A stretch of DNA of 64,000 bases from Deltaproteobacteria bacterium (GTDB lineage Bacteria > Desulfobacterota > Binatia > UBA9968), in NCBI GenBank assembly GCA_016210115.1, contig JACQUW010000312.1, positions 3-64,002 of the forward strand. Reading direction: 5' to 3'. Position 1 is the first letter of the stretch. The number at the start of each line of letters is the position of its first letter. The notes below the pieces were generated by a model. That model saw nothing but the letters and a program-made list of their open reading frames with translations, did no database searches and had not been told where the DNA came from. Positions 1 to 64,000 of this stretch are shown here, one piece after another. The translations under genes were made by a program, and so were the position numbers.

Positions 1-1134
1 TCCCTCTTCGGCTGTCGTTCCTAATCCAATGTCCATGAGAAAAAACTCTTCTGGGCAAAATAGATCCACTAGCCACAGGCCGCGACCACGGGATACCTTC
101 GAAACTTCGTACAGGGAAAACGCGGGTCGAATGTGGGCCTTTAGGTGAGCCTGCTGATCCAAAGATAGCTTTGCGGCCTCGTCTTGGTAATAGATCTCTA
201 TCCATCTCTGTTCCGGCCAGGGTATGTCGTGGATAGCCCGATCCATGATGAAGGACAATTCATCCTCCGTATCGCAGACGATCCGCCCCTTCTTATCCAA
301 CAGCCGTAAATCTCTTGCAGCCTGGAGGATCAATTCCCTGGGGAGCGACTTTGTAATGGCGCCCATCAACTGCATCCCCATTTGTCTAAGGTGCTTGTAT
401 GTCCTTAGGTCAGAGTCCAGAAACTCCTTTGCGCCGGTCAATACCCGGCTGACCAGTCCGTGCTGCCGGTCTTCGTCTTCCTCTGCAGCCTCCCGGTCAT
501 CTTCCGGCGTAATAAAGTCAAAACCGTTTTCCCCGAGCTTTTCCCGAAGTTTCTGAAGGACTGCTGAGGCATCATCATCGGGGCCGGCAATGTAGAGCGG
601 CTTCCCTTCCGGACCGCCAAACTGAAGGCTGCGGGTCCTGCTCAGCTCTTCAGTTCCAAGCACGCGGCGGGAAAGCTCAAAATCAGGATGAGGTTCAAAT
701 CCTAAACTTCTGGCGTAATCTACCGCGCCGTAGATGATCTCCGTGGCATAGTTGATCCCGACTCTCATGGGCTCCTCATTCTGGTAACATCCAGGGAGAA
801 GTTCATCCTCAATCTGCCTTCTGGAAAGGCCCTCATTACAAAAGGCGTTCTTGACTCCCAGGCAGAAAATATCCACCAGGAACACTCCCACCATGACTTT
901 CCCATTCTCTTGGCTCCGGGTAACCACAATGCGGGCCAACCCCTGCTCTTTCCAATCAGCATTGAGATAGCAGGCCTCCACAGGGTAATCGTCAGCATGC
1001 TGAATGCGGCGCATTTTGCCAGCATAGCTCCATAGAGACTCCCCCGGCGCTAGGTGTCTCTCCTTTGGCAAACAGCACCTTTTGTATTTCCTGCCGCTTC
1101 CGCAAGGACAGGGATCGTTTCTCTGTGGTTTCAT
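1..1134 (-). CDS. SEC-C metal-binding motif protein (partial; 3' end runs off window; absent from ORF track)
   Basis: ATG at 1134 reads MKPQRNDPCPCGSGRKYKRCC (SEC-C motif); frame stays open to position 1. Confidence 0.85.
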   Translation of the reverse strand, partial: MKPQRNDPCPCGSGRKYKRCCLPKERHLAPGESLWSYAGKMRRIQHADDYPVEACYLNADWKEQGLARIVVTRSQENGKVMVGVFLVDIFCLGVKNAFCNEGLSRRQIEDELLPGCYQNEEPMRVGINYATEIIYGAVDYARSLGFEPHPDFELSRRVLGTEELSRTRSLQFGGPEGKPLYIAGPDDDASAVLQKLREKLGENGFDFITPEDDREAAEEDEDRQHGLVSRVLTGAKEFLDSDLRTYKHLRQMGMQLMGAITKSLPRELILQAARDLRLLDKKGRIVCDTEDELSFIMDRAIHDIPWPEQRWIEIYYQDEAAKLSLDQQAHLKAHIRPAFSLYEVSKVSRGRGLWLVDLFCPEEFFLMDIGLGTTAEEG

Positions 1135-1433
1135 GAGCGCTCTTCCCCCGTTGCATTCCCTCCCCACTGCTTACTTGCAGGAGTTCTATCCTTCCAGGCA
1201 TGTCGTGTCAACTTTTTTTAGGCCAAGGTCTGACCGCTGCGCCCTCCATGAGGTAGCAAAAAATTCGGCAGCGATTGCGGGACAAGTGTATCAGCTAGGG
1301 CACCATGTCAGTAGAGTGCGAGTATCTGTGGCGGACCAGCATAAAAAGGAGACATCTAAAATACCGAGCCGGTCTCCTGGTTCTTGCAGATTGAGTTGAT
1401 GGAGAATTCAGTTGAATCTCACGGCAGGGTAAC

Positions 1434-1520
1434 GGTCAACGTCTTGGTTAACCTGGGGCCAGCTTCGAGGGTCGATGAACCAGGGCCTTTACGGACGGTC
1501 CGTTTCACCTAGAGTTAGAG
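1434..1520 (-). mobile_element. integron attC site (degenerate, last of array)
   Basis: minus strand CTCTAAC...TCTAGGTGAAAC...GGTTAACCAAGAC-GTTGACC; R'' overlaps the stop of the upstream cassette gene. Confidence 0.55.
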
Positions 1521-1900
1521 CGCGTCCTCATCATCAGGACTCGACTTTCCGGAAATGATGTCAATCACGCGCCGCACCTCCTCGAATTCGGCCTTCCCTA
1601 TGTCGAGATCACTTCGATTCGGTTGTTCCGATCTCTCGCAATTTTAAGAAGGAGGCGAGATGAACTGAACTCAATCGAACGTAAGCGAAAATGCCCGATG
1701 TATGCTTCGTCATGGGTTTCAACGTAGCATCGCCCACCGTCTGGATCTTCGAATTGGCGCTGAATCAGTAAATAAGGGCTGTCGGGGCCATTCACGTCGG
1801 AAACATCGCCGGCTGGATCGGTGTTTTCGAATGCGACCTGGTAGTAATCACCATCCTTAGATGCAGAGACGTACTTGGCTCGGAAGCGCATGGTGTTCAT
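1515..1900 (-). pseudogene. cassette-borne hypothetical protein with apparent 1-nt frameshift near 1605
   Basis: ORF 1598-1900 stops early; the alternative frame continues DIGKAEFEEVRRVIDIISGKSSPDDEDAL* with the stop inside attC R''. Confidence 0.6.
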
Positions 1901-1905
1901 GTCGC

Positions 1906-1959
1906 GCCCTAACGGTCCCGGTCACCCGCCGAAGGGCGGGTGCAGCGGGTTAGTTAGAG
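1906..1959 (-). mobile_element. integron attC site
   Basis: CTCTAAC-TAACC-CGCTGCAC-CCGCC CTTC GGCGG-GTGACCG-GGACC-GTTAGGGC: R''/L''/L'/R' layout with an extra base in L''. Confidence 0.85.
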
Positions 1960-1994
1960 TTCGTCTAATCCACCCATTGGTCATTATAACCGTC

Positions 1995-2789
1995 TTATGT
2001 GTATTCAATCCAATCGGGTGGGCCTATGGGACTGAACAAGGGCACGTTGTTTTGCTGGAACCAGTAAACGCAAAAGCGAGTGACATGCGCTTTCTTGCTG
2101 GAATCGTGATAATCGATCCGTCCGTAAAAGGCTATGCACTTAGTTCCGCTATGGTATTCCGCCATTCGTCCAGCATCAACGACAAAAAGATATTCGCTGC
2201 TGTGTCTTCCCCCATTGGGAGCGATAATAAACTCAGCAAAAGGATCGGCGTCTGGATATTGAGGTCGTTTGTTTGGCAATTTATACGGAAGCGGCTCGGC
2301 TTTAACCCTCAACCTGGTGACGAAGGCGGGACTTTTTCCAGCATTCATCGCAGACCACTTAATGCGCTGTTGGCCGAAAGAAGCATTTGGCCAATCAGCT
2401 TCAATCATAATCCACGGTCGTTCAAGGTCAGCGAGCTTGCGGGTGGCCCGCCATTGGCAGGCAGCAAAAAACGTATATCCGATACCAACAACAACCAGGG
2501 CAATCTGAATCCACACAGATGGCGAGTTCCAGGATTTTTGGCTGGTGTCGTACTGTTTGGAAGCGGTTTTTATTTGATCTTGTATGGCGCGAAGTGTTTT
2601 GAGTATCTCAATTTGAAACGGCGTGGGTTTTTCTGGTTGTTGCTTAGCGGAATTCTTTATCTCCTTGGGGGTATCCTTATGTTTATCGGACCTCGTCTCC
2701 TGTGATGCTGGACTTGATTTCGAGTCCGCGCTTTCGCTTGTGCCGCTTAGCGCGAGGAAAATCAGGATCAACGCAAATGAAAGTTTCAC
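1995..2789 (-). CDS. cassette-borne exported/membrane-anchored hypothetical protein
   Basis: signal peptide, one TM segment; bounded by attC sites. Confidence 0.7.
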   Translation of the reverse strand: MKLSFALILIFLALSGTSESADSKSSPASQETRSDKHKDTPKEIKNSAKQQPEKPTPFQIEILKTLRAIQDQIKTASKQYDTSQKSWNSPSVWIQIALVVVGIGYTFFAACQWRATRKLADLERPWIMIEADWPNASFGQQRIKWSAMNAGKSPAFVTRLRVKAEPLPYKLPNKRPQYPDADPFAEFIIAPNGGRHSSEYLFVVDAGRMAEYHSGTKCIAFYGRIDYHDSSKKAHVTRFCVYWFQQNNVPLFSPIGPPDWIEYT

Positions 2790-2796
2790 AAAGCAA

Positions 2797-2854
2797 CTCT
2801 AACGCAACGCTCAGCCGGCGCTCTTAGCGATCGGTCTGAAGCAAAATGTTAGAC
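2797..2854 (-). mobile_element. integron attC site
   Basis: GTCTAAC-ATTTT-GCTTCAG...CTGAGC-GTTGC-GTTAGAG; 58 bp imperfect palindrome. Confidence 0.88.
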
Positions 2855-2863
2855 GGTAAACAA

Positions 2864-3388
2864 TCATAACCACTTAATAAGAAACAGCGACGGTATCAAA
2901 AGGTAAACGAACCCCACAAGTAAGTTTGCGCACGAAGCACGCGCTGTGATGTTCAGGTCCTTAATTGTCGGCTCTACCAAAGGTGGCCTTTCGGATTGAA
3001 GGTCTTCAGGGAGATCCCCCTGTTTGGAAAGGTAGAAACAGGCAGGACTGAACTCGACCGCGCCTAGCCAGAGCCGATAGAAAGCAAACGCTGCGAACGC
3101 TGGAACCACACCGCGCAAGACAACATCAAGAGCTGTGTAACCAGTCCAGTCTTTAGGATCGGTAAGCGATCCGCGCAGCATCCAGAGCGCGAAACCAAAG
3201 AAAGTCACCGGTGCTAGATTGAGAGCTAATAAGGAGAGGAGAAGACGCCGCCGAATACAGCCCCGTTGGCCGCTTGGCATCAGGAACAACAAAGGCCAAT
3301 TGAAGGCTTTCCATCTCGGCTGTACGTTTGCGACGGTACCCAAGAATATGGCGAAGAAAATAGCGAAGACGGTCTGAGTCTCGTTCAT
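2864..3388 (-). CDS. cassette-borne multi-pass membrane protein
   Basis: about four hydrophobic segments; ATGA overlap with the upstream nuclease gene. Confidence 0.7.
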   Translation of the reverse strand: MNETQTVFAIFFAIFLGTVANVQPRWKAFNWPLLFLMPSGQRGCIRRRLLLSLLALNLAPVTFFGFALWMLRGSLTDPKDWTGYTALDVVLRGVVPAFAAFAFYRLWLGAVEFSPACFYLSKQGDLPEDLQSERPPLVEPTIKDLNITARASCANLLVGFVYLLIPSLFLIKWL

Positions 3389-3897
3389 CGGATTTTCTCC
3401 GGGTAAGGAATTTGAAGTTCACGCGCTATCTGTTCAAAGCCAGCCTCGTTCTTGTAAAGCTCGATTTCTAAACCGCGTGTCCTGACTTTTTCCCAGGATG
3501 ACCGGGTATCGTGGTGTGACCGAATAAAAGAAACGGGGAAAGTGTAAAACTCCGGCTCCGTCGCGCCATCCCGCGACAATGACCGGCGTGCCTTCTGAAA
3601 AAAATATCCGACGTTGAGGAAGACGACGATCAAGTAGTCAAATGCATCGAGAGTTCGAGCTTTAACGGGAAACCCACGGTCGCTATCGGTGGCAAGGCGA
3701 CTCTTGACCTGGACACGGATTTGCCGCCCGTTCCTGCGCGGATCAGGGTGGATACATATTAGATCGTAGCCTTCGTTGTTCGGCGGCGCTTTGTAAGTGA
3801 GAATGTTCCGCCGCATGAGATGGCCCATGACGAGGTATTCCGCGCTGTGGGAGATAACCGGGTATCGAGTAAATCTTACTATGGGTTGCTGCACCAT
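3385..3897 (-). CDS. PD-(D/E)XK-like nuclease-fold protein (cassette-borne)
   Basis: AEYLV...GYDLICI...IRVQVKSR (E...D...QxK pattern). Confidence 0.65.
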   Translation of the reverse strand: MVQQPIVRFTRYPVISHSAEYLVMGHLMRRNILTYKAPPNNEGYDLICIHPDPRRNGRQIRVQVKSRLATDSDRGFPVKARTLDAFDYLIVVFLNVGYFFQKARRSLSRDGATEPEFYTFPVSFIRSHHDTRSSWEKVRTRGLEIELYKNEAGFEQIARELQIPYPEKIR

Positions 3898-3915
3898 AAG
3901 GGCTCACAGAAATCC

Positions 3916-3934
3916 GTCTAACTATTAAGTATAC
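3916..3934 (-). mobile_element. attI-like primary recombination site
   Basis: GTATACT-TAATA-GTTAGAC (7-5-7 layout); GTTAGACGG is complementary to CCGTCTAAC at the attC ending this cassette; no R'' seen upstream. Confidence 0.5.
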
Positions 3935-4479
3935 TGCCGAATGTCCGGCGGGGTATCACGTTTTCTCCTTTCGATCCCACAAGGACGAAACCGCTTGAAA
4001 TATCCCGCATTTACCCAGAGCTTGTCAAGGATATTAATCCGACAAACGCTGCCATTTCGGCGGTGTATCCAGATATTGGCCCGCAGTATATCTAGGCGAA
4101 CTGACGACGCACAGCGTAGAATTCAACTGAACGACGCTACAATTAGATTTTATGGGAGGACATTCGGCATTTTGCCCCCTAAACCTAACTTTTCGACCGC
4201 TCTCCTCCGAGGCCAGGGTCCAAATATCTCTGAGGCGTCTCGCAACAGATTAGTGCCGAAGACCCTAACAAAGATCGCAAGGCCTAGAAAGATTGTGAGC
4301 CACAGGGCGCGACAAGGCCAGAGCCGATCTTCGAGCCTCTGCTCTTGCGCATCGTAAGGAGCGAGAGAAACCGCTTGCCGGAATCGGCTCTAACCACGTA
4401 TGATATTTGGGAAAATTGAGTGGACGAGCCCCGTCATTGGCGGCATCCGCAGCATCCCGGGAGCCATGCTCGGTGGTTT

Positions 4480-4623
4480 TTTCCTGGGATCGTGGAGAAC
4501 GTGGGGATCTGGAAGATCCAGGCCCAATGGAAGTATACCATTGCCTTTACTGTTCTGATCGTTTTCTTACTGTTTCGCCCTGGCGGCATATTTAACGTCA
4601 AAGCTGAGCCGGAGAGAATTTAG
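4480..4623 (+). pseudogene. 3' remnant of branched-chain amino-acid ABC permease (LivH-like)
   Basis: GIVENVGIWKIQAQWKYTIAFTVLIVFLLFRPGGIF resembles the LivH C-terminus; no N-terminal part. Confidence 0.6.
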
Positions 4624-4873
4624 CACTCATGTGAAAAGCGTAGAAACACAGAGTATACCCCGATCCGACATTAATCGACCGTGGAAATCATCTCCCATAG
4701 GCGTCAGATCAGAGGGAGCGGCTGTGCGTGCCATGAATCAGAAATTCACGTTAAGTGAAGTTCAGGAGCCGCCATCCAGTGGGCGAACCGTGCTGCGTAT
4801 AACTCCGGCGGCCTATAGAGGGATCAGTTATTGTCGGATCGGGGTATAGTGATGTCGTAAGGAGGCTCTTCCG

Positions 4874-5104
4874 ATGAAGTACTACTACGAGCCAAACGAT
4901 GCTTACTTCACGAAACATCTGCAAAAGCTGGTCAAGGACCACGGGGGAAAATGGGTGGTGATCGCGGGGGAGCGGCGCCTAATAGGGGTAGGCCATGAAG
5001 CCGAGTTAAAAAAGCTTACCGTGCGAGCACGCAAACGTTATCCGAAAGACATTCCTCTGGTTGCTCCCATCCCACGGAGAGAAGAACTTGAATGCATTCT
5101 GTGA
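4874..5104 (+). CDS. small DUF5678-like protein
   Basis: 76 aa, RBS AGGAGG, motif L...HGGKWVVIAGE. Confidence 0.6.
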   Translation: MKYYYEPNDAYFTKHLQKLVKDHGGKWVVIAGERRLIGVGHEAELKKLTVRARKRYPKDIPLVAPIPRREELECIL

Positions 5105-5210
5105 CTCTTCGCTACAAGCTCTTATACAAGCGTTGGATGCCGATTATACTGGTAACCTTGGCTTGGCGGGGAGCGCTCCTCCACAGTGAAGCCTACCTGG
5201 TGACCGGGTA
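5092..5210 (+). pseudogene. degraded retropepsin-like aspartyl protease remnant
   Basis: MHSVTLRYKLLYKRWMPIILVTL then frameshifted EAYL(V)TG*; usual partner of DUF5678-like genes. Confidence 0.4.
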
Positions 5211-5289
5211 GCCCTTGTCGGTCCCGTAAAAGCAAGCCTTTAAGGGGAGTCTGAATTGACCCGATCTCATACCCGCATATCATCCGCAT

Positions 5290-5521
5290 TATTAGTGAGT
5301 TGACCAGTAAGTAGACATGGGAGGTCACCCGATGAGGGCTTCTCTCGCTCCTTTTGCGAAATCTGGCCTCTTTCCGTCATGCCCGCGCAGGCGGACATCC
5401 AGTCCGCTTCTGCCCCTCCCCTGGATTCCTGCTTTCGCGGGAATGACGAAACCCGCCCCTTTCAACGCCTGCCTTCTGGGCGCCTTTGGAGAACGTAAAG
5501 TTGCTTATGAACTCCTTAGTA
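5290..5521 (+). mobile_element. MITE-like element copy 1, containing a REP-like palindrome pair
   Basis: homologous in inverted orientation to 33127-33344; ends TATTAGTGAGTT / AACTCCTTAGTA; internal GTCATGCCCGCG...CTGGATTCCTGCTTTCGCGGGAATGAC. Confidence 0.7.
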
Positions 5522-5539
5522 ATTGCTAACGGGTGACAC

Positions 5540-5857
5540 ATGGGCAAAGCTAAGCTAAAGAAGGAAAAGTGGACTTTGACCTTTGACCGGCGATTGAAGG
5601 GGCCTGTGGTGGAGGGTGCCAAAAGACGGGGAGTATATCCGGTGCAGGTCCTGCTGGAGTCTCTAGTACGTGAGCGGTTAAACCCTTTTGGGCATACGGA
5701 CATCCAGGACGAGACGGCCTATATTCGTAAGCTGCGAAAGAAAGACAAAGAAAAGAGCGATGAGGAATTCCTTGAGGAAATCCGGCGGTGGGAGAAAATC
5801 AAACCTATGTCATTTTCGCATGGTCGAAGGTCTAGCCCTTTTGCCCATAGAAGCTAG
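5540..5857 (+). CDS. small antitoxin-like (ribbon-helix-helix-like) protein
   Basis: basic N-terminal strand-helix-helix pattern, acidic C-terminal part; no adjacent toxin seen. Confidence 0.45.
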   Translation: MGKAKLKKEKWTLTFDRRLKGPVVEGAKRRGVYPVQVLLESLVRERLNPFGHTDIQDETAYIRKLRKKDKEKSDEEFLEEIRRWEKIKPMSFSHGRRSSPFAHRS

Positions 5858-5886
5858 ACAGAGCAGTTAACACCCGGAATTGGTTC

Positions 5887-7035
5887 TCATTCGACGATCT
5901 GTTTTACCGCCGCCTCGATTTCTTCTTTCACCTCGGGATCTGATTCTCTTTGCAGTCGATTGGCTAAAGCCGCGAGGGCCTCGGTAGTGCCAAGCTCGCC
6001 CAATGCCCAACCCACATGCCTCCTGACGAGCGGGTCGTGATCCTGGAGCGCCTGGACCAAGGCAGGGACGGCTTGCGGGTTTTTGAGATTTCCCAGGGCC
6101 ACTGCGACGTTCCGAAGAAAGCCCCGGCGTTTGGCTCTGAGAACCGGGCTTCCGCGGAAACGGCGGCGAAACTCTTCTTCGTTGATGGAAAGAAGCGGGA
6201 TAAGATCGGGCGCATAGAGACCTTCACGAGGAAGGAACGCCGCCTCGTTCGTCAAAGCAGCCTTAGCATTATATGGGCAAACCTCCTGGCAGATATCGCA
6301 ACCGAAAATGTGGTTGCCTATTAAAGGGCGAAGATGTCGCGGAATCGCGCCTTTCAACTCAATCGTCAGGTAGGAAATACAGCGACGGGCATCGAGGACG
6401 TAGGGACCCACGAAAGCTCCGGTCGGGCATGCCTTTAAGCATAGATCGCATCGCCCACATCGATCCCGGATCGGCCGGTCGTAGGCTAACTCGAGGTTCA
6501 GAAACAGTTCCCCGAGAAAAAACCATGATCCGCGCCGGGGAGAAATGAGATGGGTGTTCTTTCCGATCCAGCCGATTCCCGCAACACCGGCGATGTCTCT
6601 TTCCAGGACAGGTCCTGAGTCGACAAAAGCCTTCCCCTGAATGCTCTCAGGGCTGAGGCCTCTGATCGTCTCCAGGAGCCGCTCCAACCGTTCGAGCATG
6701 ACATTATGGTAATCGTCTCCCCAGGCATAGCGTGAGATGCAACCTTTGATTTCGTTCTCCTGGACGTTTCGAGGCATCGGGGTGTAGTAGTTCATTCCCA
6801 CCGAAATTACCGAGATCGCCCAGGGAACCAATTTTTTGGGGTCGCGCCGCACCTCTTCAGTGCGGTTGAGGTAGCCCATCTCTCCCCCCAATCCCTTCCT
6901 CAGCCACTGTGAAAACGACTCGACGTGGCGAGGGGACTCTACCGGCGAGATTCCCACGAGGCCAAACCCAAGCTGCTGCGCTTGCTCTTTGATGAGCGCG
7001 GAGAGGGAGATTGGATCCGTTTTTTCAGCTTTCAT
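5887..7035 (-). CDS. queG: epoxyqueuosine reductase with C-terminal HEAT repeats
   Basis: ISRYAWGDDYH, FVDSGPVLER, CGRCDLCLKACPT, GCDICQEVCP. Confidence 0.95.
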   Translation of the reverse strand: MKAEKTDPISLSALIKEQAQQLGFGLVGISPVESPRHVESFSQWLRKGLGGEMGYLNRTEEVRRDPKKLVPWAISVISVGMNYYTPMPRNVQENEIKGCISRYAWGDDYHNVMLERLERLLETIRGLSPESIQGKAFVDSGPVLERDIAGVAGIGWIGKNTHLISPRRGSWFFLGELFLNLELAYDRPIRDRCGRCDLCLKACPTGAFVGPYVLDARRCISYLTIELKGAIPRHLRPLIGNHIFGCDICQEVCPYNAKAALTNEAAFLPREGLYAPDLIPLLSINEEEFRRRFRGSPVLRAKRRGFLRNVAVALGNLKNPQAVPALVQALQDHDPLVRRHVGWALGELGTTEALAALANRLQRESDPEVKEEIEAAVKQIVE

Positions 7036-7249
7036 GGTGCGTGGCGTCTATCGAATTCTTCGGGTATTTACCGGCATTCCGGTGGCGAATAACTGAACGA
7101 GGTCTGATGTTCTCAGCGTGAAGGGAATTGCAAAGAAGCGTTCACTTCAGAAGTCATATTAACGCTCTGTCGCGCAAAAACAAGTCGCAGGCGAGGCGCC
7201 CTTAGCGGCTCGTCATGGATTCGACCTCAGATCGCACCGTGTCATGCAG

Positions 7250-8761
7250 TCACCGGTTGATGAGTGATTCAGGGCTGGCACGAAGCTGTATCTGCAGAGG
7301 GGTTCCCTCGGCCTTTTCCATCTTCAGGTCGAGCCAGTGGGCCACGGTCGGAGCAACATCAATGAGCTTTGCGCTCTCGATTTTGCCCGGGGCAATGGAC
7401 GGTCCGTAGACGAGGAGTGAAGCCCACATTTCCGGGCGGTCGGGATCGTAACCGTGTGTGCCGGCGAAAGGGGAGGCTGAAAGGTACTCGCCGGTGTAGC
7501 CTTCACCGATGGTGAATCCCTCCGCAGCTTCGAGGGCCAGGAAAGCTGACGGGTTGCCGCCTTTGGCGCGGATTTCATCTTGCCTGTAGATGCGCCGGAT
7601 GCCGCTGGCCGGTTTGCCTGCCAGTGGGAGGAGAATGTCCAGCAAGGTTTTGCTGGTTGCCGTATCGTTCGGATCTTTCAGGTAGACGTAAGCATGGCCG
7701 CCGTTTGAAGCCACCGAGGCCTTCCAATCGCTCACGCGGTTGCGCGGGTTCAGCGTCACCAGCCCTTTTTGCGCCAGCAGCACGCCGACTCGGACACGCC
7801 GGGAGATCGGCGCGAAACCGTGATCGGATACGACCAGCAACACCGTCTCCCTCCAGATCCCGGCGTTTTTTGCGGCTGTGATGACGCGGTCTATTTGCCT
7901 TTCGGCGTTCTCAATAGCCGCAATCGCCCTGGCGCTGAATGGACCTCCCGCGTGTTGCTCGTTATCCACCTGGAAGATGTGGAGCATCAGCAGATTCGGC
8001 CGCAGCGTCTCGATCAGATGCACGGCAATATCGGTGAGCGATTCATCCTTTACTCTGGGCGGCGTATATCCTGCTCGAAATCTGGGAAAACGCTTCTCCA
8101 CAGCTTCCAGTATACCCGGTGTGGCCAGGGCTCTAATCAATTTGACGTCGTCTTCCGTGCCGGCGCGCCAGATCTCGGGGACGACGGCAGTGGCCCGCGC
8201 TCCAACCGTAACCGGCCAGGAGACGAGAGCCGTGGTGAGGCCTCGGGCGCGCGCGGCATCCCAAAGCGTGGGCGCCTGGATATCTTCGGTGTACCATCGC
8301 CACCCACCGTTGTTTTTTCCGAGCGGATCGAAAGCGATGTTGGAAAAGATTCCGTGGGTCAGAGGATTCGTGCCTGTGGCAATCGAGGTGTGCGAAGGAT
8401 AAGTTACGCTGGGGAAGACCGAGCGGGCGCCTTGACTCCACGCGCCGTTGCGCGCCATCTCGCGCAGCGTGGGAAGTTGCAAACCGTAGGCATCCGGCGA
8501 AACGTAGACAGCGGGCATCAAACCGTCGACCGAAACGATGATTACGTGTCGAATTCGACCTCTCGAGGGTCCCGCCATCGGAGGCGAGGCCGTTTGAGCG
8601 GGAAGAAGTGTGGAATAGAAGAGCAGGGCGACAAAAAGAATCGAGCCGATCCGGTTCACCGGGTCCTGGCCTGTCCACCGGACAAAAGAAATCAGTAGGG
8701 TCTTGAATATTCTCGCTGAAGACATAGAGAAAGCCGGTCCGAGCTTTTGAAGGCTAGCCAT
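7250..8761 (-). CDS. alkaline phosphatase superfamily nucleotide pyrophosphatase/phosphodiesterase (true start may be further downstream)
   Basis: VSVDGL, PSVTYPSHTSIATG, SDHGF, GTHGY. Confidence 0.9.
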   Translation of the reverse strand: MASLQKLGPAFSMSSARIFKTLLISFVRWTGQDPVNRIGSILFVALLFYSTLLPAQTASPPMAGPSRGRIRHVIIVSVDGLMPAVYVSPDAYGLQLPTLREMARNGAWSQGARSVFPSVTYPSHTSIATGTNPLTHGIFSNIAFDPLGKNNGGWRWYTEDIQAPTLWDAARARGLTTALVSWPVTVGARATAVVPEIWRAGTEDDVKLIRALATPGILEAVEKRFPRFRAGYTPPRVKDESLTDIAVHLIETLRPNLLMLHIFQVDNEQHAGGPFSARAIAAIENAERQIDRVITAAKNAGIWRETVLLVVSDHGFAPISRRVRVGVLLAQKGLVTLNPRNRVSDWKASVASNGGHAYVYLKDPNDTATSKTLLDILLPLAGKPASGIRRIYRQDEIRAKGGNPSAFLALEAAEGFTIGEGYTGEYLSASPFAGTHGYDPDRPEMWASLLVYGPSIAPGKIESAKLIDVAPTVAHWLDLKMEKAEGTPLQIQLRASPESLINR

Positions 8762-8808
8762 AAGGACGGGTATCCGTCAAGCGTCCCACCACAACGCGAA
8801 TTTCCCCT

Positions 8809-8838
8809 TTGACACGCCGCGGATGACTCGTCTATAGT
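8809..8838 (+). promoter_or_regulatory. sigma70-type promoter of UGSC gene 1
   Basis: TTGACA-18 nt-TATAGT; RBS AGGAGG before ATG 8874. Confidence 0.6.
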
Positions 8839-8873
8839 CGATTTTTGCACTCTTTTGAATAGGAGGAAGCATT

Positions 8874-9428
8874 ATGATCGTTCTAAGTCCGGAGGGGAAA
8901 GCGCGAACGACCGCGCGGCGCGTTCCAGCCTTGCCGCGTTTCCCGGATCTTAACGGGAAGACTCTCGGCCTATTGGATAACAGCAAGCCCAACGCGGACA
9001 AGCTGGAGGAGCGTTTCGAGGAGATTCTCAAGCAGACGTTTAATCTTGCCGGCGTTATCCGGCGGCGCAAGATCTCCGCCCAGCAGGGCGCGCCGAAGGC
9101 TTATCTGGACGAGCTCGCTGCTCAGGCCGATTTTGTCATCAGCGGTTTAGGAGATTGAGGGTCGTGCACATCGTGGAGTATCCACGACAGCATAGAATTA
9201 CAAAAGCGCGGAAGATTTGCGGTCACCGTCATTACGCACGCATTCGAAGCTCTGGCCAAGTCGGAGAGAGAAGCTTTTGGCGCTCCGGATCATCCGATAC
9301 TGATCGTGCAACATCCGATCGGCACGGTCAAGTTGGAACAAGTTCGAAAACGCGCAGACGCCGCTTTCGATAAACTCCTGGAACTTTTGGTCGAGCCACA
9401 GCAGCGCAAAGCAGTCGCAGGAAGCTAG
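8874..9428 (+). CDS. UGSC-family selenoprotein (Sec codon TGA 9156-9158), 184 aa
   Basis: SGLGD-TGA-GSCTSWSIHD...QHPIG reads through to TAG 9428; paralogue at 48350 has TGA at the same position; downstream hairpin. Confidence 0.9.
9171..9187 (+). promoter_or_regulatory. putative bacterial SECIS hairpin
   Basis: TCGTGGA-GTA-TCCACGA, perfect 7-bp stem 12 nt after TGA. Confidence 0.75.
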
Positions 9429-9549
9429 TTCTGATTACTGATCGCCGGGAGAACCTTGGGCGAACCTCCGGTCGAAGGCGATAGGCCTTTGGCTTGAGGC
9501 GGCGCTCAGGATGATAACGCACCGCCTGGGCACTTTTTAGAGGACCAAT

Positions 9550-10602
9550 ATGGAACAGCAAGACCTTCAAGCGGAACGGATAGAGATTCAAGACGATCTT
9601 TGGGCAGCGAACGAGTTCTTTCAGGAAAAAGGTTGGACCGATGGGCTGCCCATCATCCCTCCGACTGAGGAACGCGTAGCGCGCATGCTCGAGGCCGTCC
9701 AGCGAGGTTCTCAGGATGTTATTGGCCATGTTCCACCCCGGTGGGCGCCCGCAACGGTCGAGAAAATCGCCATCAACGCGGTGATGGCGGGTTGTTTGCC
9801 TCAGTATATGCCCGTATTGATTGCCGGAGTGGAGGCGATCACCGACCCGAAACTCAATCTTTACTCCCTTCAGGCGACCACAGGCGGTCCGGCGGTCATG
9901 CTGATCGTGAACGGCCCGATTCGTCACCGGCTCAACGTCAACAGCGGGGCCAATGTTTTGGGAGAGGGATGGCGCGCCAATGCGACGATCGGACGGGCCA
10001 TTCGTTTGATTCAGCGAAACATTGGCGGCTCCTATCCCGGCACGACTTGCAAGGCGACGCTCGGTTGGCCGGGCAAGTACACGTTGTGCATCGCGGAGAA
10101 CGAGGAGGCGAGCCCGTGGGAGCCGTTGCATGTTGAACGCGGGTTCGAGGCTGGGACCAGCACGGTTACCGCCATAAGCGCGGACGGCGCGGTCCGGGCA
10201 TCGGATCTCGACAGCACGACGGCTGAAGGCGTTCTGACAAATTTTGCCCAGAGAATGGAGGGCCCCGCGGGACCGGAAGCGATCATGGTTATTTGTCCGG
10301 AGCATGCGAAAATCATCGCCGGCGATGGGCTCAGCAAAAAAGATGTTAAGAGATATGTATGGCAGAGGGCGCACTGGGTTCTCAAGAATCTGCCGGACGA
10401 ATCTTTTCAGCAGAGGGTGAAGCGCCGTCCTGACCTGAAGCTCACGCGCGACAGCGTGCTTCCTATTGTGGACAGGCCTGACGATATCCTGGTCGTTGTT
10501 GCCGGCGGAGACGGCTCTCAATCCCAATACATCCACGTTTGGGGGCAGAGCACGCCGGAAGGAGGATCGACCAGGTCCGCGACGAAACCCATTCAGAGTT
10601 AA
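9550..10602 (+). CDS. UGSC-associated 'TDGLP' family protein 1
   Basis: WTDGLPIIPPT, AINAVMAGC, ANATIGRAIRL, GWPG, PWEPLH; paralogues at 47284 and 49061. Confidence 0.85.
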   Translation: MEQQDLQAERIEIQDDLWAANEFFQEKGWTDGLPIIPPTEERVARMLEAVQRGSQDVIGHVPPRWAPATVEKIAINAVMAGCLPQYMPVLIAGVEAITDPKLNLYSLQATTGGPAVMLIVNGPIRHRLNVNSGANVLGEGWRANATIGRAIRLIQRNIGGSYPGTTCKATLGWPGKYTLCIAENEEASPWEPLHVERGFEAGTSTVTAISADGAVRASDLDSTTAEGVLTNFAQRMEGPAGPEAIMVICPEHAKIIAGDGLSKKDVKRYVWQRAHWVLKNLPDESFQQRVKRRPDLKLTRDSVLPIVDRPDDILVVVAGGDGSQSQYIHVWGQSTPEGGSTRSATKPIQS

Positions 10603-10695
10603 TCATCGCGAAATGAGAACGTGCTCAAAAGTATCTCTGGTGGTGGCGGTATTCGATCGGTGACCCGCCAACTTCCGTTATGTCAAAAGCCCTCC

Positions 10696-10794
10696 GGGCG
10701 CAAGAGCTCGGCCCCCTGCCGGTGGCTGGGACCCATAAGTCGAACCGGGCTTCTCGGACGTCCGCGGCCGCTCTCCCTTCGTCCCTCAGCCGGG
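10696..10794 (+). repeat. dispersed intergenic repeat (inverted homologue at 17828-17925)
   Basis: shared exact core TCGGACGTCCGCGGCC plus alignable flanks. Confidence 0.6.
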
Positions 10795-10853
10795 AATCGA
10801 AGGTGAATAAGCCCGCAGTGCCACCTGCCAATTCAACAACAATGGGATGAGAG

Positions 10854-11906
10854 ATGGATCGGAAATTATCACAGCGGATTGGTTTGTTTTTTGTGAACAT
10901 CATCGTAACCGTTCTGCTTGCAGCCGGGTCATCAGATTCCGCTGACTCACGGGAGGAACGAAGAATTGCCCAACTCATTGAGGGTGCAAAGAAAGAAAGC
11001 AGGATGGTCCTCTATTCCACGCAGACACAGTCCCAAAGCATGGAATTATTGAGCACCTTCGAAAAACGCTATCCGTTTATCAAAACCAGTCTTTACCGGG
11101 CCGGCACGGGGCGGTTGCTGCCCAAAATTATCACTGAGCATCAAACCGGGAGGTATGAGGCTGATGTTATCCAAATAGGAGGTTTTGAGGCGCAAGTCTT
11201 TAAGGAAAAGGGTCTGGCGGCTCGGTATATGTCACCCGAAGCCGCTTTCTTTCCGGACGGGTTTAAGGATCCCGATGGGTTCTGGTGTGACGTTTTCGTC
11301 AATGTCGGTGTCATGGCTTATAACAAAAAGTTGGTGTCAAGACAGGACGCTCCCAAGTCCTACCAGGATTTGTTCGACCCCAAATGGAAAGGAAGGATCT
11401 CGATTGATCAGGAAGACGCGGAATGGTTCGGAAATATGCTGGAGATTTTTGGGAAAGAGAGCGGTTTGAAATTCATGAAAAGACTCGGCGAGCAGGAACT
11501 TATCCCGCGCCGCGGGAGAAGACTCCAAGCGCAGCTGCTCGGGGCAGGTGAGTTCCCCATCGCCATGAATTTATACATTTCCAGCGTGGCCGAATTGGTT
11601 TTACAGGGGGCACCGATTGAGCCAGTGGCCGCTGAGCCTTTGATTGCGAAATTGCATCCTGTGTTCCTGGCGGCACGCGCGCCCCACCCGAACGCCGCAA
11701 AGCTTTACCTGGATTTCGTGCTCTCAGAAGAGGGCCAACGAGTGATTGCAAAAACGGAGATTCCGAGCCGGAAAGGTATTTTTTCCGCGAATCCTATCGT
11801 CAAGAAGATTCAGGCAATGAAATTGAATCCCAGCGACCCGAGATTGGGAAAACATTATGCGGAATATCGGTCACTGTTCGAAGAAATTGTGTTGAGAAAA
11901 AGATAA
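10854..11906 (+). CDS. extracellular solute-binding protein (Fe3+/thiamine/polyamine-type ABC family)
   Basis: signal peptide, DLFDPKWKG, APHPNAAKLYLDFVLSEEGQ. Confidence 0.9.
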   Translation: MDRKLSQRIGLFFVNIIVTVLLAAGSSDSADSREERRIAQLIEGAKKESRMVLYSTQTQSQSMELLSTFEKRYPFIKTSLYRAGTGRLLPKIITEHQTGRYEADVIQIGGFEAQVFKEKGLAARYMSPEAAFFPDGFKDPDGFWCDVFVNVGVMAYNKKLVSRQDAPKSYQDLFDPKWKGRISIDQEDAEWFGNMLEIFGKESGLKFMKRLGEQELIPRRGRRLQAQLLGAGEFPIAMNLYISSVAELVLQGAPIEPVAAEPLIAKLHPVFLAARAPHPNAAKLYLDFVLSEEGQRVIAKTEIPSRKGIFSANPIVKKIQAMKLNPSDPRLGKHYAEYRSLFEEIVLRKR

Positions 11907-11921
11907 AGAAGCAGGAAACCC

Positions 11922-13313
11922 ATGGACATCGCGCACACACTTACAAGTCACGTACTCCAATCGACCTACGGGAGTATACCAGAGGATGTCGCGAGAACGA
12001 CAAAGAGATTTGTTCTCGACACGATCGGCACCATTATGGCCGGCTCTTCAGATCCCTGCTGCAGAGAGATCGTCAAACTCGTTCAGGAATGGGGCGGAAA
12101 AGGGGAGAGCTCTATCCTCGTTTTTGGACAGCGGGTTCCCTCGATACACGCCGCTTACGTTAACAGCATGATGGCCCACGCTTTGGATTTTGATGATACC
12201 TATGGCTACGATCTGAAAACCAACAGAAGGGATGGCGGCCACGCGAATTCAAGCGTCGTTTCGGCGGCTTTGGCGGCCGCCGAGATGAGGGGAGACGTCA
12301 GCGGAAAACAATTTATAACGGCTGTCGCGACAGGCGTGGATCTCATGCTGAGACTGGGGTTTGCGCTAAAAGGGGGAAGAGGCTGGACGCGATCGGCTAT
12401 TTGCGGGGTGTTCGGAGCCGCCGCCGCGGCAGGCTATCTACTAGGCTTAAACGAGCGGGAAATGTTCCATGCCTTTGGTGTCGCTTACAGCCAGGCATCC
12501 GGTAACCAGCAAGCCATTGTGGATAAAGCATTGGTGAAAAGGCTGCAACCGGCTGTTGCGGCTCAAGCCGGCGTATTTTCGGCATTGTTGGCTCAGAGGG
12601 GCGTCACTGGGGCCGAGGACATTCTTCAAGGCAAGTTTGGTTTTTTCAATTTGTACAGCGCCGGTGAGTACGATCTCGACCCGCTCCTGAGGGATTTGGG
12701 AAAAACGTACGAGGGTTTGAACTTGGGAATAAAACCCTATCCGTGCGGCCGGTTGATACATCCGGCGATCGACGGCGCGTTAGAGATCCTGTCCAATCAC
12801 GCGATTGCCGCGGATGAGGTAAAAGAAATTGTTGTTCGCGTTCCCGAGCGATCTTTCTATTTGGTCGGGGCGCCGTTCGAGATCAAAGACGATGTCAACG
12901 TGAGAGTCCAGTTCAGTATCCCCTACGGCGTGTCGGTAGCCGTTATCAGAAGGCGAGTCTCAATGGATGATTTTTTGGATGAAGCAAGAATAAGAGACCC
13001 GCGCATCGAGGAAATGGCCCGAAAGGTCACGGTCGCGATCGATACCGATCCGGAAATTGAGTATTCCGCCAAGCTCCCCGTGACAGTGGAGGTTATGACC
13101 GCCGGTCGAGGCAAGTTTGTCAAGCGGGTGGAGCGCATTCATGGGGACCCTAACGATCCCCTCACCCCGGAAGAGTTCCATAATAAAATCGTTTCTTGCG
13201 CGAGATATGCGATAAGACCTGAAATGTCCGAGCGGGTGGACAAGATTATTGACACCACGGATCGTTTGGAAGACCTGAACAATGTAGGCGCGCTCATTGC
13301 GCTTATAACATAG
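11922..13313 (+). CDS. MmgE/PrpD family protein
   Basis: AHALDFDD, GH...VVSAALAAAE, KPYPCGRLIHPAID. Confidence 0.9.
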   Translation: MDIAHTLTSHVLQSTYGSIPEDVARTTKRFVLDTIGTIMAGSSDPCCREIVKLVQEWGGKGESSILVFGQRVPSIHAAYVNSMMAHALDFDDTYGYDLKTNRRDGGHANSSVVSAALAAAEMRGDVSGKQFITAVATGVDLMLRLGFALKGGRGWTRSAICGVFGAAAAAGYLLGLNEREMFHAFGVAYSQASGNQQAIVDKALVKRLQPAVAAQAGVFSALLAQRGVTGAEDILQGKFGFFNLYSAGEYDLDPLLRDLGKTYEGLNLGIKPYPCGRLIHPAIDGALEILSNHAIAADEVKEIVVRVPERSFYLVGAPFEIKDDVNVRVQFSIPYGVSVAVIRRRVSMDDFLDEARIRDPRIEEMARKVTVAIDTDPEIEYSAKLPVTVEVMTAGRGKFVKRVERIHGDPNDPLTPEEFHNKIVSCARYAIRPEMSERVDKIIDTTDRLEDLNNVGALIALIT

Positions 13314-13347
13314 GTTTTCCACGGTATGTTCAGGAAGGAATTTTGAA

Positions 13348-14346
13348 ATGTTGGAGAAATGGGCCTCCGGAATATTGGCTCTGCTGCTGTTAATCATCGC
13401 CCCGGGCCGATCTTTGGCTCTGGATAAGATGAGAGTGGGCGTGAGCTCGGTGAGCGCGCTGCACGGCGCGCTGTGGGTGGCGAGCGAAAAAGGACTCTTC
13501 AAGAAGCACGGGATCGAAGCCGAAGTGATCGTTATCGGAGGGGCGTCAGCCGGAGGGATGAGCGCCCTGATCGCGGGCGACGTTCAGTTTCTAAGCGGCT
13601 CGGGCGAGGCCGTGATCAATGCCACGCTTAGAGGCGCGGATATCGTGATGGTGGCGTCTTCTTTGAACAAAGGCGTGCAAAGACTCGTGGCCCAACCACT
13701 GCTTAAAAATATCCATGATCTGGCGGGAAAGAGAATCGGCGTCACGCGTTTCGGAACGGCCTCTCATTTGGTGCTGCAAATGATGCTCAGAAGGTCGGGT
13801 ATCGCTCCTGACAAAATCCAGGTGCTCCAGGTGGGTTCATCGCCGGCCATGCTCGCCAGTCTCGACAAAGGAGGGATCGACGCCGCCGTGCTCACGATGC
13901 CGTCCATCTTTGTGGCCGAAGAGAGGGGCTATCGAATTCTGGCCGACCTCGCCGATATGGATATCTATTATCTCAACACGATGATCGACGCGACCAGACG
14001 CTATCTGCGCGGGAATCGCGATCAGTCGACGCGGTTTCTCAAGGGCTTTGTTGAAGGGATCGCCTACTTCAAGATGAACAAAAAAGAGAGCGTGGAGGTG
14101 CTGAGGAAAAAATTGAGAACAGACCCCGGAAGAGAGAAGTATCTCGAACTCTCCTACGATCTTTTGGCGAGCAAATTCTACGATCAGGTCCCTTACCCTT
14201 CCCTGAAGGGTGTGGAAACGGTTTTAGGGTTTCTCGCCAAGGACAATCCAAAAGCCAGAGAAGCCGACCCGAACGCATTTATCGATAACAGCATCATCAA
14301 AGAGCTGGACGAGAGCGGTTTTATCCGCAAGCTCTACGAAAAATAG
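13348..14346 (+). CDS. NitT/TauT (SsuA/THI5-like) ABC substrate-binding protein
   Basis: signal peptide, GKRIGVTRFG, C-terminal IDNSIIKELDESGFI; close paralogue at 26398. Confidence 0.9.
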   Translation: MLEKWASGILALLLLIIAPGRSLALDKMRVGVSSVSALHGALWVASEKGLFKKHGIEAEVIVIGGASAGGMSALIAGDVQFLSGSGEAVINATLRGADIVMVASSLNKGVQRLVAQPLLKNIHDLAGKRIGVTRFGTASHLVLQMMLRRSGIAPDKIQVLQVGSSPAMLASLDKGGIDAAVLTMPSIFVAEERGYRILADLADMDIYYLNTMIDATRRYLRGNRDQSTRFLKGFVEGIAYFKMNKKESVEVLRKKLRTDPGREKYLELSYDLLASKFYDQVPYPSLKGVETVLGFLAKDNPKAREADPNAFIDNSIIKELDESGFIRKLYEK

Positions 14347-14369
14347 GAAGAGAGAAGGAGTTCAGAGCA

Positions 14370-15344
14370 GTGGTCAAGATCGTTGTGTGCGATGATACGG
14401 ACGGCGCCTTTCAGAAATCCGGAGAGCTGGAGCGACTCAAACCGGCCGGCGCGCTCATCGTTTACGGGGATGTCGCGGAAACCAGGGAAGAAGTCGTTGA
14501 ACGGTTAGCGGGGGTAAGCATTGCCGTGGCTATTCGGGATCGAACGGCGCTCGACCGCCAGACCCTCGCTTCTCTTACAGAGCTTAAACTCATTGCTTCG
14601 ACGGGCCCGCACAGGATCGATATCAAAGCTGCGACTGAGTTGGGAATTGTCGTGGCGGGAACTCCAGGAACTTCCACTTCCTCGGTCGGTGAGCATGTCT
14701 TTGGAATGATTCTTTCTCTCGCGCGCCGCATCGCGGTCTCGGATCAAGCCCTGCGCCAGCGGCGCTGGGAATCTTCACCCGGGGTGGAGTTGGAGGGAAA
14801 GATTTTGGGAATACTCGGGCTGGGGCGTACCGGTGGAGCGGTTGCCAGAAGAGCGCCCGCTTTCGGCCTGCAGGTGATTGCCTGGGGACCGAGCCTCACG
14901 GAAGACCGCGCGGCTTCTGTGGGAGCTCGTATGGTCAGTGAGGAGGAGCTATTTCGTACCGCTGATATTCTTTCGGTTCACCTTCGCCGTTCCGAATGGT
15001 CGGTAAATTTCGTGAGCGCCTCTCGGCTCGCTAGGATGAAGCCAAGCGCGTGGCTGATTGATATCTCCTGGTCTGGAATTGTGGACCGTAAAGCTTTGGC
15101 GGCGGCGCTTGGCGAGCAGCGCATTGCCGGCGCGGCATTGGACCTTTGCGATACTTATCCCGTCGACGGCAATGATCCGATACTGGATGCGCCGAATACT
15201 GTTCTGACGCCGCACCTCGCCTGGCAGACGGTCGAGTCGTATCAGCGCTCCGCGCGTATGGCCGTGGATAACATCCTGGCCTACCTCGGCGGAAAGCCGC
15301 TGAATGTGGTTAATCCGGAAGCGCTGAGATCCGGTAATCTTTGA
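14370..15344 (+). CDS. D-2-hydroxyacid dehydrogenase family protein
   Basis: GILGLGRTG, MKPSAWLID, GAALD, LTPHLAW. Confidence 0.9.
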   Translation: MVKIVVCDDTDGAFQKSGELERLKPAGALIVYGDVAETREEVVERLAGVSIAVAIRDRTALDRQTLASLTELKLIASTGPHRIDIKAATELGIVVAGTPGTSTSSVGEHVFGMILSLARRIAVSDQALRQRRWESSPGVELEGKILGILGLGRTGGAVARRAPAFGLQVIAWGPSLTEDRAASVGARMVSEEELFRTADILSVHLRRSEWSVNFVSASRLARMKPSAWLIDISWSGIVDRKALAAALGEQRIAGAALDLCDTYPVDGNDPILDAPNTVLTPHLAWQTVESYQRSARMAVDNILAYLGGKPLNVVNPEALRSGNL

Positions 15345-15445
15345 TCCCGCGCGCTTGACGCTCCTAGCCAAACTGCCTAGTTTGAGGATGGCAGAAAGAA
15401 TCATATTGCCGGTCTATCATCCGGGAGCCGGTCCAAAGACGTGAA

Positions 15446-16138
15446 ATGGAACCGCAAACCAGGCTGATCTTTGAACACCTGCTGACCGCGCTCGGAGCGG
15501 GAGCGCTGATTGGTTTTGAGCGCAGCTATCACGGACGGCCCGCAGGTTTCCGCACGCATGCGCTGGTGTGCGTCGCCTCGAGCGCGCTGATGCTGGTCAC
15601 GTTGTATCAGGAGCGTTGGTTTCCAGCCGCCGTATCCGAGTCTTTGAGCATCGACCCGACGCGCATGGCGCAGGGGATCATGACCGGAATCGGATTTCTT
15701 GGCGCGGGCGTTATTTTTAAAGGAGGGCTTACCGTCCGTGGCCTGACCACGGCAGCTTCCATCTGGATCACGGCGGCGATCGGTATACTGGCCGGCATAG
15801 GTTTCTACTCCGCGCTAATCATCACGACCTTACTGACTGTGGGTACGCTTTCCGCATTCAGATGGTTTGAGGCCAAGATGCCGGTCGAGTTGTATGCCCA
15901 GCTCGAAGTGAGATTCTCCCCGGAGGCGGCGATCCGTGAGCCGGAATTTCGGCGGTTGATCACCGATCACGGCTTCTCCGTCGCCAGAATAAATTATCGC
16001 TACGACGCCGAAGAGCGCTTTTTTCAGTATGGCACGGTGATTCGGACCCGTGATGCCGCCAATGCCGGTCGCCTTTCAGAAGCGCTGCGCAGCACTTCAA
16101 CCGTCCGAGCCTTCGAGTTGTCGCCGATGGGCGGCTGA
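15446..16138 (+). CDS. mgtC: MgtC/SapB family membrane protein
   Basis: GFER...PAGFRTHALV, DPTRMAQGIMTGIGFLGAG, GLTTAASIW. Confidence 0.9.
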   Translation: MEPQTRLIFEHLLTALGAGALIGFERSYHGRPAGFRTHALVCVASSALMLVTLYQERWFPAAVSESLSIDPTRMAQGIMTGIGFLGAGVIFKGGLTVRGLTTAASIWITAAIGILAGIGFYSALIITTLLTVGTLSAFRWFEAKMPVELYAQLEVRFSPEAAIREPEFRRLITDHGFSVARINYRYDAEERFFQYGTVIRTRDAANAGRLSEALRSTSTVRAFELSPMGG

Positions 16139-16254
16139 ACCGCGAATCAAAAGCACGGAAAGAAAGCACGCGCTGCTCAGGCGAGCAGCGCGTGCCTAAG
16201 TGCCGCCAATCGGACCGGCACGCGGGGCAGGCTAAGGTAGCTCGGAAGCTTTCT

Positions 16255-16698
16255 CTACTGGGTATCGCCGCGCGGCCCCTGGCTCGGAGAAGCTCCGCCT
16301 TTGCCGCGAGTGGCGCCTGTTCCCAGGCCAAGCGCCTGTTTGGTTTTGTCATCTAATCTCCCGGTAACAGGAAGGCCTTCTCGCTGCTGAAACACCTTAA
16401 GCGCAGCCTCTGTCTCCGGTCCCATCATTCCATTCGCAGGACCGGGATCGAGTCCTTTGGCCTTCAAGGCCTCTTGAGCTCTTCGAATGTCCTCACGGCC
16501 GGCCTGCTGCTCAGCATCACCCCGGGCTCCCGGCCCCCATGGCTCAGTGCCCTTGTGGTCACCCGGCTCCTTTCCTTGCTGCTGCATTCTGGAACCAGAA
16601 GGCTCGCTGCCTTTTGGCTCAGTCTGCGCCCAGATCAAAGAAGAGCTGAGCAACAATGTTGCGGCGAGACCCGCTAGAAGTACACGAGATTTCATCAT
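16255..16698 (-). CDS. exported peptidoglycan-binding domain protein
   Basis: signal peptide; QEALKAKGLDPGPANGMMGPETEAALKVFQQREGLPVTG. Confidence 0.85.
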   Translation of the reverse strand: MMKSRVLLAGLAATLLLSSSLIWAQTEPKGSEPSGSRMQQQGKEPGDHKGTEPWGPGARGDAEQQAGREDIRRAQEALKAKGLDPGPANGMMGPETEAALKVFQQREGLPVTGRLDDKTKQALGLGTGATRGKGGASPSQGPRGDTQ

Positions 16699-16900
16699 CT
16701 GTCCTCCTTTCTCCTGAAATTCAACGTAAACGGACTCTCCTCACGTCAGTTAATGTTGGATCTCTTCATGCAAAGGTCAATGCGGAACATTCCTTAGACG
16801 TGTTCACGGGCCGGAACTCACAACTTTTGTCATGGCGCGTGAGGATCGCATGCTGGGCGGATATTTGACTTTTTACCCCGGTAGGCCTTAATTCCTTCAC

Positions 16901-17611
16901 ATGATACCCGGGAAACAAACGCCGCCTGTTCCCGACATGGTGCTCATTCCTGAAGGTTCCTTTTTGATGGGAAGCGGGGAGGGGCAGGAAAACGAAAGAC
17001 CCGTTCACCGGGTTTGGGTCGACCGCTTTTGGATCGGAAGATTTCCTGTGACGAACCTGGAGTACGGAACGTTTATCGAGAAAACCGGCTTTCCGGCGCC
17101 GCCCTTCTGGACCGAACCGATGTTTTCCGATCCGGCTAAACCGGTTGTGGGGGTGAGCTGGAACGATGCAGTCGAGTATTGCGACTGGTTAACTCAATGC
17201 ACGAAGCAGAACTTCCGTCTTCCGACTGAAGCGGAGCGGGAGAGAGCGGCGCGGGGAGGCAAAGAAGGCCGACGATACCCGTGGGGAGATGAGCCGCCCT
17301 GGGAGAGACCCTATGCGGGCTATGATGCGACAACCGGCGGGCCGCAGCCGGTCGGCGTCGATGAGCCCAACGATTTCGCTCTCTACGATATGAGCGAAGG
17401 TGTTCATGAGTGGTGCAGCGACTACTATGATTACGCATACTATCGATACTCGCCGGAAAAAAATCCGCAGGGCCCCTCTTCGGGAAAGAGACGCGCTTCT
17501 CGGGGCGGCTCGTGGCGTCACCGGATCAAATTCAGCCGCTGCGCGGCACGAAGCTCGCTGCCTCCGGGTTTCCGATACGCGGATTATGGCTTCCGTTTAG
17601 CCCTGAGTTGA
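16901..17611 (+). CDS. formylglycine-generating enzyme (FGE/SUMF1) family protein
   Basis: FLMGS, PVVGVSWNDA, RLPTEAE, YPWG, RGGSW, YGFR. Confidence 0.9.
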   Translation: MIPGKQTPPVPDMVLIPEGSFLMGSGEGQENERPVHRVWVDRFWIGRFPVTNLEYGTFIEKTGFPAPPFWTEPMFSDPAKPVVGVSWNDAVEYCDWLTQCTKQNFRLPTEAERERAARGGKEGRRYPWGDEPPWERPYAGYDATTGGPQPVGVDEPNDFALYDMSEGVHEWCSDYYDYAYYRYSPEKNPQGPSSGKRRASRGGSWRHRIKFSRCAARSSLPPGFRYADYGFRLALS

Positions 17612-17702
17612 GTCTGTTTCGCCTATTGAATCTATTCGTCTGTCTGGTCTTCGGAATACAAACACGCGGGATTATTCATCATCTGAAATGATCACCCGTG
17701 AC

Positions 17703-17828
17703 GGTGAAAGCCGCTGCCCGCTCTCCGATCCCGCGCAATGGGCCAGTCATTAATCCCACCGCTAGTTACCTGCCTGCCGGCAGGCAGGTCGGATGCGCGG
17801 GCTCTCCGAACGGGCAGCAGCTTTCACC
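17703..17828. repeat. long imperfect inverted repeat enclosing a perfect 22-bp palindrome (17768-17789)
   Basis: GGTGAAAGCCGCTGCCCG...CGGGCAGCAGCTTTCACC; ACCTGCCTGCCGGCAGGCAGGT. Confidence 0.7.
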
Positions 17829-17925
17829 CCGCCGAGGGGCGTAAGGGAGAAGGCCGCGGACGTCCGATAAGCCCGCTTCCACGCATGGCACCTACTCATC
17901 GGCTGCGGCCTGAAACCTTGCGCTC
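17828..17925 (-). repeat. dispersed intergenic repeat (homologue of 10696-10794)
   Basis: GGCCGCGGACGTCCGA core and alignable flanks. Confidence 0.6.
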
Positions 17926-18148
17926 CTCGGCCGCTTCGGCCAAGACCCCGACGTGCTTTCGGAGAAATAAGACGAAGTAAACGTTATCAGCACACAAGTA
18001 CACGCAAGAGAAGCTCGGGTTTGAACTTTCATGGATTATCGCGTAGGTTAACTGTGGTTGTCGTCTCTTGCCAAGATAAAAATTTTCAAGACGCGGCCGA
18101 ATTCGATAGCCTCAGAGGTCTCGTTGGCGTATCCGGAGGAGGTTTCCC

Positions 18149-18517
18149 ATGGACGGACATGAAGTGCTTCACAAAAACGAAGGTATTCTTAGAGGGATCA
18201 TTCGCAGCATAGACAAGAATCTCGACTACACAGTGGTATCCACTGACGATGAAGAGGGAGCCAGATTTTCTCTGAAAATTTCCATGCGAGGGCGAGCCGC
18301 CAATGTTTCGCTTTCGCTGGAGGATCTGAGACTGGCCGCCTCGGATGCCGTGCGGAAGAATTCGATCCGGCAGAAGATCAAAAACACTCGCGACCATATG
18401 ATGGACAACCGTCTTCCAGATGTGCTGGGCATTAAGGTCGAAAGAATGCTGAAAGCGCACCGTGAGAGCCAGGAGGCTGTTCAGCATACTCCCTTTCGTC
18501 GCTCGCCCAGGAGATAA
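18149..18517 (+). CDS. hypothetical protein
   Basis: RBS GGAGGAGG, 122 aa, protein-like composition. Confidence 0.7.
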   Translation: MDGHEVLHKNEGILRGIIRSIDKNLDYTVVSTDDEEGARFSLKISMRGRAANVSLSLEDLRLAASDAVRKNSIRQKIKNTRDHMMDNRLPDVLGIKVERMLKAHRESQEAVQHTPFRRSPRR

Positions 18518-18585
18518 TCTGAAAAAAGCCCTTCATCAGCAGGTAAAAAGGGCAGGCCATCTTTAGGATTCCGGATCCTTCCCCA

Positions 18586-18610
18586 TCGTTCCCGCGCAGG
18601 CGGGAACCCA
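18586..18610. repeat. single REP-like palindrome
   Basis: TCGTTCCCGCGCAGGCGGGAACCCA, same family as those inside the MITE-like elements. Confidence 0.65.
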
Positions 18611-18641
18611 GCACGCTATCTCAAGGTGAAGCTCTATTCTC

Positions 18642-19385
18642 GTGGAACCGCTCAAAGCAATATTTTGGATTTATCGAACGGCTTTCCTCCGCTCTCTCGC
18701 GCTTCTGGGCAGGAACTGGGGAGTCATATTTGCGCCGGTCATCTACGGCCTCTTGCTGTCACTGGCTGCGGTGGTCTTTTCGCCCTTCTGGCTTATCGGC
18801 GGAATGCTCCTGACGGCGGTGGCCGCCGCATGCGCGAGCTCAGGACTCTATCTCATTGAGAATATCGTCCGGGGAGGGAAGATTGATCTTAACGATTTTA
18901 TCAAAGGGTTCCCGGTCTATGTATGGGAGATCCTCGGCATCGCGTTTATTCTTTGGATTCCCATGACGCTGCTCTCGCGGGTCGCTTACACAACGCCGGA
19001 AGGGCCCTTTATTGTTCTGGCTGTTCGGATTCTCCTTTATATCATTCTAAACCCGGTCCCGGAATTGATCTATCAAAGCCGGATTTCAGGACTGGCTCTG
19101 CTATCGGCGAGCTATGAATTCATCGTTGCGAACTGGATCGAATGGTTCCTGCCCAATGTTTTAATAGCGGCGGCGTTCTATCTGCTGACGGTGTGGCTGA
19201 ACGCGGTGGCCGCTTACATGCCGGTTTTTGTTCAGTCCTTTCTCATTTTTTCCGCTTTCGGTCTTCTGCTTGCTTTCCTGATGATCTTTCGTGGCGTTCT
19301 CTTTTCCGATCTGAACGGTACGACGCGCCGAAGCCGCCTCTTCCGCTATCGCGCTCAGGCGTCGCGGGGAGCGGACCTGGAGTAA
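18642..19385 (+). CDS. hypothetical multi-pass membrane protein
   Basis: about six hydrophobic helices. Confidence 0.75.
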   Translation: MEPLKAIFWIYRTAFLRSLALLGRNWGVIFAPVIYGLLLSLAAVVFSPFWLIGGMLLTAVAAACASSGLYLIENIVRGGKIDLNDFIKGFPVYVWEILGIAFILWIPMTLLSRVAYTTPEGPFIVLAVRILLYIILNPVPELIYQSRISGLALLSASYEFIVANWIEWFLPNVLIAAAFYLLTVWLNAVAAYMPVFVQSFLIFSAFGLLLAFLMIFRGVLFSDLNGTTRRSRLFRYRAQASRGADLE

Positions 19386-19579
19386 AGATCCTCTTTATCA
19401 GCCCGGTCAGGGTATGAATTAGGGAAATTGGGCGGGCACATCTTTACATTGAGAGCGCGCGCGGCTATAGATGGCCGGACGGAATTCTCAAGCGTGCAAG
19501 TGATTTGGACACACTTGAAGTTCCCCTTTTAACGTCGAGCGCGCGACCGTTCTACCTCACGAGAAAGTTCTATCTAACC

Positions 19580-20893
19580 ATGGCTGACAGGAGTTTCACC
19601 GCGGCGGAGCTGCACGAAGCGTGGCCCGCGCTTTCGATGGAGGAGCGCGCCGAAGGATTTGAGCTTTTGCAGCGCGAGGAGGCGGAAAGATTTTTTACCC
19701 AGTTGAGCGCGCACGATCAGGCTCAAATGGTTTTGCTGCTGCCCCCGGGCGAACGGCGCATATGGCTCCGTCTGCTGCCGCCTGATGAGGCGGTGGACCT
19801 CATCCAAGAAGCGCCCCTCGAAGAGAGGGAAAATCTCCTCCAGCTTTTCGATGATACGACCCGCGCCGAGGTCAGGGGACTGCTGGTCTATGCCGAAGAT
19901 GACGCGGGGGGACTGATGAACCCTCGCTACGCTCGCCTCCGGCCCGACATGAGCGTCGATGAGGCGATCAGCTATCTGCGGCGCGATGCGCGCACGCGCG
20001 GTGAAAGCGCCTATTATGCCTACGTCGTCGATGCGGAAAACCGATTGCGCGGCGTGGTTTCTTTTCGCGATTTGTTTGTGTCGTCCGGAGAAAAGAGGAT
20101 CGAAACTGTAATGCGCAAAGACGTCGTCACCGCTTCCGAAGATATGGACCAGGAAGCGCTCAGCCAGCTTTTTGCGCGGCATAATCTCATAATGATTCCG
20201 GTCGTGGATTCAGAACGGCGCATTAAAGGAGTCGTTACTCTCGACGACATTATCGACGTGGTTCAAGAGGAGGCGACAGAGGATATCCAAAAAATCGGCG
20301 GCACGGCCGCCTTGGAGGCGCCCTATCTGGAAGTCCCATTGCTCCAAATGATAGGAAAACGCGCCGGTTGGTTAACGGTCCTGTTCATCGGGGAAATGCT
20401 CACGGCGACAGCGATGGGCCATTTTGAGGCGGAGATCGCCCGGGCGGTCGTTCTCGCTCTTTTTGTTCCGCTCATTATCAGCAGCGGTGGAAACTCAGGG
20501 TCGCAGGCATCGACGCTGGTTATCCGCGCGATGGCTTTGGGAGAGGTGAGACTGCGGGACTGGTGGCTGGTGGTGCGCCGTGAGCTGGCAACAGGTTTCG
20601 TTCTGGGGTCCATTTTGGCCGGAATCGGTTTGATCCGTATTCTGGTCTGGCAGTCCGCCTTCCAAATTTATGGCGAGCATTACGTTCTTGTAGGAGTGAC
20701 TGTCGCCGTTAGCCTCCTCGGCGTGGTCCTGTGGGGAACCCTGGCGGGCTCCACGCTGCCTTTGGTTCTTCGGATGATCGGTTTGGATCCGGCGAGCGCA
20801 TCAGCGCCTTTCGTCGCCACACTCGTCGACGTAACGGGAATCCTCATCTATTTCTCAGTTGCCAACGTGATGCTTCGGGGAACGCTCCTTTAG
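19580..20893 (+). CDS. mgtE: magnesium transporter MgtE
   Basis: AGGLM, CBS pair, EATEDI, SSGGNSGSQA, DPASASAPFVATLVD; ATG 19580 chosen as start. Confidence 0.95.
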   Translation: MADRSFTAAELHEAWPALSMEERAEGFELLQREEAERFFTQLSAHDQAQMVLLLPPGERRIWLRLLPPDEAVDLIQEAPLEERENLLQLFDDTTRAEVRGLLVYAEDDAGGLMNPRYARLRPDMSVDEAISYLRRDARTRGESAYYAYVVDAENRLRGVVSFRDLFVSSGEKRIETVMRKDVVTASEDMDQEALSQLFARHNLIMIPVVDSERRIKGVVTLDDIIDVVQEEATEDIQKIGGTAALEAPYLEVPLLQMIGKRAGWLTVLFIGEMLTATAMGHFEAEIARAVVLALFVPLIISSGGNSGSQASTLVIRAMALGEVRLRDWWLVVRRELATGFVLGSILAGIGLIRILVWQSAFQIYGEHYVLVGVTVAVSLLGVVLWGTLAGSTLPLVLRMIGLDPASASAPFVATLVDVTGILIYFSVANVMLRGTLL

Positions 20894-20994
20894 GAGAGCT
20901 AACCCCGGGCTAACCGGATTGGCTCGCTGCTGTGCAGCACCTGAGGGGACAAGCCTTTCCGGTCGAGGCAAGAGGCCTTGGCCTTGAGGTAGCC

Positions 20995-21597
20995 CTAAAC
21001 TCGAGGCTTTTCCGCGATGACCGTGGAGAACTCCTTGCGGGTCCCCTCGGGGGCGGGAAAGGTCTGATGGCGCGATTCCAAAATAGTCCAACCGGCAAAC
21101 CGTTCTTCCAGCTCGGTTTTTTGGAACAGGCAATAGTTGTCGGGGTCGAACATGCCCAGGTAACTTGTGCCCTCGGTCAGCACATTGACAATGGCGCGCC
21201 CTCCGGGCTTGACGTGCTCCTGGATGGCGGAGAGCAGCTTGAGGGCAGTCTCACGGCGAAAAAACATAAGCAATCCGATGGCGACGATCGTGTCGTAAGA
21301 GCGATCGATGGTCCATGTTTCAATGTCCGCCTGGATTGCTTGTACCCTTAGCCCTTCCCGCTTCGCGTCTGCATTGATGCGGGCGACGGCGGTCGGGCTC
21401 GCGTCCACGGCTACTACACGGAAGCCGCGACGGCCTGCCTCCAGGCTCAAGTTGCCAAGCCCGGAGCCAAGATCGAGGATTTCGCCCGTGAGATAGTCCA
21501 GAGCGAGGATCTCAAAGGGGTTCAGCGCATACTCTTGATCCCGAACCTGTCGCTGAAATTGCGTTTCGAAAAAATCTACGGATCTATTTTTGACCAT
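20995..21597 (-). CDS. class I SAM-dependent methyltransferase (TehB-like)
   Basis: ILDLGSGLG, VVAVDAS, VKPGG. Confidence 0.85.
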   Translation of the reverse strand: MVKNRSVDFFETQFQRQVRDQEYALNPFEILALDYLTGEILDLGSGLGNLSLEAGRRGFRVVAVDASPTAVARINADAKREGLRVQAIQADIETWTIDRSYDTIVAIGLLMFFRRETALKLLSAIQEHVKPGGRAIVNVLTEGTSYLGMFDPDNYCLFQKTELEERFAGWTILESRHQTFPAPEGTRKEFSTVIAEKPRV

Positions 21598-21683
21598 GTC
21601 AGCCACCTTACGCTTGCATCCCATTGAACGCCCGCCCTCGGTCTACGATGCGCCAGGCTCCGCTCTATCCATGAATATCCCTT

Positions 21684-23918
21684 TCATATGGGTTCAAAAT
21701 CCTGCAGCGGATCGTCGGATGCCGGCAGGAGTGAGCAAAACGTATCTATCTGGAGAAGCGTGGCGCAACCCGGGCAGTAGTATTCGTAATAGCCGCCGAT
21801 GTAGGGTTCTCCGGAAGGCGCCGAACCATGGGCCAGGTCTTTAAGGTCTCTCCGGCGCCGAAGGGCAAAGAGCTTATAATTAGCTTTGTGGTCGCAAAAC
21901 AAGTGGCCGCAGCGGACGCAGCCGATGACCTGCGTGCCATTGGACTGCATCGCGGCGAGATACTCATGAAACCGAAGCGTCTTTTCCCACCCGGCCAGAC
22001 CGCGAACAGACTCCGCTAGCCCTGACGTCGATCCGGCGCCGGGCTTGCCGTCGCGCAAGCGCTCAGCGCGAATTTCCTCGCGGCGCTTCTCCGTTTCCTC
22101 TCTGTCCGGGAACCGCTTCTCCTGTTGCAATACAACGCCATAGATCTCGCCGGCGACGCGCCGCGAGACGATTCCCACTCGCACGTCTCGCGCCACGCGA
22201 TCGGGCTCTCGGTCCAGGGGGTCTCCGTAACCGCCGCCGCCGGCCACAAAATCCGCCACGATACAGAATTCCGGGAGGGCCACTCTTCCTTTCATTTCTT
22301 TAGGATGACTGACGGTGCCCCAGTTCTCGGCTTCGATCTGTTCCGGTTGAGTCGGATAGGAGCCGCTCTTAAGTCGAGAGAGGATCGGCGCGCCGGCGGT
22401 ATGGAAGATGGCTCGAATCCCTCCTATCCCAGCGGGATATCCCCCGAACAACCCCACGCCTTCCGGCAGGCCGCTGTAGGGCCGATAGCTTACGCTGCAA
22501 TCACGGGAGCCGTAAATCATGTAGATGCGGAAGCTCCCTGCGCCGCCGGCGTATCTGCCGGGCGCCCCGCCGTCCCTGTGGAGATTGCGCGTGAAATAAA
22601 GGAACGGATACTGCATTTCGGTGCGTTCCACGTCACTGATGCCGCCCGAAGGGATATTCATATTGCCACCGCAATGAACTCCGTCTCGTGTGGGCGTTGC
22701 GCCTAATCCCGCTCCATGCGAATCGTACAAACCCTGCGCGACGACGAGTCCATTCCGGTTGTGGCCGCCGTAAAAAATGCCCGGTCCACCCGCGTACCAG
22801 ACTCCCTGCCATGGAGCGTTGATATCTTTGTGGCCGCCGCTGTAGAGCATCCTCGCGATGCAGTCACTCACGGCGATCTTCGCCTGCACACCGACTGCGG
22901 GCGCTTCGCCGCAGGCCGCCGGAAAGCTGCAATTCAAAATGGTTCCTTCCGGCACGGTGACTTTTACCGGCCGGAGCCTTCCGTCGCTCCACGGGACGTC
23001 CCAAAAGAGAAAATCCGTCAGTACGACCGCGATTTGAGCCGTGGTGCCGGCGAGCGTAGAGTTCGTGCTGTCCGTCATCTGCGGGCTTGTGCCGGTAAAG
23101 TCCAGGAACAGATCGTCGCCTTTTTTCGTCATCGAGCAGACGATTTCGTAGGCCCTCATCTCGTTGTCTTTGCGATCGAAGGCGTTGCCGAAAACCCGTG
23201 ATGCCCAGCGGCCGTCCGGCAGGCCCCGGAGGCGAGCGCGGGCGAGCCTCTCCGAGTCCTGGATCATCTTGTTTCCCGCCGCCGACGTGAACTCAAGACC
23301 AAATTTTTCCACCAGCTCCAGGTAGCGCCTCGCCAGGACATTGTTCGAAGCGATTTGAGACTTGACGTCCATGCCGACGTATTCCGGATCGCGGCACTGC
23401 TGGGTGAGACAGCGAAATACGTCCTCGCGAAATTCGCCTTCCTCGACGATCTTGAGGCCCTGGATGCGGATTCCTTCGTGATAAACTTCGCTCGCAAGAC
23501 CACGGAGCACGCCGCCAGTGTCGGCGGTGTGAATGCTGGAGGCAACCCAGGCAATCAGCTTTGCTCCATGGAAAACGGGCTTGATGATCATCATATCGAA
23601 CGTGTGCGCGCCGGCGATATAGGGATCATTGAAGAAAATCTGGTCTCCGTCGTAAAAACCGGGACTCTTTCCGTACCATTCGATGAGTTTTCTGATCGCG
23701 TCGGATGTCGCCGCCGCGAATCTCAGGTGACCCGAGCAGGCAAGGACCATTATGCCCTGCGCGGTGTAAAAAGACGCCATGCATTCGCCGCCTTGGGAAA
23801 CAATGGGAGAAGAGGTGACTCTCTGAATCGAGGTCCGTCCTTCTTCACCGATCGCCCAAAGTCGGTGGAGAAACATTTCGTATTTCACCGTGTCTAATTT
23901 GAAACCCCGGTCTGGCAT
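21684..23918 (-). CDS. hydantoinase B/oxoprolinase family protein fused to an acetone carboxylase gamma-like Zn domain
   Basis: NDPYIAGAHTFD, GGGGYGDPLDR; C-terminal CVRCGH...YYCPGCATLL. Confidence 0.88.
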   Translation of the reverse strand: MPDRGFKLDTVKYEMFLHRLWAIGEEGRTSIQRVTSSPIVSQGGECMASFYTAQGIMVLACSGHLRFAAATSDAIRKLIEWYGKSPGFYDGDQIFFNDPYIAGAHTFDMMIIKPVFHGAKLIAWVASSIHTADTGGVLRGLASEVYHEGIRIQGLKIVEEGEFREDVFRCLTQQCRDPEYVGMDVKSQIASNNVLARRYLELVEKFGLEFTSAAGNKMIQDSERLARARLRGLPDGRWASRVFGNAFDRKDNEMRAYEIVCSMTKKGDDLFLDFTGTSPQMTDSTNSTLAGTTAQIAVVLTDFLFWDVPWSDGRLRPVKVTVPEGTILNCSFPAACGEAPAVGVQAKIAVSDCIARMLYSGGHKDINAPWQGVWYAGGPGIFYGGHNRNGLVVAQGLYDSHGAGLGATPTRDGVHCGGNMNIPSGGISDVERTEMQYPFLYFTRNLHRDGGAPGRYAGGAGSFRIYMIYGSRDCSVSYRPYSGLPEGVGLFGGYPAGIGGIRAIFHTAGAPILSRLKSGSYPTQPEQIEAENWGTVSHPKEMKGRVALPEFCIVADFVAGGGGYGDPLDREPDRVARDVRVGIVSRRVAGEIYGVVLQQEKRFPDREETEKRREEIRAERLRDGKPGAGSTSGLAESVRGLAGWEKTLRFHEYLAAMQSNGTQVIGCVRCGHLFCDHKANYKLFALRRRRDLKDLAHGSAPSGEPYIGGYYEYYCPGCATLLQIDTFCSLLPASDDPLQDFEPI

Positions 23919-23962
23919 GGTTTAACTCCGGTTGCGGCGGTACTCCGTTATCTATCCATGAA

Positions 23963-24829
23963 TCATATGGGCAACTCGCCGCGGAATTCGCTATACGATC
24001 GCTCTATGTTGCCCTTCAAGCGCCCCGCCTCGGCCCAACTGCGGTACGGTCCGACATCGATGGCCGTAACCGCTTCAGATTCCGAAAGCCCCCGATTAAA
24101 GCAATTTTTTGCCTCGTTGTAGACCCAAAGCAGATAATCGCGCATTTCCATTAGCTCGGCCTTGCCGCCGACGGGTCCGTGGCCGGGGACAATAATTTCT
24201 ACGTCCATCTCCAAAATGGTCCCGACAATCCTGATCCAATTGCCGATGTGGCCGTGGAACCCTTGCGGCGTCACTTTGTGAAACGCGACGTCTCCCGCAA
24301 AGAGCAACTTGCGCCGCGGCAGGTAGATCAAACCATCGCCGCGCGTATGGCCGGTCCCCAGATGGAAGAACCGAATCTCGAGATCGCCCAAATGGAAAGT
24401 CATTTCTCCCTCAAATGTTTGATCAGGAAAACAGATCCGGACGCCGCGGAGCCCGTCGGCTAATTGAGGGTGCCCCTTGCTCCATCGTTCGATCACGTCA
24501 GGCGCCACCCGAAGGATTTCTTCGCGGCAGAGGGAATGGCTGACGATTTGGGCCGGAAGAAAGTTTTGCAGCCCAAGAAAGTGATCCGCGTGGTGGTGTG
24601 TCACAAAAACGTGAGTGACAGGAAGGCCGGTCACGGTTCGTATCCGGCCTAAAAAATCCAGCGCCATCGGGCTGGTGGCCAAGGCGTCGACGACGATCGC
24701 CCGGTCCGGTCCTATAACGAGCCCTGCATTGCTGATCCCGGCGGAGCCGGCCGCTTGCACGTAGGCATAGATTTCCGGCGCAAGCCTGATCAGTCCCGTT
24801 TCCCATTCCTTAACGAAGTCTCTCGTCAT
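23963..24829 (-). CDS. MBL-fold metallo-hydrolase (cyclase-like)
   Basis: THHHADH, GHTRGD, AGD, VPGHG. Confidence 0.9.
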   Translation of the reverse strand: MTRDFVKEWETGLIRLAPEIYAYVQAAGSAGISNAGLVIGPDRAIVVDALATSPMALDFLGRIRTVTGLPVTHVFVTHHHADHFLGLQNFLPAQIVSHSLCREEILRVAPDVIERWSKGHPQLADGLRGVRICFPDQTFEGEMTFHLGDLEIRFFHLGTGHTRGDGLIYLPRRKLLFAGDVAFHKVTPQGFHGHIGNWIRIVGTILEMDVEIIVPGHGPVGGKAELMEMRDYLLWVYNEAKNCFNRGLSESEAVTAIDVGPYRSWAEAGRLKGNIERSYSEFRGELPI

Positions 24830-24910
24830 CGTCGTTGCTTGCCCCTGTCATTACGCAATTCGAAAGGGAGAAACGGACTGGAACACGCTCCCCCGAAACA
24901 GGCTCTCAGC

Positions 24911-25993
24911 TCAGGATTTGTAAAGGCTCCGTATGAAGCCGGAGCGCTCCAGTTCCCTCAAGTACTTAGTCTCCAAAAAATCCTGAACGCTGAGTCTTGA
25001 TATTCTTTTCTCCATCTCGGATGATTCGCTTTTCAGCCGGTTCAAAGATCCCATGAGGTCTTCTTCTCTGGGATAGGGAATCGGGTCCATTCCCTTGGTA
25101 TAGGCTTCCCGCACCGCGGCCAGAAGCTCAAGATCGTCGTTTCGAGTGTATTTTTGCAGGACTTTGAGGCTCAGATCCTTGTTGGTTTTGTAGAGATAAA
25201 TGGCCTCGACGAACGCTTTCAGGAAGTTTTTCGCCGCGGCATCTTCGTCCTTCGCGATGAAAGATCGGTTGGCAATCAAAGATGTGCCCATCTCTCTAAT
25301 ATCCAAAGCGCTGAAATCGAAGAGGATCTTAAATCCCGCTTTCCGCGCCCGTAGCGCCAGTTCCGTCGATAGGACGGCGCCGTCGAGGCGACCGGCCACG
25401 AGCGCAGAGAATATTTCTGCGGTACCGCCGATTTGAAGTATCGCAACGTCCTTGTCGGGCTTGAGATTCCACCTTCTCAATCCCTCTCGTAAAAATAGAT
25501 CTCCCGTCGATCCGTACTGGGTTATGCCGACGTTTTTCCCTTTTAGCTCCTGAAGCGAGTTCAGGGCAGGCCTGACGACCATATGGCCTGAATAGCCGCG
25601 CGACGTCTGGGCCAGCACCGCGAGTTCAGCGCCGCGAGCGATGGCGGTCACCGTCGAGACTCCGCCGGTGTGAGCGAATTGAACATCTCCTCCGATAACC
25701 GCCTGGACAAGACGCGGAGTTGTCGGAATTCTAATAAGCTCTGCATCGAGCCCGTATTTTGAAAAAAGCCTGGCTTCTTTCGCGATCCAGGTGATTGCGA
25801 ATCCGCCACCAGGTCCCGCGTAGGCCGCCCGCACTTTTTTCAGCTCAGCCTCAGATCTGGCCAGGGAAGAAAAAAGCGAAAGCAGAATGGAAGCTGCCCC
25901 GATTAAAATAGCGGATCTCCAAAAAAGCTCACGCGCAGCTTTAGATGAACAATACAAGTATAATCGCGCTCCGATTCTGTCGTGACTGCTCAT
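24911..25993 (-). CDS. NitT/TauT-type ABC substrate-binding protein
   Basis: GKNVGITQYGS, LRELERSGFI C-terminus. Confidence 0.88.
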   Translation of the reverse strand: MSSHDRIGARLYLYCSSKAARELFWRSAILIGAASILLSLFSSLARSEAELKKVRAAYAGPGGGFAITWIAKEARLFSKYGLDAELIRIPTTPRLVQAVIGGDVQFAHTGGVSTVTAIARGAELAVLAQTSRGYSGHMVVRPALNSLQELKGKNVGITQYGSTGDLFLREGLRRWNLKPDKDVAILQIGGTAEIFSALVAGRLDGAVLSTELALRARKAGFKILFDFSALDIREMGTSLIANRSFIAKDEDAAAKNFLKAFVEAIYLYKTNKDLSLKVLQKYTRNDDLELLAAVREAYTKGMDPIPYPREEDLMGSLNRLKSESSEMEKRISRLSVQDFLETKYLRELERSGFIRSLYKS

Positions 25994-26224
25994 TGAGCCG
26001 CACTTCCTTGATACAATCTGCCGGTTGGGTCGCCAGTCTAGTTGCAGCCGCCGAGAATTGTCAAGCTATTCGCGCCCAGGCGGTCGGCGCGGGCAGAATT
26101 TCCGTTGCGATTGTCACCTCTCCGGATAATGTGGTACGGATGTGAGGAGTGATGACGAGAAATATTAGTGAGTGGATAACGCTTTTCATTTTCCTGGTCA
26201 TTGCGGCTCCCGGCAGCGCAGAGG

Positions 26225-26345
26225 ATGGGAATATTATACGGGAAACCGCATCTGGCATCCGGAAAGTGACGTAAACGTCGAGGGCGTCAGAACGGTCTTG
26301 CAAATTTGTGGCGAGCAGATCCAGGCAAAAGGGGCTCTGCCTGTG
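26225..26345 (+). pseudogene. probable remnant of a substrate-binding protein C-terminus
   Basis: WEYYTGNRIWHPESDVNVEGVRTVLQI...AKGALP without a credible start. Confidence 0.35.
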
Positions 26346-26397
26346 GGCCGGATATTGACGGCCTCAGTTGGACGAAGACGGAGTTCAGAGATTGATC

Positions 26398-27393
26398 ATG
26401 TGGATAAGAAGCGCAGGCATTCTGCTGTCCGGGTTAAGTCTTTTCAGCATTCATCCTCCGCTGTTATTTGGAGTCGAAAGAATCAGAGTTGGTTTGAGCT
26501 CTATGAGCAGTCTCCACGGCGCCGTCTGGGTGGCTGAAGAAAAGGGTATCTTCAAAAAGCACGGCGTTGAGCCGGAGATCATTGTTATCGGTGGAGGCGC
26601 CTCGCGAGGGGTGAGCGCTTTGATTGCCGGAGACATTCAGTTCGTGAGCGGGTCGGGCGACGCTGCAATCAATGCGAGCCTCAGGGGTGCTGACGTGGTG
26701 ATTGTGGCCTCGGTCGTGAACAAGGGCGTGCAGAGAGTCATGGCTCGAGCGGAACTGAAGACGCCAGGAGATCTCAAAGGTAAAAGAGTCGGCGTCACCC
26801 GATTCGGTGCCGCATCCCATTTAGCTTTGGGATTAATGCTGAGGAGGTGGGGTATCGGCCCGAGCGACGTCGGCGTCGTTCAGGTCGGCTCCTCCCCGGC
26901 TATGGTTGCTAGCCTGGACAAAGGAGGAATCGATGCGGCGGTGCTCAGCATCCCTCCCGCCTTTATCGCCGAGGAAAAGGGATATCGCGTTCTGGCAGAT
27001 CTTGCTCAGATGGATATCTACTATCTTCATCAGATTCTTGGCAGTACGCGGAGTTACCTGCGCGCCAATAGGGACGCAGCCGGCAGATTCATCCGAGCCT
27101 TCGTGGAGGGGATCGCTTTTTTCAAGAAAAACAAGAGAGAAAGCCTGGAGGTCTTGAGGAAAAAACTCAGAACCGATTCCGAAGGGGAGAAACATCTCGA
27201 GAAATCCTATGATCTGCTCGCTTCCACCTATTACGAAAACATTCCTTACCCTTCGATGCAGGGAGTGGAAACGGTGCTGGATTTTCTCGCAAAGGATAAC
27301 CCCAAGGCCAGAGGCGCCGACCCGAAGTCATTCGTTGAAGACAATATTTTGAAAGCGCTGGATGCGAGCGGTTTTATCAAGGCGCTATACTAA
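26398..27393 (+). CDS. NitT/TauT-type ABC substrate-binding protein (close paralogue of 13348-14346)
   Basis: long near-identical blocks, e.g. QVGSSPAM.ASLDKGGIDAAVL. Confidence 0.9.
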   Translation: MWIRSAGILLSGLSLFSIHPPLLFGVERIRVGLSSMSSLHGAVWVAEEKGIFKKHGVEPEIIVIGGGASRGVSALIAGDIQFVSGSGDAAINASLRGADVVIVASVVNKGVQRVMARAELKTPGDLKGKRVGVTRFGAASHLALGLMLRRWGIGPSDVGVVQVGSSPAMVASLDKGGIDAAVLSIPPAFIAEEKGYRVLADLAQMDIYYLHQILGSTRSYLRANRDAAGRFIRAFVEGIAFFKKNKRESLEVLRKKLRTDSEGEKHLEKSYDLLASTYYENIPYPSMQGVETVLDFLAKDNPKARGADPKSFVEDNILKALDASGFIKALY

Positions 27394-27396
27394 GAA

Positions 27397-28425
27397 ATGA
27401 GAAGTCTTATGAAGGATCCGTTGCGGGTTTTCTTAGTGCTGCTCTTTTCCTTTGTCATTGTCCCGCCTGGAACGCTTCAGGCGCAATCGAGCCATCACGC
27501 CGCGTTGATCGAGGGCGCTAGAAAAGAGGGAAAGCTGCTGTGGTACACCTCCATGGCGATCGATACCTCCAAACCTCTGCTCGATGGGTTTTTGAAGGAA
27601 TATCCGTTCATAAACGCGGAACTCGTGCGGCTGGGGGAAGAACAACTCATGAACCGTATCATGGGCGAAATCCGCGCGGGGAAATGGTCGTTCGATTTGA
27701 CGTCGGGAAGCGCGATATCCACGTTGGTGGAGCGAAAAATCATAGCGCCGTATGATTCCCCGGAGCGAGACGCGTATAGGAGCGACTTCAAGGACCCCCG
27801 GGGATACTGGACAGGGGTTTACGTGAACAACCTGATATTAGCCTACAATACGAAGCTGATAGCAGCAAAACAGGCGCCCAAAGATTATCCCGATCTCCTC
27901 GATCCAAAGTGGAAGGGAAAAATGCTGATGGACTCGACCGATTACGATTGGTTTGGGACGCTGATGCTGACGTGGGGAGCGAATAAAACTATCGAGTACA
28001 TGAAGCAGCTCGCGCGCCAGGACCCGCTATGGCGCCGCGGGCACGGTCTCACCGCCCAACTTGTGGGGGCCGGAGAAACTCCTTTGGCCTGGGCTTACAA
28101 CTTTAGGATCGAGCGGATGAAGGCTGACGGTGCTCCGGTGGATTGGGTAGACACATTTGATCCCATCGTGGTGACGATTAGCGGTATCGGTTTAAGCGCG
28201 AAGCCTACGCATCCGAACGCGGCAAAGCTCCTCATTGATTTCGCCCTCAGCAAGAGGGGCCAGGAGCTGGTACGAGAGATGAGACGGATCCCTGCGCGAA
28301 GCGACGTCGAACCTCTCGCCGCCAAGATGAACCAGAGCCGGCTTAAGCTGAAACCGGTTCCCAAAGAGATCTACCTCAACCTCGATCACTATGCGCAGGA
28401 ATTTCGGAAGATTTTTGGTCTCTGA
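27397..28425 (+). CDS. extracellular solute-binding protein (Fe3+-type ABC family)
   Basis: DLLDPKWKG, HPNAAKLLIDF. Confidence 0.9.
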   Translation: MRSLMKDPLRVFLVLLFSFVIVPPGTLQAQSSHHAALIEGARKEGKLLWYTSMAIDTSKPLLDGFLKEYPFINAELVRLGEEQLMNRIMGEIRAGKWSFDLTSGSAISTLVERKIIAPYDSPERDAYRSDFKDPRGYWTGVYVNNLILAYNTKLIAAKQAPKDYPDLLDPKWKGKMLMDSTDYDWFGTLMLTWGANKTIEYMKQLARQDPLWRRGHGLTAQLVGAGETPLAWAYNFRIERMKADGAPVDWVDTFDPIVVTISGIGLSAKPTHPNAAKLLIDFALSKRGQELVREMRRIPARSDVEPLAAKMNQSRLKLKPVPKEIYLNLDHYAQEFRKIFGL

Positions 28426-28535
28426 TTCGGATCAAGGCGGTTTTTACTGAACGAAGAGGCCACTGAAGCTGATAGAAAATGGAGTTTCCGGCGATCTTGC
28501 GTGTTTACTACCGTGAAAGGCGAAAGGGGGGAGAG

Positions 28536-29600
28536 ATGCTCAAGAAACTTTCCTACTTATTGTCGGCTCTGGTCATTGCGCATATTACCGGAGTTGCGCC
28601 GGCGTTGGCCCAAGACGCTTACTATAAGGGCAAGACGATTCGGTTCATTATAAACTTTACTGCCGGAGGGCCAACGGACGTGTTCGGCAGGCTGATCGCC
28701 CGCTTTTTGCCGCAGCATATTCCCGGGAATCCGGCGGTTGTTGTTCAAAACATGGGTGGAGCCGGTGGGGTCATCGGAGCCAATTACGTTTATGAGATCG
28801 CGAAACCTGACGGCCTGACGGTCGGGATCTTCTCCGGTATGTACCTGCCGCAGATTCTAGGCGGCTCAGGTGTGCGCTATGATCTCAACAACATGCCCAT
28901 CATCGCGGGAGCGGCCGAGACCTCCGTCGTTTACATTCGGGCGGATGCGGGGGTGGTGCAGCCGGCGGATCTGTTAAAGCCCGCGAAGCCAATTGTCGTC
29001 GGCGGCTTTACGCGGGAGAACAACAAAGATCTGGGACTTCGGCAAGCCCTGGATCTCTTGGGGGTCTCGTACCGGTACGTGACCGGATATCCGGGAGTTG
29101 CCGAACTACGGGTCGCGATTCAGCGGGGCGAGATCAACTACACTTCAGAGAGCCTGACCGGATATACGACGGGTGGCGTTCTCCTGGTTAAGGAAGGCAC
29201 GGTCATCCCGCTCTATCAGGAAGGTTTGCTTGGCCCCGACGGGGACATCATCCGCGATCCCAGGTCAGACCTGCCTTCTTTGAAGGAGGTCTTCCGGAAG
29301 GTCAAGGGAACTGACCCGTCCGGAACCTTATGGGATGCCTTCAAAGTCTCCGGAGGCTCCCGCAGCATGTTGAGGTTCATTCCAGCGCCTCCGAAGACTC
29401 CCGCCAATGTGGTTGAAATCTTGCGAAAGGGCTTCAAGGGCACCTTTGAAAACCCGCAATTTAAGGCCGAGTCAGAACGCGTCTTGCGCTTCCAGTTGAT
29501 TCCCTTTGTCGGAGAAGACGCGGAGAAGGTCAATGCGGCGGTCTTTCGCGCGGCCACGGGCCCCGCTCGGGAGGCCTTGAAAAACCTGACGAAGGAATGA
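28536..29600 (+). CDS. tripartite tricarboxylate transporter substrate-binding protein (Bug/TctC)
   Basis: FTAGGPTDVFGR, VVVQNMGGAGG, AKPDGLT. Confidence 0.88.
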   Translation: MLKKLSYLLSALVIAHITGVAPALAQDAYYKGKTIRFIINFTAGGPTDVFGRLIARFLPQHIPGNPAVVVQNMGGAGGVIGANYVYEIAKPDGLTVGIFSGMYLPQILGGSGVRYDLNNMPIIAGAAETSVVYIRADAGVVQPADLLKPAKPIVVGGFTRENNKDLGLRQALDLLGVSYRYVTGYPGVAELRVAIQRGEINYTSESLTGYTTGGVLLVKEGTVIPLYQEGLLGPDGDIIRDPRSDLPSLKEVFRKVKGTDPSGTLWDAFKVSGGSRSMLRFIPAPPKTPANVVEILRKGFKGTFENPQFKAESERVLRFQLIPFVGEDAEKVNAAVFRAATGPAREALKNLTKE

Positions 29601-29617
29601 GCCATCAGCTCGCTCCC

Positions 29618-29647
29618 TTGACAGGATATCTCTCACTCAACTATGCT
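29618..29647 (+). promoter_or_regulatory. sigma70-type promoter
   Basis: TTGACA-18 nt-TATGCT upstream of RBS GAGGAGG. Confidence 0.55.
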
Positions 29648-29677
29648 CCAAAAAAATAATCGAGGAGGTATATAAAC

Positions 29678-30508
29678 GTGGCAACCAAAAATTACCAAAC
29701 CGTAAAGGTGGAGAAGGAAGACGGTATCGCCTGGATGATACTGAACCGCCCTGAGAAGCGAAATGCGATGAACCCGCAGCTGCACTACGACGCCCTTGAT
29801 GCGCTCAATGAGATCGCGACCGATAAGGAATCCCACGTCTTGGTACTGACGGGCGCGGGCAATAGCTGGTGCGCGGGACAGGATCTGAAAGAGTACTTCC
29901 GCGCGCTCGAGAACAATCCGGCGGAGCGTCGCAAAGCAGGCTGGGCATCTCAGGAGTGGCGCTGGCGCCTGCTATTCACCTATCCCAAGCCCACGATCGC
30001 GATGGTCAACGGCTTTTGTTTCGGCGGCGCTTTTACTCCCCTGATTGCCTGCGACTTCGCCATCGCGGCGGAAGACGCACTTTTCGGCTTGAGCGAAATC
30101 AATTGGGGCATATTCCCGGGCGGGCTCGTGAGCCGCGTTTTGGCGGATGCCCTGTCTTACCGGGATGCGATGTATTACATCATGACGGGCGACCCCTTCG
30201 ACGGAAAGAAGGCCGCGGAGATGCGCCTGATAAACTATGCAGTTCCTAAAGAAAAGCTCCGTGAGGAGACCGTAAAGCTGGCTCAGAAACTGATGGAGAA
30301 AAACCCTGCAACGTTACGCGCCGCCAAAGAGGTCTACAAACTGTGCCGCAACATGGATTACGTCCAAGCTGAGGACTACATGATGGCCAAGGGCAATGCT
30401 TTGCGCGCCGCCGACCCGGAGAAGGGGCGAGAAGAAGGCATCAAGCAGTTTATCGATGATAAGACGTATCGTCCCGGGTTGGGACCCTACAAAAGGAAAA
30501 AAGCGTAA
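29678..30508 (+). CDS. ech: p-hydroxycinnamoyl-CoA hydratase/lyase (feruloyl-CoA hydratase-lyase)
   Basis: CAGQDLKEYFR, KPTIAMVNGFCFGGAF, LSEINWGIFPG, QFIDDKTYRPGL. Confidence 0.88.
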   Translation: MATKNYQTVKVEKEDGIAWMILNRPEKRNAMNPQLHYDALDALNEIATDKESHVLVLTGAGNSWCAGQDLKEYFRALENNPAERRKAGWASQEWRWRLLFTYPKPTIAMVNGFCFGGAFTPLIACDFAIAAEDALFGLSEINWGIFPGGLVSRVLADALSYRDAMYYIMTGDPFDGKKAAEMRLINYAVPKEKLREETVKLAQKLMEKNPATLRAAKEVYKLCRNMDYVQAEDYMMAKGNALRAADPEKGREEGIKQFIDDKTYRPGLGPYKRKKA

Positions 30509-30736
30509 AGGCGTTGCTGTCAAAAATACTGTCAGGTTTCTCATTCATTCCCTATCCGGCCGCCCTGTGGAGTAACGCATCGGTCAAATGGTTGCGTTCT
30601 CGCTCGAAACGGTACTCCGCGGGGAGGTTGTTCGCCTTCTTTTACAAAGGAGCCGCTGGGCGCTGCGGTGCAGCCGGGGAGGGGATCTGTAAGTTTTCAT
30701 TGGCGTTCCGCCGACGGCAAGAAAGATAGGGGCAAG

Positions 30737-31903
30737 ATGGATTTTAATTTACCTGAAGAACTTCAGATGCTGAAGCAGACCGTTCGGCGGTTCGTGGAAA
30801 AAGAGCTCATTCCGCTCGAGCGGGAATACCGGCCCGAAGGGGAGGAGATGCCCGAGCGTCTCCTCAAACCGCTTCAAGAAAAAGCCAAAGCCATAGGCCT
30901 GTGGATGCTCGACGTTCCGCAGGAATACGGCGGCGCGGGGCTTGATCTGTTGCCCCGCTGCATTATCGCAGAAGAGCTTTTTCGCAGCGTGGCGGTTCCA
31001 TTCCGGAACAACGAGATTTTCGGGCCGGAGGTCAGGCCGGTTTTGTTCCACTGCAATGAAGAGCAAAAAAAGAAATTTCTCTTTCCCGTGCTGAAAGGAG
31101 AAATCAAATTCTGCTTTGCCCAGACGGAGCCGGACGCCGGAAGCGACCCTGCAAGCATGCGCACCCGGGCGATTCGCAACGGCGACACGTATACACTAAA
31201 CGGCACCAAGCGCTTCATCACGGGCGCCGGGGTTGCGGACTATGGCCAGGTCATGGCGGTCACCGATCCCGAAAAGCGAGCGCGAGGAGGGATCACCTGC
31301 TTCATCCTGGATATGAAAAGTCCCGGTGTGATCTTAGAGCGCCAGTGGCCGACGATGATGGGAGAAGCTCCCTGGCAGATCGTTTTTGACAACGTGAAGG
31401 TCCCGGCGGAAAACATCATTGGCAAAGAAGGTCAGGGCTTCTCTCTGGCGCAAAAATGGATCTCGGAAGGCCGCATCCGGGGTCACGGCGCCCGCTGTTT
31501 GGGCATAGCCGAGCGCGCTCTTGAACTCATGATGGACTACAGCCAAGATCGAGTGACCTTCGGGCGCCCTCTCGCCGAGCGCCAGGCTGTACAGTTCATG
31601 GTGGCGGATTCGGCGATGGAGTTGCGCGCCTGCCGCCTTATGGTGTACGAGTGCGCCTGGCGTCAGGATCAGGGTGAAGACGTGCGCGATTTGTCCTACA
31701 TGGTCAAGATCATGTGCACCGAAATGGTGAGCCGTGTGGTGGACAGGTCGATTCAAGTTCATGGAGGCGTTGGCCTTACCAAAGATCTTCCTCTTGAATG
31801 GTGGTACCGGCAGGTGAGAAGCGTCCGAATCACCGAAGGAGCGACTGAGGTTCTTCGCTGGCGGCTGGGTCAGAATCTCTTGAGAGCCCGCAAGCCACAA
31901 TGA
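30737..31903 (+). CDS. acyl-CoA dehydrogenase family protein
   Basis: AQTEPDAGSD, LNGTKRFIT, QVHGGVG, RITEGATEV. Confidence 0.92.
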   Translation: MDFNLPEELQMLKQTVRRFVEKELIPLEREYRPEGEEMPERLLKPLQEKAKAIGLWMLDVPQEYGGAGLDLLPRCIIAEELFRSVAVPFRNNEIFGPEVRPVLFHCNEEQKKKFLFPVLKGEIKFCFAQTEPDAGSDPASMRTRAIRNGDTYTLNGTKRFITGAGVADYGQVMAVTDPEKRARGGITCFILDMKSPGVILERQWPTMMGEAPWQIVFDNVKVPAENIIGKEGQGFSLAQKWISEGRIRGHGARCLGIAERALELMMDYSQDRVTFGRPLAERQAVQFMVADSAMELRACRLMVYECAWRQDQGEDVRDLSYMVKIMCTEMVSRVVDRSIQVHGGVGLTKDLPLEWWYRQVRSVRITEGATEVLRWRLGQNLLRARKPQ

Positions 31904-33105
31904 CTGACGCTCAATCAGGTTTCCTGCTATCGCCGGTTCGGGTCCTTGACCTGAGCACATCGATCGGTGCGTTTTGCGGCAAGCTGTTGCGCGACCTGGG
32001 CATGGATGTGATCAAGATCGAGCCGCCTTCCGGCGATCCGCTCCGCGCAGAGCCGCCGTTTGCGAACGCCCATCTCAATCGGGAGGGCAGCCTTCGGTTT
32101 GCATACCTGAACGCGGGCAAGCGGAGCATTACTCTGGATCTCACCCGGGCAGAGGGCAGATCTCTGTTTCTCGATCTCGTGCAGCGCTCGGACATTGTGA
32201 TTGAAAGCTACGAGCCCGGACACCTGAACGCGCTCGAACTTGGCTATGATATTCTCCGGGAGCGCCAGCCCCGCCTGATCCTCGCATCGATCTCCGGCTT
32301 CGGCCAAACCGGGCCATATGCCGGCTATCCCGTCAACGACCTCGTCGCGGGGGCCATGGGAGGCCTGCTTTATATCTGCGGCGATCCCGGTGCGACGCCC
32401 TGCATGCCGCCGGAAACTCAATCGTATTACTACGCCAGCATCTACGCGGCCTATGGGATCATGCTGGCCCTGTGGCAGCGCGAGTCGCGCGGAGTTGGGG
32501 CGCACATCGACACGTCGCTTCAGGCAAGTCTAGCGCTCCATGAGCATGTTGCGTTCACCTATTCGACTGAACGCAGGATCATCAAACGCGCGGGGAGCCA
32601 GCACCAGCATAACGCCCCGGCAAATCTTTTTCCGTGCAAGAACGGTTACATCTCTCTTTTTGTCACGCAAAATCACTGGCCGATATTTCTCAAGGTCTGG
32701 GAGGATCATCCACCGGAGTTGGACGATCCGCGTTGGAAAAGCAACGCCGAGCGCCGGGCAAACGCGGAGCGGATCAACTCCCTCGTGAGCACCTTCACTT
32801 CCCGCTACACAAAAGAGGAGCTTTCGGATCTGCTGCAGAAGAACGGCATACCGGCTTTGCCGGTCAACACCTCCTCGGATTTTCTAAAAGATAATCATGT
32901 ACGAGAGCGCGGCTTTTTCGGCTCTGTGACTCATCCTGTGATCGGCTCCTACCTACAGCCGGGAGCGCCGTATATAACGAACGGCAAGCGTCCGGCGCCG
33001 GCGGCGGCGCCGTTATTGGGACAGCATAATCAGGAGATCTATAATAGTGAGCTCGGGCTGTCCGTGGATGAGCTGGATGTGCTGGCCGCGGAGCAGATTA
33101 TCTGA
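31900..33105 (+). CDS. CaiB/BaiF family III CoA-transferase
   Basis: RVLDLS, DVIKIEPPSGD, NAGKRSITLDL, APLLGQH. Confidence 0.92.
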   Translation: MTDAQSGFLLSPVRVLDLSTSIGAFCGKLLRDLGMDVIKIEPPSGDPLRAEPPFANAHLNREGSLRFAYLNAGKRSITLDLTRAEGRSLFLDLVQRSDIVIESYEPGHLNALELGYDILRERQPRLILASISGFGQTGPYAGYPVNDLVAGAMGGLLYICGDPGATPCMPPETQSYYYASIYAAYGIMLALWQRESRGVGAHIDTSLQASLALHEHVAFTYSTERRIIKRAGSQHQHNAPANLFPCKNGYISLFVTQNHWPIFLKVWEDHPPELDDPRWKSNAERRANAERINSLVSTFTSRYTKEELSDLLQKNGIPALPVNTSSDFLKDNHVRERGFFGSVTHPVIGSYLQPGAPYITNGKRPAPAAAPLLGQHNQEIYNSELGLSVDELDVLAAEQII

Positions 33106-33126
33106 GAAGAATGACAATACAGAGTT

Positions 33127-33344
33127 TACTAAGGAGTTCATAAGTAACTTGGTATTCTCTAATTGCGCTAGAAGGAGGCTTTTTTCGTCATTCCCGCGGA
33201 AGCGGGAATCCAGGGGGAGGGCTGATTCGGACTGGATGCCCGCTTGCGCGGGCATGACGGAGAGGGGGCGCGTCGGTGCCAAGCGCGAGAGAGGCGCTCA
33301 TCGGGTGGTCTCTCCACGCCTACTTCCTTACGGACTTATTAATA
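33127..33344 (-). mobile_element. MITE-like element copy 2, between the two CoA-transferase genes
   Basis: TACTAAGGAGTTCATAAG end; internal GTCATTCCCGCGGAAGCGGGAATCCAG...CTGGATGCCCGCTTGCGCGGGCATGAC; homologous to 5290-5521. Confidence 0.7.
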
Positions 33345-33368
33345 AATCATTCGTAGGAAAGAGAGCGT

Positions 33369-34589
33369 TTGTCCGTGCCTAGTACCAATCGGATTTTAGA
33401 GGGTGTTCGGATTCTTGCGTTTACGACCGGCTATGCGGGCCCTTATGCCGGTCGTCTGCTGGCGCAGTATGGGGCGGAAGTTATCAAGATCGAGTCGTAC
33501 AAGGGCGGCCTCGATAGTTTCCGGCATTACGGCACATACAAGAGCATCGACGCCGCGCCGCGTTTTATTGAATGCAACCTCGGCGTTCGCTCGCTTACGA
33601 TCAACCTTAAACATCCGGTAGGCGTGCGGCTGATCAAGGAGTTGGCCGCCCGCTCGGATGGAATCCTGGAGAACTTCCGGCCGAAAGTTTTGGACCGGCT
33701 CGGTTTGGGCGATGAGGAGATAAGAAAAGTCAACCCGGGGATCGTCATTTTAAAACTGCCGGGGTTTGGCGGAACCGGTCCGAAGAGCTCGTATGGCACC
33801 TGGGGCTTCAACCTCACGGCCTTCTCGGGCATGACCTATCTGTGGAACCATCCCGGCCAGGAACGGCCCATAGGCAGTCAGGGTGTTTATCCTGACCACC
33901 TGGGTTTTATATTGGGACCGACGGTGATGGTTGCGGCTCTATTGCGCCGCCGATTGACCGGTGAAGGAGTGTCCATCGATTTGGCGCAAGTCGAAGCGAC
34001 CGCGTACACGCTCGGAGTGACCTATCTCGAGACGTCGGTGAACGGTCAAGATCCTCAGCCGAAAGGGAACCGGGATCCCGTGAGCGCTCCACACGGCTGC
34101 TACCGCTGCCTCGGCGAGGACCGTTGGTGCGTTATTTCGATCGGCACGGATGAGGAGTGGCGCCGGTTTTGTGGGATAATGGGCCGCGAGGAGTTGGCCG
34201 CTGATCCTCGTTTCTCTGACCGAAGGGCGCGCTGCCAACATGGAGCTGAATTGGATAAAATCGTTGAGAGCTGGACTCGATCGAAATCGCCCGAAGAGGT
34301 GCTGGAGCTTCTTCAGCCTCGGGGAATCGCCGCGGGAGTCGTCAAGAACGGCGCTGATCTTTTGCGCGATCCGCAACTGCGCCACCGCGATTATTTTGCG
34401 GCTTTTTCCGATTCTCCAATCGGCCCTTTTGAGATCCCGCGAAGTGGCTTCAAAATCGAAGGCATGACCGAAGATCCCCTGTCTTTGGCTTCCCGCCTCG
34501 GAGCCGACACCGATGACGTTCTCCGCAATGTTCTTGGATACGACGAAAAGACCATCGCGGAGTGGCGGGCGGAAGAAGTGCTGAGCTGA
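33369..34589 (+). CDS. CaiB/BaiF family III CoA-transferase
   Basis: AGPYAGRLLAQYGAEVIKIES, ENFRP, YPD, PHGCYRC. Confidence 0.92.
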   Translation: MSVPSTNRILEGVRILAFTTGYAGPYAGRLLAQYGAEVIKIESYKGGLDSFRHYGTYKSIDAAPRFIECNLGVRSLTINLKHPVGVRLIKELAARSDGILENFRPKVLDRLGLGDEEIRKVNPGIVILKLPGFGGTGPKSSYGTWGFNLTAFSGMTYLWNHPGQERPIGSQGVYPDHLGFILGPTVMVAALLRRRLTGEGVSIDLAQVEATAYTLGVTYLETSVNGQDPQPKGNRDPVSAPHGCYRCLGEDRWCVISIGTDEEWRRFCGIMGREELAADPRFSDRRARCQHGAELDKIVESWTRSKSPEEVLELLQPRGIAAGVVKNGADLLRDPQLRHRDYFAAFSDSPIGPFEIPRSGFKIEGMTEDPLSLASRLGADTDDVLRNVLGYDEKTIAEWRAEEVLS

Positions 34590-34871
34590 GGGCGTCGAAA
34601 AACTCAGACCGGGCAAACATAGTGGATTGAATTTTGTGCGATCCTCAGTCATTCCCCCGAAAGCATGTCCTGAGCCGAGTCGCTTCCTTGCCGCATCCTG
34701 TTTAACAGGGGTGCAAGATCTCGGGATTTGACCCTGACAAATCCACGGGGCATGTGTGAGCTCTTTTTCGAAAGCATCGACTGAGAATCGGTGATGCCAC
34801 CCTCGCTTTCTGTTAAAGATTGACTCTCATTCGTCGTTTCTTACTGACTCTTTAGTGACTCTAAGGAGAAA

Positions 34872-34909
34872 GGTGAGGAGCGCCGCGTTCTCTTGCGGCG
34901 TCCCTCACC
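34872..34909 (-). terminator. putative intrinsic terminator
   Basis: GGTGAGG-(AG)CGCCGC...GCGGCG-(TC)CCTCACC hairpin followed by TTTCT on the minus strand, 30 nt after the stop. Confidence 0.5.
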
Positions 34910-34938
34910 ACCGCCCTGGGTACTTGCTATAGCAGACC

Positions 34939-36288
34939 CTACTCTTTGTGGGCCTGGTGGTTTCCTCTATTCAGGAAGCCTGATACCGTAAGCACATTAT
35001 TACCGTTCACATCCGTGATAACGATTTCGGCAGAGTCGCCTCCGCCCGGCTCTCCTGCATCGGTGAGGGTGAAGTCGATTGTGGCGCCGGAGGCGCCGTT
35101 ATAGCGGCCTGTGCCGGAGCCAACGTAGGTGTCGAAGCCCGCCACCGGGGGTGCCTCGCCGATGTTCGGGTCATCACTGCAAGCGGCCGACATTAAAGCT
35201 TCGAGGTGGAATCTGTTGCCATTCCAGTTGACTTGAAGGTTATTAGGTGCGTTGTTTACATCGCAGTGCAGCTCGAAGCCGTGGGTGACCCGGCTGCCCT
35301 GAAAGACGCTGCCGCCGCCAGTCATACGGCCCTGTTCCGCCGGTGGCTGGCCGCCGAGGCCGCAGGTCTTGGGCTCGATCTCGTATGCGGTCATTACGTC
35401 CGGGAAGAGACCACCTTGAGGGGTCGTGCGCACCCACATCACTTCCGTTGGAGCAAAGGTGACCGGGTCACACTCCATGTCCTCTTGTCTTTCGTCTGCA
35501 CTGACGAACTGATCCACGAGTACCAGGGCGGGTATACTCGCCCTGAACACGTCCCCTCCTCCATCGTTTGCCATGTAGAGGTTCGGCCCACCGACAGCGA
35601 GTCCGCTGAGCGTGGCGAGGCTTGGGTCAACGGTCGTCGCATCGTGGCCGGTTGCAAGATCCCCACAGGGGGAGGGTCCCGGACAAGCTGTAGCTCTGAA
35701 CCGGCCAAGGTTTGGGTTCACGTCGTCACTGAACCAGATCTCGTCATCGGCATCAGTGTTAGGGTCGTTCTCGTTGTAGGCGAGGCCATCGATGAAACAA
35801 AAACCCAGGAACGAATTTCCCGTCGCCGGGTTAATCAATCCAAAGGGGATGGTGAACATCAGGGTTACTGAGTTGTCGTCGAAATCCCAGAAATGGATCG
35901 GCATGCCAGTTTGGTTGCAATTCTGTGCACCAATCCAGAGTCCGTTGCGCTTCGCGTCAAAGGCAAGGGCATTGGGATTCTGAGCAATGCCTGGATTGAA
36001 AATCCCACCATCCCCGCCGACATCGACGAGCGCTGCGGTTAGTGGATTGATCCTGTAGATGTTGGGATCATTGCAGCGATTGTAGTATAGTGAAGTGCCA
36101 TCGAAAGCTAGGCCAATGCTGCAAAAGTTGGCAGCGCCAGGGAATGGCAGCGGAGGCTGACCTAGTGCAGGGTTGCCTATCTGATGTATTATGTCCCCCA
36201 CAGCAGCCTCGCTAATCGGCGCATCATGGAAAACAGCGAGGACTAAGGTTAGCATAAGGGCCGTAACGATATAGCCTAGTCGTTTCAT
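34939..36288 (-). CDS. secreted beta-propeller-like protein with C-terminal post-COAP-1-like domain
   Basis: RBS AAGGAG, signal peptide MKRLGYIV..., GLAFDG-type repeats, GRMTGGGS...GNHQAH tail. Confidence 0.7.
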   Translation of the reverse strand: MKRLGYIVTALMLTLVLAVFHDAPISEAAVGDIIHQIGNPALGQPPLPFPGAANFCSIGLAFDGTSLYYNRCNDPNIYRINPLTAALVDVGGDGGIFNPGIAQNPNALAFDAKRNGLWIGAQNCNQTGMPIHFWDFDDNSVTLMFTIPFGLINPATGNSFLGFCFIDGLAYNENDPNTDADDEIWFSDDVNPNLGRFRATACPGPSPCGDLATGHDATTVDPSLATLSGLAVGGPNLYMANDGGGDVFRASIPALVLVDQFVSADERQEDMECDPVTFAPTEVMWVRTTPQGGLFPDVMTAYEIEPKTCGLGGQPPAEQGRMTGGGSVFQGSRVTHGFELHCDVNNAPNNLQVNWNGNRFHLEALMSAACSDDPNIGEAPPVAGFDTYVGSGTGRYNGASGATIDFTLTDAGEPGGGDSAEIVITDVNGNNVLTVSGFLNRGNHQAHKE

Positions 36289-36728
36289 GGTTATCTCCTT
36301 CCTCGTAGAGTTTCGAGCCCTGGTGACTACCTCGATGTTTGATAATCTCTGCATTCTGACCTCCCTTCTGTCTGGTACGGTTAACACAGGATACGCTTCT
36401 TCATGTTAGCTCCTCCTTTTTATGTATTCAGATAGGGTAAACCTTCTCCTTCCGGCCTAGTCTTCGAACACCTTGACAATCAACGGACATCACCTCCTTT
36501 CAAGCTGCAAAGCAGGCTGTCGGAATCGAGTCTGCCTCTCGCTAGAAAATTCCAATCCTGTGGTCTCGGGAACCTAGCAACTCCTCAAGTTACCGTCCAC
36601 TATATTTTTATCTTGAGTTTTAATAGAGTTTTGTCTATTGAGTTTGTCGTTGATTCTACTCTTGTATTGATCTAATAATCGGGTGGACTACGAACGGCCA
36701 GGGCCGCCTGCAACACGGGAGGACCCGT

Positions 36729-37643
36729 ATGACCTTCCATCAGCTCAGGATTTTTCTGGTTGTTGCAAAGCACCTAAACTTCAGAGCGGCTGCGGAGGAG
36801 CTTCACATCTCGCAGCCGTCGGTCTTCAAACAGGTCAGCGCCTTAGAAGAGGAATTTGGAATCGAATTTCATAGCAAGGTAGGTCGAAGCATAGAACTCA
36901 CCAAAGAAGGGCGGCTTTTTCTCAAGGACGCCGAGACGATCCTCGTCCTCTCCGAAGGGCTAAAGAAGAAGTTTAGCGGCGGAACATATCCGTCCGGTGG
37001 TACGAGCGGCCTGATAGTTGGCGGGAGCTATAATCCCTCCACGACTTTATTGCCATCGGTCCTCGCGTTTTTTGAAAGGACTCACCCGCAGGTTGAACTT
37101 ACCTTAAGAACCGACACCAAGCGTGCTGTCGAGCGCTTGCTTCTGGATGGAGAGGTGGATGTCGCGGTCGTAAATAACCCTCCCCGGTCACCGGATCTTA
37201 TTATGGAACCTGTCCGGCGGCAGAAGCTTGTGGCTTTTGCGCCTGCAGATCGTCCCTTGGCCAGGAAAAAGGAACTGACCGTCTCTGATCTCGCGACCAC
37301 GCCTCTTGTCATAAGAGGGGAAAGAGCGGGAGGGATGAGCGCGACCGAGGAGATTTTGCAGGAAATCGAAAATCACGGGGTAAAACCGAAAATCGCCATG
37401 CGCTGTGAGTCGCCGGAGGCGGTGAAGGTGGCCGTGAGAAAATACATGGGGCTTGGGCTGCTATTCGAGGGGCTTGTAACGCACGACGCGGAGAGAGGCG
37501 ATTTTAAGATTCTCAAGATAAAAGGACTGAACCTCTTCGGTCAAAGCTTTATCCTCTATCGCAAACAGAGGCCGCTCAGTCCGAATGCCCAGGCTTTTCT
37601 CAAGATTCTACGCAGGTGGCGGGATAAGCGTCATGTGATGTGA
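36729..37643 (+). CDS. LysR family transcriptional regulator
   Basis: NFRAAAEELHISQPSV...LEEEFG HTH. Confidence 0.95.
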   Translation: MTFHQLRIFLVVAKHLNFRAAAEELHISQPSVFKQVSALEEEFGIEFHSKVGRSIELTKEGRLFLKDAETILVLSEGLKKKFSGGTYPSGGTSGLIVGGSYNPSTTLLPSVLAFFERTHPQVELTLRTDTKRAVERLLLDGEVDVAVVNNPPRSPDLIMEPVRRQKLVAFAPADRPLARKKELTVSDLATTPLVIRGERAGGMSATEEILQEIENHGVKPKIAMRCESPEAVKVAVRKYMGLGLLFEGLVTHDAERGDFKILKIKGLNLFGQSFILYRKQRPLSPNAQAFLKILRRWRDKRHVM

Positions 37644-37720
37644 GAATGGGTCTTTGTGCCTTCATCCCACGGCAAGAGAATGTGCCCTGCCGATGGGCGC
37701 GCTCCATACAGCGCTTTGGC

Positions 37721-37846
37721 CTAAACCTCACCTACCTCTTGCATCGGTCGGACTCTCGGTGGAGGAAAAGGACCACCTTCAGAATCAAAATGCTGAATAA
37801 CATCCTCCACCGCCTCGCACAAATCACGGTAGACCTGGAGAGGGTC
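37721..37846 (-). pseudogene. 3' remnant of HicB-like antitoxin
   Basis: DPLQVYRDLCEAVEDVIQHFDSEGGPFPPPRVRPMQEV*; no in-frame start identified. Confidence 0.45.
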
Positions 37847-37905
37847 GTTGAACCTGCTTTTCCTGATATGGCTTGCGTCATCGCCAGACTTAAAGAGCTG
37901 GTTAG

Positions 37906-38331
37906 TTACCTATCTTCATTATCGTTGCCATCAAGCGTTTCATCGTCAAGACACGGAAGTGGACCGCCAGCCACTCGCACGGCCTCCCACACGTGATCGA
38001 GCACACACGCCAGCACGTCGGAGACACCGGCCTTGATCTCCGCTTTCGAGAACCTCGCCGGATCAAGCTGCAGAGCCACAAGGAACGCTGCTTCCTCAAA
38101 CCACTCCGACAGATGAAACGCGATCTCTCGCGCATCGCGCACGCCATGAGTCTTGCCGAGAGCCTCCTGGATCGCCTTTTGGGCCGCACGTTGACGCTGC
38201 GATAGCGCGCGTTCGGACAAGTTCGAAATCGCCTGACTAAGGACTTGGGAGGTTTTGGCACGCGCCGAGCGGCGAGCCGCTTCGAGCCGGTCCAGTTTGG
38301 CGTGGAGGCGGTCGTGTGGTTTGGTCGTCAT
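37906..38331 (-). CDS. hypothetical helical protein
   Basis: ATG 38331 (MTTKPH...); upstream part of the track ORF overlaps an SBP remnant. Confidence 0.55.
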   Translation of the reverse strand: MTTKPHDRLHAKLDRLEAARRSARAKTSQVLSQAISNLSERALSQRQRAAQKAIQEALGKTHGVRDAREIAFHLSEWFEEAAFLVALQLDPARFSKAEIKAGVSDVLACVLDHVWEAVRVAGGPLPCLDDETLDGNDNEDR

Positions 38332-38348
38332 GTGGAAAGATCGCTGCC

Positions 38349-38520
38349 CTACTTCCCGTAGAGCCTCTCCACAAAACCACTGGCTTCGATTTCTTTTAGC
38401 AGCGAGGAGTCGACGAATTCTTCCGCCTTCGCGTCTTTTGCCTTCGGAATCTCGTTGGCCAGTACTTCCAGAGTGCTTCGGATGGCTTTGACTGATGGAT
38501 AGGGGATCTCGAGAAAGGCG
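38349..38520 (-). pseudogene. 3' remnant of NitT/TauT substrate-binding protein
   Basis: IPYPSVKAIRSTLEVL...EEFVDSSLLKEIEASGFVERLYGK* matches the C-termini of intact paralogues. Confidence 0.7.
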
Positions 38521-38810
38521 ACTGACAAGAAATTGATCGAAGAGCGGCTTTTCATGAATTTCTCCTGTTGCGCGAAGGCGAACATGGGATCTCCGTGCGT
38601 CTCCAACCCGGCTGACAAGAACCCAAGTGGGAAAAACGCCGGATAACACCATATCGGAGTAAAGTGCTGAGCGGAAGTTACCGCTTGCCGAGACGATTGT
38701 AAAGAGCCAAAACCGCTCTTCGTTCAAATTCTCGCGAGGTGGTTGGCGGAGCGCATGGAGACTGTGGTCGTGTTCGACAGACGCCGGATCTTGATATAGT
38801 CGGCTACCGT

Positions 38811-39074
38811 TTAGGTGCGGGAGGGCGGGTCAGTCTGCGTCGATTTGCGATTATTTTTTTCGTCGAGGATGGCTCTGCCTTGCGCCGTAAGAGTCACCTC
38901 GGACTGACACGGCGTGCCTGCGACTTGGATTAAGCCATCGATCAGCGCATCTTCCCATATCGTCTGTCTCGGGCAATGGCTTCCCCAAGCCTCCATCGCC
39001 TCATCGTAAGTGCGACGACCGCTTGAAATCCAGCTAAGGAGCTCCAGCATTAAAACGCTCACCGACTCAGACAT
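38811..39074 (-). CDS. small hypothetical protein (winged-helix-like)
   Basis: RBS AGGAGG; LLSWI...YDEAMEAWGSHCPRQTIWEDA. Confidence 0.7.
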   Translation of the reverse strand: MSESVSVLMLELLSWISSGRRTYDEAMEAWGSHCPRQTIWEDALIDGLIQVAGTPCQSEVTLTAQGRAILDEKNNRKSTQTDPPSRT

Positions 39075-39144
39075 CGGATACCTCCTGCCGGTCCTACGCT
39101 TTCCCGTGTCTTTTTACGGCGCGGCGAAACATGCGCTCCGCCCG

Positions 39145-39906
39145 TTAGCCGGAGACCTGCTCGCTGGTTTTCTTCCTCCTGTCGCGAACGTAGATGGCCT
39201 TGGACTGGCCGTCACTCAGAACTCTCTCTTCAATTTCGAAGAGTTGGGTTGCAGAGATCAGCTCTCTCAGTCGTTTGTACCCGTAGTTGCGCGGATCAAA
39301 ATCCGGGGCCTGCTTCGCAATGTTACTTCCGATCGTGGCCAGATGAGCCCATCCGGCGTCATCTGAGGCGGCTTCCACTGCGCTTCTCAGCAGGTTGACA
39401 AGCTTTGTGTCGCCTTTCAGATCATTCGCGGACTTCTTTTCCGATGGCCCGCTCTCGTCTCTCGAATGCAGCACTTCGGTGTATACGAATTTGTCGCAGG
39501 CCGACACAAAAGAGTGCGGAGTCTTACGCTCGCCAAAGCCGTAGACGGTCAAGCCTTCTTCGCGAATTCTCGAAGCGAGGCGGGTGAAGTCGCTGTCGCT
39601 CGACACCAGGCAGAATCCGTCGAACCTTTTCGTATACAGCAAGTCCATGGCATCGATGATCATCGCGCTGTCGGTCGCATTTTTCCCCGTTGTGTATCGA
39701 AACTGTTGGACTGGCTGGATTGAATTATGAAGCAAGACTTCCTTCCACCCATTCAGCTGCGGCGTGGTCCAGTCGCCATAGATCCGCTTGACGCTGGCGA
39801 CACCGAACTTGGCTACTTCAGTTAGGAGCCCTTCGGTGTTTGACGGATGGGCATTATCAGCATCGATTAAAACCGCGAGTCTTGGTTGCGTATCGTTACC
39901 GTTCAC
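39145..39906 (-). CDS. NYN domain (LabA/DUF88) protein with OST-HTH/LOTUS domain
   Basis: LIDADN, GKNATD, VSSDSDFTRLA, FDPRNYG. Confidence 0.92.
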   Translation of the reverse strand: MNGNDTQPRLAVLIDADNAHPSNTEGLLTEVAKFGVASVKRIYGDWTTPQLNGWKEVLLHNSIQPVQQFRYTTGKNATDSAMIIDAMDLLYTKRFDGFCLVSSDSDFTRLASRIREEGLTVYGFGERKTPHSFVSACDKFVYTEVLHSRDESGPSEKKSANDLKGDTKLVNLLRSAVEAASDDAGWAHLATIGSNIAKQAPDFDPRNYGYKRLRELISATQLFEIEERVLSDGQSKAIYVRDRRKKTSEQVSG

Positions 39907-40978
39907 AATACCTCCAGAAAGACTTTAAACGTTCTAGTCTAAGCTGTAAAGCCCAGGAGATGCCACGCGCGGTCCCTATTAGCACGAGAATGCCCGTGGC
40001 GAGCATTGCCCAGGTTGCCGGCTCCGGCACCACCTGCGCCTGATAAGCGAAATCGAATTCGCTTATGCCGCCCGTGGAAACGACTCCCTGTGCCGTGAAG
40101 TACCAGTCCGTGGCCGAAGGGAAAAGAAACTGTAGTGTGCTCCCTTCCGGAATCGCGTAGAATGATTGAATCGACTGGATTATGCCGTCCAAAGTCACCA
40201 GTGGATTGAAGAGAGATGTGCCGCCGAGTGTGACGCTTGGGCCGAAGGCATCGAGGGGGAGTTCCATCATTCGAGTTTCGAATCGAAGCTCCGACAACAC
40301 GATCTCGCTCACGGCATCGTTGGTATAGGAAAAGCTCCAGCCCTCTGTTGGACTGGTCGCGTTCAGAGCCACCTGGTTCATTCCCATTTCCACCGTATGC
40401 AGCGCCACCCGGCTGGCTGCCTGAGTCTTCTTATCATCAAAGGTCCAGAAGGAGTCTTTCAGAGAGACTTTGTCCTTAAAGGCCTTATTCTCGACATTCA
40501 CCTGCGCGCCAAAGGTCAACCTGTTGCCTTGACCAAATTGAAAGGCTTTGCCTTTGTTCATGGTTTCCCATGCCAAACGCATTTTATCAAATCGATAGGT
40601 GGCGCCGCCTGGCGCGCCTGGCACCTTGGCCTGGAACTGGTCCAGACCTTTGATGACGACCTCGGTATCAAAATCGAATCGAGGATCCTTGAGGGTCTTG
40701 GGATCGAGGCCGTCTTGGGTGTTGGGCACGAGGATGTTTTGTCCCGCGACGAATCCGGGGATAGCGCGCTCGGCCAGTGTCGGGAGTGCCGGACTGTTAT
40801 TCTGCCCCAAACGCGAGCCTAGCAACTCGAGATCCATATCAAAGCCTATGATCTTGTCCGTTGGGACCGGCGTCTTCGTTGCGGGGTCGATCGGGGCAGC
40901 GAAATTGTAGGAGATGCTGATCGCGAAGGCGCCGGATGGGGCGGCAAGGATCACAAGCGCAACAAGCAGGATAAGCAT
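39896..40978 (-). CDS. PEP-CTERM sorting domain surface protein
   Basis: signal peptide; VVPEPATWAMLATGILVLIG followed by basic residues. Confidence 0.85.
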   Translation of the reverse strand: MLILLVALVILAAPSGAFAISISYNFAAPIDPATKTPVPTDKIIGFDMDLELLGSRLGQNNSPALPTLAERAIPGFVAGQNILVPNTQDGLDPKTLKDPRFDFDTEVVIKGLDQFQAKVPGAPGGATYRFDKMRLAWETMNKGKAFQFGQGNRLTFGAQVNVENKAFKDKVSLKDSFWTFDDKKTQAASRVALHTVEMGMNQVALNATSPTEGWSFSYTNDAVSEIVLSELRFETRMMELPLDAFGPSVTLGGTSLFNPLVTLDGIIQSIQSFYAIPEGSTLQFLFPSATDWYFTAQGVVSTGGISEFDFAYQAQVVPEPATWAMLATGILVLIGTARGISWALQLRLERLKSFWRYCER

Positions 40979-41332
40979 GGCTCCCTCCTGGAGGCGCGGA
41001 TGGTAAATGTAAATAGCCCGCCCAACCTGAGATGGGGCCTTTCCGGACCCCCTTGGTGAAGCGCGCGGAGCTGCTATGTCGGGAGGTTTTGTCGGCGGGT
41101 CTTACTTCGCGTATAGCCTGAATTGCAGAATTGTCAAGATGCAAATCTTTATCTCTCTTGTCCAGGAATCCCGTCGCCAAACGAGACCCGAGAGGTGCGC
41201 GAGAATGAAGCTTGATTCGAAAATTTCCCCCTGCTATTCCGTGGCATTGACGATCATGAAATACTATGGAAGTCAGTGGACTCGCCGCGCTGTTACCGCG
41301 CTATGAGTGTGCAGGACACTTATGGAGGTTCC

Positions 41333-42307
41333 ATGAGTAGAAAACGATTGTGCTTCTATGCCGCTCTTTATTTGGCGACGACCATCGGCGCGACCGCAGC
41401 GCAGGCGAAGGAGCGAGTGAATCTTATTTATGCTTCTATCAGCGGCTTGTTTCTTGGAACCTGGGTTGCCCAGGAGGCGGGCTATTTTGATCGCGAAAAC
41501 CTGGAAGTGAATCTCATCTATATTCAAAGCGCCAGCACCGCACTCCAGGCGATGCTTGCAGGCGAAGCGCCGCTCGCGCTCGCCGGGGGCGAGCCGGTTG
41601 TCGAATCGGGGCTTAAGGGAGGCGACGCCGTCTTTGTAGCCGGGATATCCGTTGTCCCGGCCGTCCATGTCATGGCCGTCCCGGAAATCCGCTCGGTCCA
41701 AGATCTTCGGGGAAAGCCGGTGGGGGTGACCCGCTATGGCTCCTCTACGGATTACGCGATGCGCCAGGTGCTCAGAATCAATGGTCTGGAGCCGGTCCGC
41801 GATGTTCCCGTCCTGCAGATCAGCGGAGGTCATCGGGCGCTTGCGGCAGCGCTTTTGAAGCGGGCGGTTTACGCCGCTACGATTGCTCCACCGAACAGTC
41901 TCCGGGCCGAAAAAGGCGGCGCGAAGCTCCTAATAGACATGGCAAAATCGGGCATTTATTTCCCTTATTCATCCATCATCAGCACGCGATCCTACCTAAA
42001 GAAGAACCGGCCGACCGTTGTGGCTTTTCTCACGGGATACTCAGAGGGCCTCAAGCGAATGGTAAACGATAAGAAACTAAGCATAGCGACCCTGAGAAAA
42101 CATATGCGGGAGGAAGATCCGGAAGTTCTGGAAACCATCTACAAGTATGCTCTGGATTACATCGTGAGAGTTCCCCATCCGACCAGGGAGGGGATCGCCG
42201 AAGTCTTGCGCCAAAGCACGGATCCAAAGGCCAAGAGTATGAGCCCAGAGAGTTTCATCGACGACAGCATTGTCCGCGAGTTGGAGCAGAAGGGTTTTTA
42301 TCGTTGA
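41333..42307 (+). CDS. NitT/TauT-type ABC substrate-binding protein
   Basis: GKPVGVTRYGSSTD, FIDDSIVRELEQKGF. Confidence 0.9.
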   Translation: MSRKRLCFYAALYLATTIGATAAQAKERVNLIYASISGLFLGTWVAQEAGYFDRENLEVNLIYIQSASTALQAMLAGEAPLALAGGEPVVESGLKGGDAVFVAGISVVPAVHVMAVPEIRSVQDLRGKPVGVTRYGSSTDYAMRQVLRINGLEPVRDVPVLQISGGHRALAAALLKRAVYAATIAPPNSLRAEKGGAKLLIDMAKSGIYFPYSSIISTRSYLKKNRPTVVAFLTGYSEGLKRMVNDKKLSIATLRKHMREEDPEVLETIYKYALDYIVRVPHPTREGIAEVLRQSTDPKAKSMSPESFIDDSIVRELEQKGFYR

Positions 42308-42395
42308 TTTTCATCCAGAGGACGTAGCTGACGTTCTTGCGCAAAATCAGGGGTAGTCTGGTGGGAGCTGGAGTCCGGAAAAAAGAAAGTACCTT

Positions 42396-42658
42396 GATTC
42401 CCGCTTCCGCGGGAATGGTCATTATTTGGGGATCACCCTTGACAATGAAAGCAGTGACCGAAGGGCAGGCGTGAAGGCGAATAAATCTGGGTTCCCGCTT
42501 TCGCGGGAACGACGGATGTAGGGGGCCCGCTTTGGAAACAACCCGAAGGAAGGGTTTCACCATGAACCGTCACCCCCGAATGTTTTTATCGGGGGTCCAG
42601 GTCCGACTTAGAAGCCGCGGATGCCTTACTGGCCGCCCGGCTTCCGCGGGAATGACGG
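42396..42658. repeat. cluster of REP-like palindromes
   Basis: GATTCCCGCTTCCGCGGGAATG, GGGTTCCCGCTTTCGCGGGAACGAC, GTCACCCCCGA...TCGGGGGTCCA, CCGCGGGAATGAC. Confidence 0.75.
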
Positions 42659-42739
42659 AGGGAGAGATACGCCCTGTGCTCCTGATAACAAAAGCAGCTT
42701 GATGTCTTTTACGGTCCAAATTTTAAGAGGAGAGAAGCG

Positions 42740-44470
42740 GTGACGCCAGCGCTCGATCCGATCGTTCTTGAATTGGTTCATTCCAAAGTGACCAGCATTG
42801 TTGAGGAGATGCGGGTGGTTTTGTTCCACAGCGGCTACTCGACGGTTTTGCGGGAATCCGAAGACGGCAGCGCCGGATTGCTGGACGCCGAACTCCGCAC
42901 GCTCGCTGTCTCTAAGAAGCTGCCCTTCCATTTTGCTTCGTTTTCCGCCATTGCGGATTATCTCCCTCGTTATTATCCGGCTGAGCAGCTGGAAGAGGGC
43001 GACGTCATTTTGTTTAACCATCCTTACCAGGGCAATGTCACCCACACCTCAGACACGGTAACGTTGATGCCGGTATTCGCGCACGGAGAGCTCATCGGAT
43101 ACGCCGGAACGCTTGCTCACAAGCCGGACGTTGGCGGGCTGAGGGGCTTGGCTTCAGCGCGGGATCTCTGGGAGGAAGGGCTCGTGATTCCGCCCGTCAA
43201 GTATTGCAGCCGCGGTGAGACCAATCGCGACCTTGAGCATCTTGTCTCTGCCAACAGCCGGATCCCGGTGGAAACACTCGGGGATCTTCGCGGTCAGGTC
43301 GCGGCTTGCCGCGTTGGGGCCCGCCGATTAAAGGAGCTATGCTCTCGATTTGGCGTTTCAACCCTCATCGCGAGTTGCCGAGAGCTGACGAATCGGGTAG
43401 CGCAACGGCTGCGCGATACTTTAACGGCCCTGCCGGATGGCGTCCAAGAGGCCGAGGGGATATTGGATCACGACGGGGTCAATCTCAACCGGCCGCTTCG
43501 AGCGCACGTCCTGGCGACAAAGCGCGCAGCCGAGATCTTGTTCGATTTCAGCGGCTCTGATGAACAGGCGCAGGGAGCCGTCAATGTCACATCCGCCATG
43601 ATCAAGAACAGTTGCTATTGTGGGGTCATGGCTATGACCGATCCCAATCTGCCTTTTAATCATGGTTTTGTGGAGGTCGTACAAACCCGGTTCAAAGAAG
43701 GGACCATTGTCTGTCCTCGACCGGGCGCCGCGGTTTCCCATTATACTCCTCTGGCTCACCTGGCCTGCGATATGGTGATCAAAACGCTCGGAGAGTTCTG
43801 TCCGGACAAAGCTGCCGCTTCCGCCGGTGGCGGAGGCTCGATACGCATTATGGGAACGAGCCCGGTTTCGGGAAAAAACTGGATCATGATGGAGCTTCTG
43901 AATACCGCGCAAGGAGCGACCAGCGCTGCCGATGGCGTATCGCTCATCCACGGGCCCCTCGGCGCGGGACAGTTTCGGCCAGGGCCCATCGAGATCCATG
44001 AGACCGAATTCCCGATCCGCATCAGCCGTTTTGACGTGCGCGCCGATTCGGGCGGGCCGGGGCGGTTCCGCGGCGGAATGGGAAGCGCTCGCGAGTATCA
44101 GGTCTTGGAGGAGGCTGTGGTGCCCGTGCGCAGTCTTAAAGGAAGCCTGAGGAGCAAGCTCCCACCCTGGGGAGTGTTCGGCGGCCGGGCCGCGCGTATC
44201 GGCAATATCTTCGTCAATGGCGTCGAGGTTCCGGCCGGAACCCGGGAGGTGAGCGTCGGGCCTGGAGACGTGGTACAGGTGCATACAAATGCCGGAGGCG
44301 GTTATGGCGATCCACTCAAGCGAGATCCTGAGAAGGTTCTGACGGATGTTTTGGATGGGTATGTAACGGTCGAGAGTGCTCGTGAGGACTACGGCGTTGT
44401 GATCGACCTGCAAAATTTCGCCGTCGATTTGGAAGGGACTCGCGAGTTACGACGGAGAAGGACAGTGTAA
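42740..44470 (+). CDS. hydantoinase B/oxoprolinase family protein
   Basis: YSTVLRESED, NHPYQGNVTHTSD, DSGGPGRFRGG, GGGYGDP. Confidence 0.92.
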   Translation: MTPALDPIVLELVHSKVTSIVEEMRVVLFHSGYSTVLRESEDGSAGLLDAELRTLAVSKKLPFHFASFSAIADYLPRYYPAEQLEEGDVILFNHPYQGNVTHTSDTVTLMPVFAHGELIGYAGTLAHKPDVGGLRGLASARDLWEEGLVIPPVKYCSRGETNRDLEHLVSANSRIPVETLGDLRGQVAACRVGARRLKELCSRFGVSTLIASCRELTNRVAQRLRDTLTALPDGVQEAEGILDHDGVNLNRPLRAHVLATKRAAEILFDFSGSDEQAQGAVNVTSAMIKNSCYCGVMAMTDPNLPFNHGFVEVVQTRFKEGTIVCPRPGAAVSHYTPLAHLACDMVIKTLGEFCPDKAAASAGGGGSIRIMGTSPVSGKNWIMMELLNTAQGATSAADGVSLIHGPLGAGQFRPGPIEIHETEFPIRISRFDVRADSGGPGRFRGGMGSAREYQVLEEAVVPVRSLKGSLRSKLPPWGVFGGRAARIGNIFVNGVEVPAGTREVSVGPGDVVQVHTNAGGGYGDPLKRDPEKVLTDVLDGYVTVESAREDYGVVIDLQNFAVDLEGTRELRRRRTV

Positions 44471-44473
44471 CAG

Positions 44474-45463
44474 ATGGCGAAGATCAGCTTTGGCGTCGCC
44501 CTCTACGGCACGGAAGAAGCAATGAGAGGCGTTGAGCTCGCGAAACTGGCGGACGCACTCGGCTATCAAAGTTTCTGGGTCGGGGATTCCCACATGATCT
44601 GGCGCGAACTCTACGTCTTGCTCGGGGCGGCAGGGTTGGCCACGAAACGCCTGCGGCTTGGACCGGGCGTCACTCATCCGGGCGTTCGCCACTTGACCGT
44701 GACGGCGAGCGCCATGGTCACCTTAAACGAGGTGACAAACGGGCGGGCGCTGTTGGGATTCGGTGTCGGAGCCACAGGTCCTGAAAATATCGGAATCAAG
44801 CCCGTCACTGTTGGGCAACTTGAGGAGGCGGTGAGATTACTGAGGAAGCTCACGGCTGGCGAAGAGATCCGCATCAGTGATAAGAGCATGAGATGCGTGT
44901 TTGCGTCTCGGCCGCGAATCCCGATCTACATCGGCACAAGATCTTCTAAAGCCATGCAGATGGCGGCGCGTCTGGCTGATGGAATTATCTACACGGGCGA
45001 AGAAGCCTCGGTGCAACCCATTGTAGATGCGATGCGAACGTTCTCTGCTCAGGCTGGACGCGGAGGAGGCGAGGTCAAGGTGGTATACAGAATCCCTTGT
45101 TCCGTTGCCGATGATCCTTATGAAGCCAGGTATGCGGTTAGAGGAAAAATCGCCCGCACGGCGATGACGCACCTCGGGAGATTGCACAAAATGGGCAAGC
45201 TTGAGGACGAAGAGGACCGGAGAGCCGTGGAGCGTCTTTGGGATTTTTACGACACCTATCATCACATGGGTCCCGAGCATTCCCACCTGGTCCGGGAAGA
45301 GTGGGTGGACCGATTTGCCGTGGCAGGAACGCCGGAACAGGTACAGGAGAGAATACGGAACGTCATCAAATTGGGCGTCGACGAGATAACCATCATCCCC
45401 TTTGGCGACTCGAAAGAATTTGTTATCAAGACCTTCGCCAAAGAAGTTATGGAGAAACTCTAG
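44474..45463 (+). CDS. LLM-class flavin/F420-dependent oxidoreductase
   Basis: FWVGDSH, LRLGPGVT, GRALLGFGVG, AGTPEQV. Confidence 0.9.
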   Translation: MAKISFGVALYGTEEAMRGVELAKLADALGYQSFWVGDSHMIWRELYVLLGAAGLATKRLRLGPGVTHPGVRHLTVTASAMVTLNEVTNGRALLGFGVGATGPENIGIKPVTVGQLEEAVRLLRKLTAGEEIRISDKSMRCVFASRPRIPIYIGTRSSKAMQMAARLADGIIYTGEEASVQPIVDAMRTFSAQAGRGGGEVKVVYRIPCSVADDPYEARYAVRGKIARTAMTHLGRLHKMGKLEDEEDRRAVERLWDFYDTYHHMGPEHSHLVREEWVDRFAVAGTPEQVQERIRNVIKLGVDEITIIPFGDSKEFVIKTFAKEVMEKL

Positions 45464-45523
45464 TGAGACTGAGAAAACTCAGGGGTGCCCATTAACGAGA
45501 ATTTAACACGGGAAGGGAAATAT

Positions 45524-47242
45524 ATGGCTGCTGAATACGGTTCCGACGTGATTGTTGATCTCATGAAGGCTTATGAGATCGAATATGCGGCCCTGAATCC
45601 GGGATCGTCTTTTCGCGGCCTGCACGATTCGCTCGTGAATTACGGCGGCAACAAGAACCCGGAGGTGATTCTCTGTTGTCACGAGGAGGTTGCCGTCTCG
45701 ATGGCATACGGTTACGCGCGGGTCACCGGGAAGCCTATGGTTGCGATCGTGCATGATCTCGTCGGGCTTCAGCACGCCAGCATGGCGATCTACAACGCAT
45801 GGACCAGCCGGACTCCGATCATTGTGATGGGTGGAACCGGACCGATGGATACCAGCAAGCGAAGGAGCGGGATTGATTGGACTCACACCGCGCTGGTCCA
45901 GGGAAACCTTGTCCGTGATTATGCCAAATGGGACGATCAGCCCGCCAGCGTTCGGGCCATTCCAGAATCATTTATCCGCGCTTACAACCTTAGCTGCACG
46001 GATCCAAAGGGGCCGGTATACCTTTGCTATGATGTCACCGTGCAGGAAGAGAAATTGGACGAGCCGATCTCACTTCCCGAGCCTGGCCGCTATCCCCTGC
46101 ATCTGCCCATGCAGGCGCCGGAGGAGGGATTCGAGAAGACCATCTCGTGGCTGGGGAAATCCCGGCGGCCCGTGATCATCGCGGAATCCTCGGGGCGAAC
46201 GGAACCCGCCTTCAACGCGTTAATTGAACTGTCCGAGCTGCTTATGATCCCGGTTTTGGATCGCGGGGGAAGGCTCAACTTCCCTATGCTCCATTCATTG
46301 AATCTTACCGGGCAGGAAAAAAAGGCCCTCTCCAGGGCCGACCTGGTGTTGGCCTTCGACGTTGCCGATCTTTCCGGCGCGACCAGGAGCGCGCCACCGG
46401 AAGCCAAAATCATCCACGTCCGTTTGAATGATCTTCTGGTCCGGAGCTGGTCTCAGGACTACGACGAGCCGCCGAAGGTCGATCTCTCGGTTTTTGCGGC
46501 AACGGAGATTTTCCTTCCGGAACTGGTCCGCCGGATCAAGGAAGCAAAGGGATTGCGGGAGCGATTCAAAGCAAGCGCCGGCGAGCGGGGAAGTGAAATC
46601 CAAAAGCTTAGTTCTGAGTTGGAGCAGGCGCTGAATGAGGAAAAAGAAAAGAAATGGGAGGAGACCCCGATCTCGTCAGTCCGCCTTTGCGCGGAGCTGG
46701 CTGAACTTTTGAACCGAGAGGATTTCGTTCTTACCAATGGCAGCTCCAATCATAAAGAGCGGCATTTCCTGGATTGTCGCAAGTTCAACCAATCTCTCGG
46801 AAAGCGACGCTTTGGCGGAGTTGGAAACGGCCTTCCCGGCTCTCTAGGCGCGGCACTCGCCTTAAAGCGGTCCAACAAGCTCTGTGTGGGGATTCAGCCG
46901 GACGGCGACTTTCTATTCAATCCAAGCGCGCTATGGACCGCCGCGCACTATGAAATCCCGTTGCTGATGATTGTTTTCAACAATCGCTCCTACTATAACG
47001 ACGAAGAGCATCAAGCGGTGATGGCCCGCCGAAGAGGACGTCCGGTGGAGAATAAGACCATAGGAATACGACTCGATAAGCCGGCTGTAAACTTTGCCAG
47101 ATTGGCCGAGACTTACGAAGTGCGCGGCTTCGGTCCGGTTACGCAACCCTCGGCGCTGCGCCAGGCGCTTCGTGAAGGCGCGGATTATGTCAAAGAAAAG
47201 AGGTTGCCCGCGGTTGTGGATGTGGTGATGCAGAACAGATAA
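45524..47242 (+). CDS. thiamine pyrophosphate-binding enzyme (acetolactate synthase/benzoylformate decarboxylase-like)
   Basis: NPGSSFRGLHDS, HEEVAVSMA, DGDFLF...NN. Confidence 0.9.
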   Translation: MAAEYGSDVIVDLMKAYEIEYAALNPGSSFRGLHDSLVNYGGNKNPEVILCCHEEVAVSMAYGYARVTGKPMVAIVHDLVGLQHASMAIYNAWTSRTPIIVMGGTGPMDTSKRRSGIDWTHTALVQGNLVRDYAKWDDQPASVRAIPESFIRAYNLSCTDPKGPVYLCYDVTVQEEKLDEPISLPEPGRYPLHLPMQAPEEGFEKTISWLGKSRRPVIIAESSGRTEPAFNALIELSELLMIPVLDRGGRLNFPMLHSLNLTGQEKKALSRADLVLAFDVADLSGATRSAPPEAKIIHVRLNDLLVRSWSQDYDEPPKVDLSVFAATEIFLPELVRRIKEAKGLRERFKASAGERGSEIQKLSSELEQALNEEKEKKWEETPISSVRLCAELAELLNREDFVLTNGSSNHKERHFLDCRKFNQSLGKRRFGGVGNGLPGSLGAALALKRSNKLCVGIQPDGDFLFNPSALWTAAHYEIPLLMIVFNNRSYYNDEEHQAVMARRRGRPVENKTIGIRLDKPAVNFARLAETYEVRGFGPVTQPSALRQALREGADYVKEKRLPAVVDVVMQNR

Positions 47243-47283
47243 AAAGTAGAAGCGAAAAAGACGTCAAGAGGCGGGAAGCATAG

Positions 47284-48315
47284 ATGATGGAACAGTACGT
47301 CGATCAGATCCCGGACGATCTGGCGGCGGCTTTTGATTGGTGTCTCGAACATGAACTGACGGACGGCCTTCCTGTAGTGCCGCCCAGCCGTCGCCTTATA
47401 GAGGCCATGGTGGAGCGCGGGCGGCGAGAGGCCGCGGAGGTCTTAGGCCGTCTTGCGCCGAGTAATCAGGAATTCACCGTTCTCGATCTGGCGGTAAACG
47501 CCGTCATGGCGGGCTGCCTTCCCGATTATTTCCCCGTGGTTCTCGCGGCTGCCGAAGCCATGCTGGACCCGCGTTTCCGCGCCGGCGAAGTCCAGGCTAC
47601 GTCCCGCCCCTGCGGCCCCATGATCATCGTCAATGGGCCGATTGCAAAGCGATTAGGGATCGAGCACTTCAACCATTGCTTTGGCTCCGGTTTCCGAGCG
47701 AACGCAACGATCGGCCGGAGTCTACGGCTGGTCCTGATGAATCTGGGCGGCGGGAGACCTGGAAGGGGAGACGCTGCAGCTTTCGGTTGGCCCGGAAAGA
47801 TCTCATTTTGTTGGGCAGAAAACGAAGACCCGAAGTTGAATCCGTGGGAGCCTTTGCACGTGGAGCGGGACTTTTCTCCAGAGGAAAGCGCCGTCACCGT
47901 GGCTGCCGTGAACGGCTATTACAACTGTTCGGGGGGACGCCCCTCCGTAGCGGAAGCGATGAGGATGTTTGGCTTTTCAATGTCGAACGCGACGGATCAC
48001 CTGCTATGGCACGGCCAACCGATTCTTGTAATGGGCATCGAGAAAGCGGGCATGATGAGACAAGCAGGAATCACCAAGGGAGAGGCGAAGAGGCTTCTTT
48101 TCGAGCAGGCGCAAGCGCCGGCTTCGGCGCTTTCGGATGAAGTTCTTTTGGAGCTCAAGAAAAGCCGCATGGATTTGAATCCTTCAGGTATGCTTAGCGT
48201 CGCAGACAGCGCGGAAGACATTATCCTCGCAGTCGCCGGAGGCTGGGGCCCTCACTCGGTTTTTCTCCCCACTTTACCGAGCTCGCAGGCGGTCACAAAG
48301 AAAATTATGGAGTAG
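47284..48315 (+). CDS. UGSC-associated 'TDGLP' family protein 2
   Basis: LTDGLPVVPPS, AVNAVMAGC, ANATIGRSLRL, GWPG, PWEPLH. Confidence 0.85.
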   Translation: MMEQYVDQIPDDLAAAFDWCLEHELTDGLPVVPPSRRLIEAMVERGRREAAEVLGRLAPSNQEFTVLDLAVNAVMAGCLPDYFPVVLAAAEAMLDPRFRAGEVQATSRPCGPMIIVNGPIAKRLGIEHFNHCFGSGFRANATIGRSLRLVLMNLGGGRPGRGDAAAFGWPGKISFCWAENEDPKLNPWEPLHVERDFSPEESAVTVAAVNGYYNCSGGRPSVAEAMRMFGFSMSNATDHLLWHGQPILVMGIEKAGMMRQAGITKGEAKRLLFEQAQAPASALSDEVLLELKKSRMDLNPSGMLSVADSAEDIILAVAGGWGPHSVFLPTLPSSQAVTKKIME

Positions 48316-48349
48316 ATGGCAGGTCGTCAGTCGAGGGAAAGGAGGCGAC

Positions 48350-48916
48350 ATGGCAGTTATTTTGGATCCGGTGGGCCAGGTGAGAGGTGGAGAGCGGCAG
48401 CTCAACCCGCGCCTCAACTCTCTTGACGGGAAAACGATCGGAGTGATCGTGAATGGCCAGCCCAATGCGCCGGTGGTATTGGGATACGTGGCCGAGCTTT
48501 TGCAGAAAGATTTTCCTTCCGCTCAAATCATCATTCGAACCAAACCAAGCTACAGGAACCGCGCTCCGGAGGAGATTCTAAGCGAGATGAGCGCGAGGGC
48601 GCATGTGGTGATTACCGGGCTGGGCGCCTGAGGCTCCTGCACGTCGTGGAGTGTCCACGATGGAATCGAGATGGAAAAGCGAGGAAAGGTAGCGGTGACG
48701 GTCGTGGAGGATGTTTTTGTGACCCTCGCGAAAGGAGAGAGAAAGGCGCTCGGAATGCCTTCGTTCCCGCTGGTCGTGGTGCCGCATCATAACTCCGCGG
48801 ATGCCGTGAGGGATCAGGTTCGAAATGAAGTGGCCGAGGCTCTGCCGAAAATCTTAGAGGCGTTGACACAATCCACAATAGGTGAGGCCGCAGCCGATTC
48901 CTTTGCGCCGGCTTAA
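48350..48916 (+). CDS. UGSC-family selenoprotein (Sec codon TGA 48629-48631), 188 aa
   Basis: TGLGA-TGA-GSCTSWSVHD joins track ORFs 48350-48631 and 48671-48916 in frame; RBS AAGGAGG. Confidence 0.9.
48642..48662 (+). promoter_or_regulatory. putative bacterial SECIS hairpin
   Basis: CGTCGTGGA-GTG-TCCACGATG, 9-bp stem with one G-U; core 12 nt after TGA. Confidence 0.75.
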
Positions 48917-49060
48917 GTGAGGGAGCTTGTAAGGCGCCAAGCGCACGGCGCAAAGAGGATGGCCTGAAAAAGCGCTCAACTATATGGCCCGGCCCCGCGC
49001 CTGTCCGGGGCACGACTTATTTTAAAGAATCCGATCTAGAGAGAAAAAGAGGATAGTAAT

Positions 49061-50089
49061 TTGGCGACTGCACGCGCGCGATCATTAGAAATTCCCGACG
49101 CGCCCAACGAGGCTTTTGATTGGTTTGTCAACCAGAGGATGACTGACGGGCTTCCGGTTATTCCGCCGACGGAAGAAAGAGTCGACGCCGTGTTGGGCGG
49201 CACGCGAAGAGAACGCGCGGAAGAGATCGGGCTCATACCGCCGCGATGGGCAAGCGGCACGGTGGAAAAGCTTGCCATCAATGCGGTGATGGCTGGATGT
49301 CTCCCTGAATACATGCCCGTGCTGCTCGCCGCCGTGGAAGCGCTTCTTGACCCGCGCTACAACGTATACGGTACCCAGGCAACGACCCATCCGGGCGCTC
49401 CAATGGTCATTGTGCATGGTCCTGCCGCCAAGCAACTCCAAATCGCTTCCGGGAGCGGCTGTTTTGGACCGGGCTATAGGCCCAATCTCACAATCGGCCG
49501 CGCGATAAGATTATTTCTCGTGAATGTGGGCGGTTCCTTGCCCACCGAGGGCACGATGTCCACGTTTGGCTGGCCGGGCCGCTATTCATTTTGCTGGGCA
49601 GAGGCTGAAGAGGCGAGTCCATGGTCGCCGTACCATGCCGACAAGGGTTTTGACGCGAACCAGAGCGCGGTTACCGTGGCGCACATCGGCGGCTTTACAG
49701 ATATTCACGATCCGTACAGCAAGTCGGCTCCCAGCCTGCTCAAGTCTCTTGCTTACGGCATGACAAGCAAGAGCACCAATATTGGAGGCGGCGGTAATCC
49801 CGCCTGTGTCTTAAGCCCCGCGCATGCCCGCCTCCTCGCCCGGGAGGGAGTTTCGAAAACTGACGTTCGAAAGTATCTCTGCGAAAATGCCCGGGCTCAG
49901 CCTCGCCGGCTCGGTATGGAGAGCGTCGAAAATTTCGAGCGCACCACGATCGACTCGGAAGGGCTGCTGCGGATAGCCGACGAAGAGGAGGGAATTCAAA
50001 TCCTCGTCGCGGGAGGAGAGGGACCCCACTCCGCCGGCCTGTTCACATGGGGCCGCGAATCTCTCTGGGTCACCAAGGCTGTTCAGTAG
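49061..50089 (+). CDS. UGSC-associated 'TDGLP' family protein 3
   Basis: MTDGLPVIPPT, AINAVMAGC, TIGRAIRL, GWPG. Confidence 0.85.
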   Translation: MATARARSLEIPDAPNEAFDWFVNQRMTDGLPVIPPTEERVDAVLGGTRRERAEEIGLIPPRWASGTVEKLAINAVMAGCLPEYMPVLLAAVEALLDPRYNVYGTQATTHPGAPMVIVHGPAAKQLQIASGSGCFGPGYRPNLTIGRAIRLFLVNVGGSLPTEGTMSTFGWPGRYSFCWAEAEEASPWSPYHADKGFDANQSAVTVAHIGGFTDIHDPYSKSAPSLLKSLAYGMTSKSTNIGGGGNPACVLSPAHARLLAREGVSKTDVRKYLCENARAQPRRLGMESVENFERTTIDSEGLLRIADEEEGIQILVAGGEGPHSAGLFTWGRESLWVTKAVQ

Positions 50090-50102
50090 ACATGATTTCG
50101 GA

Positions 50103-50477
50103 TTGCGGTTGGGGAGTGCCGTGATGCTGGATTCACTGTTTAGTCCAACGACCGTGGCTGTGGTTGGCGCCAGCGCCAAGCCGCAAAAGCGGGGCAATGC
50201 TTTCCTTCGTTTTTTCCTCAACAGCGGGTTTGGGGGAGAGCTTTATCCGATCAGTCCCAGATACCAAGAGGTGCTTGGGCTCAAATGCTACCCTGCGCTT
50301 GCGGATGTTCCGGGTTCAGTCGATTACGTTGTTTGCTGCCTTCCAGCGCAGTCCGTGCTTCCGCTGGTGGAAGAGTGCGGGCGCAAAGGGACCCGACTGC
50401 TGCACATCTACAGTGCCGGTTTCAGTGAGACCGCCATTGCGCTCGGCAAGTACCTTCGTTATGACGGGGAGGCATGA
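50103..50477 (+). pseudogene. truncated acetate-CoA ligase (ADP-forming)-like gene; CoA-binding domain only
   Basis: LFSPTTVAVVGAS...YSAGFSET, then similarity ends abruptly. Confidence 0.65.
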
Positions 50478-51535
50478 TGGGTCGGTGGTTTGGCGCTTCG
50501 GTGGCGTCGATAAAGAAGCGGCTTTTAATCTTTAGCGCGCTTTTTGGTCTTGCGTTTCTCAGCGGCGTTAGCCGGGCGGCACAGATCGACGAACACGAGC
50601 GCAAACTCGTCGAGGGCGCGAAGAAGGAAGGGCGGATGGTTTACTACACCGCGATGAGCATTGAGGATGCGCGCGCGCTTGCCCAGGGATTCGAAAGCAA
50701 ATATGCCTTTATCAAAACCGACATCTTCCGTTCAGGTCACGAACGAATTCTTAGCCGGCTTAATGTAGAACATAAGACCGGCCGGCACGCGGCGGATGCC
50801 GTGATCGTCGGCGAGTTTGAAATCCATCATCTCAAAAAGCTCGGCCTCATAGCCCCCTATCACTCGCCCAGAGCGGCAGGTTTTACCGAAGGGCTCAAGG
50901 ACCCGGATGGATATTGGACCGATGTTTACGACAATCTGGTAGTCACGGCCTATAACGTAAACAAGGTCAAGCCCGAAGAGATTCCTCGACGCTACGAAGA
51001 CCTTCTTCATCCTCGTTGGAAAGGCCGAATGGCCCTCGATCACAACGAGGATCGCTGGGTTTCGAATTTACTTTCCATTATGGGAAAAGAAAAAGGGGTT
51101 GAATTTTTGCGCGCTTTGTCCAAACAAAACATCTATATACGCCGCGGCCGCTCCCTCATTACGCAGCTTCTTCTCGCCGGGGAATTTGATCTTCAGATTA
51201 CCGCTTACTGGTATCGGGTTCATCGGCTCATGCGAAGCGGAGCGCCGCTGCGCTGGGTCGGAATAGAGCCGGCGCTGCTGGCTTTGCACCCGATCAGTTT
51301 AGCGGTGAACGCGCCGCATCCGAACGCAGCCAGGCTTTTTATTGATTATGTTGTTTCCGAAGAGGGACAGATCGTGTTTGCCCGGCGCGGCCGGGAAGCG
51401 GCGAGACCGGGTATTAAACCGGAAGGATTTCCGGGGCAGCTGAAAGTTCTTCCGAGCCGTCCCCAATTGGCTGAGAATCTGGAGGAGAACAACCGGCTTT
51501 TCGAGGCGCTTTTCTTAAAGGGAGTGAGCCCATGA
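50474..51535 (+). CDS. extracellular solute-binding protein (Fe3+-type ABC family)
   Basis: DLLHPRWKG, APHPNAARLFIDY. Confidence 0.9.
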   Translation: MMGRWFGASVASIKKRLLIFSALFGLAFLSGVSRAAQIDEHERKLVEGAKKEGRMVYYTAMSIEDARALAQGFESKYAFIKTDIFRSGHERILSRLNVEHKTGRHAADAVIVGEFEIHHLKKLGLIAPYHSPRAAGFTEGLKDPDGYWTDVYDNLVVTAYNVNKVKPEEIPRRYEDLLHPRWKGRMALDHNEDRWVSNLLSIMGKEKGVEFLRALSKQNIYIRRGRSLITQLLLAGEFDLQITAYWYRVHRLMRSGAPLRWVGIEPALLALHPISLAVNAPHPNAARLFIDYVVSEEGQIVFARRGREAARPGIKPEGFPGQLKVLPSRPQLAENLEENNRLFEALFLKGVSP

Positions 51536-52449
51536 AGAACCCAGTCCCTATCAAAGCAGGCTACGCCACGATCGGACAGGGGGCAGGCCCGATGATTGTG
51601 ACCGAGCGGGCCGGTCTGTTTCTAAAATACGGACTAGAGGTAGAGACGCGGTTGATGCACGGGGCGCGGGGAGTCGTGCGCGGACTGATGAACGGCGAGA
51701 TCGAGTTCGGCAACCTGGCGGCGCCGGCGCTGCTGCGGACGGTTTTAGCGGAAGGCGCGGATCTGGTCTTTCTCACCGGTGGAATTAACCAGCAGTTCTT
51801 GATGGGTCGCCCGGGAATTAAAAACCGGAACCAGTTGTCGGGGGCGAGAATCGGTTTTGCCGGCGACGGTGGCTTAAATGACGTTCTGGTTCGCTTCCTC
51901 CTGCGTCAATTGGAAAAGGAGGGCATCCATGGTATTCAATTGGTCACCGGTTCCGAGTCAGGAACAGAGAGGCTTTCAGCCCTCGTTCAGGGAAAACGCG
52001 ATGCCGAAATCATTACCCCTCCCGAAGCCATTGAGGCCAAAAGGCAAGGCTGTTCTTTTTTGATTGATTTTGCCGAGTACGGGTTGAATTTTGCTTTAGG
52101 CGGCATTGCGGCCCGCCGCGCGTATATTCGGGAGCATGAAGATGTCACGCGGCGTTTCATCCGAGCCTACGTGGAGGGGATGCATCGTTACCGGACCGAT
52201 CGGCTTTTCACAGTCGGGGTTCAACAAGAGTATAGCGGGCTTTCGGATCGCTCGGTGGCGGAAGAGACCTACGATCTCACGCAGCCAGGAATGCCGCGGA
52301 TTCCCTATCCGGTGGTTTCAGCTTTGGGTACGGCGCTGCACGTCATGGCCGGAGAATTGAAGGAAGCGGCTACAGCAGATGCCCTGGGATTCGTGGATGA
52401 TCGGTTTGTCCGGGAGATCGACGACCAGGGGCTGGTTCCCTCGCTGTAA
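51532..52449 (+). CDS. NitT/TauT-type substrate-binding-like protein lacking a signal peptide
   Basis: family motifs (RFIRAYVEG, IPYP, FVDDRFVREI); no hydrophobic N-terminus. Confidence 0.8.
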   Translation: MKNPVPIKAGYATIGQGAGPMIVTERAGLFLKYGLEVETRLMHGARGVVRGLMNGEIEFGNLAAPALLRTVLAEGADLVFLTGGINQQFLMGRPGIKNRNQLSGARIGFAGDGGLNDVLVRFLLRQLEKEGIHGIQLVTGSESGTERLSALVQGKRDAEIITPPEAIEAKRQGCSFLIDFAEYGLNFALGGIAARRAYIREHEDVTRRFIRAYVEGMHRYRTDRLFTVGVQQEYSGLSDRSVAEETYDLTQPGMPRIPYPVVSALGTALHVMAGELKEAATADALGFVDDRFVREIDDQGLVPSL

Positions 52450-52483
52450 CGTTTAGCGGTAAGTCGGTGGGAGGAAGACGTCA

Positions 52484-53494
52484 ATGAGATTTCTTATTAA
52501 AGTGATGGCATCGCTAGCTCTGCTCCTTTGTGTTCCGGCGCCATCGCGTGGTCAGGACGCCAGACTGGCTAAGGCCAGAGAGGAACGGAAGGTCGTCGTC
52601 TACAACACGACTACCGTCCCGGACATGCAGAGGCTCAGCGATGAGTTCCGCAAGAAGTATCCGTTCTTAGAGGTCGAGTCCTTCCGCTCCGCCGGTGAGC
52701 GGCTCATACAGAAAATCATCACTGAAATCCGGGCGGGCCGTTATCTGGCTGACGCTTACATCATCAGCGGGCTCCAGATGTGGCTTTTGCGTGATGCGGG
52801 ACACGTGGTTCCCTATCTTTCGCCTGAAAGAGAAGGAGTCATGAAGGCATTTAAGGATCAGCCCGGGTACTGGACCGGAGTCTATTTTAATCTGGAAGTG
52901 ATCGGGTATAACACCAATCTTGTCTCACAGCGCGAGTTCCCCAAAAAATGGGAAGACCTTCTGGATCCCAGGTGGAAAGGCCGCATGATGCTCGAGGCTG
53001 AAGACATCCCCTGGTTTGCTTCATTGCTGCAGCTGCTGGGCGAAGAAAAAGCCATGGATTTCGCCCGGCGCCTGGCGAAGCAGCAGCTTCAGATCCGCAG
53101 AGGTCATACGCTTATTTCACAATTAGTGGCAGCGGGCGAAAGCGCTCTCTCCCCTACGGTCCGGGTCAATATCGCCGAGACGCTCAAAAAGAAGGGCGCT
53201 CCGGTAGACTGGCTCGCCATCGAGCCCATAGCGCCGAACCCGCCCGTTTCCATCGGGCTCCCGAAAAACAGTCCTCATCCCAATGCCGCCCGATTGTTCA
53301 TCGATTTTATCCTGTCGCGCGAGGGGCAGTCGGTTGTTCGTAGTCTCAACCGGAATCCCACCCGTGGCGATGTGGAGCAGCCGGTTCCACGGGCTTCCAA
53401 GATAAAAATCTTCGAGATGAATTGGGACCGGGTGGTCAAAAATTACAGCCGGTACGTCAAAGACTTCAATGAGATCTTCGGAGTGAGTGAATAA
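52484..53494 (+). CDS. extracellular solute-binding protein (Fe3+-type ABC family)
   Basis: DLLDPRWKG, SPHPNAARLFIDF. Confidence 0.9.
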   Translation: MRFLIKVMASLALLLCVPAPSRGQDARLAKAREERKVVVYNTTTVPDMQRLSDEFRKKYPFLEVESFRSAGERLIQKIITEIRAGRYLADAYIISGLQMWLLRDAGHVVPYLSPEREGVMKAFKDQPGYWTGVYFNLEVIGYNTNLVSQREFPKKWEDLLDPRWKGRMMLEAEDIPWFASLLQLLGEEKAMDFARRLAKQQLQIRRGHTLISQLVAAGESALSPTVRVNIAETLKKKGAPVDWLAIEPIAPNPPVSIGLPKNSPHPNAARLFIDFILSREGQSVVRSLNRNPTRGDVEQPVPRASKIKIFEMNWDRVVKNYSRYVKDFNEIFGVSE

Positions 53495-53530
53495 GAAAAA
53501 CAAAGAAATCATTTTGGATTGGAGAAATCT

Positions 53531-54553
53531 ATGCCCAGGGAAATAGAAGTCATCGATGCCGACGGTCACATTACTGAGGAGGATAGCCAACTCAAAGAAT
53601 TTATGGAGCCGCCCTACCGGGACCGGCGCGCGGTTCTGTATCCTAAAGATAATTGGGATAGATCGCTGGGGGGGACGTTGGGGACCAGGGCCCGGGATGC
53701 GAAGAGCTGGCTTGATGCCATGGACCAGGGTGGGATCTCTACCGCGGTTCTTTTCCCTACCGATGGCTTGGGAATCGGGTGGATTCGTGAGCCCGACTAC
53801 GCGGTCGCCTTGTGTAAGGCGTGGAACGACTTCGTTTCGGAAAAATTCCAGAAAGTAAGTCCCCGGCTTAGAGGCATCGCGCTGGTCCCGCTTCAGGACG
53901 TCGCCGAGGGCGTGAAGGAGATGCGCCGCGCGATAAAAGAGCTCAAGCTCGCCGGAGTCATGCTTCCGGGCGTCGGCTTAAGAAAACCGCTGGGCCATTC
54001 CGACTACTGGCCTATTTACGAAGAGGCGGAAAGATTGGACTGCATGGTGGGTGTCCACGCCACCGTCCGCGGTCCACATTATTATGCTGCCGAGATATTC
54101 GACGATTTTATCGACGTCCACACGCTATCCCACGCATTCGCGCAGATGACGCAGATGACGAGCATCGTCCTGCGCGGCGTGCTCGAGAAATTCACCAGTC
54201 TCAGAATTGCGTTCATGGAGGCGGGCTGTTCGTGGGTTCCTTACTGGATGGGAAGGATGAACGAAGAGTGGGAGAAGCGGGGAAAGGCGGAAGCTCCCCG
54301 CTGCAAGAAAAAACCGAGTGAGTACATTACGAGCGGGCGGGTTTACCTTCATGCGGAAGACTATGAGCCGCTGATAGGTTCGACCGCTGAGGTGTTGAGT
54401 CATAAAGTTCTTTATTACGCCTCCGATTGGCCTCATTGGGACAACGAGTTTCCCGAGAACATTGACCACCTTTCAAATCGAAAGGATCTTTCTCCCGAGG
54501 CGAAGAAGTGGCTGATGGCGGAAACGTCAAAGAAGCTCTACAAACTTGGCTAG
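53531..54553 (+). CDS. amidohydrolase family 2 protein
   Basis: IDADGHI, FMEAGCSWVP, YASDWPHWD. Confidence 0.9.
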   Translation: MPREIEVIDADGHITEEDSQLKEFMEPPYRDRRAVLYPKDNWDRSLGGTLGTRARDAKSWLDAMDQGGISTAVLFPTDGLGIGWIREPDYAVALCKAWNDFVSEKFQKVSPRLRGIALVPLQDVAEGVKEMRRAIKELKLAGVMLPGVGLRKPLGHSDYWPIYEEAERLDCMVGVHATVRGPHYYAAEIFDDFIDVHTLSHAFAQMTQMTSIVLRGVLEKFTSLRIAFMEAGCSWVPYWMGRMNEEWEKRGKAEAPRCKKKPSEYITSGRVYLHAEDYEPLIGSTAEVLSHKVLYYASDWPHWDNEFPENIDHLSNRKDLSPEAKKWLMAETSKKLYKLG

Positions 54554-54593
54554 GAGGATTTTGCACCCGCGAGTTGCGAGGAAGGATGTATTT

Positions 54594-54710
54594 GCGGTCT
54601 CTGATCATCCCAAAGCTAGCGAAGCCGATCCCAAAGAGTTTTTCGATAACCGCCTGCTGAAAGAACTGGAAGACTCCGGGTTCGTTCAGGACGTCTACGG
54701 TAAACGCTAG
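54594..54710 (+). pseudogene. 3' remnant of NitT/TauT substrate-binding protein
   Basis: DHPKASEADPKEFFDNRLLKELEDSGFVQDVYGKR*. Confidence 0.7.
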
Positions 54711-54836
54711 GTTCGGGAAAGTTGGTCATTCCCACGATCTTGGCCGGCCGAAAACTATACGGTTCTAATCCGCTTAAATCGGGCCACCCCTTGGTTCGAG
54801 ATTCCTCCGGCGCGTTCCCACAAAAACAGCGCTCTC

Positions 54837-55838
54837 ATGGAAGCCTCCGGTCGTAGACTTCTCATCGCCATAGTTTTTCTGTGCCTGGCGTTAATCATCG
54901 GGGTAGTGGGGTACCAATTGGTCGAGGGATGGAGCTTATTCGATTCCCTCTATATGACGGTCATTACCCTGGCAACCGTGGGGTATGGGGAAACGCATCC
55001 GCTGAGTCCTACCGGAAGAGTTTTCACGATGTTTCTCATCATCATCGGAGTGGGGGTGCTGACGTACGGATTGACCGCTGTCACAACCTTTGTCGTCGAA
55101 GGAGCGCTCGCAGACATTATCGGGAGAAGGAGAATGGAAGCGGGGATCACAAAGCTAAAAGACCATGTTATCGTTTGTGGAATCGGAGAGACGGGCCGGC
55201 ACATTGCGGAGGAATTTCTAAAAATCCGCGTCCCTTTCATTGTCATTGATAAAGACGCTGAGACCATCAAACATATGCGAAAGATCGGGCCATTTCTCTT
55301 CATCGAAGGCGATGCGTCCGATGATGAGGTTCTGTTGCAGGCCCGAATCCAACACGCTCGCGGCCTGGTGACGACCATACCGCATGACAGGGATAACGTC
55401 TTCGTGATTTTGACGGCGCGGGGCCTGAACCCGGGCCTTCGGATTGTCACCCGGCTAATTGAGGAGGAGGCCAGGGCCAAGCTCCAGAAGGCGGGGGCCG
55501 ACGCGATCGTCTCAACGAACTTCATCGGAGGTCTCCGAATGGCTTCGGAGATGGTTCGCCCTACAGTGGTTTCGTTCCTGGACAAGATGCTGCGAGCGGC
55601 TACTGCCGACGTGAGAGTGTCAGAAGCCAAGATTCCGTCCGGTTCACGGCTGATCGGCAAGACACTCGGAGAAGCGGGGATCTATGAAAAGACGGCGCTG
55701 ACCGTGATTTCCATAGCGCGGGATGATTCTTTCGAATTAAATCCCAGCCCCGATAGCCGCCTTAAGGAAGGGGATGGTCTCATCGTTTGCTGCTCGGCCG
55801 AGCAACTCAAAAAACTCGTCGATTGTATCGCGGTATAA
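54837..55838 (+). CDS. potassium channel with RCK/TrkA domains (MthK-like)
   Basis: TVGYG filter, 2 TM helices, CGIGETG Rossmann motif. Confidence 0.93.
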   Translation: MEASGRRLLIAIVFLCLALIIGVVGYQLVEGWSLFDSLYMTVITLATVGYGETHPLSPTGRVFTMFLIIIGVGVLTYGLTAVTTFVVEGALADIIGRRRMEAGITKLKDHVIVCGIGETGRHIAEEFLKIRVPFIVIDKDAETIKHMRKIGPFLFIEGDASDDEVLLQARIQHARGLVTTIPHDRDNVFVILTARGLNPGLRIVTRLIEEEARAKLQKAGADAIVSTNFIGGLRMASEMVRPTVVSFLDKMLRAATADVRVSEAKIPSGSRLIGKTLGEAGIYEKTALTVISIARDDSFELNPSPDSRLKEGDGLIVCCSAEQLKKLVDCIAV

Positions 55839-55849
55839 TGGTGAAGTGA

Positions 55850-56599
55850 TTAATATCGTTCACAGGCCCGGATAAAAGCCGTGAATATCTTCTTCTGTGC
55901 GATGCTTCTGCGAGTCAAGAACTCCGGATGCCACTGGAGGCCGAGAACGAAGGAGTGATCGCGGCTCTCGATGCCTTCGACGACGCCGTCTCCCGCAACG
56001 GCGTTGACGATCAAGCTTCGCCCCAAATTCTTGATGGACTGATGGTGAGTCGTGTTGACGTCGATCGAATCGCGCCTCACGATTCGCTTGAGTTTCGTTC
56101 CGGCCTTGATATGGACCTTATGCCCACCCGTTTCTTTCAAAGCGCTTTTCTCATGATTCGTGGCGCCGGGAATCTGCCTGGCGATATGCTGGTAAAGCGA
56201 GCCGCCAAGGACAACGTTGATCGCTTGCGTGCCGCCACAAATACCCAGCAACGGTAAATCCTTTTTCAGTGCGTAGGAGATCACCTCCAGTTCGAAGGAG
56301 GTGCGATCTTCCTTGATATTGCCAAGCTCCTCACCAGGAGTTTCCCGGTAATGCCGGGGGTGGATATCGAAATTCCCTCCCGTTACCACGACGCCGCTCA
56401 GGCGGTCGAGCGATTCACGAATACGAGTGCGGGAGGAGGAGATAGGGAGGATGACAGGGATGCCGCCAGCCTGCAGGATAGCGCTCGCATAACGTGCCCG
56501 CAGGAAAAAGACCGCTTCTCCCTTTTCAGTGGAGTCATTGGCGGCCGCGTCTTGAACGTCGGGCGTGATCCCGATCAGGGGTTTTGACCGCTTTATCAT
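55850..56599 (-). CDS. gamma-glutamyl-gamma-aminobutyrate hydrolase family (peptidase C26)
   Basis: PLIGIT, LGICGG, HHQ, QWHPE. Confidence 0.88.
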   Translation of the reverse strand: MIKRSKPLIGITPDVQDAAANDSTEKGEAVFFLRARYASAILQAGGIPVILPISSSRTRIRESLDRLSGVVVTGGNFDIHPRHYRETPGEELGNIKEDRTSFELEVISYALKKDLPLLGICGGTQAINVVLGGSLYQHIARQIPGATNHEKSALKETGGHKVHIKAGTKLKRIVRRDSIDVNTTHHQSIKNLGRSLIVNAVAGDGVVEGIESRDHSFVLGLQWHPEFLTRRSIAQKKIFTAFIRACERY

Positions 56600-56679
56600 A
56601 ACGTTCGCGCCACTAAGGCACCAAGACACAAAGCTTTTTCTCTTAGTGACTTCGTGACTTTGTGGTGAAATGAAATCCG

Positions 56680-58743
56680 TCAAGAGCCTTCTTTGGCTTC
56701 GAATCTCGCTTGGTTGTTGTAAATCTTTCTGTAGGAGAGCTGGTTGCGTAAAACGAGCTTAACGTAGAGGCGGGTCTCCGCGTAAGGAATCCTTTCAATA
56801 AATTCCTCATCGTCCTCCGCTGGGATTTGTCTTTGCCAGCGGGCCACGGCATTTTCACCGGCATTATAAGCAGCGATTGCCCTGGGTAGATTGTTCTCAT
56901 AGCGGTCAAGAAGCCCCTTGAGGTGATGGATGCCGATTTTCAGGTTGACATCGGGGTCGAAGAGAGTTTCCGGGTTGGGAACAGGAAGTCCCATTTGTTT
57001 TGCTTCACGCGCGGCGGTCGTTGGAAGCAACTGCATCAAGCCGTAGGCAGATGCCGGAGAGAGCGCGTAGGGGTCAAAAAGGCTTTCCTGGCGGATCAGC
57101 GCCACGACCAGAAACGGGTCCAGGCCAAGTTCGACGGCCAGCTTGTCCACCTTTTCCCAATACGCCAGAGGATAACGGAAACGCTGCAGCTCGTCAGAGG
57201 AGCCACGGATTCGGTTTGCCAGAGAAACGCTCCGGCGATAGGCGCCGTTGCGGGCGTACTCGCGCATGAGAAGTGAATATAGGCCCGGATCACCGCCGTC
57301 ATTTTTGATCTCGTCAAGCTCAGCGACGGCGAGTATACTGAGAGAGATTTCGGTGAGTTCCCGGGCTCGGATCAGATGAAAAGCGGCCTCCGGGATAAGA
57401 ACGGGTTGAGAATTCGACACCTCGCTGATTGGCCCGTCGAGCCCTTTTGGGTCGAAAGCCACGCCCATTTTTTGCAGTGAGCGCGCAGCCGCTCCTTTGT
57501 AGTAGCTGTCTTCCGGCGCGTTGAAAATCGCGACAAAGATACCTTTGGCTTCCTCCGCCAGCCCCATCTTTAACGCCGTTCGGGCCTGCCAGTAGTAAGC
57601 TGCTGTCTGATAGCGATCCCCTTCGTTTCCGGTGGAAAGCCGCTTGAACGCCTGGTAAGCCTTCTCGTGTTGCCCCTGCAGGTAATGGATCCATGCCAAT
57701 CTCCAGGCCGCTTCCTGTCGAAGCTGGCTGGCCGGAAATCTTTTGGAAAAATCCCGGTAAATGCGAATAGCTTCCTCCGTATTGCCGAGAGATTCGTGGA
57801 TTCGGGCTGAGGCGAAGTCAGCGAAATCGATAAAGGAGCTCGCAGGATACTTTTTTTTCAATTGGTTGAAATGATCCATGGCTTTGAGATTGTCATCGAG
57901 GTTCCAGTAGGTTCTCGCGAGCCGATAAAGCGCGTTTGGAGCCTCAGGGCTCTGAGGGAAATGGCGAACGATTTCGCTTAAAACCAGTATTCCCTTCTCC
58001 CTGTTGCGCGCGGCTCGATAGACGTTCGCCAGGGCCATCAGTAATGCCGGGCGTGAGTTCCCGGCGGGTACCATCTCCAGGACCTTGCGGTAAACTTTTT
58101 CAGCTTCCGCGAATTGCCGCTCCTGAAGAAGAAGCTCGCCTTCAGCGGAAAGCGACTCGCTGGTGTTCAGAACAAAACGTTCGGGATTTTCCTCTCTTAA
58201 TCGGCTTACGTCTTGTCTCGCTTTGCTGGCCCACGAAGAAAGGGGAGATGACCGGCGTAATTCCTGATAAAAACTATGGGCTTCCTCGAGCTTACCGAGG
58301 GCTTCATGAATTTGGGCCAGGAGATAAAGGCTTTCATCGGAGATCTCACGTCTGGGTCTTTGGGCCCGCAGAGACTGCAGGATCTCCATGGCGCGGGCAT
58401 GGTCCTTCTCGTCAATGGCTAACTTCGCCATCTGGAGCTCCGCCTGGCTGCGCCAAACACTTTGAGGAAAAAGCCGCCGCAGAAGGGCAAAAAACCCTCG
58501 CGCCGTTTCAGGCGAGCCCCGCTTCGAAGCGATCAGGCCGAGATAGTAAAGACTGTAATCGGATAAAACATAGTCTTGATCCAGTGTTCTGAAGAAGAGT
58601 TCCTCGGCTTCTGAGAGGTTCCCAGTGGAATAAAGAGTGTAAGCTTGGCTAAAAAGAGCGCGAGGGTTAGCCTCCGGCATGCCGGGCAGGCCCGACGTTA
58701 ATGGAAGAAAGAGCAGCAACAGGAGGCTTAAAACCTTGCTCAT
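56680..58743 (-). CDS. slt: soluble lytic murein transglycosylase with TPR repeats
   Basis: IRQESLF, GLMQL, AAYNAG, IPYAETRLYV. Confidence 0.9.
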   Translation of the reverse strand: MSKVLSLLLLLFLPLTSGLPGMPEANPRALFSQAYTLYSTGNLSEAEELFFRTLDQDYVLSDYSLYYLGLIASKRGSPETARGFFALLRRLFPQSVWRSQAELQMAKLAIDEKDHARAMEILQSLRAQRPRREISDESLYLLAQIHEALGKLEEAHSFYQELRRSSPLSSWASKARQDVSRLREENPERFVLNTSESLSAEGELLLQERQFAEAEKVYRKVLEMVPAGNSRPALLMALANVYRAARNREKGILVLSEIVRHFPQSPEAPNALYRLARTYWNLDDNLKAMDHFNQLKKKYPASSFIDFADFASARIHESLGNTEEAIRIYRDFSKRFPASQLRQEAAWRLAWIHYLQGQHEKAYQAFKRLSTGNEGDRYQTAAYYWQARTALKMGLAEEAKGIFVAIFNAPEDSYYKGAAARSLQKMGVAFDPKGLDGPISEVSNSQPVLIPEAAFHLIRARELTEISLSILAVAELDEIKNDGGDPGLYSLLMREYARNGAYRRSVSLANRIRGSSDELQRFRYPLAYWEKVDKLAVELGLDPFLVVALIRQESLFDPYALSPASAYGLMQLLPTTAAREAKQMGLPVPNPETLFDPDVNLKIGIHHLKGLLDRYENNLPRAIAAYNAGENAVARWQRQIPAEDDEEFIERIPYAETRLYVKLVLRNQLSYRKIYNNQARFEAKEGS

Positions 58744-58801
58744 GAGCTGTTAAGAATTTTAATGGAGGGAACAAACGGATGCAACGGAGAGTTTTGGACG
58801 C

Positions 58802-60643
58802 CTATGAGGAGGTGCGGCTGCGTAGGGTAGCCTGCAGGGTAATCAGCTTCCCCTGGCGCAAGGCGGAGATCTCCACCTTTTCTCCCGGATGGCGGCTGCG
58901 CAGGGCGGTGGTCAGATCCTCAAGGGTTTTCACTTTGCGCTCCGCGAATTGCACAATAACGTCCCCTTCCTGAAGTCCGGCGGCTTCCGCAGGGCTTCCC
59001 TGGCGAACGCCGGCCAGGCGGATTCCCTGGGCTTGCTCGGCGAAGTCGGGAATGATGCCCAGGTAGGCCCCGTAATTTTCTCCTTCCCTCTCATAGGTTG
59101 CCGGTGCAGATGAGCTGCGAACAAAGTTCAGGTCCGGCGCGGCGCTGAGCTTATTAACTAAAGACAGGACCAAATCGCCTATTTTTTCCATCCCTTCTAT
59201 ATTGAGCTTCTCCCAATCATCTGTCGGCCGATGATAATCTTCATGGGTCCCGGTCGAAAAGTGGAGTACCGGGATGTTCTTGCTGTAAAACGAGGCGTGG
59301 TCGCTTCGGCCGGTGCCGCCGGCTTTTCTCACTTCGATTCCGGACTTCTGGCTGATTTCATTCAGGAGGTCGGCGAACTCCTTGGCCGTGTCGACTCCAA
59401 AGGCGGTTATTCGGTTCTCTTTCATTCTCCCGATCATATCCAGGTTAATCATGGCCTTTATCGATTCGAGCGGGGAAGGAGGATGCGTGACATAGTACCG
59501 GGAACCATACAGGCCCAGTTCTTCTCCTGTAAAGAATACGAACACCAGGGATCTGGCAGGTCTCTCTCTGGACAGACTTAATCTTCGCGCCAGATTGAGA
59601 AGCACCGCGGTCCCTGACGCGTTGTCATCTGCGCCGTTGTGGATTTGTCCTTCGGTCTTCGTATCGCGCGTGCCGAAGTGGCCATATCCCAAGTGATCGT
59701 AATGCGCGCCGATAACGATGTGCTCATCCTTGAGGCGAGGATCAGAACCGGGAAGCACGGCGATCACGTTGTCGGTCTTCCGGGTAATCCGTTCCAGATC
59801 AACTTTGAGCGAGGCCCTAAGGCCAGGTAAAGCCATAGAAAAAGGCTTCTCCTCACGATCGATCTTTTCCTTTAGGTCCCGAATCGAGACGTCTCTCTGT
59901 GTCAACAACCTCTCGATGATCTCGCGCTTGACCTGAGCCGCAATAAGGCTGCTATCGGTGCGCCATAGACTCCGTGCCAGGGAAATCAATTCTGCCTCGC
60001 CGTCCCGGGGGTCGAGATCCACCAGAATCATCGCACTGGCGCCGTGCTCTCTTGCATTCGTCGCCTTGTAACGCAACGTGGCGAAATTAGATGATCCAGG
60101 CCGTTTTCGAAACGGGCTCTTGTCGGTTTTTGGAGGGGGTTCATAGCGTAAAATGAGGACAGTTTTGCCCTTTACGTCGATTCCGGCGTAATCATCATAC
60201 CCGTAATCTTTGGCCGTGATTCCGTATCCGGCAAATACGATCTCCTCCTCCGCTTCTCCCGAGCGCGACAGCCCGAGCGGAATCCATTCCTGGTTGAGGG
60301 CGAGGGGCGAGCTATCGTTAAAGCGGAGTACACCCGGTTCCTTGATTTTAACGCCCACGTCGACACTAAGGCTCTGAAAATAGCTGCCGTTGTCTCCGGC
60401 GGGGAGAACGCCGTAACTCTTAAGCTCATGGGCGATATAGTCTCTGGCTTTCTCGATGCCGGAAGTATCGACGCCGCGACCAAGAAGCTCATCTGAGGCC
60501 AGAAACCTCACGTGCCGTAGTAACTCGTTTGATTTTGGCTGGAATCGAGACGGGATCTCGTCTGTCCAGCCTATGGTCGCGAGCCAGAGGACTAGACTAA
60601 AGCGGGCAAAGGCTTTCCAAAAAAACGGGTGGGTATGCTTCAT
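58802..60643 (-). CDS. M28 family aminopeptidase with PA and PDZ domains
   Basis: GAHYDH, NGADDNASG, GEELG, SDH, YHRPTD, C-terminal PDZ. Confidence 0.92.
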   Translation of the reverse strand: MKHTHPFFWKAFARFSLVLWLATIGWTDEIPSRFQPKSNELLRHVRFLASDELLGRGVDTSGIEKARDYIAHELKSYGVLPAGDNGSYFQSLSVDVGVKIKEPGVLRFNDSSPLALNQEWIPLGLSRSGEAEEEIVFAGYGITAKDYGYDDYAGIDVKGKTVLILRYEPPPKTDKSPFRKRPGSSNFATLRYKATNAREHGASAMILVDLDPRDGEAELISLARSLWRTDSSLIAAQVKREIIERLLTQRDVSIRDLKEKIDREEKPFSMALPGLRASLKVDLERITRKTDNVIAVLPGSDPRLKDEHIVIGAHYDHLGYGHFGTRDTKTEGQIHNGADDNASGTAVLLNLARRLSLSRERPARSLVFVFFTGEELGLYGSRYYVTHPPSPLESIKAMINLDMIGRMKENRITAFGVDTAKEFADLLNEISQKSGIEVRKAGGTGRSDHASFYSKNIPVLHFSTGTHEDYHRPTDDWEKLNIEGMEKIGDLVLSLVNKLSAAPDLNFVRSSSAPATYEREGENYGAYLGIIPDFAEQAQGIRLAGVRQGSPAEAAGLQEGDVIVQFAERKVKTLEDLTTALRSRHPGEKVEISALRQGKLITLQATLRSRTSS

Positions 60644-60780
60644 GAGTTGCTTTCCGAAGCTTGTGCTGTATGATGCAAAAAATATTATCAGATCAGCGCA
60701 TCGTTGCAAATGAGCCGGGGACGTTAAGAATGAAGGCTTCGGCCTGATGGGGGATGGGATGAAAGGGCCCGCGCTGCGTT

Positions 60781-60809
60781 TTGTCAAAGCGCCGGTGAAA
60801 TGATATAAA
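60781..60809 (+). promoter_or_regulatory. sigma70-type promoter of the glutaredoxin-like selenoprotein gene
   Basis: TTGTCA-17 nt-TATAAA with TGn extension; RBS AGGAGG before ATG 60836. Confidence 0.55.
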
Positions 60810-60835
60810 ACGTACAAACATCTTCAGGAGGAATC

Positions 60836-61069
60836 ATGGCTAAATCGGTTGTTACCTTCACCCAACCTGGCTGAGGCCCCTGCCATAGCGAGAAGGAGTT
60901 TCTTTCTCAGAAGGGGGTTTCGTTTACGGACAAAAACGTGCGAGAGGACCCGGCGGCGTTGCAGGAGCTTCTGGCTCTGGGTTATCGGAGCACTCCAGTA
61001 ACGCTCATCGATGGTGAAGCGGTTGTTGGTTTTGATCAGGAAAAAATCGAGAAGCTTCTCGGATTGTAA
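60836..61069 (+). CDS. glutaredoxin/NrdH-like selenoprotein (UGPC; TGA 60872-60874), 77 aa; absent from ORF track
   Basis: MAKSVVTFTQPG-U-GPCHSEKEFLSQKGVSFTDKNV...GYRSTPVTLIDGEAVVGFD. Confidence 0.88.
60890..60908 (+). promoter_or_regulatory. putative bacterial SECIS hairpin
   Basis: GAGAAGGA-GTT-TCTTTCTC, 8-bp stem with one G-U, 15 nt after TGA. Confidence 0.7.
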
Positions 61070-61112
61070 TCGAAAAAGGAATTCATCTATTGCGCGACAA
61101 GGGGAAAAACAT

Positions 61113-61982
61113 ATGGCAGACACGATCGAGCGCATCGAGGGCACCGAAAATGAATACATTAGTCGCCGTGAATTTATTCAGAAGAGCGCGGTTATAACGG
61201 GCGGTCTCGCCGCCACGGCGCTGGCTGATTCTGCAAATCCTTCCAGGTCGTATTCGGCTCAGGTAGATCCCAATGATCCCGGGCTCTCCTCGACCGAGAT
61301 CAAATTTCCCTCCACGGATGGAACCCCTATCGGCGGCTACCTGACTCGCCCGAAAAAAGACGGAAGCCTCCCGGCTGTGGTTGTCATTCACGAAAATCGG
61401 GGGCTCAATGACCATATCCGGGACGTAGCGAGGAGACTCGCGAAGGCGGGTTATGTCGCGCTGGCTCCGGATCTTTTGACACGGCAAGGGGGAACCGCTT
61501 CTTTCGCCACTCCCGACGACGCGATCGCGGCGATTCGAAAAGTCGATGAAGACACCATTACTAAGGATCTCACCGGCGCCATCAATTATCTGAAAGGACA
61601 GAATTTCGTGCGCTCCAACAAAATCGGTGTTGTGGGATTTTGTTGGGGCGGCGGGAATTCCCTGCTGATCGCCACCCGTAATCGGGACCTGGCGGCTGCG
61701 GTTGTCTACTACGGTCGTAGTCCCAAGAACCTGGATGACGTGCAAAATATCTCCGGTGCCGTGCTGGGCCACTACGGGGAAAAAGACCAGCCGATCACCT
61801 CTGCGGTTCCCAAGCTGGAAGCCGCGATGAAAAAGCATGGGAAGTCTTTCGAATATAAGGTTTATCCGGGCGCTCCTCACGCCTTTAACAACGATACCAA
61901 TCCCCAGCGCTACAACGCTTCGGCGGCCAAAGAGGCCTGGGATCGGACGCTGGAGTTTTTCAAGAAACATCTGCAGAGCTAA
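61113..61982 (+). CDS. dienelactone hydrolase family protein (Tat-like signal)
   Basis: SRREFI, HENRGLN, GFCWGG, HAFNND. Confidence 0.9.
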   Translation: MADTIERIEGTENEYISRREFIQKSAVITGGLAATALADSANPSRSYSAQVDPNDPGLSSTEIKFPSTDGTPIGGYLTRPKKDGSLPAVVVIHENRGLNDHIRDVARRLAKAGYVALAPDLLTRQGGTASFATPDDAIAAIRKVDEDTITKDLTGAINYLKGQNFVRSNKIGVVGFCWGGGNSLLIATRNRDLAAAVVYYGRSPKNLDDVQNISGAVLGHYGEKDQPITSAVPKLEAAMKKHGKSFEYKVYPGAPHAFNNDTNPQRYNASAAKEAWDRTLEFFKKHLQS

Positions 61983-62069
61983 AGAAATCAGGAGAGAAAG
62001 TTAAGAGGGCGAGGAGGCTATTTGGAGCAGTTCCGAGCCTCACTACCCGGAAAAAAGACTGGGATCAGG

Positions 62070-62777
62070 CTAACTTCCCTTTAACTGTGATTTCCAAGCA
62101 GACGAGCTCAGCATCTTTCCTGTAACTCCTCTGGATTCGTCACTCGCCAGAAACACGAAGACGTCCGTTACCGACTCGGGTTTTTCGCCCCCATAGCCGG
62201 TGAGTTTGGTTGCCACGTAGCCCGGATCCACCGAGTTTACCCGGATATTGTGACTTCTTAGCTCCGCGGCCAGGCTTTGCGTGAAGCCTTCAATCCCCCA
62301 TTTGGAGACCGCATAGGCCGTAAAATTGGCGTAAGCTCCTCGTCCGAGGGATGAGGAGAGATTGATAATCGAGCCGCCCTTCTCGCGAAGCATGAGCGGG
62401 AGAGCGGCTTTGGTCACCAGAAACGGGCCGCGCAGGTTAACGGCGATCGTGTAGTCCCACTTTTTCACCTCCAACTCGACCAGCGGGGCCGGCCGTGTCA
62501 TGACGCCGGCGTTGTTGACGAGAACGTCGATTCTTCCGTAGCTCGATTCAATCTCCCGCAGGAGCTGGTTTACGGGCTCCTCCAGTGAAACGTCGCAGAC
62601 CCAGTGGCGGCATTCGCCTTTGAGTTGCCGGATTTCGTGTGCCGTTTCTTCGAGCTCAGAGGCAGTCCGGGCGCAGAGAACGAGCCTGGCTCCCTCGCGC
62701 GCGTAAGCCTGAGCCACGGCTTTGCCGATCCCTCTACCGCCACCCGTGATCAGGGTGACTTTGTTTTTCAATCGCAT
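62070..62777 (-). CDS. short-chain dehydrogenase/reductase
   Basis: TGGGRGIG, NNAG, YAVSK. Confidence 0.92.
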   Translation of the reverse strand: MRLKNKVTLITGGGRGIGKAVAQAYAREGARLVLCARTASELEETAHEIRQLKGECRHWVCDVSLEEPVNQLLREIESSYGRIDVLVNNAGVMTRPAPLVELEVKKWDYTIAVNLRGPFLVTKAALPLMLREKGGSIINLSSSLGRGAYANFTAYAVSKWGIEGFTQSLAAELRSHNIRVNSVDPGYVATKLTGYGGEKPESVTDVFVFLASDESRGVTGKMLSSSAWKSQLKGS

Positions 62778-63023
62778 AATTTTCTCTCCGTCTGATTTTT
62801 GATCGTTTGCTGCCAAGCGCCAGTTTGTCATAGATTATACCTTAAGCTTCCTCTTTCCGAAGCTAATGGCGTTCCATGTTCCTGCTCCAGAGGGCACGTT
62901 CGCGGTTGGAAGGGAGCGCGCGAACTGTTAGGATTTGGTTGAAAGGGTGAGAATATTCGTTCGAGACTACCCAGAAGTGGAAGGAACAGGTGATTTCAGA
63001 ACAAATCGTCAAAACTGAATACC

Positions 63024-63434
63024 GTGGTGTCGAGGCAATTTATGCAGTTTACCGGGCTTGATTACATAATTCTCATCGTGGAGGATCTGGACCGGGCGTT
63101 GCGTTTCTATACGGAAGTTCTCGGCCTTACGCTCGGTCATCGTTCAGGCGACTACGCTCAACTGGCCACCGGCGCGACCCGGATGGCGCTTTACACCAGA
63201 GCTGCAATGGAAAAGACTCTAGCAATGGAACTTCGAGCGCCCGCTCTGGATGCTCCGGGGTTCGAGATCGGCTTCAAGGTCGCCGACGTAGATGCGGTAT
63301 TTGCGGATTTGGTGGCTCGCGGCGCAGTCCCTGTGACGCCTCCAACAACACGCGCCTGGGGCCAACGCACGGCGTACGTCAGTGACCCGGATGGACACTT
63401 GATCGAGCTCGCCCAGGACGTAAGAGAATCGTAG
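63024..63434 (+). CDS. VOC/glyoxalase family protein
   Basis: VEDLDRALRFY, WGQRTAYVSDPDGHLIE. Confidence 0.9.
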   Translation: MVSRQFMQFTGLDYIILIVEDLDRALRFYTEVLGLTLGHRSGDYAQLATGATRMALYTRAAMEKTLAMELRAPALDAPGFEIGFKVADVDAVFADLVARGAVPVTPPTTRAWGQRTAYVSDPDGHLIELAQDVRES

Positions 63435-63500
63435 TGGTAACCTGTAGTGATTTATGTTGACACATCATCACGGCCGCGTGAGGCAGGGGAGTTATCGCAA

Positions 63501-63782
63501 ATGAACCAGACCAATAATCAAGGGGATTTTTGGGAGGCTCTCCGCAATCTAAGAAAATCCTCCACCGACAAGAAAATTGCGGGCGTCTGTGGAGGGTTTG
63601 GGGAGCACACCCCCATCCCGGCATGGATTTGGCGAGCGGTATTTCTCATTCTGGTCTTCGCCTGGGGCTTGGGCTTAATTGCTTACATCATACTCTGGAT
63701 CTGCATGCCGCCGGCAGATGAGAAGGTAAAATCTGAGAATGAGGAAGCGTCTCCAAGCCAAGAGGGCCGTTTAGATGGGTGA
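63501..63782 (+). CDS. PspC domain protein
   Basis: KKIAGVCGGFGE...YIILWICMP. Confidence 0.88.
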   Translation: MNQTNNQGDFWEALRNLRKSSTDKKIAGVCGGFGEHTPIPAWIWRAVFLILVFAWGLGLIAYIILWICMPPADEKVKSENEEASPSQEGRLDG

Positions 63783-64000
63783 AACCCGAGTCGATCTGCT
63801 ACATCTTCTCGAGGACTTACGCGACGCCTATCCGGGATCGATCGAGGAGACGATTCTTACGGAGATCATCGCCAACGCTCTCGACTCGGGCGCCACACAG
63901 ATTATGTGCGAGTGCGATCCGGCCCAAAGCACCCTAATGACAGTGGATAATGGCTCCGGGATGCGCCGGCGCGAATTGGCGCGCTATCATGATATCGCCG
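63775..64000 (+). CDS. GHKL (MutL/Hsp90/MORC-type) ATPase, partial
   Basis: TEIIANALDSGA...VDNGSGM; runs off the window. Confidence 0.8.
   Translation, partial: MGETRVDLLHLLEDLRDAYPGSIEETILTEIIANALDSGATQIMCECDPAQSTLMTVDNGSGMRRRELARYHDIA

Follow-up and report, generated by a model that had tools for sequence, protein, structure and literature searches.

In bacteria, decoding of UGA as selenocysteine (Sec) requires a SECIS-type element, and the C-terminal domain of SelB from E. coli and Moorella binds the apical G and U of this element. The general bacterial SECIS model of Zhang and Gladyshev, as given in PMC13188914, combines an apical loop of 3-9 nt, a stem of 4-16 bp and a spacing of 16-37 nt with a minimum free energy (MFE) of -7.5 kcal/mol or lower. 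It also places a G within the first two loop positions, most often as N1-G[G|U]N-N2, where N1 pairs with N2 (PMC13188914). In E. coli, the upper stem-loop spans nt 15-31 and includes G23 and U24 (PMC8659212). The UGSC family, to which two of the genes described below belong, was first listed as a 'UGSC-containing protein' of unknown function (PMC1976440).

The DNA analysed here (the window) was a stretch of 64,000 nucleotides from contig JACQUW010000312.1 of a Deltaproteobacteria bacterium (assembly GCA_016210115.1). The genome is a metagenome-assembled genome (MAG) of 8.35 Mb (431 contigs, 55% GC), estimated as 99% complete with 8.94% contamination. Outside of the Sec sites TGA was a normal stop codon, and 5174 TGAs that closed open frames 150 codons long or longer served as controls. 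The genes for the Sec machinery were present (Table 1). The hairpin of selD (CAA-GUC-UUG) had its loop G unusually distant from the UGA, at nt 37.

Three SECIS hairpins of the window

A preliminary description of the window had reported three hairpins sharing the apex GGA-GUN-UCY in three selenoprotein genes. The sequence confirmed all three, together with the stated spacing from the TGA and the translation of the apex in two different frames. The upper stem was 7 bp long in gene A (loop GUA) and 8 bp long in the glutaredoxin-like (Grx-like) gene (loop GUU), and the helix of gene B (loop GUG) could be extended to 9 bp. From the A of the TGA to the loop G there were 19, 19 and 23 bases in gene A, gene B and the Grx-like gene, respectively, which placed this G at nt 23, 23 and 27 when the U of the UGA was counted as 1; both UGSC loops thus began with G23 and U24. 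The UGSC apex was translated as TGG-AGT-(A/G)TC (W-S-I/V), with the loop G at the second codon position, and the Grx-like apex as AAG-GAG-TTT (K-E-F), with the loop G at the third. Each hairpin was predicted by RNAfold within a 50-nt stretch, at -12.8 (A), -16.0 (B) and -21.9 (Grx-like) kcal/mol. The corresponding z-scores against shuffles were -2.42, -1.67 and -2.76 and were modest when taken alone. Since they were just -1.7 to -2.8, folding energy by itself was weak proof of the hairpins.

Table 1. Location of the genes, Sec codons and hairpins discussed in the text (window positions unless a contig is named)
Feature	Position	Strand	Details
UGSC-family selenoprotein gene A	8874-9428	+	184 codons reading through a single in-frame TGA; putative start
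Sec-UGA of gene A	9156-9158	+	GD-U-GSC; in register with the TGA in 5 paralogs
SECIS upper stem-loop of gene A	9171-9187	+	stem TCGTGGA 9171-9177, loop GTA 9178-9180, closing arm TCCACGA 9181-9187
UGSC-family selenoprotein gene B	about 48350-48916	+	putative start at the ATG of MAVILDP
Sec-UGA of gene B	48629-48631	+	GA-U-GSC
SECIS upper stem-loop of gene B	48642-48662	+	core stem TCGTGGA 48644-48650, loop GTG 48651-48653, closing arm TCCACGA 48654-48660
Glutaredoxin-like (YruB/NrdH-like) selenoprotein gene	60836-61069	+	77 codons; U-G-P-C
Sec-UGA of the Grx-like gene	60872-60874	+	PG-U-GPC; homologs elsewhere have TGA or TGY there
SECIS upper stem-loop of the Grx-like gene	60890-60908	+	stem GAGAAGGA 60890-60897, loop GTT 60898-60900, closing arm TCTTTCTC 60901-60908
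Additional lower helix of the Grx-like gene (predicted)	60874-60882 with 60913-60921		
Paralogous flanking proteins, ~340-350 aa	9550-10602; 47284-48315; 49061-50089	+	three genes flanking the UGSC genes
selA, selB, selD	C216:9823-14206	-	in a row; selD with an in-frame TGA, G-G-U-A-A-K-L-G
tRNA-Sec	C32:9054-9148	-	anticodon TCA; contig separate from selA, selB and selD
GrdB paralog aligned with gene A (L034)	C122:19117-20592	-	
BNR/Asp-box repeat protein, candidate TGA (L083)	C310:790-792	-	S-P-D-C-F-U-G-W
Meth_synt_2 protein, Sec site	C207:14340-14342	-	F-H-L-C
Sulf_transp protein, Sec site	C153:2049-2051	+	W-A-K-G-U-A-T-S

All three genes could be assigned to known families. Gene A matched PF24696 (UGSC) at 6.9e-47 with 160.2 bits (cut-off 25), the domain at residues 3-173 spanning the Sec-UGA, and gene B matched it at 6.2e-46 with 157.1 bits. 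Against NF041046 (cut-off 125), gene A scored above the threshold (135.8 bits) and gene B slightly below it (118.3 bits). Both carried the U in the U-G-S-C motif, and nothing set them apart from the family. The closest named relative of gene A was in a Candidatus Binatia MAG, at 78% identity. The Grx-like gene matched PF00462 at 1.1e-12, with residues 5-63 spanning the U at residue 13; it scored 71.3 bits against TIGR02196, below the cut-off of 88.55, and its greatest resemblance was to the YruB/NrdH-like glutaredoxins. Since the domains span the TGA, the hairpins agree with the general model and the Sec machinery is encoded, the earlier assignment of three selenoprotein genes with SECIS hairpins was supported.

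The paralogous proteins that flank the UGSC genes (Table 1) had no match in Pfam, NCBIfam or PDB sequences, the PDB query being one 350-aa protein. On contigs C37 and C108, as in numerous genomes besides this one, the same domain was seemingly fused to UGSC, in open frames of 535-620 aa. The flanking protein is probably the functional partner of the UGSC module.

Compared with the general model, the three sites satisfied every requirement: the loops were 3 nt long, the stems 7, 9 and 8 bp, the spacings 19, 19 and 23 nt, and the MFE values low enough. They were alike to the elements described in PMC13188914 in their place within the coding region, directly 3' of the Sec-UGA, in the loop that begins with G-U, in the flanking pair and in spacing, with no substantial difference, and their loops were at the small end of the 3-9 nt range. 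The features common to all three sites, namely a small, often pair-closed apical loop that starts with G-U and lies ~20-27 nt past the UGA, are those of the general bacterial SECIS. An Rfam search returned no family matching the hairpins and produced noise only (E above 1).

The UGSC hairpins were also placed similarly to the E. coli fdhF SECIS, at nt 16-32 with G23 and U24. Both fdh genes of the present genome had the apex CC-GGUCU-GG with G22, G23 and U24. In contrast to the fdhF element, the UGSC and Grx-like stems were perfect and lacked the bulged U17, their predicted loops had 3 nt rather than 4-5 nt, and the loop G of the Grx-like gene was at nt 27 instead of 23. Both the element and the gene families were known before, and the hairpins of the window add new examples.

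It was very probable that the three hairpins are canonical bacterial SECIS elements whose apical likeness combines a general pattern, a trait of the UGSC family and a coincidence in the Grx-like gene, rather than a consensus of the SelB of this organism. The G-U that opens a small pair-flanked loop would then be the published general pattern N1-G[G/U]N-N2. The first two sites would be paralogs, with a hairpin that belongs to the UGSC family across phyla, is upheld by compensatory changes and may co-determine the protein motif S-W-S-[IV]-H-D. Finally, the GGA...UCY match with the Grx-like gene would be a coincidence of W-S-V/I and K-E-F-L, both of which can be encoded by self-complementary RNA. 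By analogy with E. coli fdhF, the C-terminal domain of SelB would bind the apical G and U, and the tethered SelB-GTP-Sec-tRNASec would allow the UGA, ~11 nt upstream of the stem, to be decoded as Sec at the A site. The ribosome would subsequently melt the hairpin, which may then refold.

Selenoprotein genes across the genome

The list of Sec genes was built from Sec/Cys and Sec/Sec alignments of paralogs, family searches that read through stop codons, a second pass for hairpins with a G-first loop, and a check that a Pfam domain spanned the site. Relying as it did on paralogy, on Pfam and, in the second pass, on hairpins, the list was incomplete and partly dependent on structure. Most alignments from the within-genome BLAST joined paralogs out of frame, the TGA facing R, G or W, and its matches were retained only if they resembled a redox motif and then passed Pfam. 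Codon-usage scoring of the frames around the TGA discriminated poorly, with true sites scoring down to -0.07, and was therefore kept merely as a loose filter. A filter rejecting sites where another frame was open for at least 110 codons was abandoned since true sites, such as the second site of the window, were lost. Pfam also identified two candidates as gene junctions (L023, E1 alpha/beta; L030, HigB/HigA) and matched no family to candidates L028, L029, L031, L032, L084 and L086-L089, all of which were rejected.

In total, there were 56 Sec-UGA sites in 16 Pfam families: 55 tabulated sites with Pfam support and one more Grx-like site. The tabulated sites belonged to GrdB (20), AhpC-TSA/deiodinase-like (8), UGSC (6), OsmC (3), CMD (3), GrdA (2), Grx-like (2, the third having been found separately), Rhodanese (2), formate dehydrogenase (2) and, with one site each, Pyr_redox, PCYCGC, Methyltransferase, C_GCAxxG_C_C, SelD, Sulf_transp and Meth_synt_2. 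The genome thus appeared to hold at least 56 selenoprotein genes, although it is a MAG with 8.94% contamination and the list was not fully curated. This is near the largest bacterial selenoproteomes given in PMC13188914, which have 57 and 63 members.

The 20 GrdB-family (PF07355) paralogs had the TGA directly after the Pfam domain, in the motif U-G-[ST]-[CGSD]-T-R-S-G, and were found on contigs C103, C106, C122, C130, C158, C161, C190, C194, C237, C254, C277, C291, C335, C386, C396 and C409. They were not strain duplicates, since their best pairwise identities were 40-85%. Against these 20 genes, the genome had just two GrdA genes.

Several single genes are worth recording. The Meth_synt_2 protein (cobalamin-independent methionine synthase-like) had U where three paralogs had Cys, at a zinc-ligand position. 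In the Sulf_transp gene, which encodes a YeeE/YedE-like membrane protein, the Sec codon was followed by a 10-bp hairpin. The BNR/Asp-box repeat protein was a further candidate; downstream of its in-frame TGA, a 7-bp hairpin displayed the GGUCU loop of the fdh type (G22, G23, U24), and the Pfam check found no domain across the site.

Hairpins of the general kind were a frequent property of the Sec sites. When hairpins of at least 5 bp were counted that start 18-40 nt from the UGA and have G as first or second loop base, 43 of 47 Sec sites had one, compared to 23.8% of the 5174 controls. Nt 23 was a G at 37 of 55 Sec sites (26.3% of control TGAs), and G23-U24 occurred at 16 of 55 (5.1% of control TGAs).

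These numbers bear on a weaker form of lineage specificity, in which the SelB of this organism would favour an unusually compact apex: a triloop that opens with G at about nt 23 and frequently has an A-U closing pair, of which the three sites of the window would be good examples. Consistent with such a preference, 40 of 55 Sec sites gave a G-first triloop in a scan for perfect stems, and with stems of at least 5 bp such triloops were present at 32 of 47 Sec sites versus 4.95% of control TGAs. Moreover, A-U was the closing pair in about 6 of the 16 independent hairpin types outside UGSC, compared with 13% in the background. However, 20 of the 40 triloops came from the GrdB paralogs, the triloops of the UGSC and Grx hairpins recurred in other phyla or all through the phylum sample, and triloops fall inside the general model of PMC13188914. 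In addition, a predicted triloop closed by A-U may actually be a loop of 5 nt. We therefore consider such a preference unlikely.

Covariation of the UGSC hairpin

The UGSC hairpin was not confined to this genome. The form TCGTGGA-GTR-TCCACGA was found in the UGSC genes of two Binatia MAGs and an Acidimicrobiales MAG and, with the first T replaced, in a Dehalococcoidaceae MAG. A Dehalococcoidia MAG had the compensated form TCGAGCA-GTT-TGCTCGA, and an Acidobacteriota MAG the apex GGG-GTG-CCC. The sole Cys form found, in a Rhizobiaceae MAG, was without the hairpin. Within the same phylum, PF24696 was present in 34 of 301 genomes, nearly always with one TGA.

For the covariation analysis proposed in the preliminary description we used an ungapped alignment (A2) of 35 distinct Sec-form UGSC sequences. 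Four of these belong to this genome and 8 to named records, and the phylum sample supplied the other 23. It leaves out 7 of the 39 scanned UGSC loci, which the search pattern missed (L050, L067, L068, L071-L074). One locus (L038) was added by hand, and the Cys form (L043) and two false pattern hits (L048:1072 and a TAA site in L052) were dropped.

The analysis supported the hairpin clearly. Across the 35 sequences, 91.4% of the cells in the 7-bp helix were paired, and five of the seven pairs had changed on both sides (33 cells). The covariation score was 0.378 compared to 0.140 in shuffles, none of 500 shuffles was as high, and sliding the partner column gave at most 0.124. The apex was GGA/UCC in 17 sequences and GCA/UGC in another 17. 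Accordingly, the GG of GGA was not conserved in the family: pair 21-27 was divided evenly between C-G and G-C, with 17 sequences each, and the form GGAGTNTCC was carried by only 10 of the 35. Some of the stem changes were synonymous swaps of TCG/CAC to TCA/CAT. Others altered the protein: the pairing links the residue six after Sec (W, C, S or G) with the residue nine after it (H or L), such that W or C went with H, and S or G with L.

Because of this covariation and the recurrence across phyla, we regard the UGSC hairpin as a real selected RNA structure that is inherited with the gene family and not with the lineage. It offers a clean, covariation-backed case of a coding-region RNA structure that accompanies its gene family from phylum to phylum and leaves its mark on a protein motif. 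The passages of PMC1976440 consulted did not describe a family-wide covarying SECIS in UGSC genes.

The Grx hairpin presented a different situation. Among the homologs from the same phylum sample, all 16 listed Sec forms had a hairpin at the same place, as judged by eye, with the apex AGA-GUU-UCU in 7, GGA-GUU-UCU in 3 and variants in the remainder. The motif K-E-F-L-S-Q was also kept in five Cys-form homologs, one of which (L112) still formed AAAGA-GUU-UCUUU. Much of the Grx apex can thus be attributed to the protein motif. For the same reason, the argument of the preliminary description that two reading frames reveal conservation at the RNA level failed for the Grx-like gene; the conservation itself stood for UGSC, where it was carried by covariation.

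One could extend the protein-based explanation to both families and regard the hairpins as by-products of S-W-S-[IV]-H-D and K-E-F-L-S-Q with no function at the RNA level. The Cys-form Grx homologs, including the one that retains a hairpin, fit this view, as does the inherent complementarity of Lys/Glu codons to Phe/Leu/Ser codons. On the other hand, the UGSC stem outlasted amino-acid replacement through paired changes and was preserved by synonymous swaps, the Cys-form UGSC had no hairpin, and bacterial Sec decoding requires a SECIS-type element in any case. The loop G of Grx pointed the same way, as all 16 listed Sec forms kept it and one of the 5 Cys forms did not, in numbers too small for a test. 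Taken together, a pure by-product was highly improbable, and functional SECIS elements remain our preferred reading.

The Sec region of gene A could be aligned with the C-terminal Sec region of a GrdB paralog (L034), U on U. BLASTP gave an E-value of 0.018 for the two Sec regions, and hhalign a probability of 89.7% with an E-value of 1.8e-6 over 76 columns. Both elements had the SECIS loop G at nt 23 and stems one base apart, while the stem letters were wholly different. The stems in this comparison were UCGUGGA/UCCACGA, UCGUGCA/UGCACGA, UCGAGCA/UGCUCGA and UCGCAGC/GCUGCGA. Tentatively, the Sec modules of UGSC and GrdB might be distant homologs in which the SECIS was kept at G23 as its stem letters were replaced, with RNA pairing dictating residues six and nine and SelB tolerating or preferring a minimal G-first triloop; as a whole, this combination would be a possible rather than a likely scenario.

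The GGA-GUN-UCY apex as a proposed genome consensus

The preliminary description had further proposed that GGA-GUN-UCY was a lineage-specific consensus suitable for mining the whole selenoproteome. This part did not survive, since 50 of the 56 Sec sites were without the motif. GGAGTNTCY followed six sites in 2 of the 16 families, namely five UGSC paralogs and the Grx-like gene of the window. It was absent from both fdh genes and selD, for which the preliminary description had suggested an enrichment test, as well as from both GrdA genes, all 20 GrdB genes and 10 further families. The apexes were AGC-GGY-GCU or CAG-CGGGU-CUG in the 20 GrdB genes, UGA-GGU-UCA in GrdA and GCG-GUA-CGC in OsmC. Even within the two families the motif was not constant: the apex was GGU-CGUGA-ACC in the sixth UGSC paralog, on C108, and among the three Grx-like genes of the genome one had GGA while the others had AGA-GUU-UCU.

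The motif was nevertheless far from equally frequent after true TGA stops. It occurred 15-30 nt downstream of 6 of 47 Sec-TGAs versus 2 of the 5174 TGAs ending frames of at least 150 codons. Five of the six, however, were paralogs from the UGSC family, so that the enrichment came from this family and a single additional gene. The bare core GGAGTNTCY was found 626 times in the genome, 81 times in hairpins of at least 5 bp. Six of these 81 hairpins were located 23 or 27 nt past a TGA that was flanked by long open frames before and after it, and they were the three sites of the window and three UGSC genes on C37. The other 75 had no relation to any read-through TGA. Separately, the bare motif hit 22 further TGAs capable of read-through, which showed no selenoprotein signal, the Pfam check not extending to every one of them.

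A consensus imposed by the SelB of this organism on all of its selenoprotein genes was hardly credible: its enrichment over control TGAs, its occurrence in two unrelated families and two reading frames and the related GGA-GGU-UCC in a third family were set against the many Sec sites that lacked it, the variation inside its own two families, the identical hairpin in UGSC genes of other phyla and the change of GG to GC in half of the 35 UGSC genes. The likeness of the apexes was better described by the combination of general pattern, family trait and coincidence. As for coincidence, GGA/UCY closed 1.3% of the G-first triloop hairpins genome-wide (465 of 35940). Among ~16 independent non-UGSC hairpin types it was seen in two, the Grx-like gene of the window and the deiodinase-like gene with GGA-GGU-UCC, a slight excess over background (roughly p = 0.02) that counts somewhat against coincidence, in a post hoc comparison for which we counted independence ourselves. 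A scan with GGAGTNTC would retrieve about one in nine selenoprotein genes of this genome, all of them from two families, and mining would do better to combine Sec/Cys homology with the general SECIS model.

Follow-up and report, generated by a model that had tools for sequence, protein, structure and literature searches.

Module 2 (47284-50089) of the window, the whole stretch of 64,000 nucleotides that was analysed, is best explained overall as a genuine selenocysteine (Sec) protein, UGSC2, with two dedicated TDGLP partners, which would associate with each other as an A-B heterodimer and also with UGSC2, and work as a thioredoxin-fed reductase on an organic-acid substrate; we regard this reading, taken whole, as fairly probable. 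What is new in the present analysis is the layout, a UGSC gene set between two TDGLP genes (T-U-T), together with the heterodimer predicted for the flanking products.

The locus

Module 2 has exact limits: it opens with the ATG of TDGLP-A and closes with the final base of the TDGLP-B stop codon (Table 1). The sequence-only reading had described UGSC2 as flanked by two TDGLP paralogues, and so it is, by coordinates and by the 41.9% identity of TDGLP-A and TDGLP-B over 327 aa (each is 38-43% identical to the TDGLP of module 1). That reading had also named a co-oriented company of HyuB, an LLM oxidoreductase, a TPP enzyme, solute-binding proteins and an amidohydrolase, and Pfam confirms these identities. 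Successive intergenic gaps from 42740 to 54553 are 3, 21, 41, 34, 144, 384, -4, 34 and 24 nt; the operon at module 2 is a putative one, drawn from orientation and spacing only. Between 40900 and 55000, neither terminators (15 terminator-like sites, 15.4 expected) nor promoters (one promoter-like site, 6.1 expected) rose above shuffled sequence. The spacer between UGSC2 and TDGLP-B (48917-49060) holds a GC hairpin and then a T-rich run, and folds no better than its shuffles (z +1.18).

Table 1. Coordinates of module 2, of the module used for comparison and of neighbouring genes
Feature	Position	Strand	Description
TDGLP-A	47284-48315	+	343 aa, large unnamed family; extra, upstream partner copy (ORF list and translation)
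UGSC2	48350-48916	+	188-aa UGSC-family selenoprotein; Pfam PF24696
Sec codon TGA, in frame	48629-48631	+	Residue 94, motif U-G-S-C
SECIS hairpin	48642-48662	+	9-bp stem, GUG apical loop (fold and covariation)
TDGLP-B	49061-50089	+	342 aa, canonical downstream position; TTG start, GAGGA 7 nt upstream
Module 1 (comparison)	8874-10602	+	UGSC1 (TGA 9156-9158), then TDGLP
UGSC1	8874-9428		Module 1
TDGLP of module 1	9550-10602		Module 1
NMT1-type solute-binding protein	41276-42307	+	Pfam
Hydantoinase_B (HyuB), lone	42740-44470	+	Pfam, E 3.2e-133
Bac_luciferase (LLM-class oxidoreductase)	44474-45463	+	Pfam/NCBIfam
TPP enzyme	45485-47242	+	Pfam/NCBIfam
SBP_bac_6	50474-51535	+	Pfam; signal-peptide-like N-terminus
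NMT1-like	51532-52449	+	Pfam; without signal-peptide-like N-terminus
SBP_bac_6	52484-53494	+	Pfam; signal-peptide-like N-terminus
Amidohydro_2	53519-54553	+	Pfam

UGSC2 as a selenoprotein

UGSC is a catalogued selenoprotein family (Zhang and Gladyshev, PMC1976440, PMC2398784), described in the available portions of the literature without known function (PMC1976440, PMC2398784, PMC13188914). UGSC2 matches the Pfam UGSC profile over positions 2-172 of 172 (E 6.1e-46; 157.1 bits, cut-off 25). Its score against the NCBIfam equivalog NF041046, 118.3 bits, falls 6.7 bits below the curated cut-off of 125, and we therefore take it for a diverged member of the family; it is 40.9% identical to UGSC1, the other UGSC gene of the window. 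The motif U/C-G-S-C is present as GLGA-U-GSC, in a column invariant in 56/56 aligned sequences.

When its TGA is decoded as Sec, UGSC2 reads as one 188-aa protein. All six UGSC genes of the genome have an in-frame TGA, one each, at the same place, and 80 UGSC genes of 80 loci from other genomes have it at the same codon. A hairpin begins 11 nt downstream of the TGA, with a 9-bp stem and a GUG loop. No single-sequence hairpin energy reached significance (z -1.56 for this hairpin, and -1.49). Across 73 UGSC genes aligned in register (columns 23-43 of the segment 48620-48679), the helix pairs in 84.8% of cells; both sides have changed in seven of nine pairs, and none of 500 shuffles reaches any of five measures of covariation. 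Subfamilies whose encoded amino acids differ where the helix lies keep a hairpin at that place all the same. The genome also encodes selA (605.7 bits) and selB (390.2 bits), adjacent on contig C216, and one tRNA-Sec (anticodon tca) on contig C32. Because the hairpin covaries and because selA, selB and tRNA-Sec are present, comparison of sequences identifies the TGA of UGSC2 as a Sec codon rather than a nonsense mutation, with a conserved SECIS hairpin directing the insertion; the sequence-only reading had argued the same from the retention of TGA and hairpin in a second, diverged UGSC gene. That the TGA is a true stop, the gene split or dead and no selenoprotein made, is scarcely credible: translation table 11 does give two ORFs (48350-48631 and 48671-48916), but the codon recurs in all the copies just counted, the hairpin covaries, the genome has the Sec machinery and both halves are conserved as a single Pfam domain.

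In four DNA runs, taken as Logan contigs from one study, the TGA is bridged without differences in a single run, X1, from which this DNA may have come; contigs of a second run (X2) end at 48608 and resume at 48631. The stretch 48606-48660 is common to many other metagenome contigs at 90% identity or more.

The AF2 model of UGSC2 (pLDDT 91.2) has five beta-alpha units, and it matches flavodoxin-like structures best (Foldseek E 1.5e-5; VIA Z up to 11.5), with no thioredoxin-fold chains among the matches listed by either tool. A PDB sequence-profile search with UGSC gave chance rows only. UGSC is thus predicted by the model to be flavodoxin-like and to place Sec at a helix N-terminus.

TDGLP, the partner of UGSC

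By gene neighbourhood and fusion, TDGLP is a near-obligate genomic partner of UGSC. The genome holds six UGSC and seven TDGLP genes, all adjacent; a TDGLP gene directly follows UGSC in 6/6 cases, and three of the six pairs are single-ORF fusions. The 547-aa ORF on contig C37 is one natural fusion. In this genome and 30 relatives, TDGLP lies within 1.3 kb of 63 of 66 UGSC matches, and both families are present in the same 25 of the 31 genomes. Among 80 loci from other genomes, UGSC adjoins TDGLP in 73, and seven have TDGLP without an adjacent UGSC. Independent occurrence of TDGLP, which the sequence-only reading had named as evidence against its proposal, is thus not what the 73 adjacent loci and the 63 close matches display; the expanded system that it surmised is upheld by the genome-wide count. 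The pairs occur in varied contexts, with up to 12 paralogous pairs in one genome.

In-frame UGSC-TDGLP fusions number 20 pairs, in 19 of the 80 loci, and occur in either order; a UGSC fusion is also found in 53 of the best 149 TDGLP representatives. Queried with UGSC2, 2750 candidates yielded no longer fused form at E 1e-3, a weak piece of evidence that the fusions seen otherwise contradict. A ‘UGSC/Unknown_1’ fusion is already mentioned in the accessible part of a 2008 paper (PMC2398784), and ‘Unknown_1’ is probably the TDGLP domain. One cultivated carrier is Robertmurraya sp. 2P01SA (locus L030), whose gene is a fused one; PMC1976440 names Hyphomonas neptunium among the carriers.

TDGLP has at least 7869 homologues and 8074 representative clusters, yet no Pfam, NCBIfam or PDB entry: it matches nothing in Pfam or NCBIfam, hmmscan at E up to 10 with the three TDGLPs of the window returned nothing relevant, and a PDB sequence-profile search gave no matches at E up to 1. 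The conserved core comprises D27-G-L-P30, A76-G-C78, Q104, N140, G144-R145, C176-x-x-E179 and P187-W188; TDGLP-A, TDGLP-B and the TDGLP of module 1 keep all columns invariant over 116 sequences. C78 is kept in 115 of these and C176 in all 116; one conserved fused subfamily lacks both, and other subfamilies lack C176. The QATT/QATS stretch had been taken for a variable loop setting specificity; it proves nearly invariant (Q104 in 116/116, T106 in 111, T107 in 115).

TDGLP has no convincing fold relative by the models compared. Foldseek gave no match at E 1e-3 or better, its best being class I fumarate hydratases (7xky_A, E 1.4e-3, probability 0.82, TM 0.27-0.31). VIA reached Z 5.8 in a wide search and 5.5 in a second look, with the N-terminal 130 residues barely covered; 5hy2_B, of the Toblerone-fold cyclic amide hydrolases, scored Z 5.1 (rmsd 5.5 over 148 residues). 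A relationship by descent with class I fumarate hydratase fared poorly: against nine Fumerase domains, the hhalign probability was 0.27%.

A predicted heterodimer

TDGLP-A and TDGLP-B are sisters in a tree of 98 sequences (support 0.94). Each departs from near-invariant residues of the family, TDGLP-A at E67L, T107S and H254K and TDGLP-B at N117H, D163T and N180A. The AF2 model of TDGLP-A has a pLDDT of 94.9. Complex prediction for the two gave ipSAE 0.94 in three runs (best control 0.01; the mark applied was reached by 51/78 solved complexes and 2/108 mismatched pairs), a pass that does not single out A-B over A-A or B-B, since that test is also passed by close cousins; contact agreement between runs was at least 96% and partner pLDDT at least 90. 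The TDGLP motif lies inside the predicted interface. In the model, the D-G-L-P loop of one chain is predicted to extend to two segments of its partner, A-G-C78 and T-I-G-R145; as a result, composite sites built from conserved polar and Cys residues would arise at the interface. Tandem TDGLP-TDGLP proteins make up eight of the best 149 TDGLP representatives. Most likely, as far as models allow, TDGLP-A and TDGLP-B pair as an A-B heterodimer, with UGSC2 as the one selenoprotein that serves it. No other tight T-U-T was seen in the 30 relatives or the 80 loci, and no close relatives of TDGLP-A were confirmed in JGI metagenome contigs.

Proposed mechanism

Several lines connect TDGLP with redox domains. 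In one protein (P0188), TDGLP is joined to a Pyr_redox_2 module that has a CAVC motif; C-terminal CxxC domains are present on three TDGLPs; an N-terminal CxxC domain occurs in five of seven Actinomycetota loci; and AhpC-TSA or Redoxin domains are found on 14-25% of members in ESM Atlas TDGLP clusters. Against thioredoxin-fold families, the fused CxxC domains score only below threshold (Thioredoxin E 0.02, TraF E 0.003, NifU E 0.0085).

We suppose that the UGSC-TDGLP unit is a two-component selenol/thiol reductase fed by the thioredoxin system. Electrons would pass from NADPH to thioredoxin reductase and on to the U-x-x-C of UGSC (to the CxxC domain in other lineages); from there they would be handed on to the TDGLP residues Cys78/Cys176, or else Sec itself would react with the bound substrate. 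That substrate would most likely be a small imported organic acid, differing between paralogues; raw counts of neighbours speak for this, with a solute-binding or TRAP protein in 36 of the 80 loci and MmgE/PrpD in 10. The HyuB, LLM and TPP genes would be local company outside the conserved unit.

A bolder statement can be made tentatively, as possible and as yet on the doubtful side: that the unit represents a new class of selenium-dependent, thioredoxin-linked reductase with a fold without solved relative, in which a TDGLP dimer has composite sites, each served by a flavodoxin-like Sec carrier; that up to a dozen substrate-specific paralogues per genome would have diversified to serve reductive steps in breaking down imported organic acids; and that module 2 would capture a homodimer on its way to becoming an asymmetric A-B heterodimer with a single shared selenoprotein.

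Alternative readings

A second perspective, which we think unlikely, makes the unit a non-redox enzyme, an isomerase, racemase or lyase whose substrates would be unsaturated or alpha-substituted carboxylates; Sec or Cys78 would be a covalent nucleophile or acid-base catalyst, and thioredoxin-type modules would merely keep the selenol reduced. This would suit the MmgE/PrpD genes beside the pair in 10 of 80 loci, the rarity of thioredoxin-reductase-like genes nearby (2 of 80 loci), the UGSS and UGTS variants, in which the second Cys of the motif is absent, and the four of 16 full-length fusions in which the U position is occupied by a residue other than Sec or Cys. It does not sit well with the fact that TDGLP has been joined repeatedly and independently to CxxC domains, and once to a thioredoxin-reductase module, nor with the retention of U-x-x-C in most of the 108 tabulated UGSC-TDGLP pairs (UxxC in 71, CxxC in 12). 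Fusions without Sec or Cys, taken with the subfamily without C78 and C176, mean that there is no single Cys relay family-wide. U/CxxS pairs keep C176 in 7/7 cases, numbers too small to speak of complementarity with the second UGSC Cys.

What lies around the pair bears on two further readings. Within ~8 kb of TDGLP in the 80 loci, by raw counts with no background rate, the commoner neighbours are TctC (22 loci), LLM (19) and family III CoA-transferase (16), besides the MmgE/PrpD genes and the solute-binding or TRAP proteins already mentioned. The sequence-only reading had proposed a selenoenzyme system for the catabolism of heterocycles (here this would mean hydantoins or lactams) or organosulfur compounds, working with HyuB, LLM and TPP enzymes and drawing its specificity from variable TDGLP loops. 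We now hold this improbable, as the neighbours in question are local to the window: HyuB is near TDGLP in 0 of the 80 loci, TPP enzymes in four and NMT1 solute-binding proteins in four. Neither ORF adjoining HyuB (41276-42307, 44474-45463) matches Hydantoinase_A in a Pfam scan; that is, no HyuA adjoins it. The SsuA-family scores are 72 and 38 bits against a cut-off of 163.5, and Q104 of the supposed loop is invariant, with T106 and T107 nearly so. What speaks for the proposal is the run of co-oriented genes from HyuB to UGSC2, with gaps of 3 to 41 nt, the NMT1/SsuA-like solute-binding proteins on both sides of module 2 and the LLM-class genes near the pair in 19 loci.

The other of the two follows the role assumed for UGSC in the literature, that of a thiol-selenol oxidoreductase in general antioxidant defence or detoxification, with TDGLP as its accessory; it has a similarly poor prospect. 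Reviews, in the portions available, count UGSC among redox selenoproteins with a UxxC motif (PMC2398784, PMC13188914); some TDGLP clusters include AhpC-TSA or Redoxin domains, and the neighbours in loci L037 and L029 include genes for a glutathione peroxidase and for DsbA. A general role of this sort is hard to reconcile with up to 12 paralogous pairs per genome, with their location among transporters and catabolic enzymes, with the many invariant polar residues of TDGLP, typical of a substrate pocket, or with a UGSC model that is flavodoxin-like rather than of the assumed thioredoxin-like fold.

Very unlikely, finally, is a metal or iron-sulfur hydro-lyase in which Cys78, Cys176 and Sec ligate a cluster at the subunit interface, like the three Cys of class I fumarate hydratase. 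These hydratases are the top Foldseek matches (7xky_A), the sole hhalign segment sets A-G-C78-x-P-x-Y of TDGLP on the hydratase G-C-P-P-Y, and the context is of a dicarboxylate/tricarboxylate type; but the hhalign probability is the 0.27% given above, VIA-align returns Z 4.2 (rmsd 5.2 over 168 residues), below the tool's chance level, subfamilies exist without C176 or without both Cys, and thioredoxin-type fusions fit disulfide exchange better.

Significance and comparison with known systems

The thioredoxin-fed reductase remains the reading we prefer, and a defined TDGLP partner turns the orphan UGSC into a testable enzyme. Thioredoxin-type fusions point to an assay with NADPH, thioredoxin reductase and thioredoxin, and adjoining solute-binding proteins to a route for finding substrates. 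With the T-U-T layout and the heterodimer prediction comes a structural hypothesis for which simple pairs gave no call: a dimeric enzyme with composite sites.

With the UGSC family (PF24696, NF041046), UGSC2 shares the domain, the U-G-S-C motif and the Sec codon. The UGSC literature found gives, in the portions available, no obligate partner and no dimer, and guesses at a thioredoxin-like fold (PMC1976440, PMC2398784, PMC13188914), whereas the present UGSC2 model is flavodoxin-like.

The best structural neighbours of TDGLP, though weak, are the class I fumarate hydratase alpha domain and the Toblerone-fold cyclic amide hydrolases, both of which act on small polar acids or amides; scores against both folds lie under the tool's chance range, and there is no family HMM match.

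In GrdB/GrdE and PrdB/PrdA, a UxxC selenoprotein subunit works with a substrate-binding subunit, and a small carboxylate is reduced with electrons from a dithiol or thioredoxin. UGSC-TDGLP resembles glycine/sarcosine/betaine reductase B and D-proline reductase in this outline only: UGSC2 and the TDGLPs match no Grd or Prd Pfam family by hmmscan at E up to 10 (UGSC2 gave UGSC and two chance rows only, with no GRDB match), and no pyruvoyl-forming partner is evident with UGSC-TDGLP. The UxxC motif of PrdB is in a table of the part available of PMC2398784.

The proposed chemistry is also like that of methionine sulfoxide reductases, ArsC and peroxiredoxins, in that the nucleophile is a Sec or Cys placed at a helix N-terminus, a resolving Cys is present and recycling is of the thioredoxin type. 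Unlike those thioredoxin-dependent Cys/Sec reductases, the system would join a flavodoxin-like UGSC to a 340-aa domain without clear PDB relative, and its catalytic unit would be split over two proteins and a dimer.

Organization of the module

The sequence-only reading placed a second selenoprotein gene between two TDGLP paralogues, and the observation was confirmed, with exact coordinates; TDGLP and UGSC are protein families called after their motifs (U, selenocysteine or Sec). UGSC2 matches Pfam UGSC (PF24696) over the whole model (E 6.1e-46); with 118.3 bits it narrowly misses the NCBIfam NF041046 cut-off of 125 and is thus a diverged member of the family. It is 40.9% identical to UGSC1, and TDGLP-A is 41.9% identical to TDGLP-B.

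Genes of the two modules and fused homologues elsewhere in the genome
Feature	Location	Strand	Remarks
TDGLP-A	window 47284-48315	+	343 aa
UGSC2	window 48350-48916	+	188 aa when TGA 48629-48631 is Sec; motif GLGA-U-GSC
TDGLP-B	window 49061-50089	+	342 aa; TTG start; TDGLP-A paralogue
UGSC1	window 8874-9428	+	second UGSC gene of the window; TGA at 9156-9158
Third TDGLP	window 9550-10602	+	directly after UGSC1 (module 1)
Fused UGSC-TDGLP ORF	contig C37:590-2233	-	genome of the window (G000; loci L001, L002); fused ORFs 547-569 aa
Fused UGSC-TDGLP ORF	contig C37:3399-5105	-	as above
Fused UGSC-TDGLP ORF	contig C108:3181-4890	+	as above

The neighbours named from sequence were borne out by Pfam and NCBIfam: an NMT1-type binding protein, a lone Hydantoinase_B (HyuB), an LLM-class oxidoreductase and a TPP enzyme lie 5' of the module, three binding-protein genes and an Amidohydro_2 gene 3' of it, all in one orientation. 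Between HyuB and UGSC2 successive genes are 3 to 41 nt apart; the gap from UGSC2 to TDGLP-B is 144 nt, and that past TDGLP-B 384 nt. The 144-nt spacer (48917-49060) contains a GC-rich hairpin, no stabler than its shuffles (z +1.18), then a T-rich run and a good ribosome-binding site.

Downstream, an NMT1-like gene (51532-52449) has a 4-nt overlap with the binding-protein gene before it; its product may be cytoplasmic, or its start miscalled, since it lacks the signal-peptide-like N-terminus found in the five other binding proteins inspected. Two lone Hydantoinase_B genes occur in the window (in the 21684-25993 minus-strand region and at 42740-44470, plus strand), both close to an NMT1-type binding protein and both lacking an adjacent Hydantoinase_A; the first has an acetone-carboxylase-gamma-like C-terminus and a metallo-beta-lactamase-fold gene beside it.

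The TGA as a selenocysteine codon

TGA 48629-48631 is a Sec codon. The UGSC2 hairpin (9 bp, GUG loop) begins 11 nt past it. Because its energy taken alone is unremarkable (z -1.56), the hairpin was tested comparatively, on 60 nt around the TGA of UGSC genes from the 80 loci in other genomes described below; 73 aligned in register. In these, 84.8% of cells in the SECIS helix are paired, compared with 21-48% for slid controls; both sides have changed in seven of the nine pairs (G-C to C-G in 15 sequences, for example), and none of 500 shuffles reaches any of the five measures used. The UGTS, UGSS and UGSCTPAV subfamilies differ in amino acids at the hairpin site, yet carry a different hairpin at equal distance. 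The genome has adjacent selA and selB genes and one tRNA-Sec, and each of its six UGSC genes contains a single TGA, at the Sec codon.

When metagenome contigs were mapped on module 2, the bin 48600-48693 showed a jump in depth, to about 3750 and 4240. Dozens of other metagenome contigs have positions 48606-48660 with an identity of at least 90%, consistent with constraint on the SECIS at the nucleotide level. DNA-level conservation of the stretch is strong enough for it to act as a metagenome repeat: Logan contigs of the organism are interrupted there, with a roughly 400-fold rise in summed depth.

UGSC and TDGLP as parts of one probable enzyme

UGSC and TDGLP very probably make up one enzyme. 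The genome carries seven TDGLP genes, and all six of its UGSC genes are directly followed by one; three of the six pairs are single UGSC-linker-TDGLP ORFs in which the Sec TGA is the sole TGA. Contig C37 holds three modules consecutively; the frame of one, C37:3399-5105, meets a second TGA straight after a C-Q-C motif, either a stop or a second Sec.

The same association is seen well beyond this genome. A scan of one genome per species yielded 590 TDGLP relatives, and the best 80 loci came from Dehalococcoidia, Betaproteobacteria, Binatia, Methylomirabilota, Acidimicrobiia, one cultivated Robertmurraya and others. UGSC adjoins TDGLP in 73 of these 80 (the others being L026, L038, L049, L051, L063, L077 and L081), in both gene orders; 19 loci hold 20 pairs fused in frame, one of these in reverse order. 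Sec is the rule among these UGSC genes, with CGSC once and one degenerate copy. In the genome and 30 relatives, the two families occur in the same 25 genomes and are missing from the same six. With genome G209 included, 63 of 66 UGSC matches there have a same-strand TDGLP within 1.3 kb, and a UGSC accompanies 64 of 72 TDGLP matches; several exceptions lie at contig ends. The test posed from sequence, whether TDGLP genes occur independently of UGSC or CGSC genes across genomes, thus came out in favour of linkage. An archaeon-labelled MAG (G004, labelled Candidatus Nitrosocosmicus, source of locus L071) has eight TDGLP matches; either real transfer or an artefact of binning could account for them.

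Literature searched in full text for 'UGSC' described neither the partner family nor its dimer or function. TDGLP matches no Pfam (even at E up to 10) or NCBIfam model, and its profile found nothing among PDB sequences. The family is nonetheless large: in one database at least 7869 of the 8000 candidates scored are matches, those with names being "hypothetical", and of 8074 representative clusters at E 1e-3, 2602 reach 1e-30. In a 116-member alignment 19 columns are invariant (D27, G28, P30, P34, A76, G77, Q104, G118, P119, N140, G144, R145, G155, G168, C176, E179, P187, W188, G319), and C78, T106, T107, H192, E194, H254 and H324 are kept in at least 90%. The proposal that variable loops at QATT/QATS set specificity is therefore wrong: Q104 is invariant, T106 and T107 nearly so.

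The AF2 model of TDGLP is confident (pLDDT 94.9, pTM 0.93); neither Foldseek nor VIA-align gave it a convincing structural relative. The best VIA-align values (Z 5.8 for an encapsulin and 5.5 for chorismate mutase, with Toblerone-fold amide hydrolases at 5.1) all fall below the range that tool gives for chance. The top Foldseek match is a class I fumarate hydratase alpha subunit (E 1.4e-3, TM 0.27-0.31); a profile-profile comparison with nine fumarate hydratase domains gave a probability of 0.27%.

Two TDGLP copies and a predicted dimer

TDGLP-A and TDGLP-B are sisters (support 0.94) in a tree of 98 TDGLPs, nested in the clade of the UGSC-then-TDGLP type; the upstream copy is therefore a duplicate, not an import from the lineage with reverse gene order. 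Neither the 30 relatives nor the 80 loci showed a further tight TDGLP-UGSC-TDGLP arrangement.

An A-B complex is predicted by ESMFold2 at ipSAE 0.94 in each of three runs (best control 0.01; among solved complexes 51 of 78 attain this mark, among mismatched pairs 2 of 108), with at least 96% contact agreement and partner pLDDT of at least 90, in a prediction that does not separate A-B from A-A or B-B. A PDB sequence-profile search found no solved complex like it. The predicted interface has about 330 contacts. Invariant TDGLP residues would form composite sites across this dimer, because residues 27-33, the motif itself, face 76-77 and 141-145 of the other chain.

Independently of the prediction, tandem TDGLP-TDGLP proteins (8 of the 149 best representatives) show that two TDGLP units work together. 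The two copies depart from near-invariant residues differently (E67L, T107S and H254K in TDGLP-A; N117H, D163T and N180A in TDGLP-B), as an asymmetric heterodimer would allow. We rate the chance that A and B pair as a heterodimer in module 2 as even.

Redox clues and pathway

The best 149 of the 8074 representatives comprise 88 stand-alone proteins, 49 UGSC-TDGLP and 4 TDGLP-UGSC fusions and the 8 tandems (P0123, P0147, P0148, P0217, P0245 and P0249 among them, about 710-740 aa), many UGSC fusions being cut at the TGA by gene callers. P0188 (695 aa) joins TDGLP to a Pyr_redox_2 module (E 6.1e-41) with the CAVC motif of thioredoxin reductases; three proteins have a C-terminal CxxC domain of 80-100 aa with a weak NifU match (E 0.0085). 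In ESM Atlas clusters of the TDGLP fold, 14-25% of members bear AhpC-TSA or Redoxin. TDGLP occurs in 14 of 201 Actinomycetota genomes sampled, and in five of seven loci fetched from these (L083, L084, L087, L088, L089) TDGLP begins with a CxxC domain, matching Thioredoxin (E 0.02) and TraF (E 0.003) below threshold, and then a conserved R-P-G-C-G-S. That peptide resembles the U-G-S motif of UGSC; where UGSC is absent, it may be what enters the active site.

These partners together point to thiol/selenol-disulfide exchange feeding TDGLP, and thioredoxin-fed redox is the chemistry we lean towards. The residue picture is not uniform: the UGTS and UGSS variants have no second Cys, the U position is neither Sec nor Cys in 4 of 16 full-length fusions, and a conserved fused subfamily with the motif U-S-T-C lacks both C78 and C176. 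This single-copy subfamily (L096:874-2490 in genome G221, with like frames in G206, G207, G209, G219, G222 and G229) has A at 78 and T at 176, and its N-terminal half alone matched the TDGLP-A query.

One part of the sequence-only interpretation stands, that of a real, expanded selenoenzyme system (six UGSC and seven TDGLP genes); its pathway, heterocycle or organosulfur catabolism, does not. A survey of the 80 loci to about 8 kb from TDGLP, with Pfam applied to 137 ORFs flanking it in 40 of them, counted TctC receptors in 22, LLM oxidoreductases in 19, family III CoA-transferases in 16, MmgE/PrpD in 10, Amidohydro_2 and SBP_bac_5 in 7 each, NMT1 and TPP enzymes in 4 each, thioredoxin-reductase-like genes in 2 and HyuB in none; 36 loci had a binding protein or TRAP component of some kind. 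These counts, descriptions and not enrichments since they lack background rates, agree better with import and degradation of small organic acids than with metabolism of heterocycles or sulfonates, and show the HyuB-LLM-TPP company of module 2 to be local. Module 1 has the more typical context, as the MmgE/PrpD link recurs in 10 of the 80 loci; around it (8874-15344) UGSC1, TDGLP, SBP_bac_6, MmgE/PrpD, an NMT1 binding protein and a D-2-hydroxyacid dehydrogenase are co-oriented.

Relation to earlier accounts of UGSC

Passages in papers of 2007-2008 (PMC1976440, PMC2398784) list UGSC as a selenoprotein without known function, place it among the most abundant selenoproteins in the GOS data and note a 'UGSC/Unknown_1' fusion; the entries for UGSC in reviews of 2022 and 2026 again give no function. 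AF2 models UGSC (56-sequence alignment, pLDDT 91.2) as an alpha/beta/alpha domain of five strands in which Sec94 sits at the N-terminal end of helix 95-110; structurally the model matches generic flavodoxin-like proteins, among them flavodoxins, azoreductases, receiver domains and cobalamin-binding domains. The modelled fold is thus flavodoxin-like, in contrast to the thioredoxin-like fold guessed in the passage on UGSC of the 2008 paper (PMC2398784).
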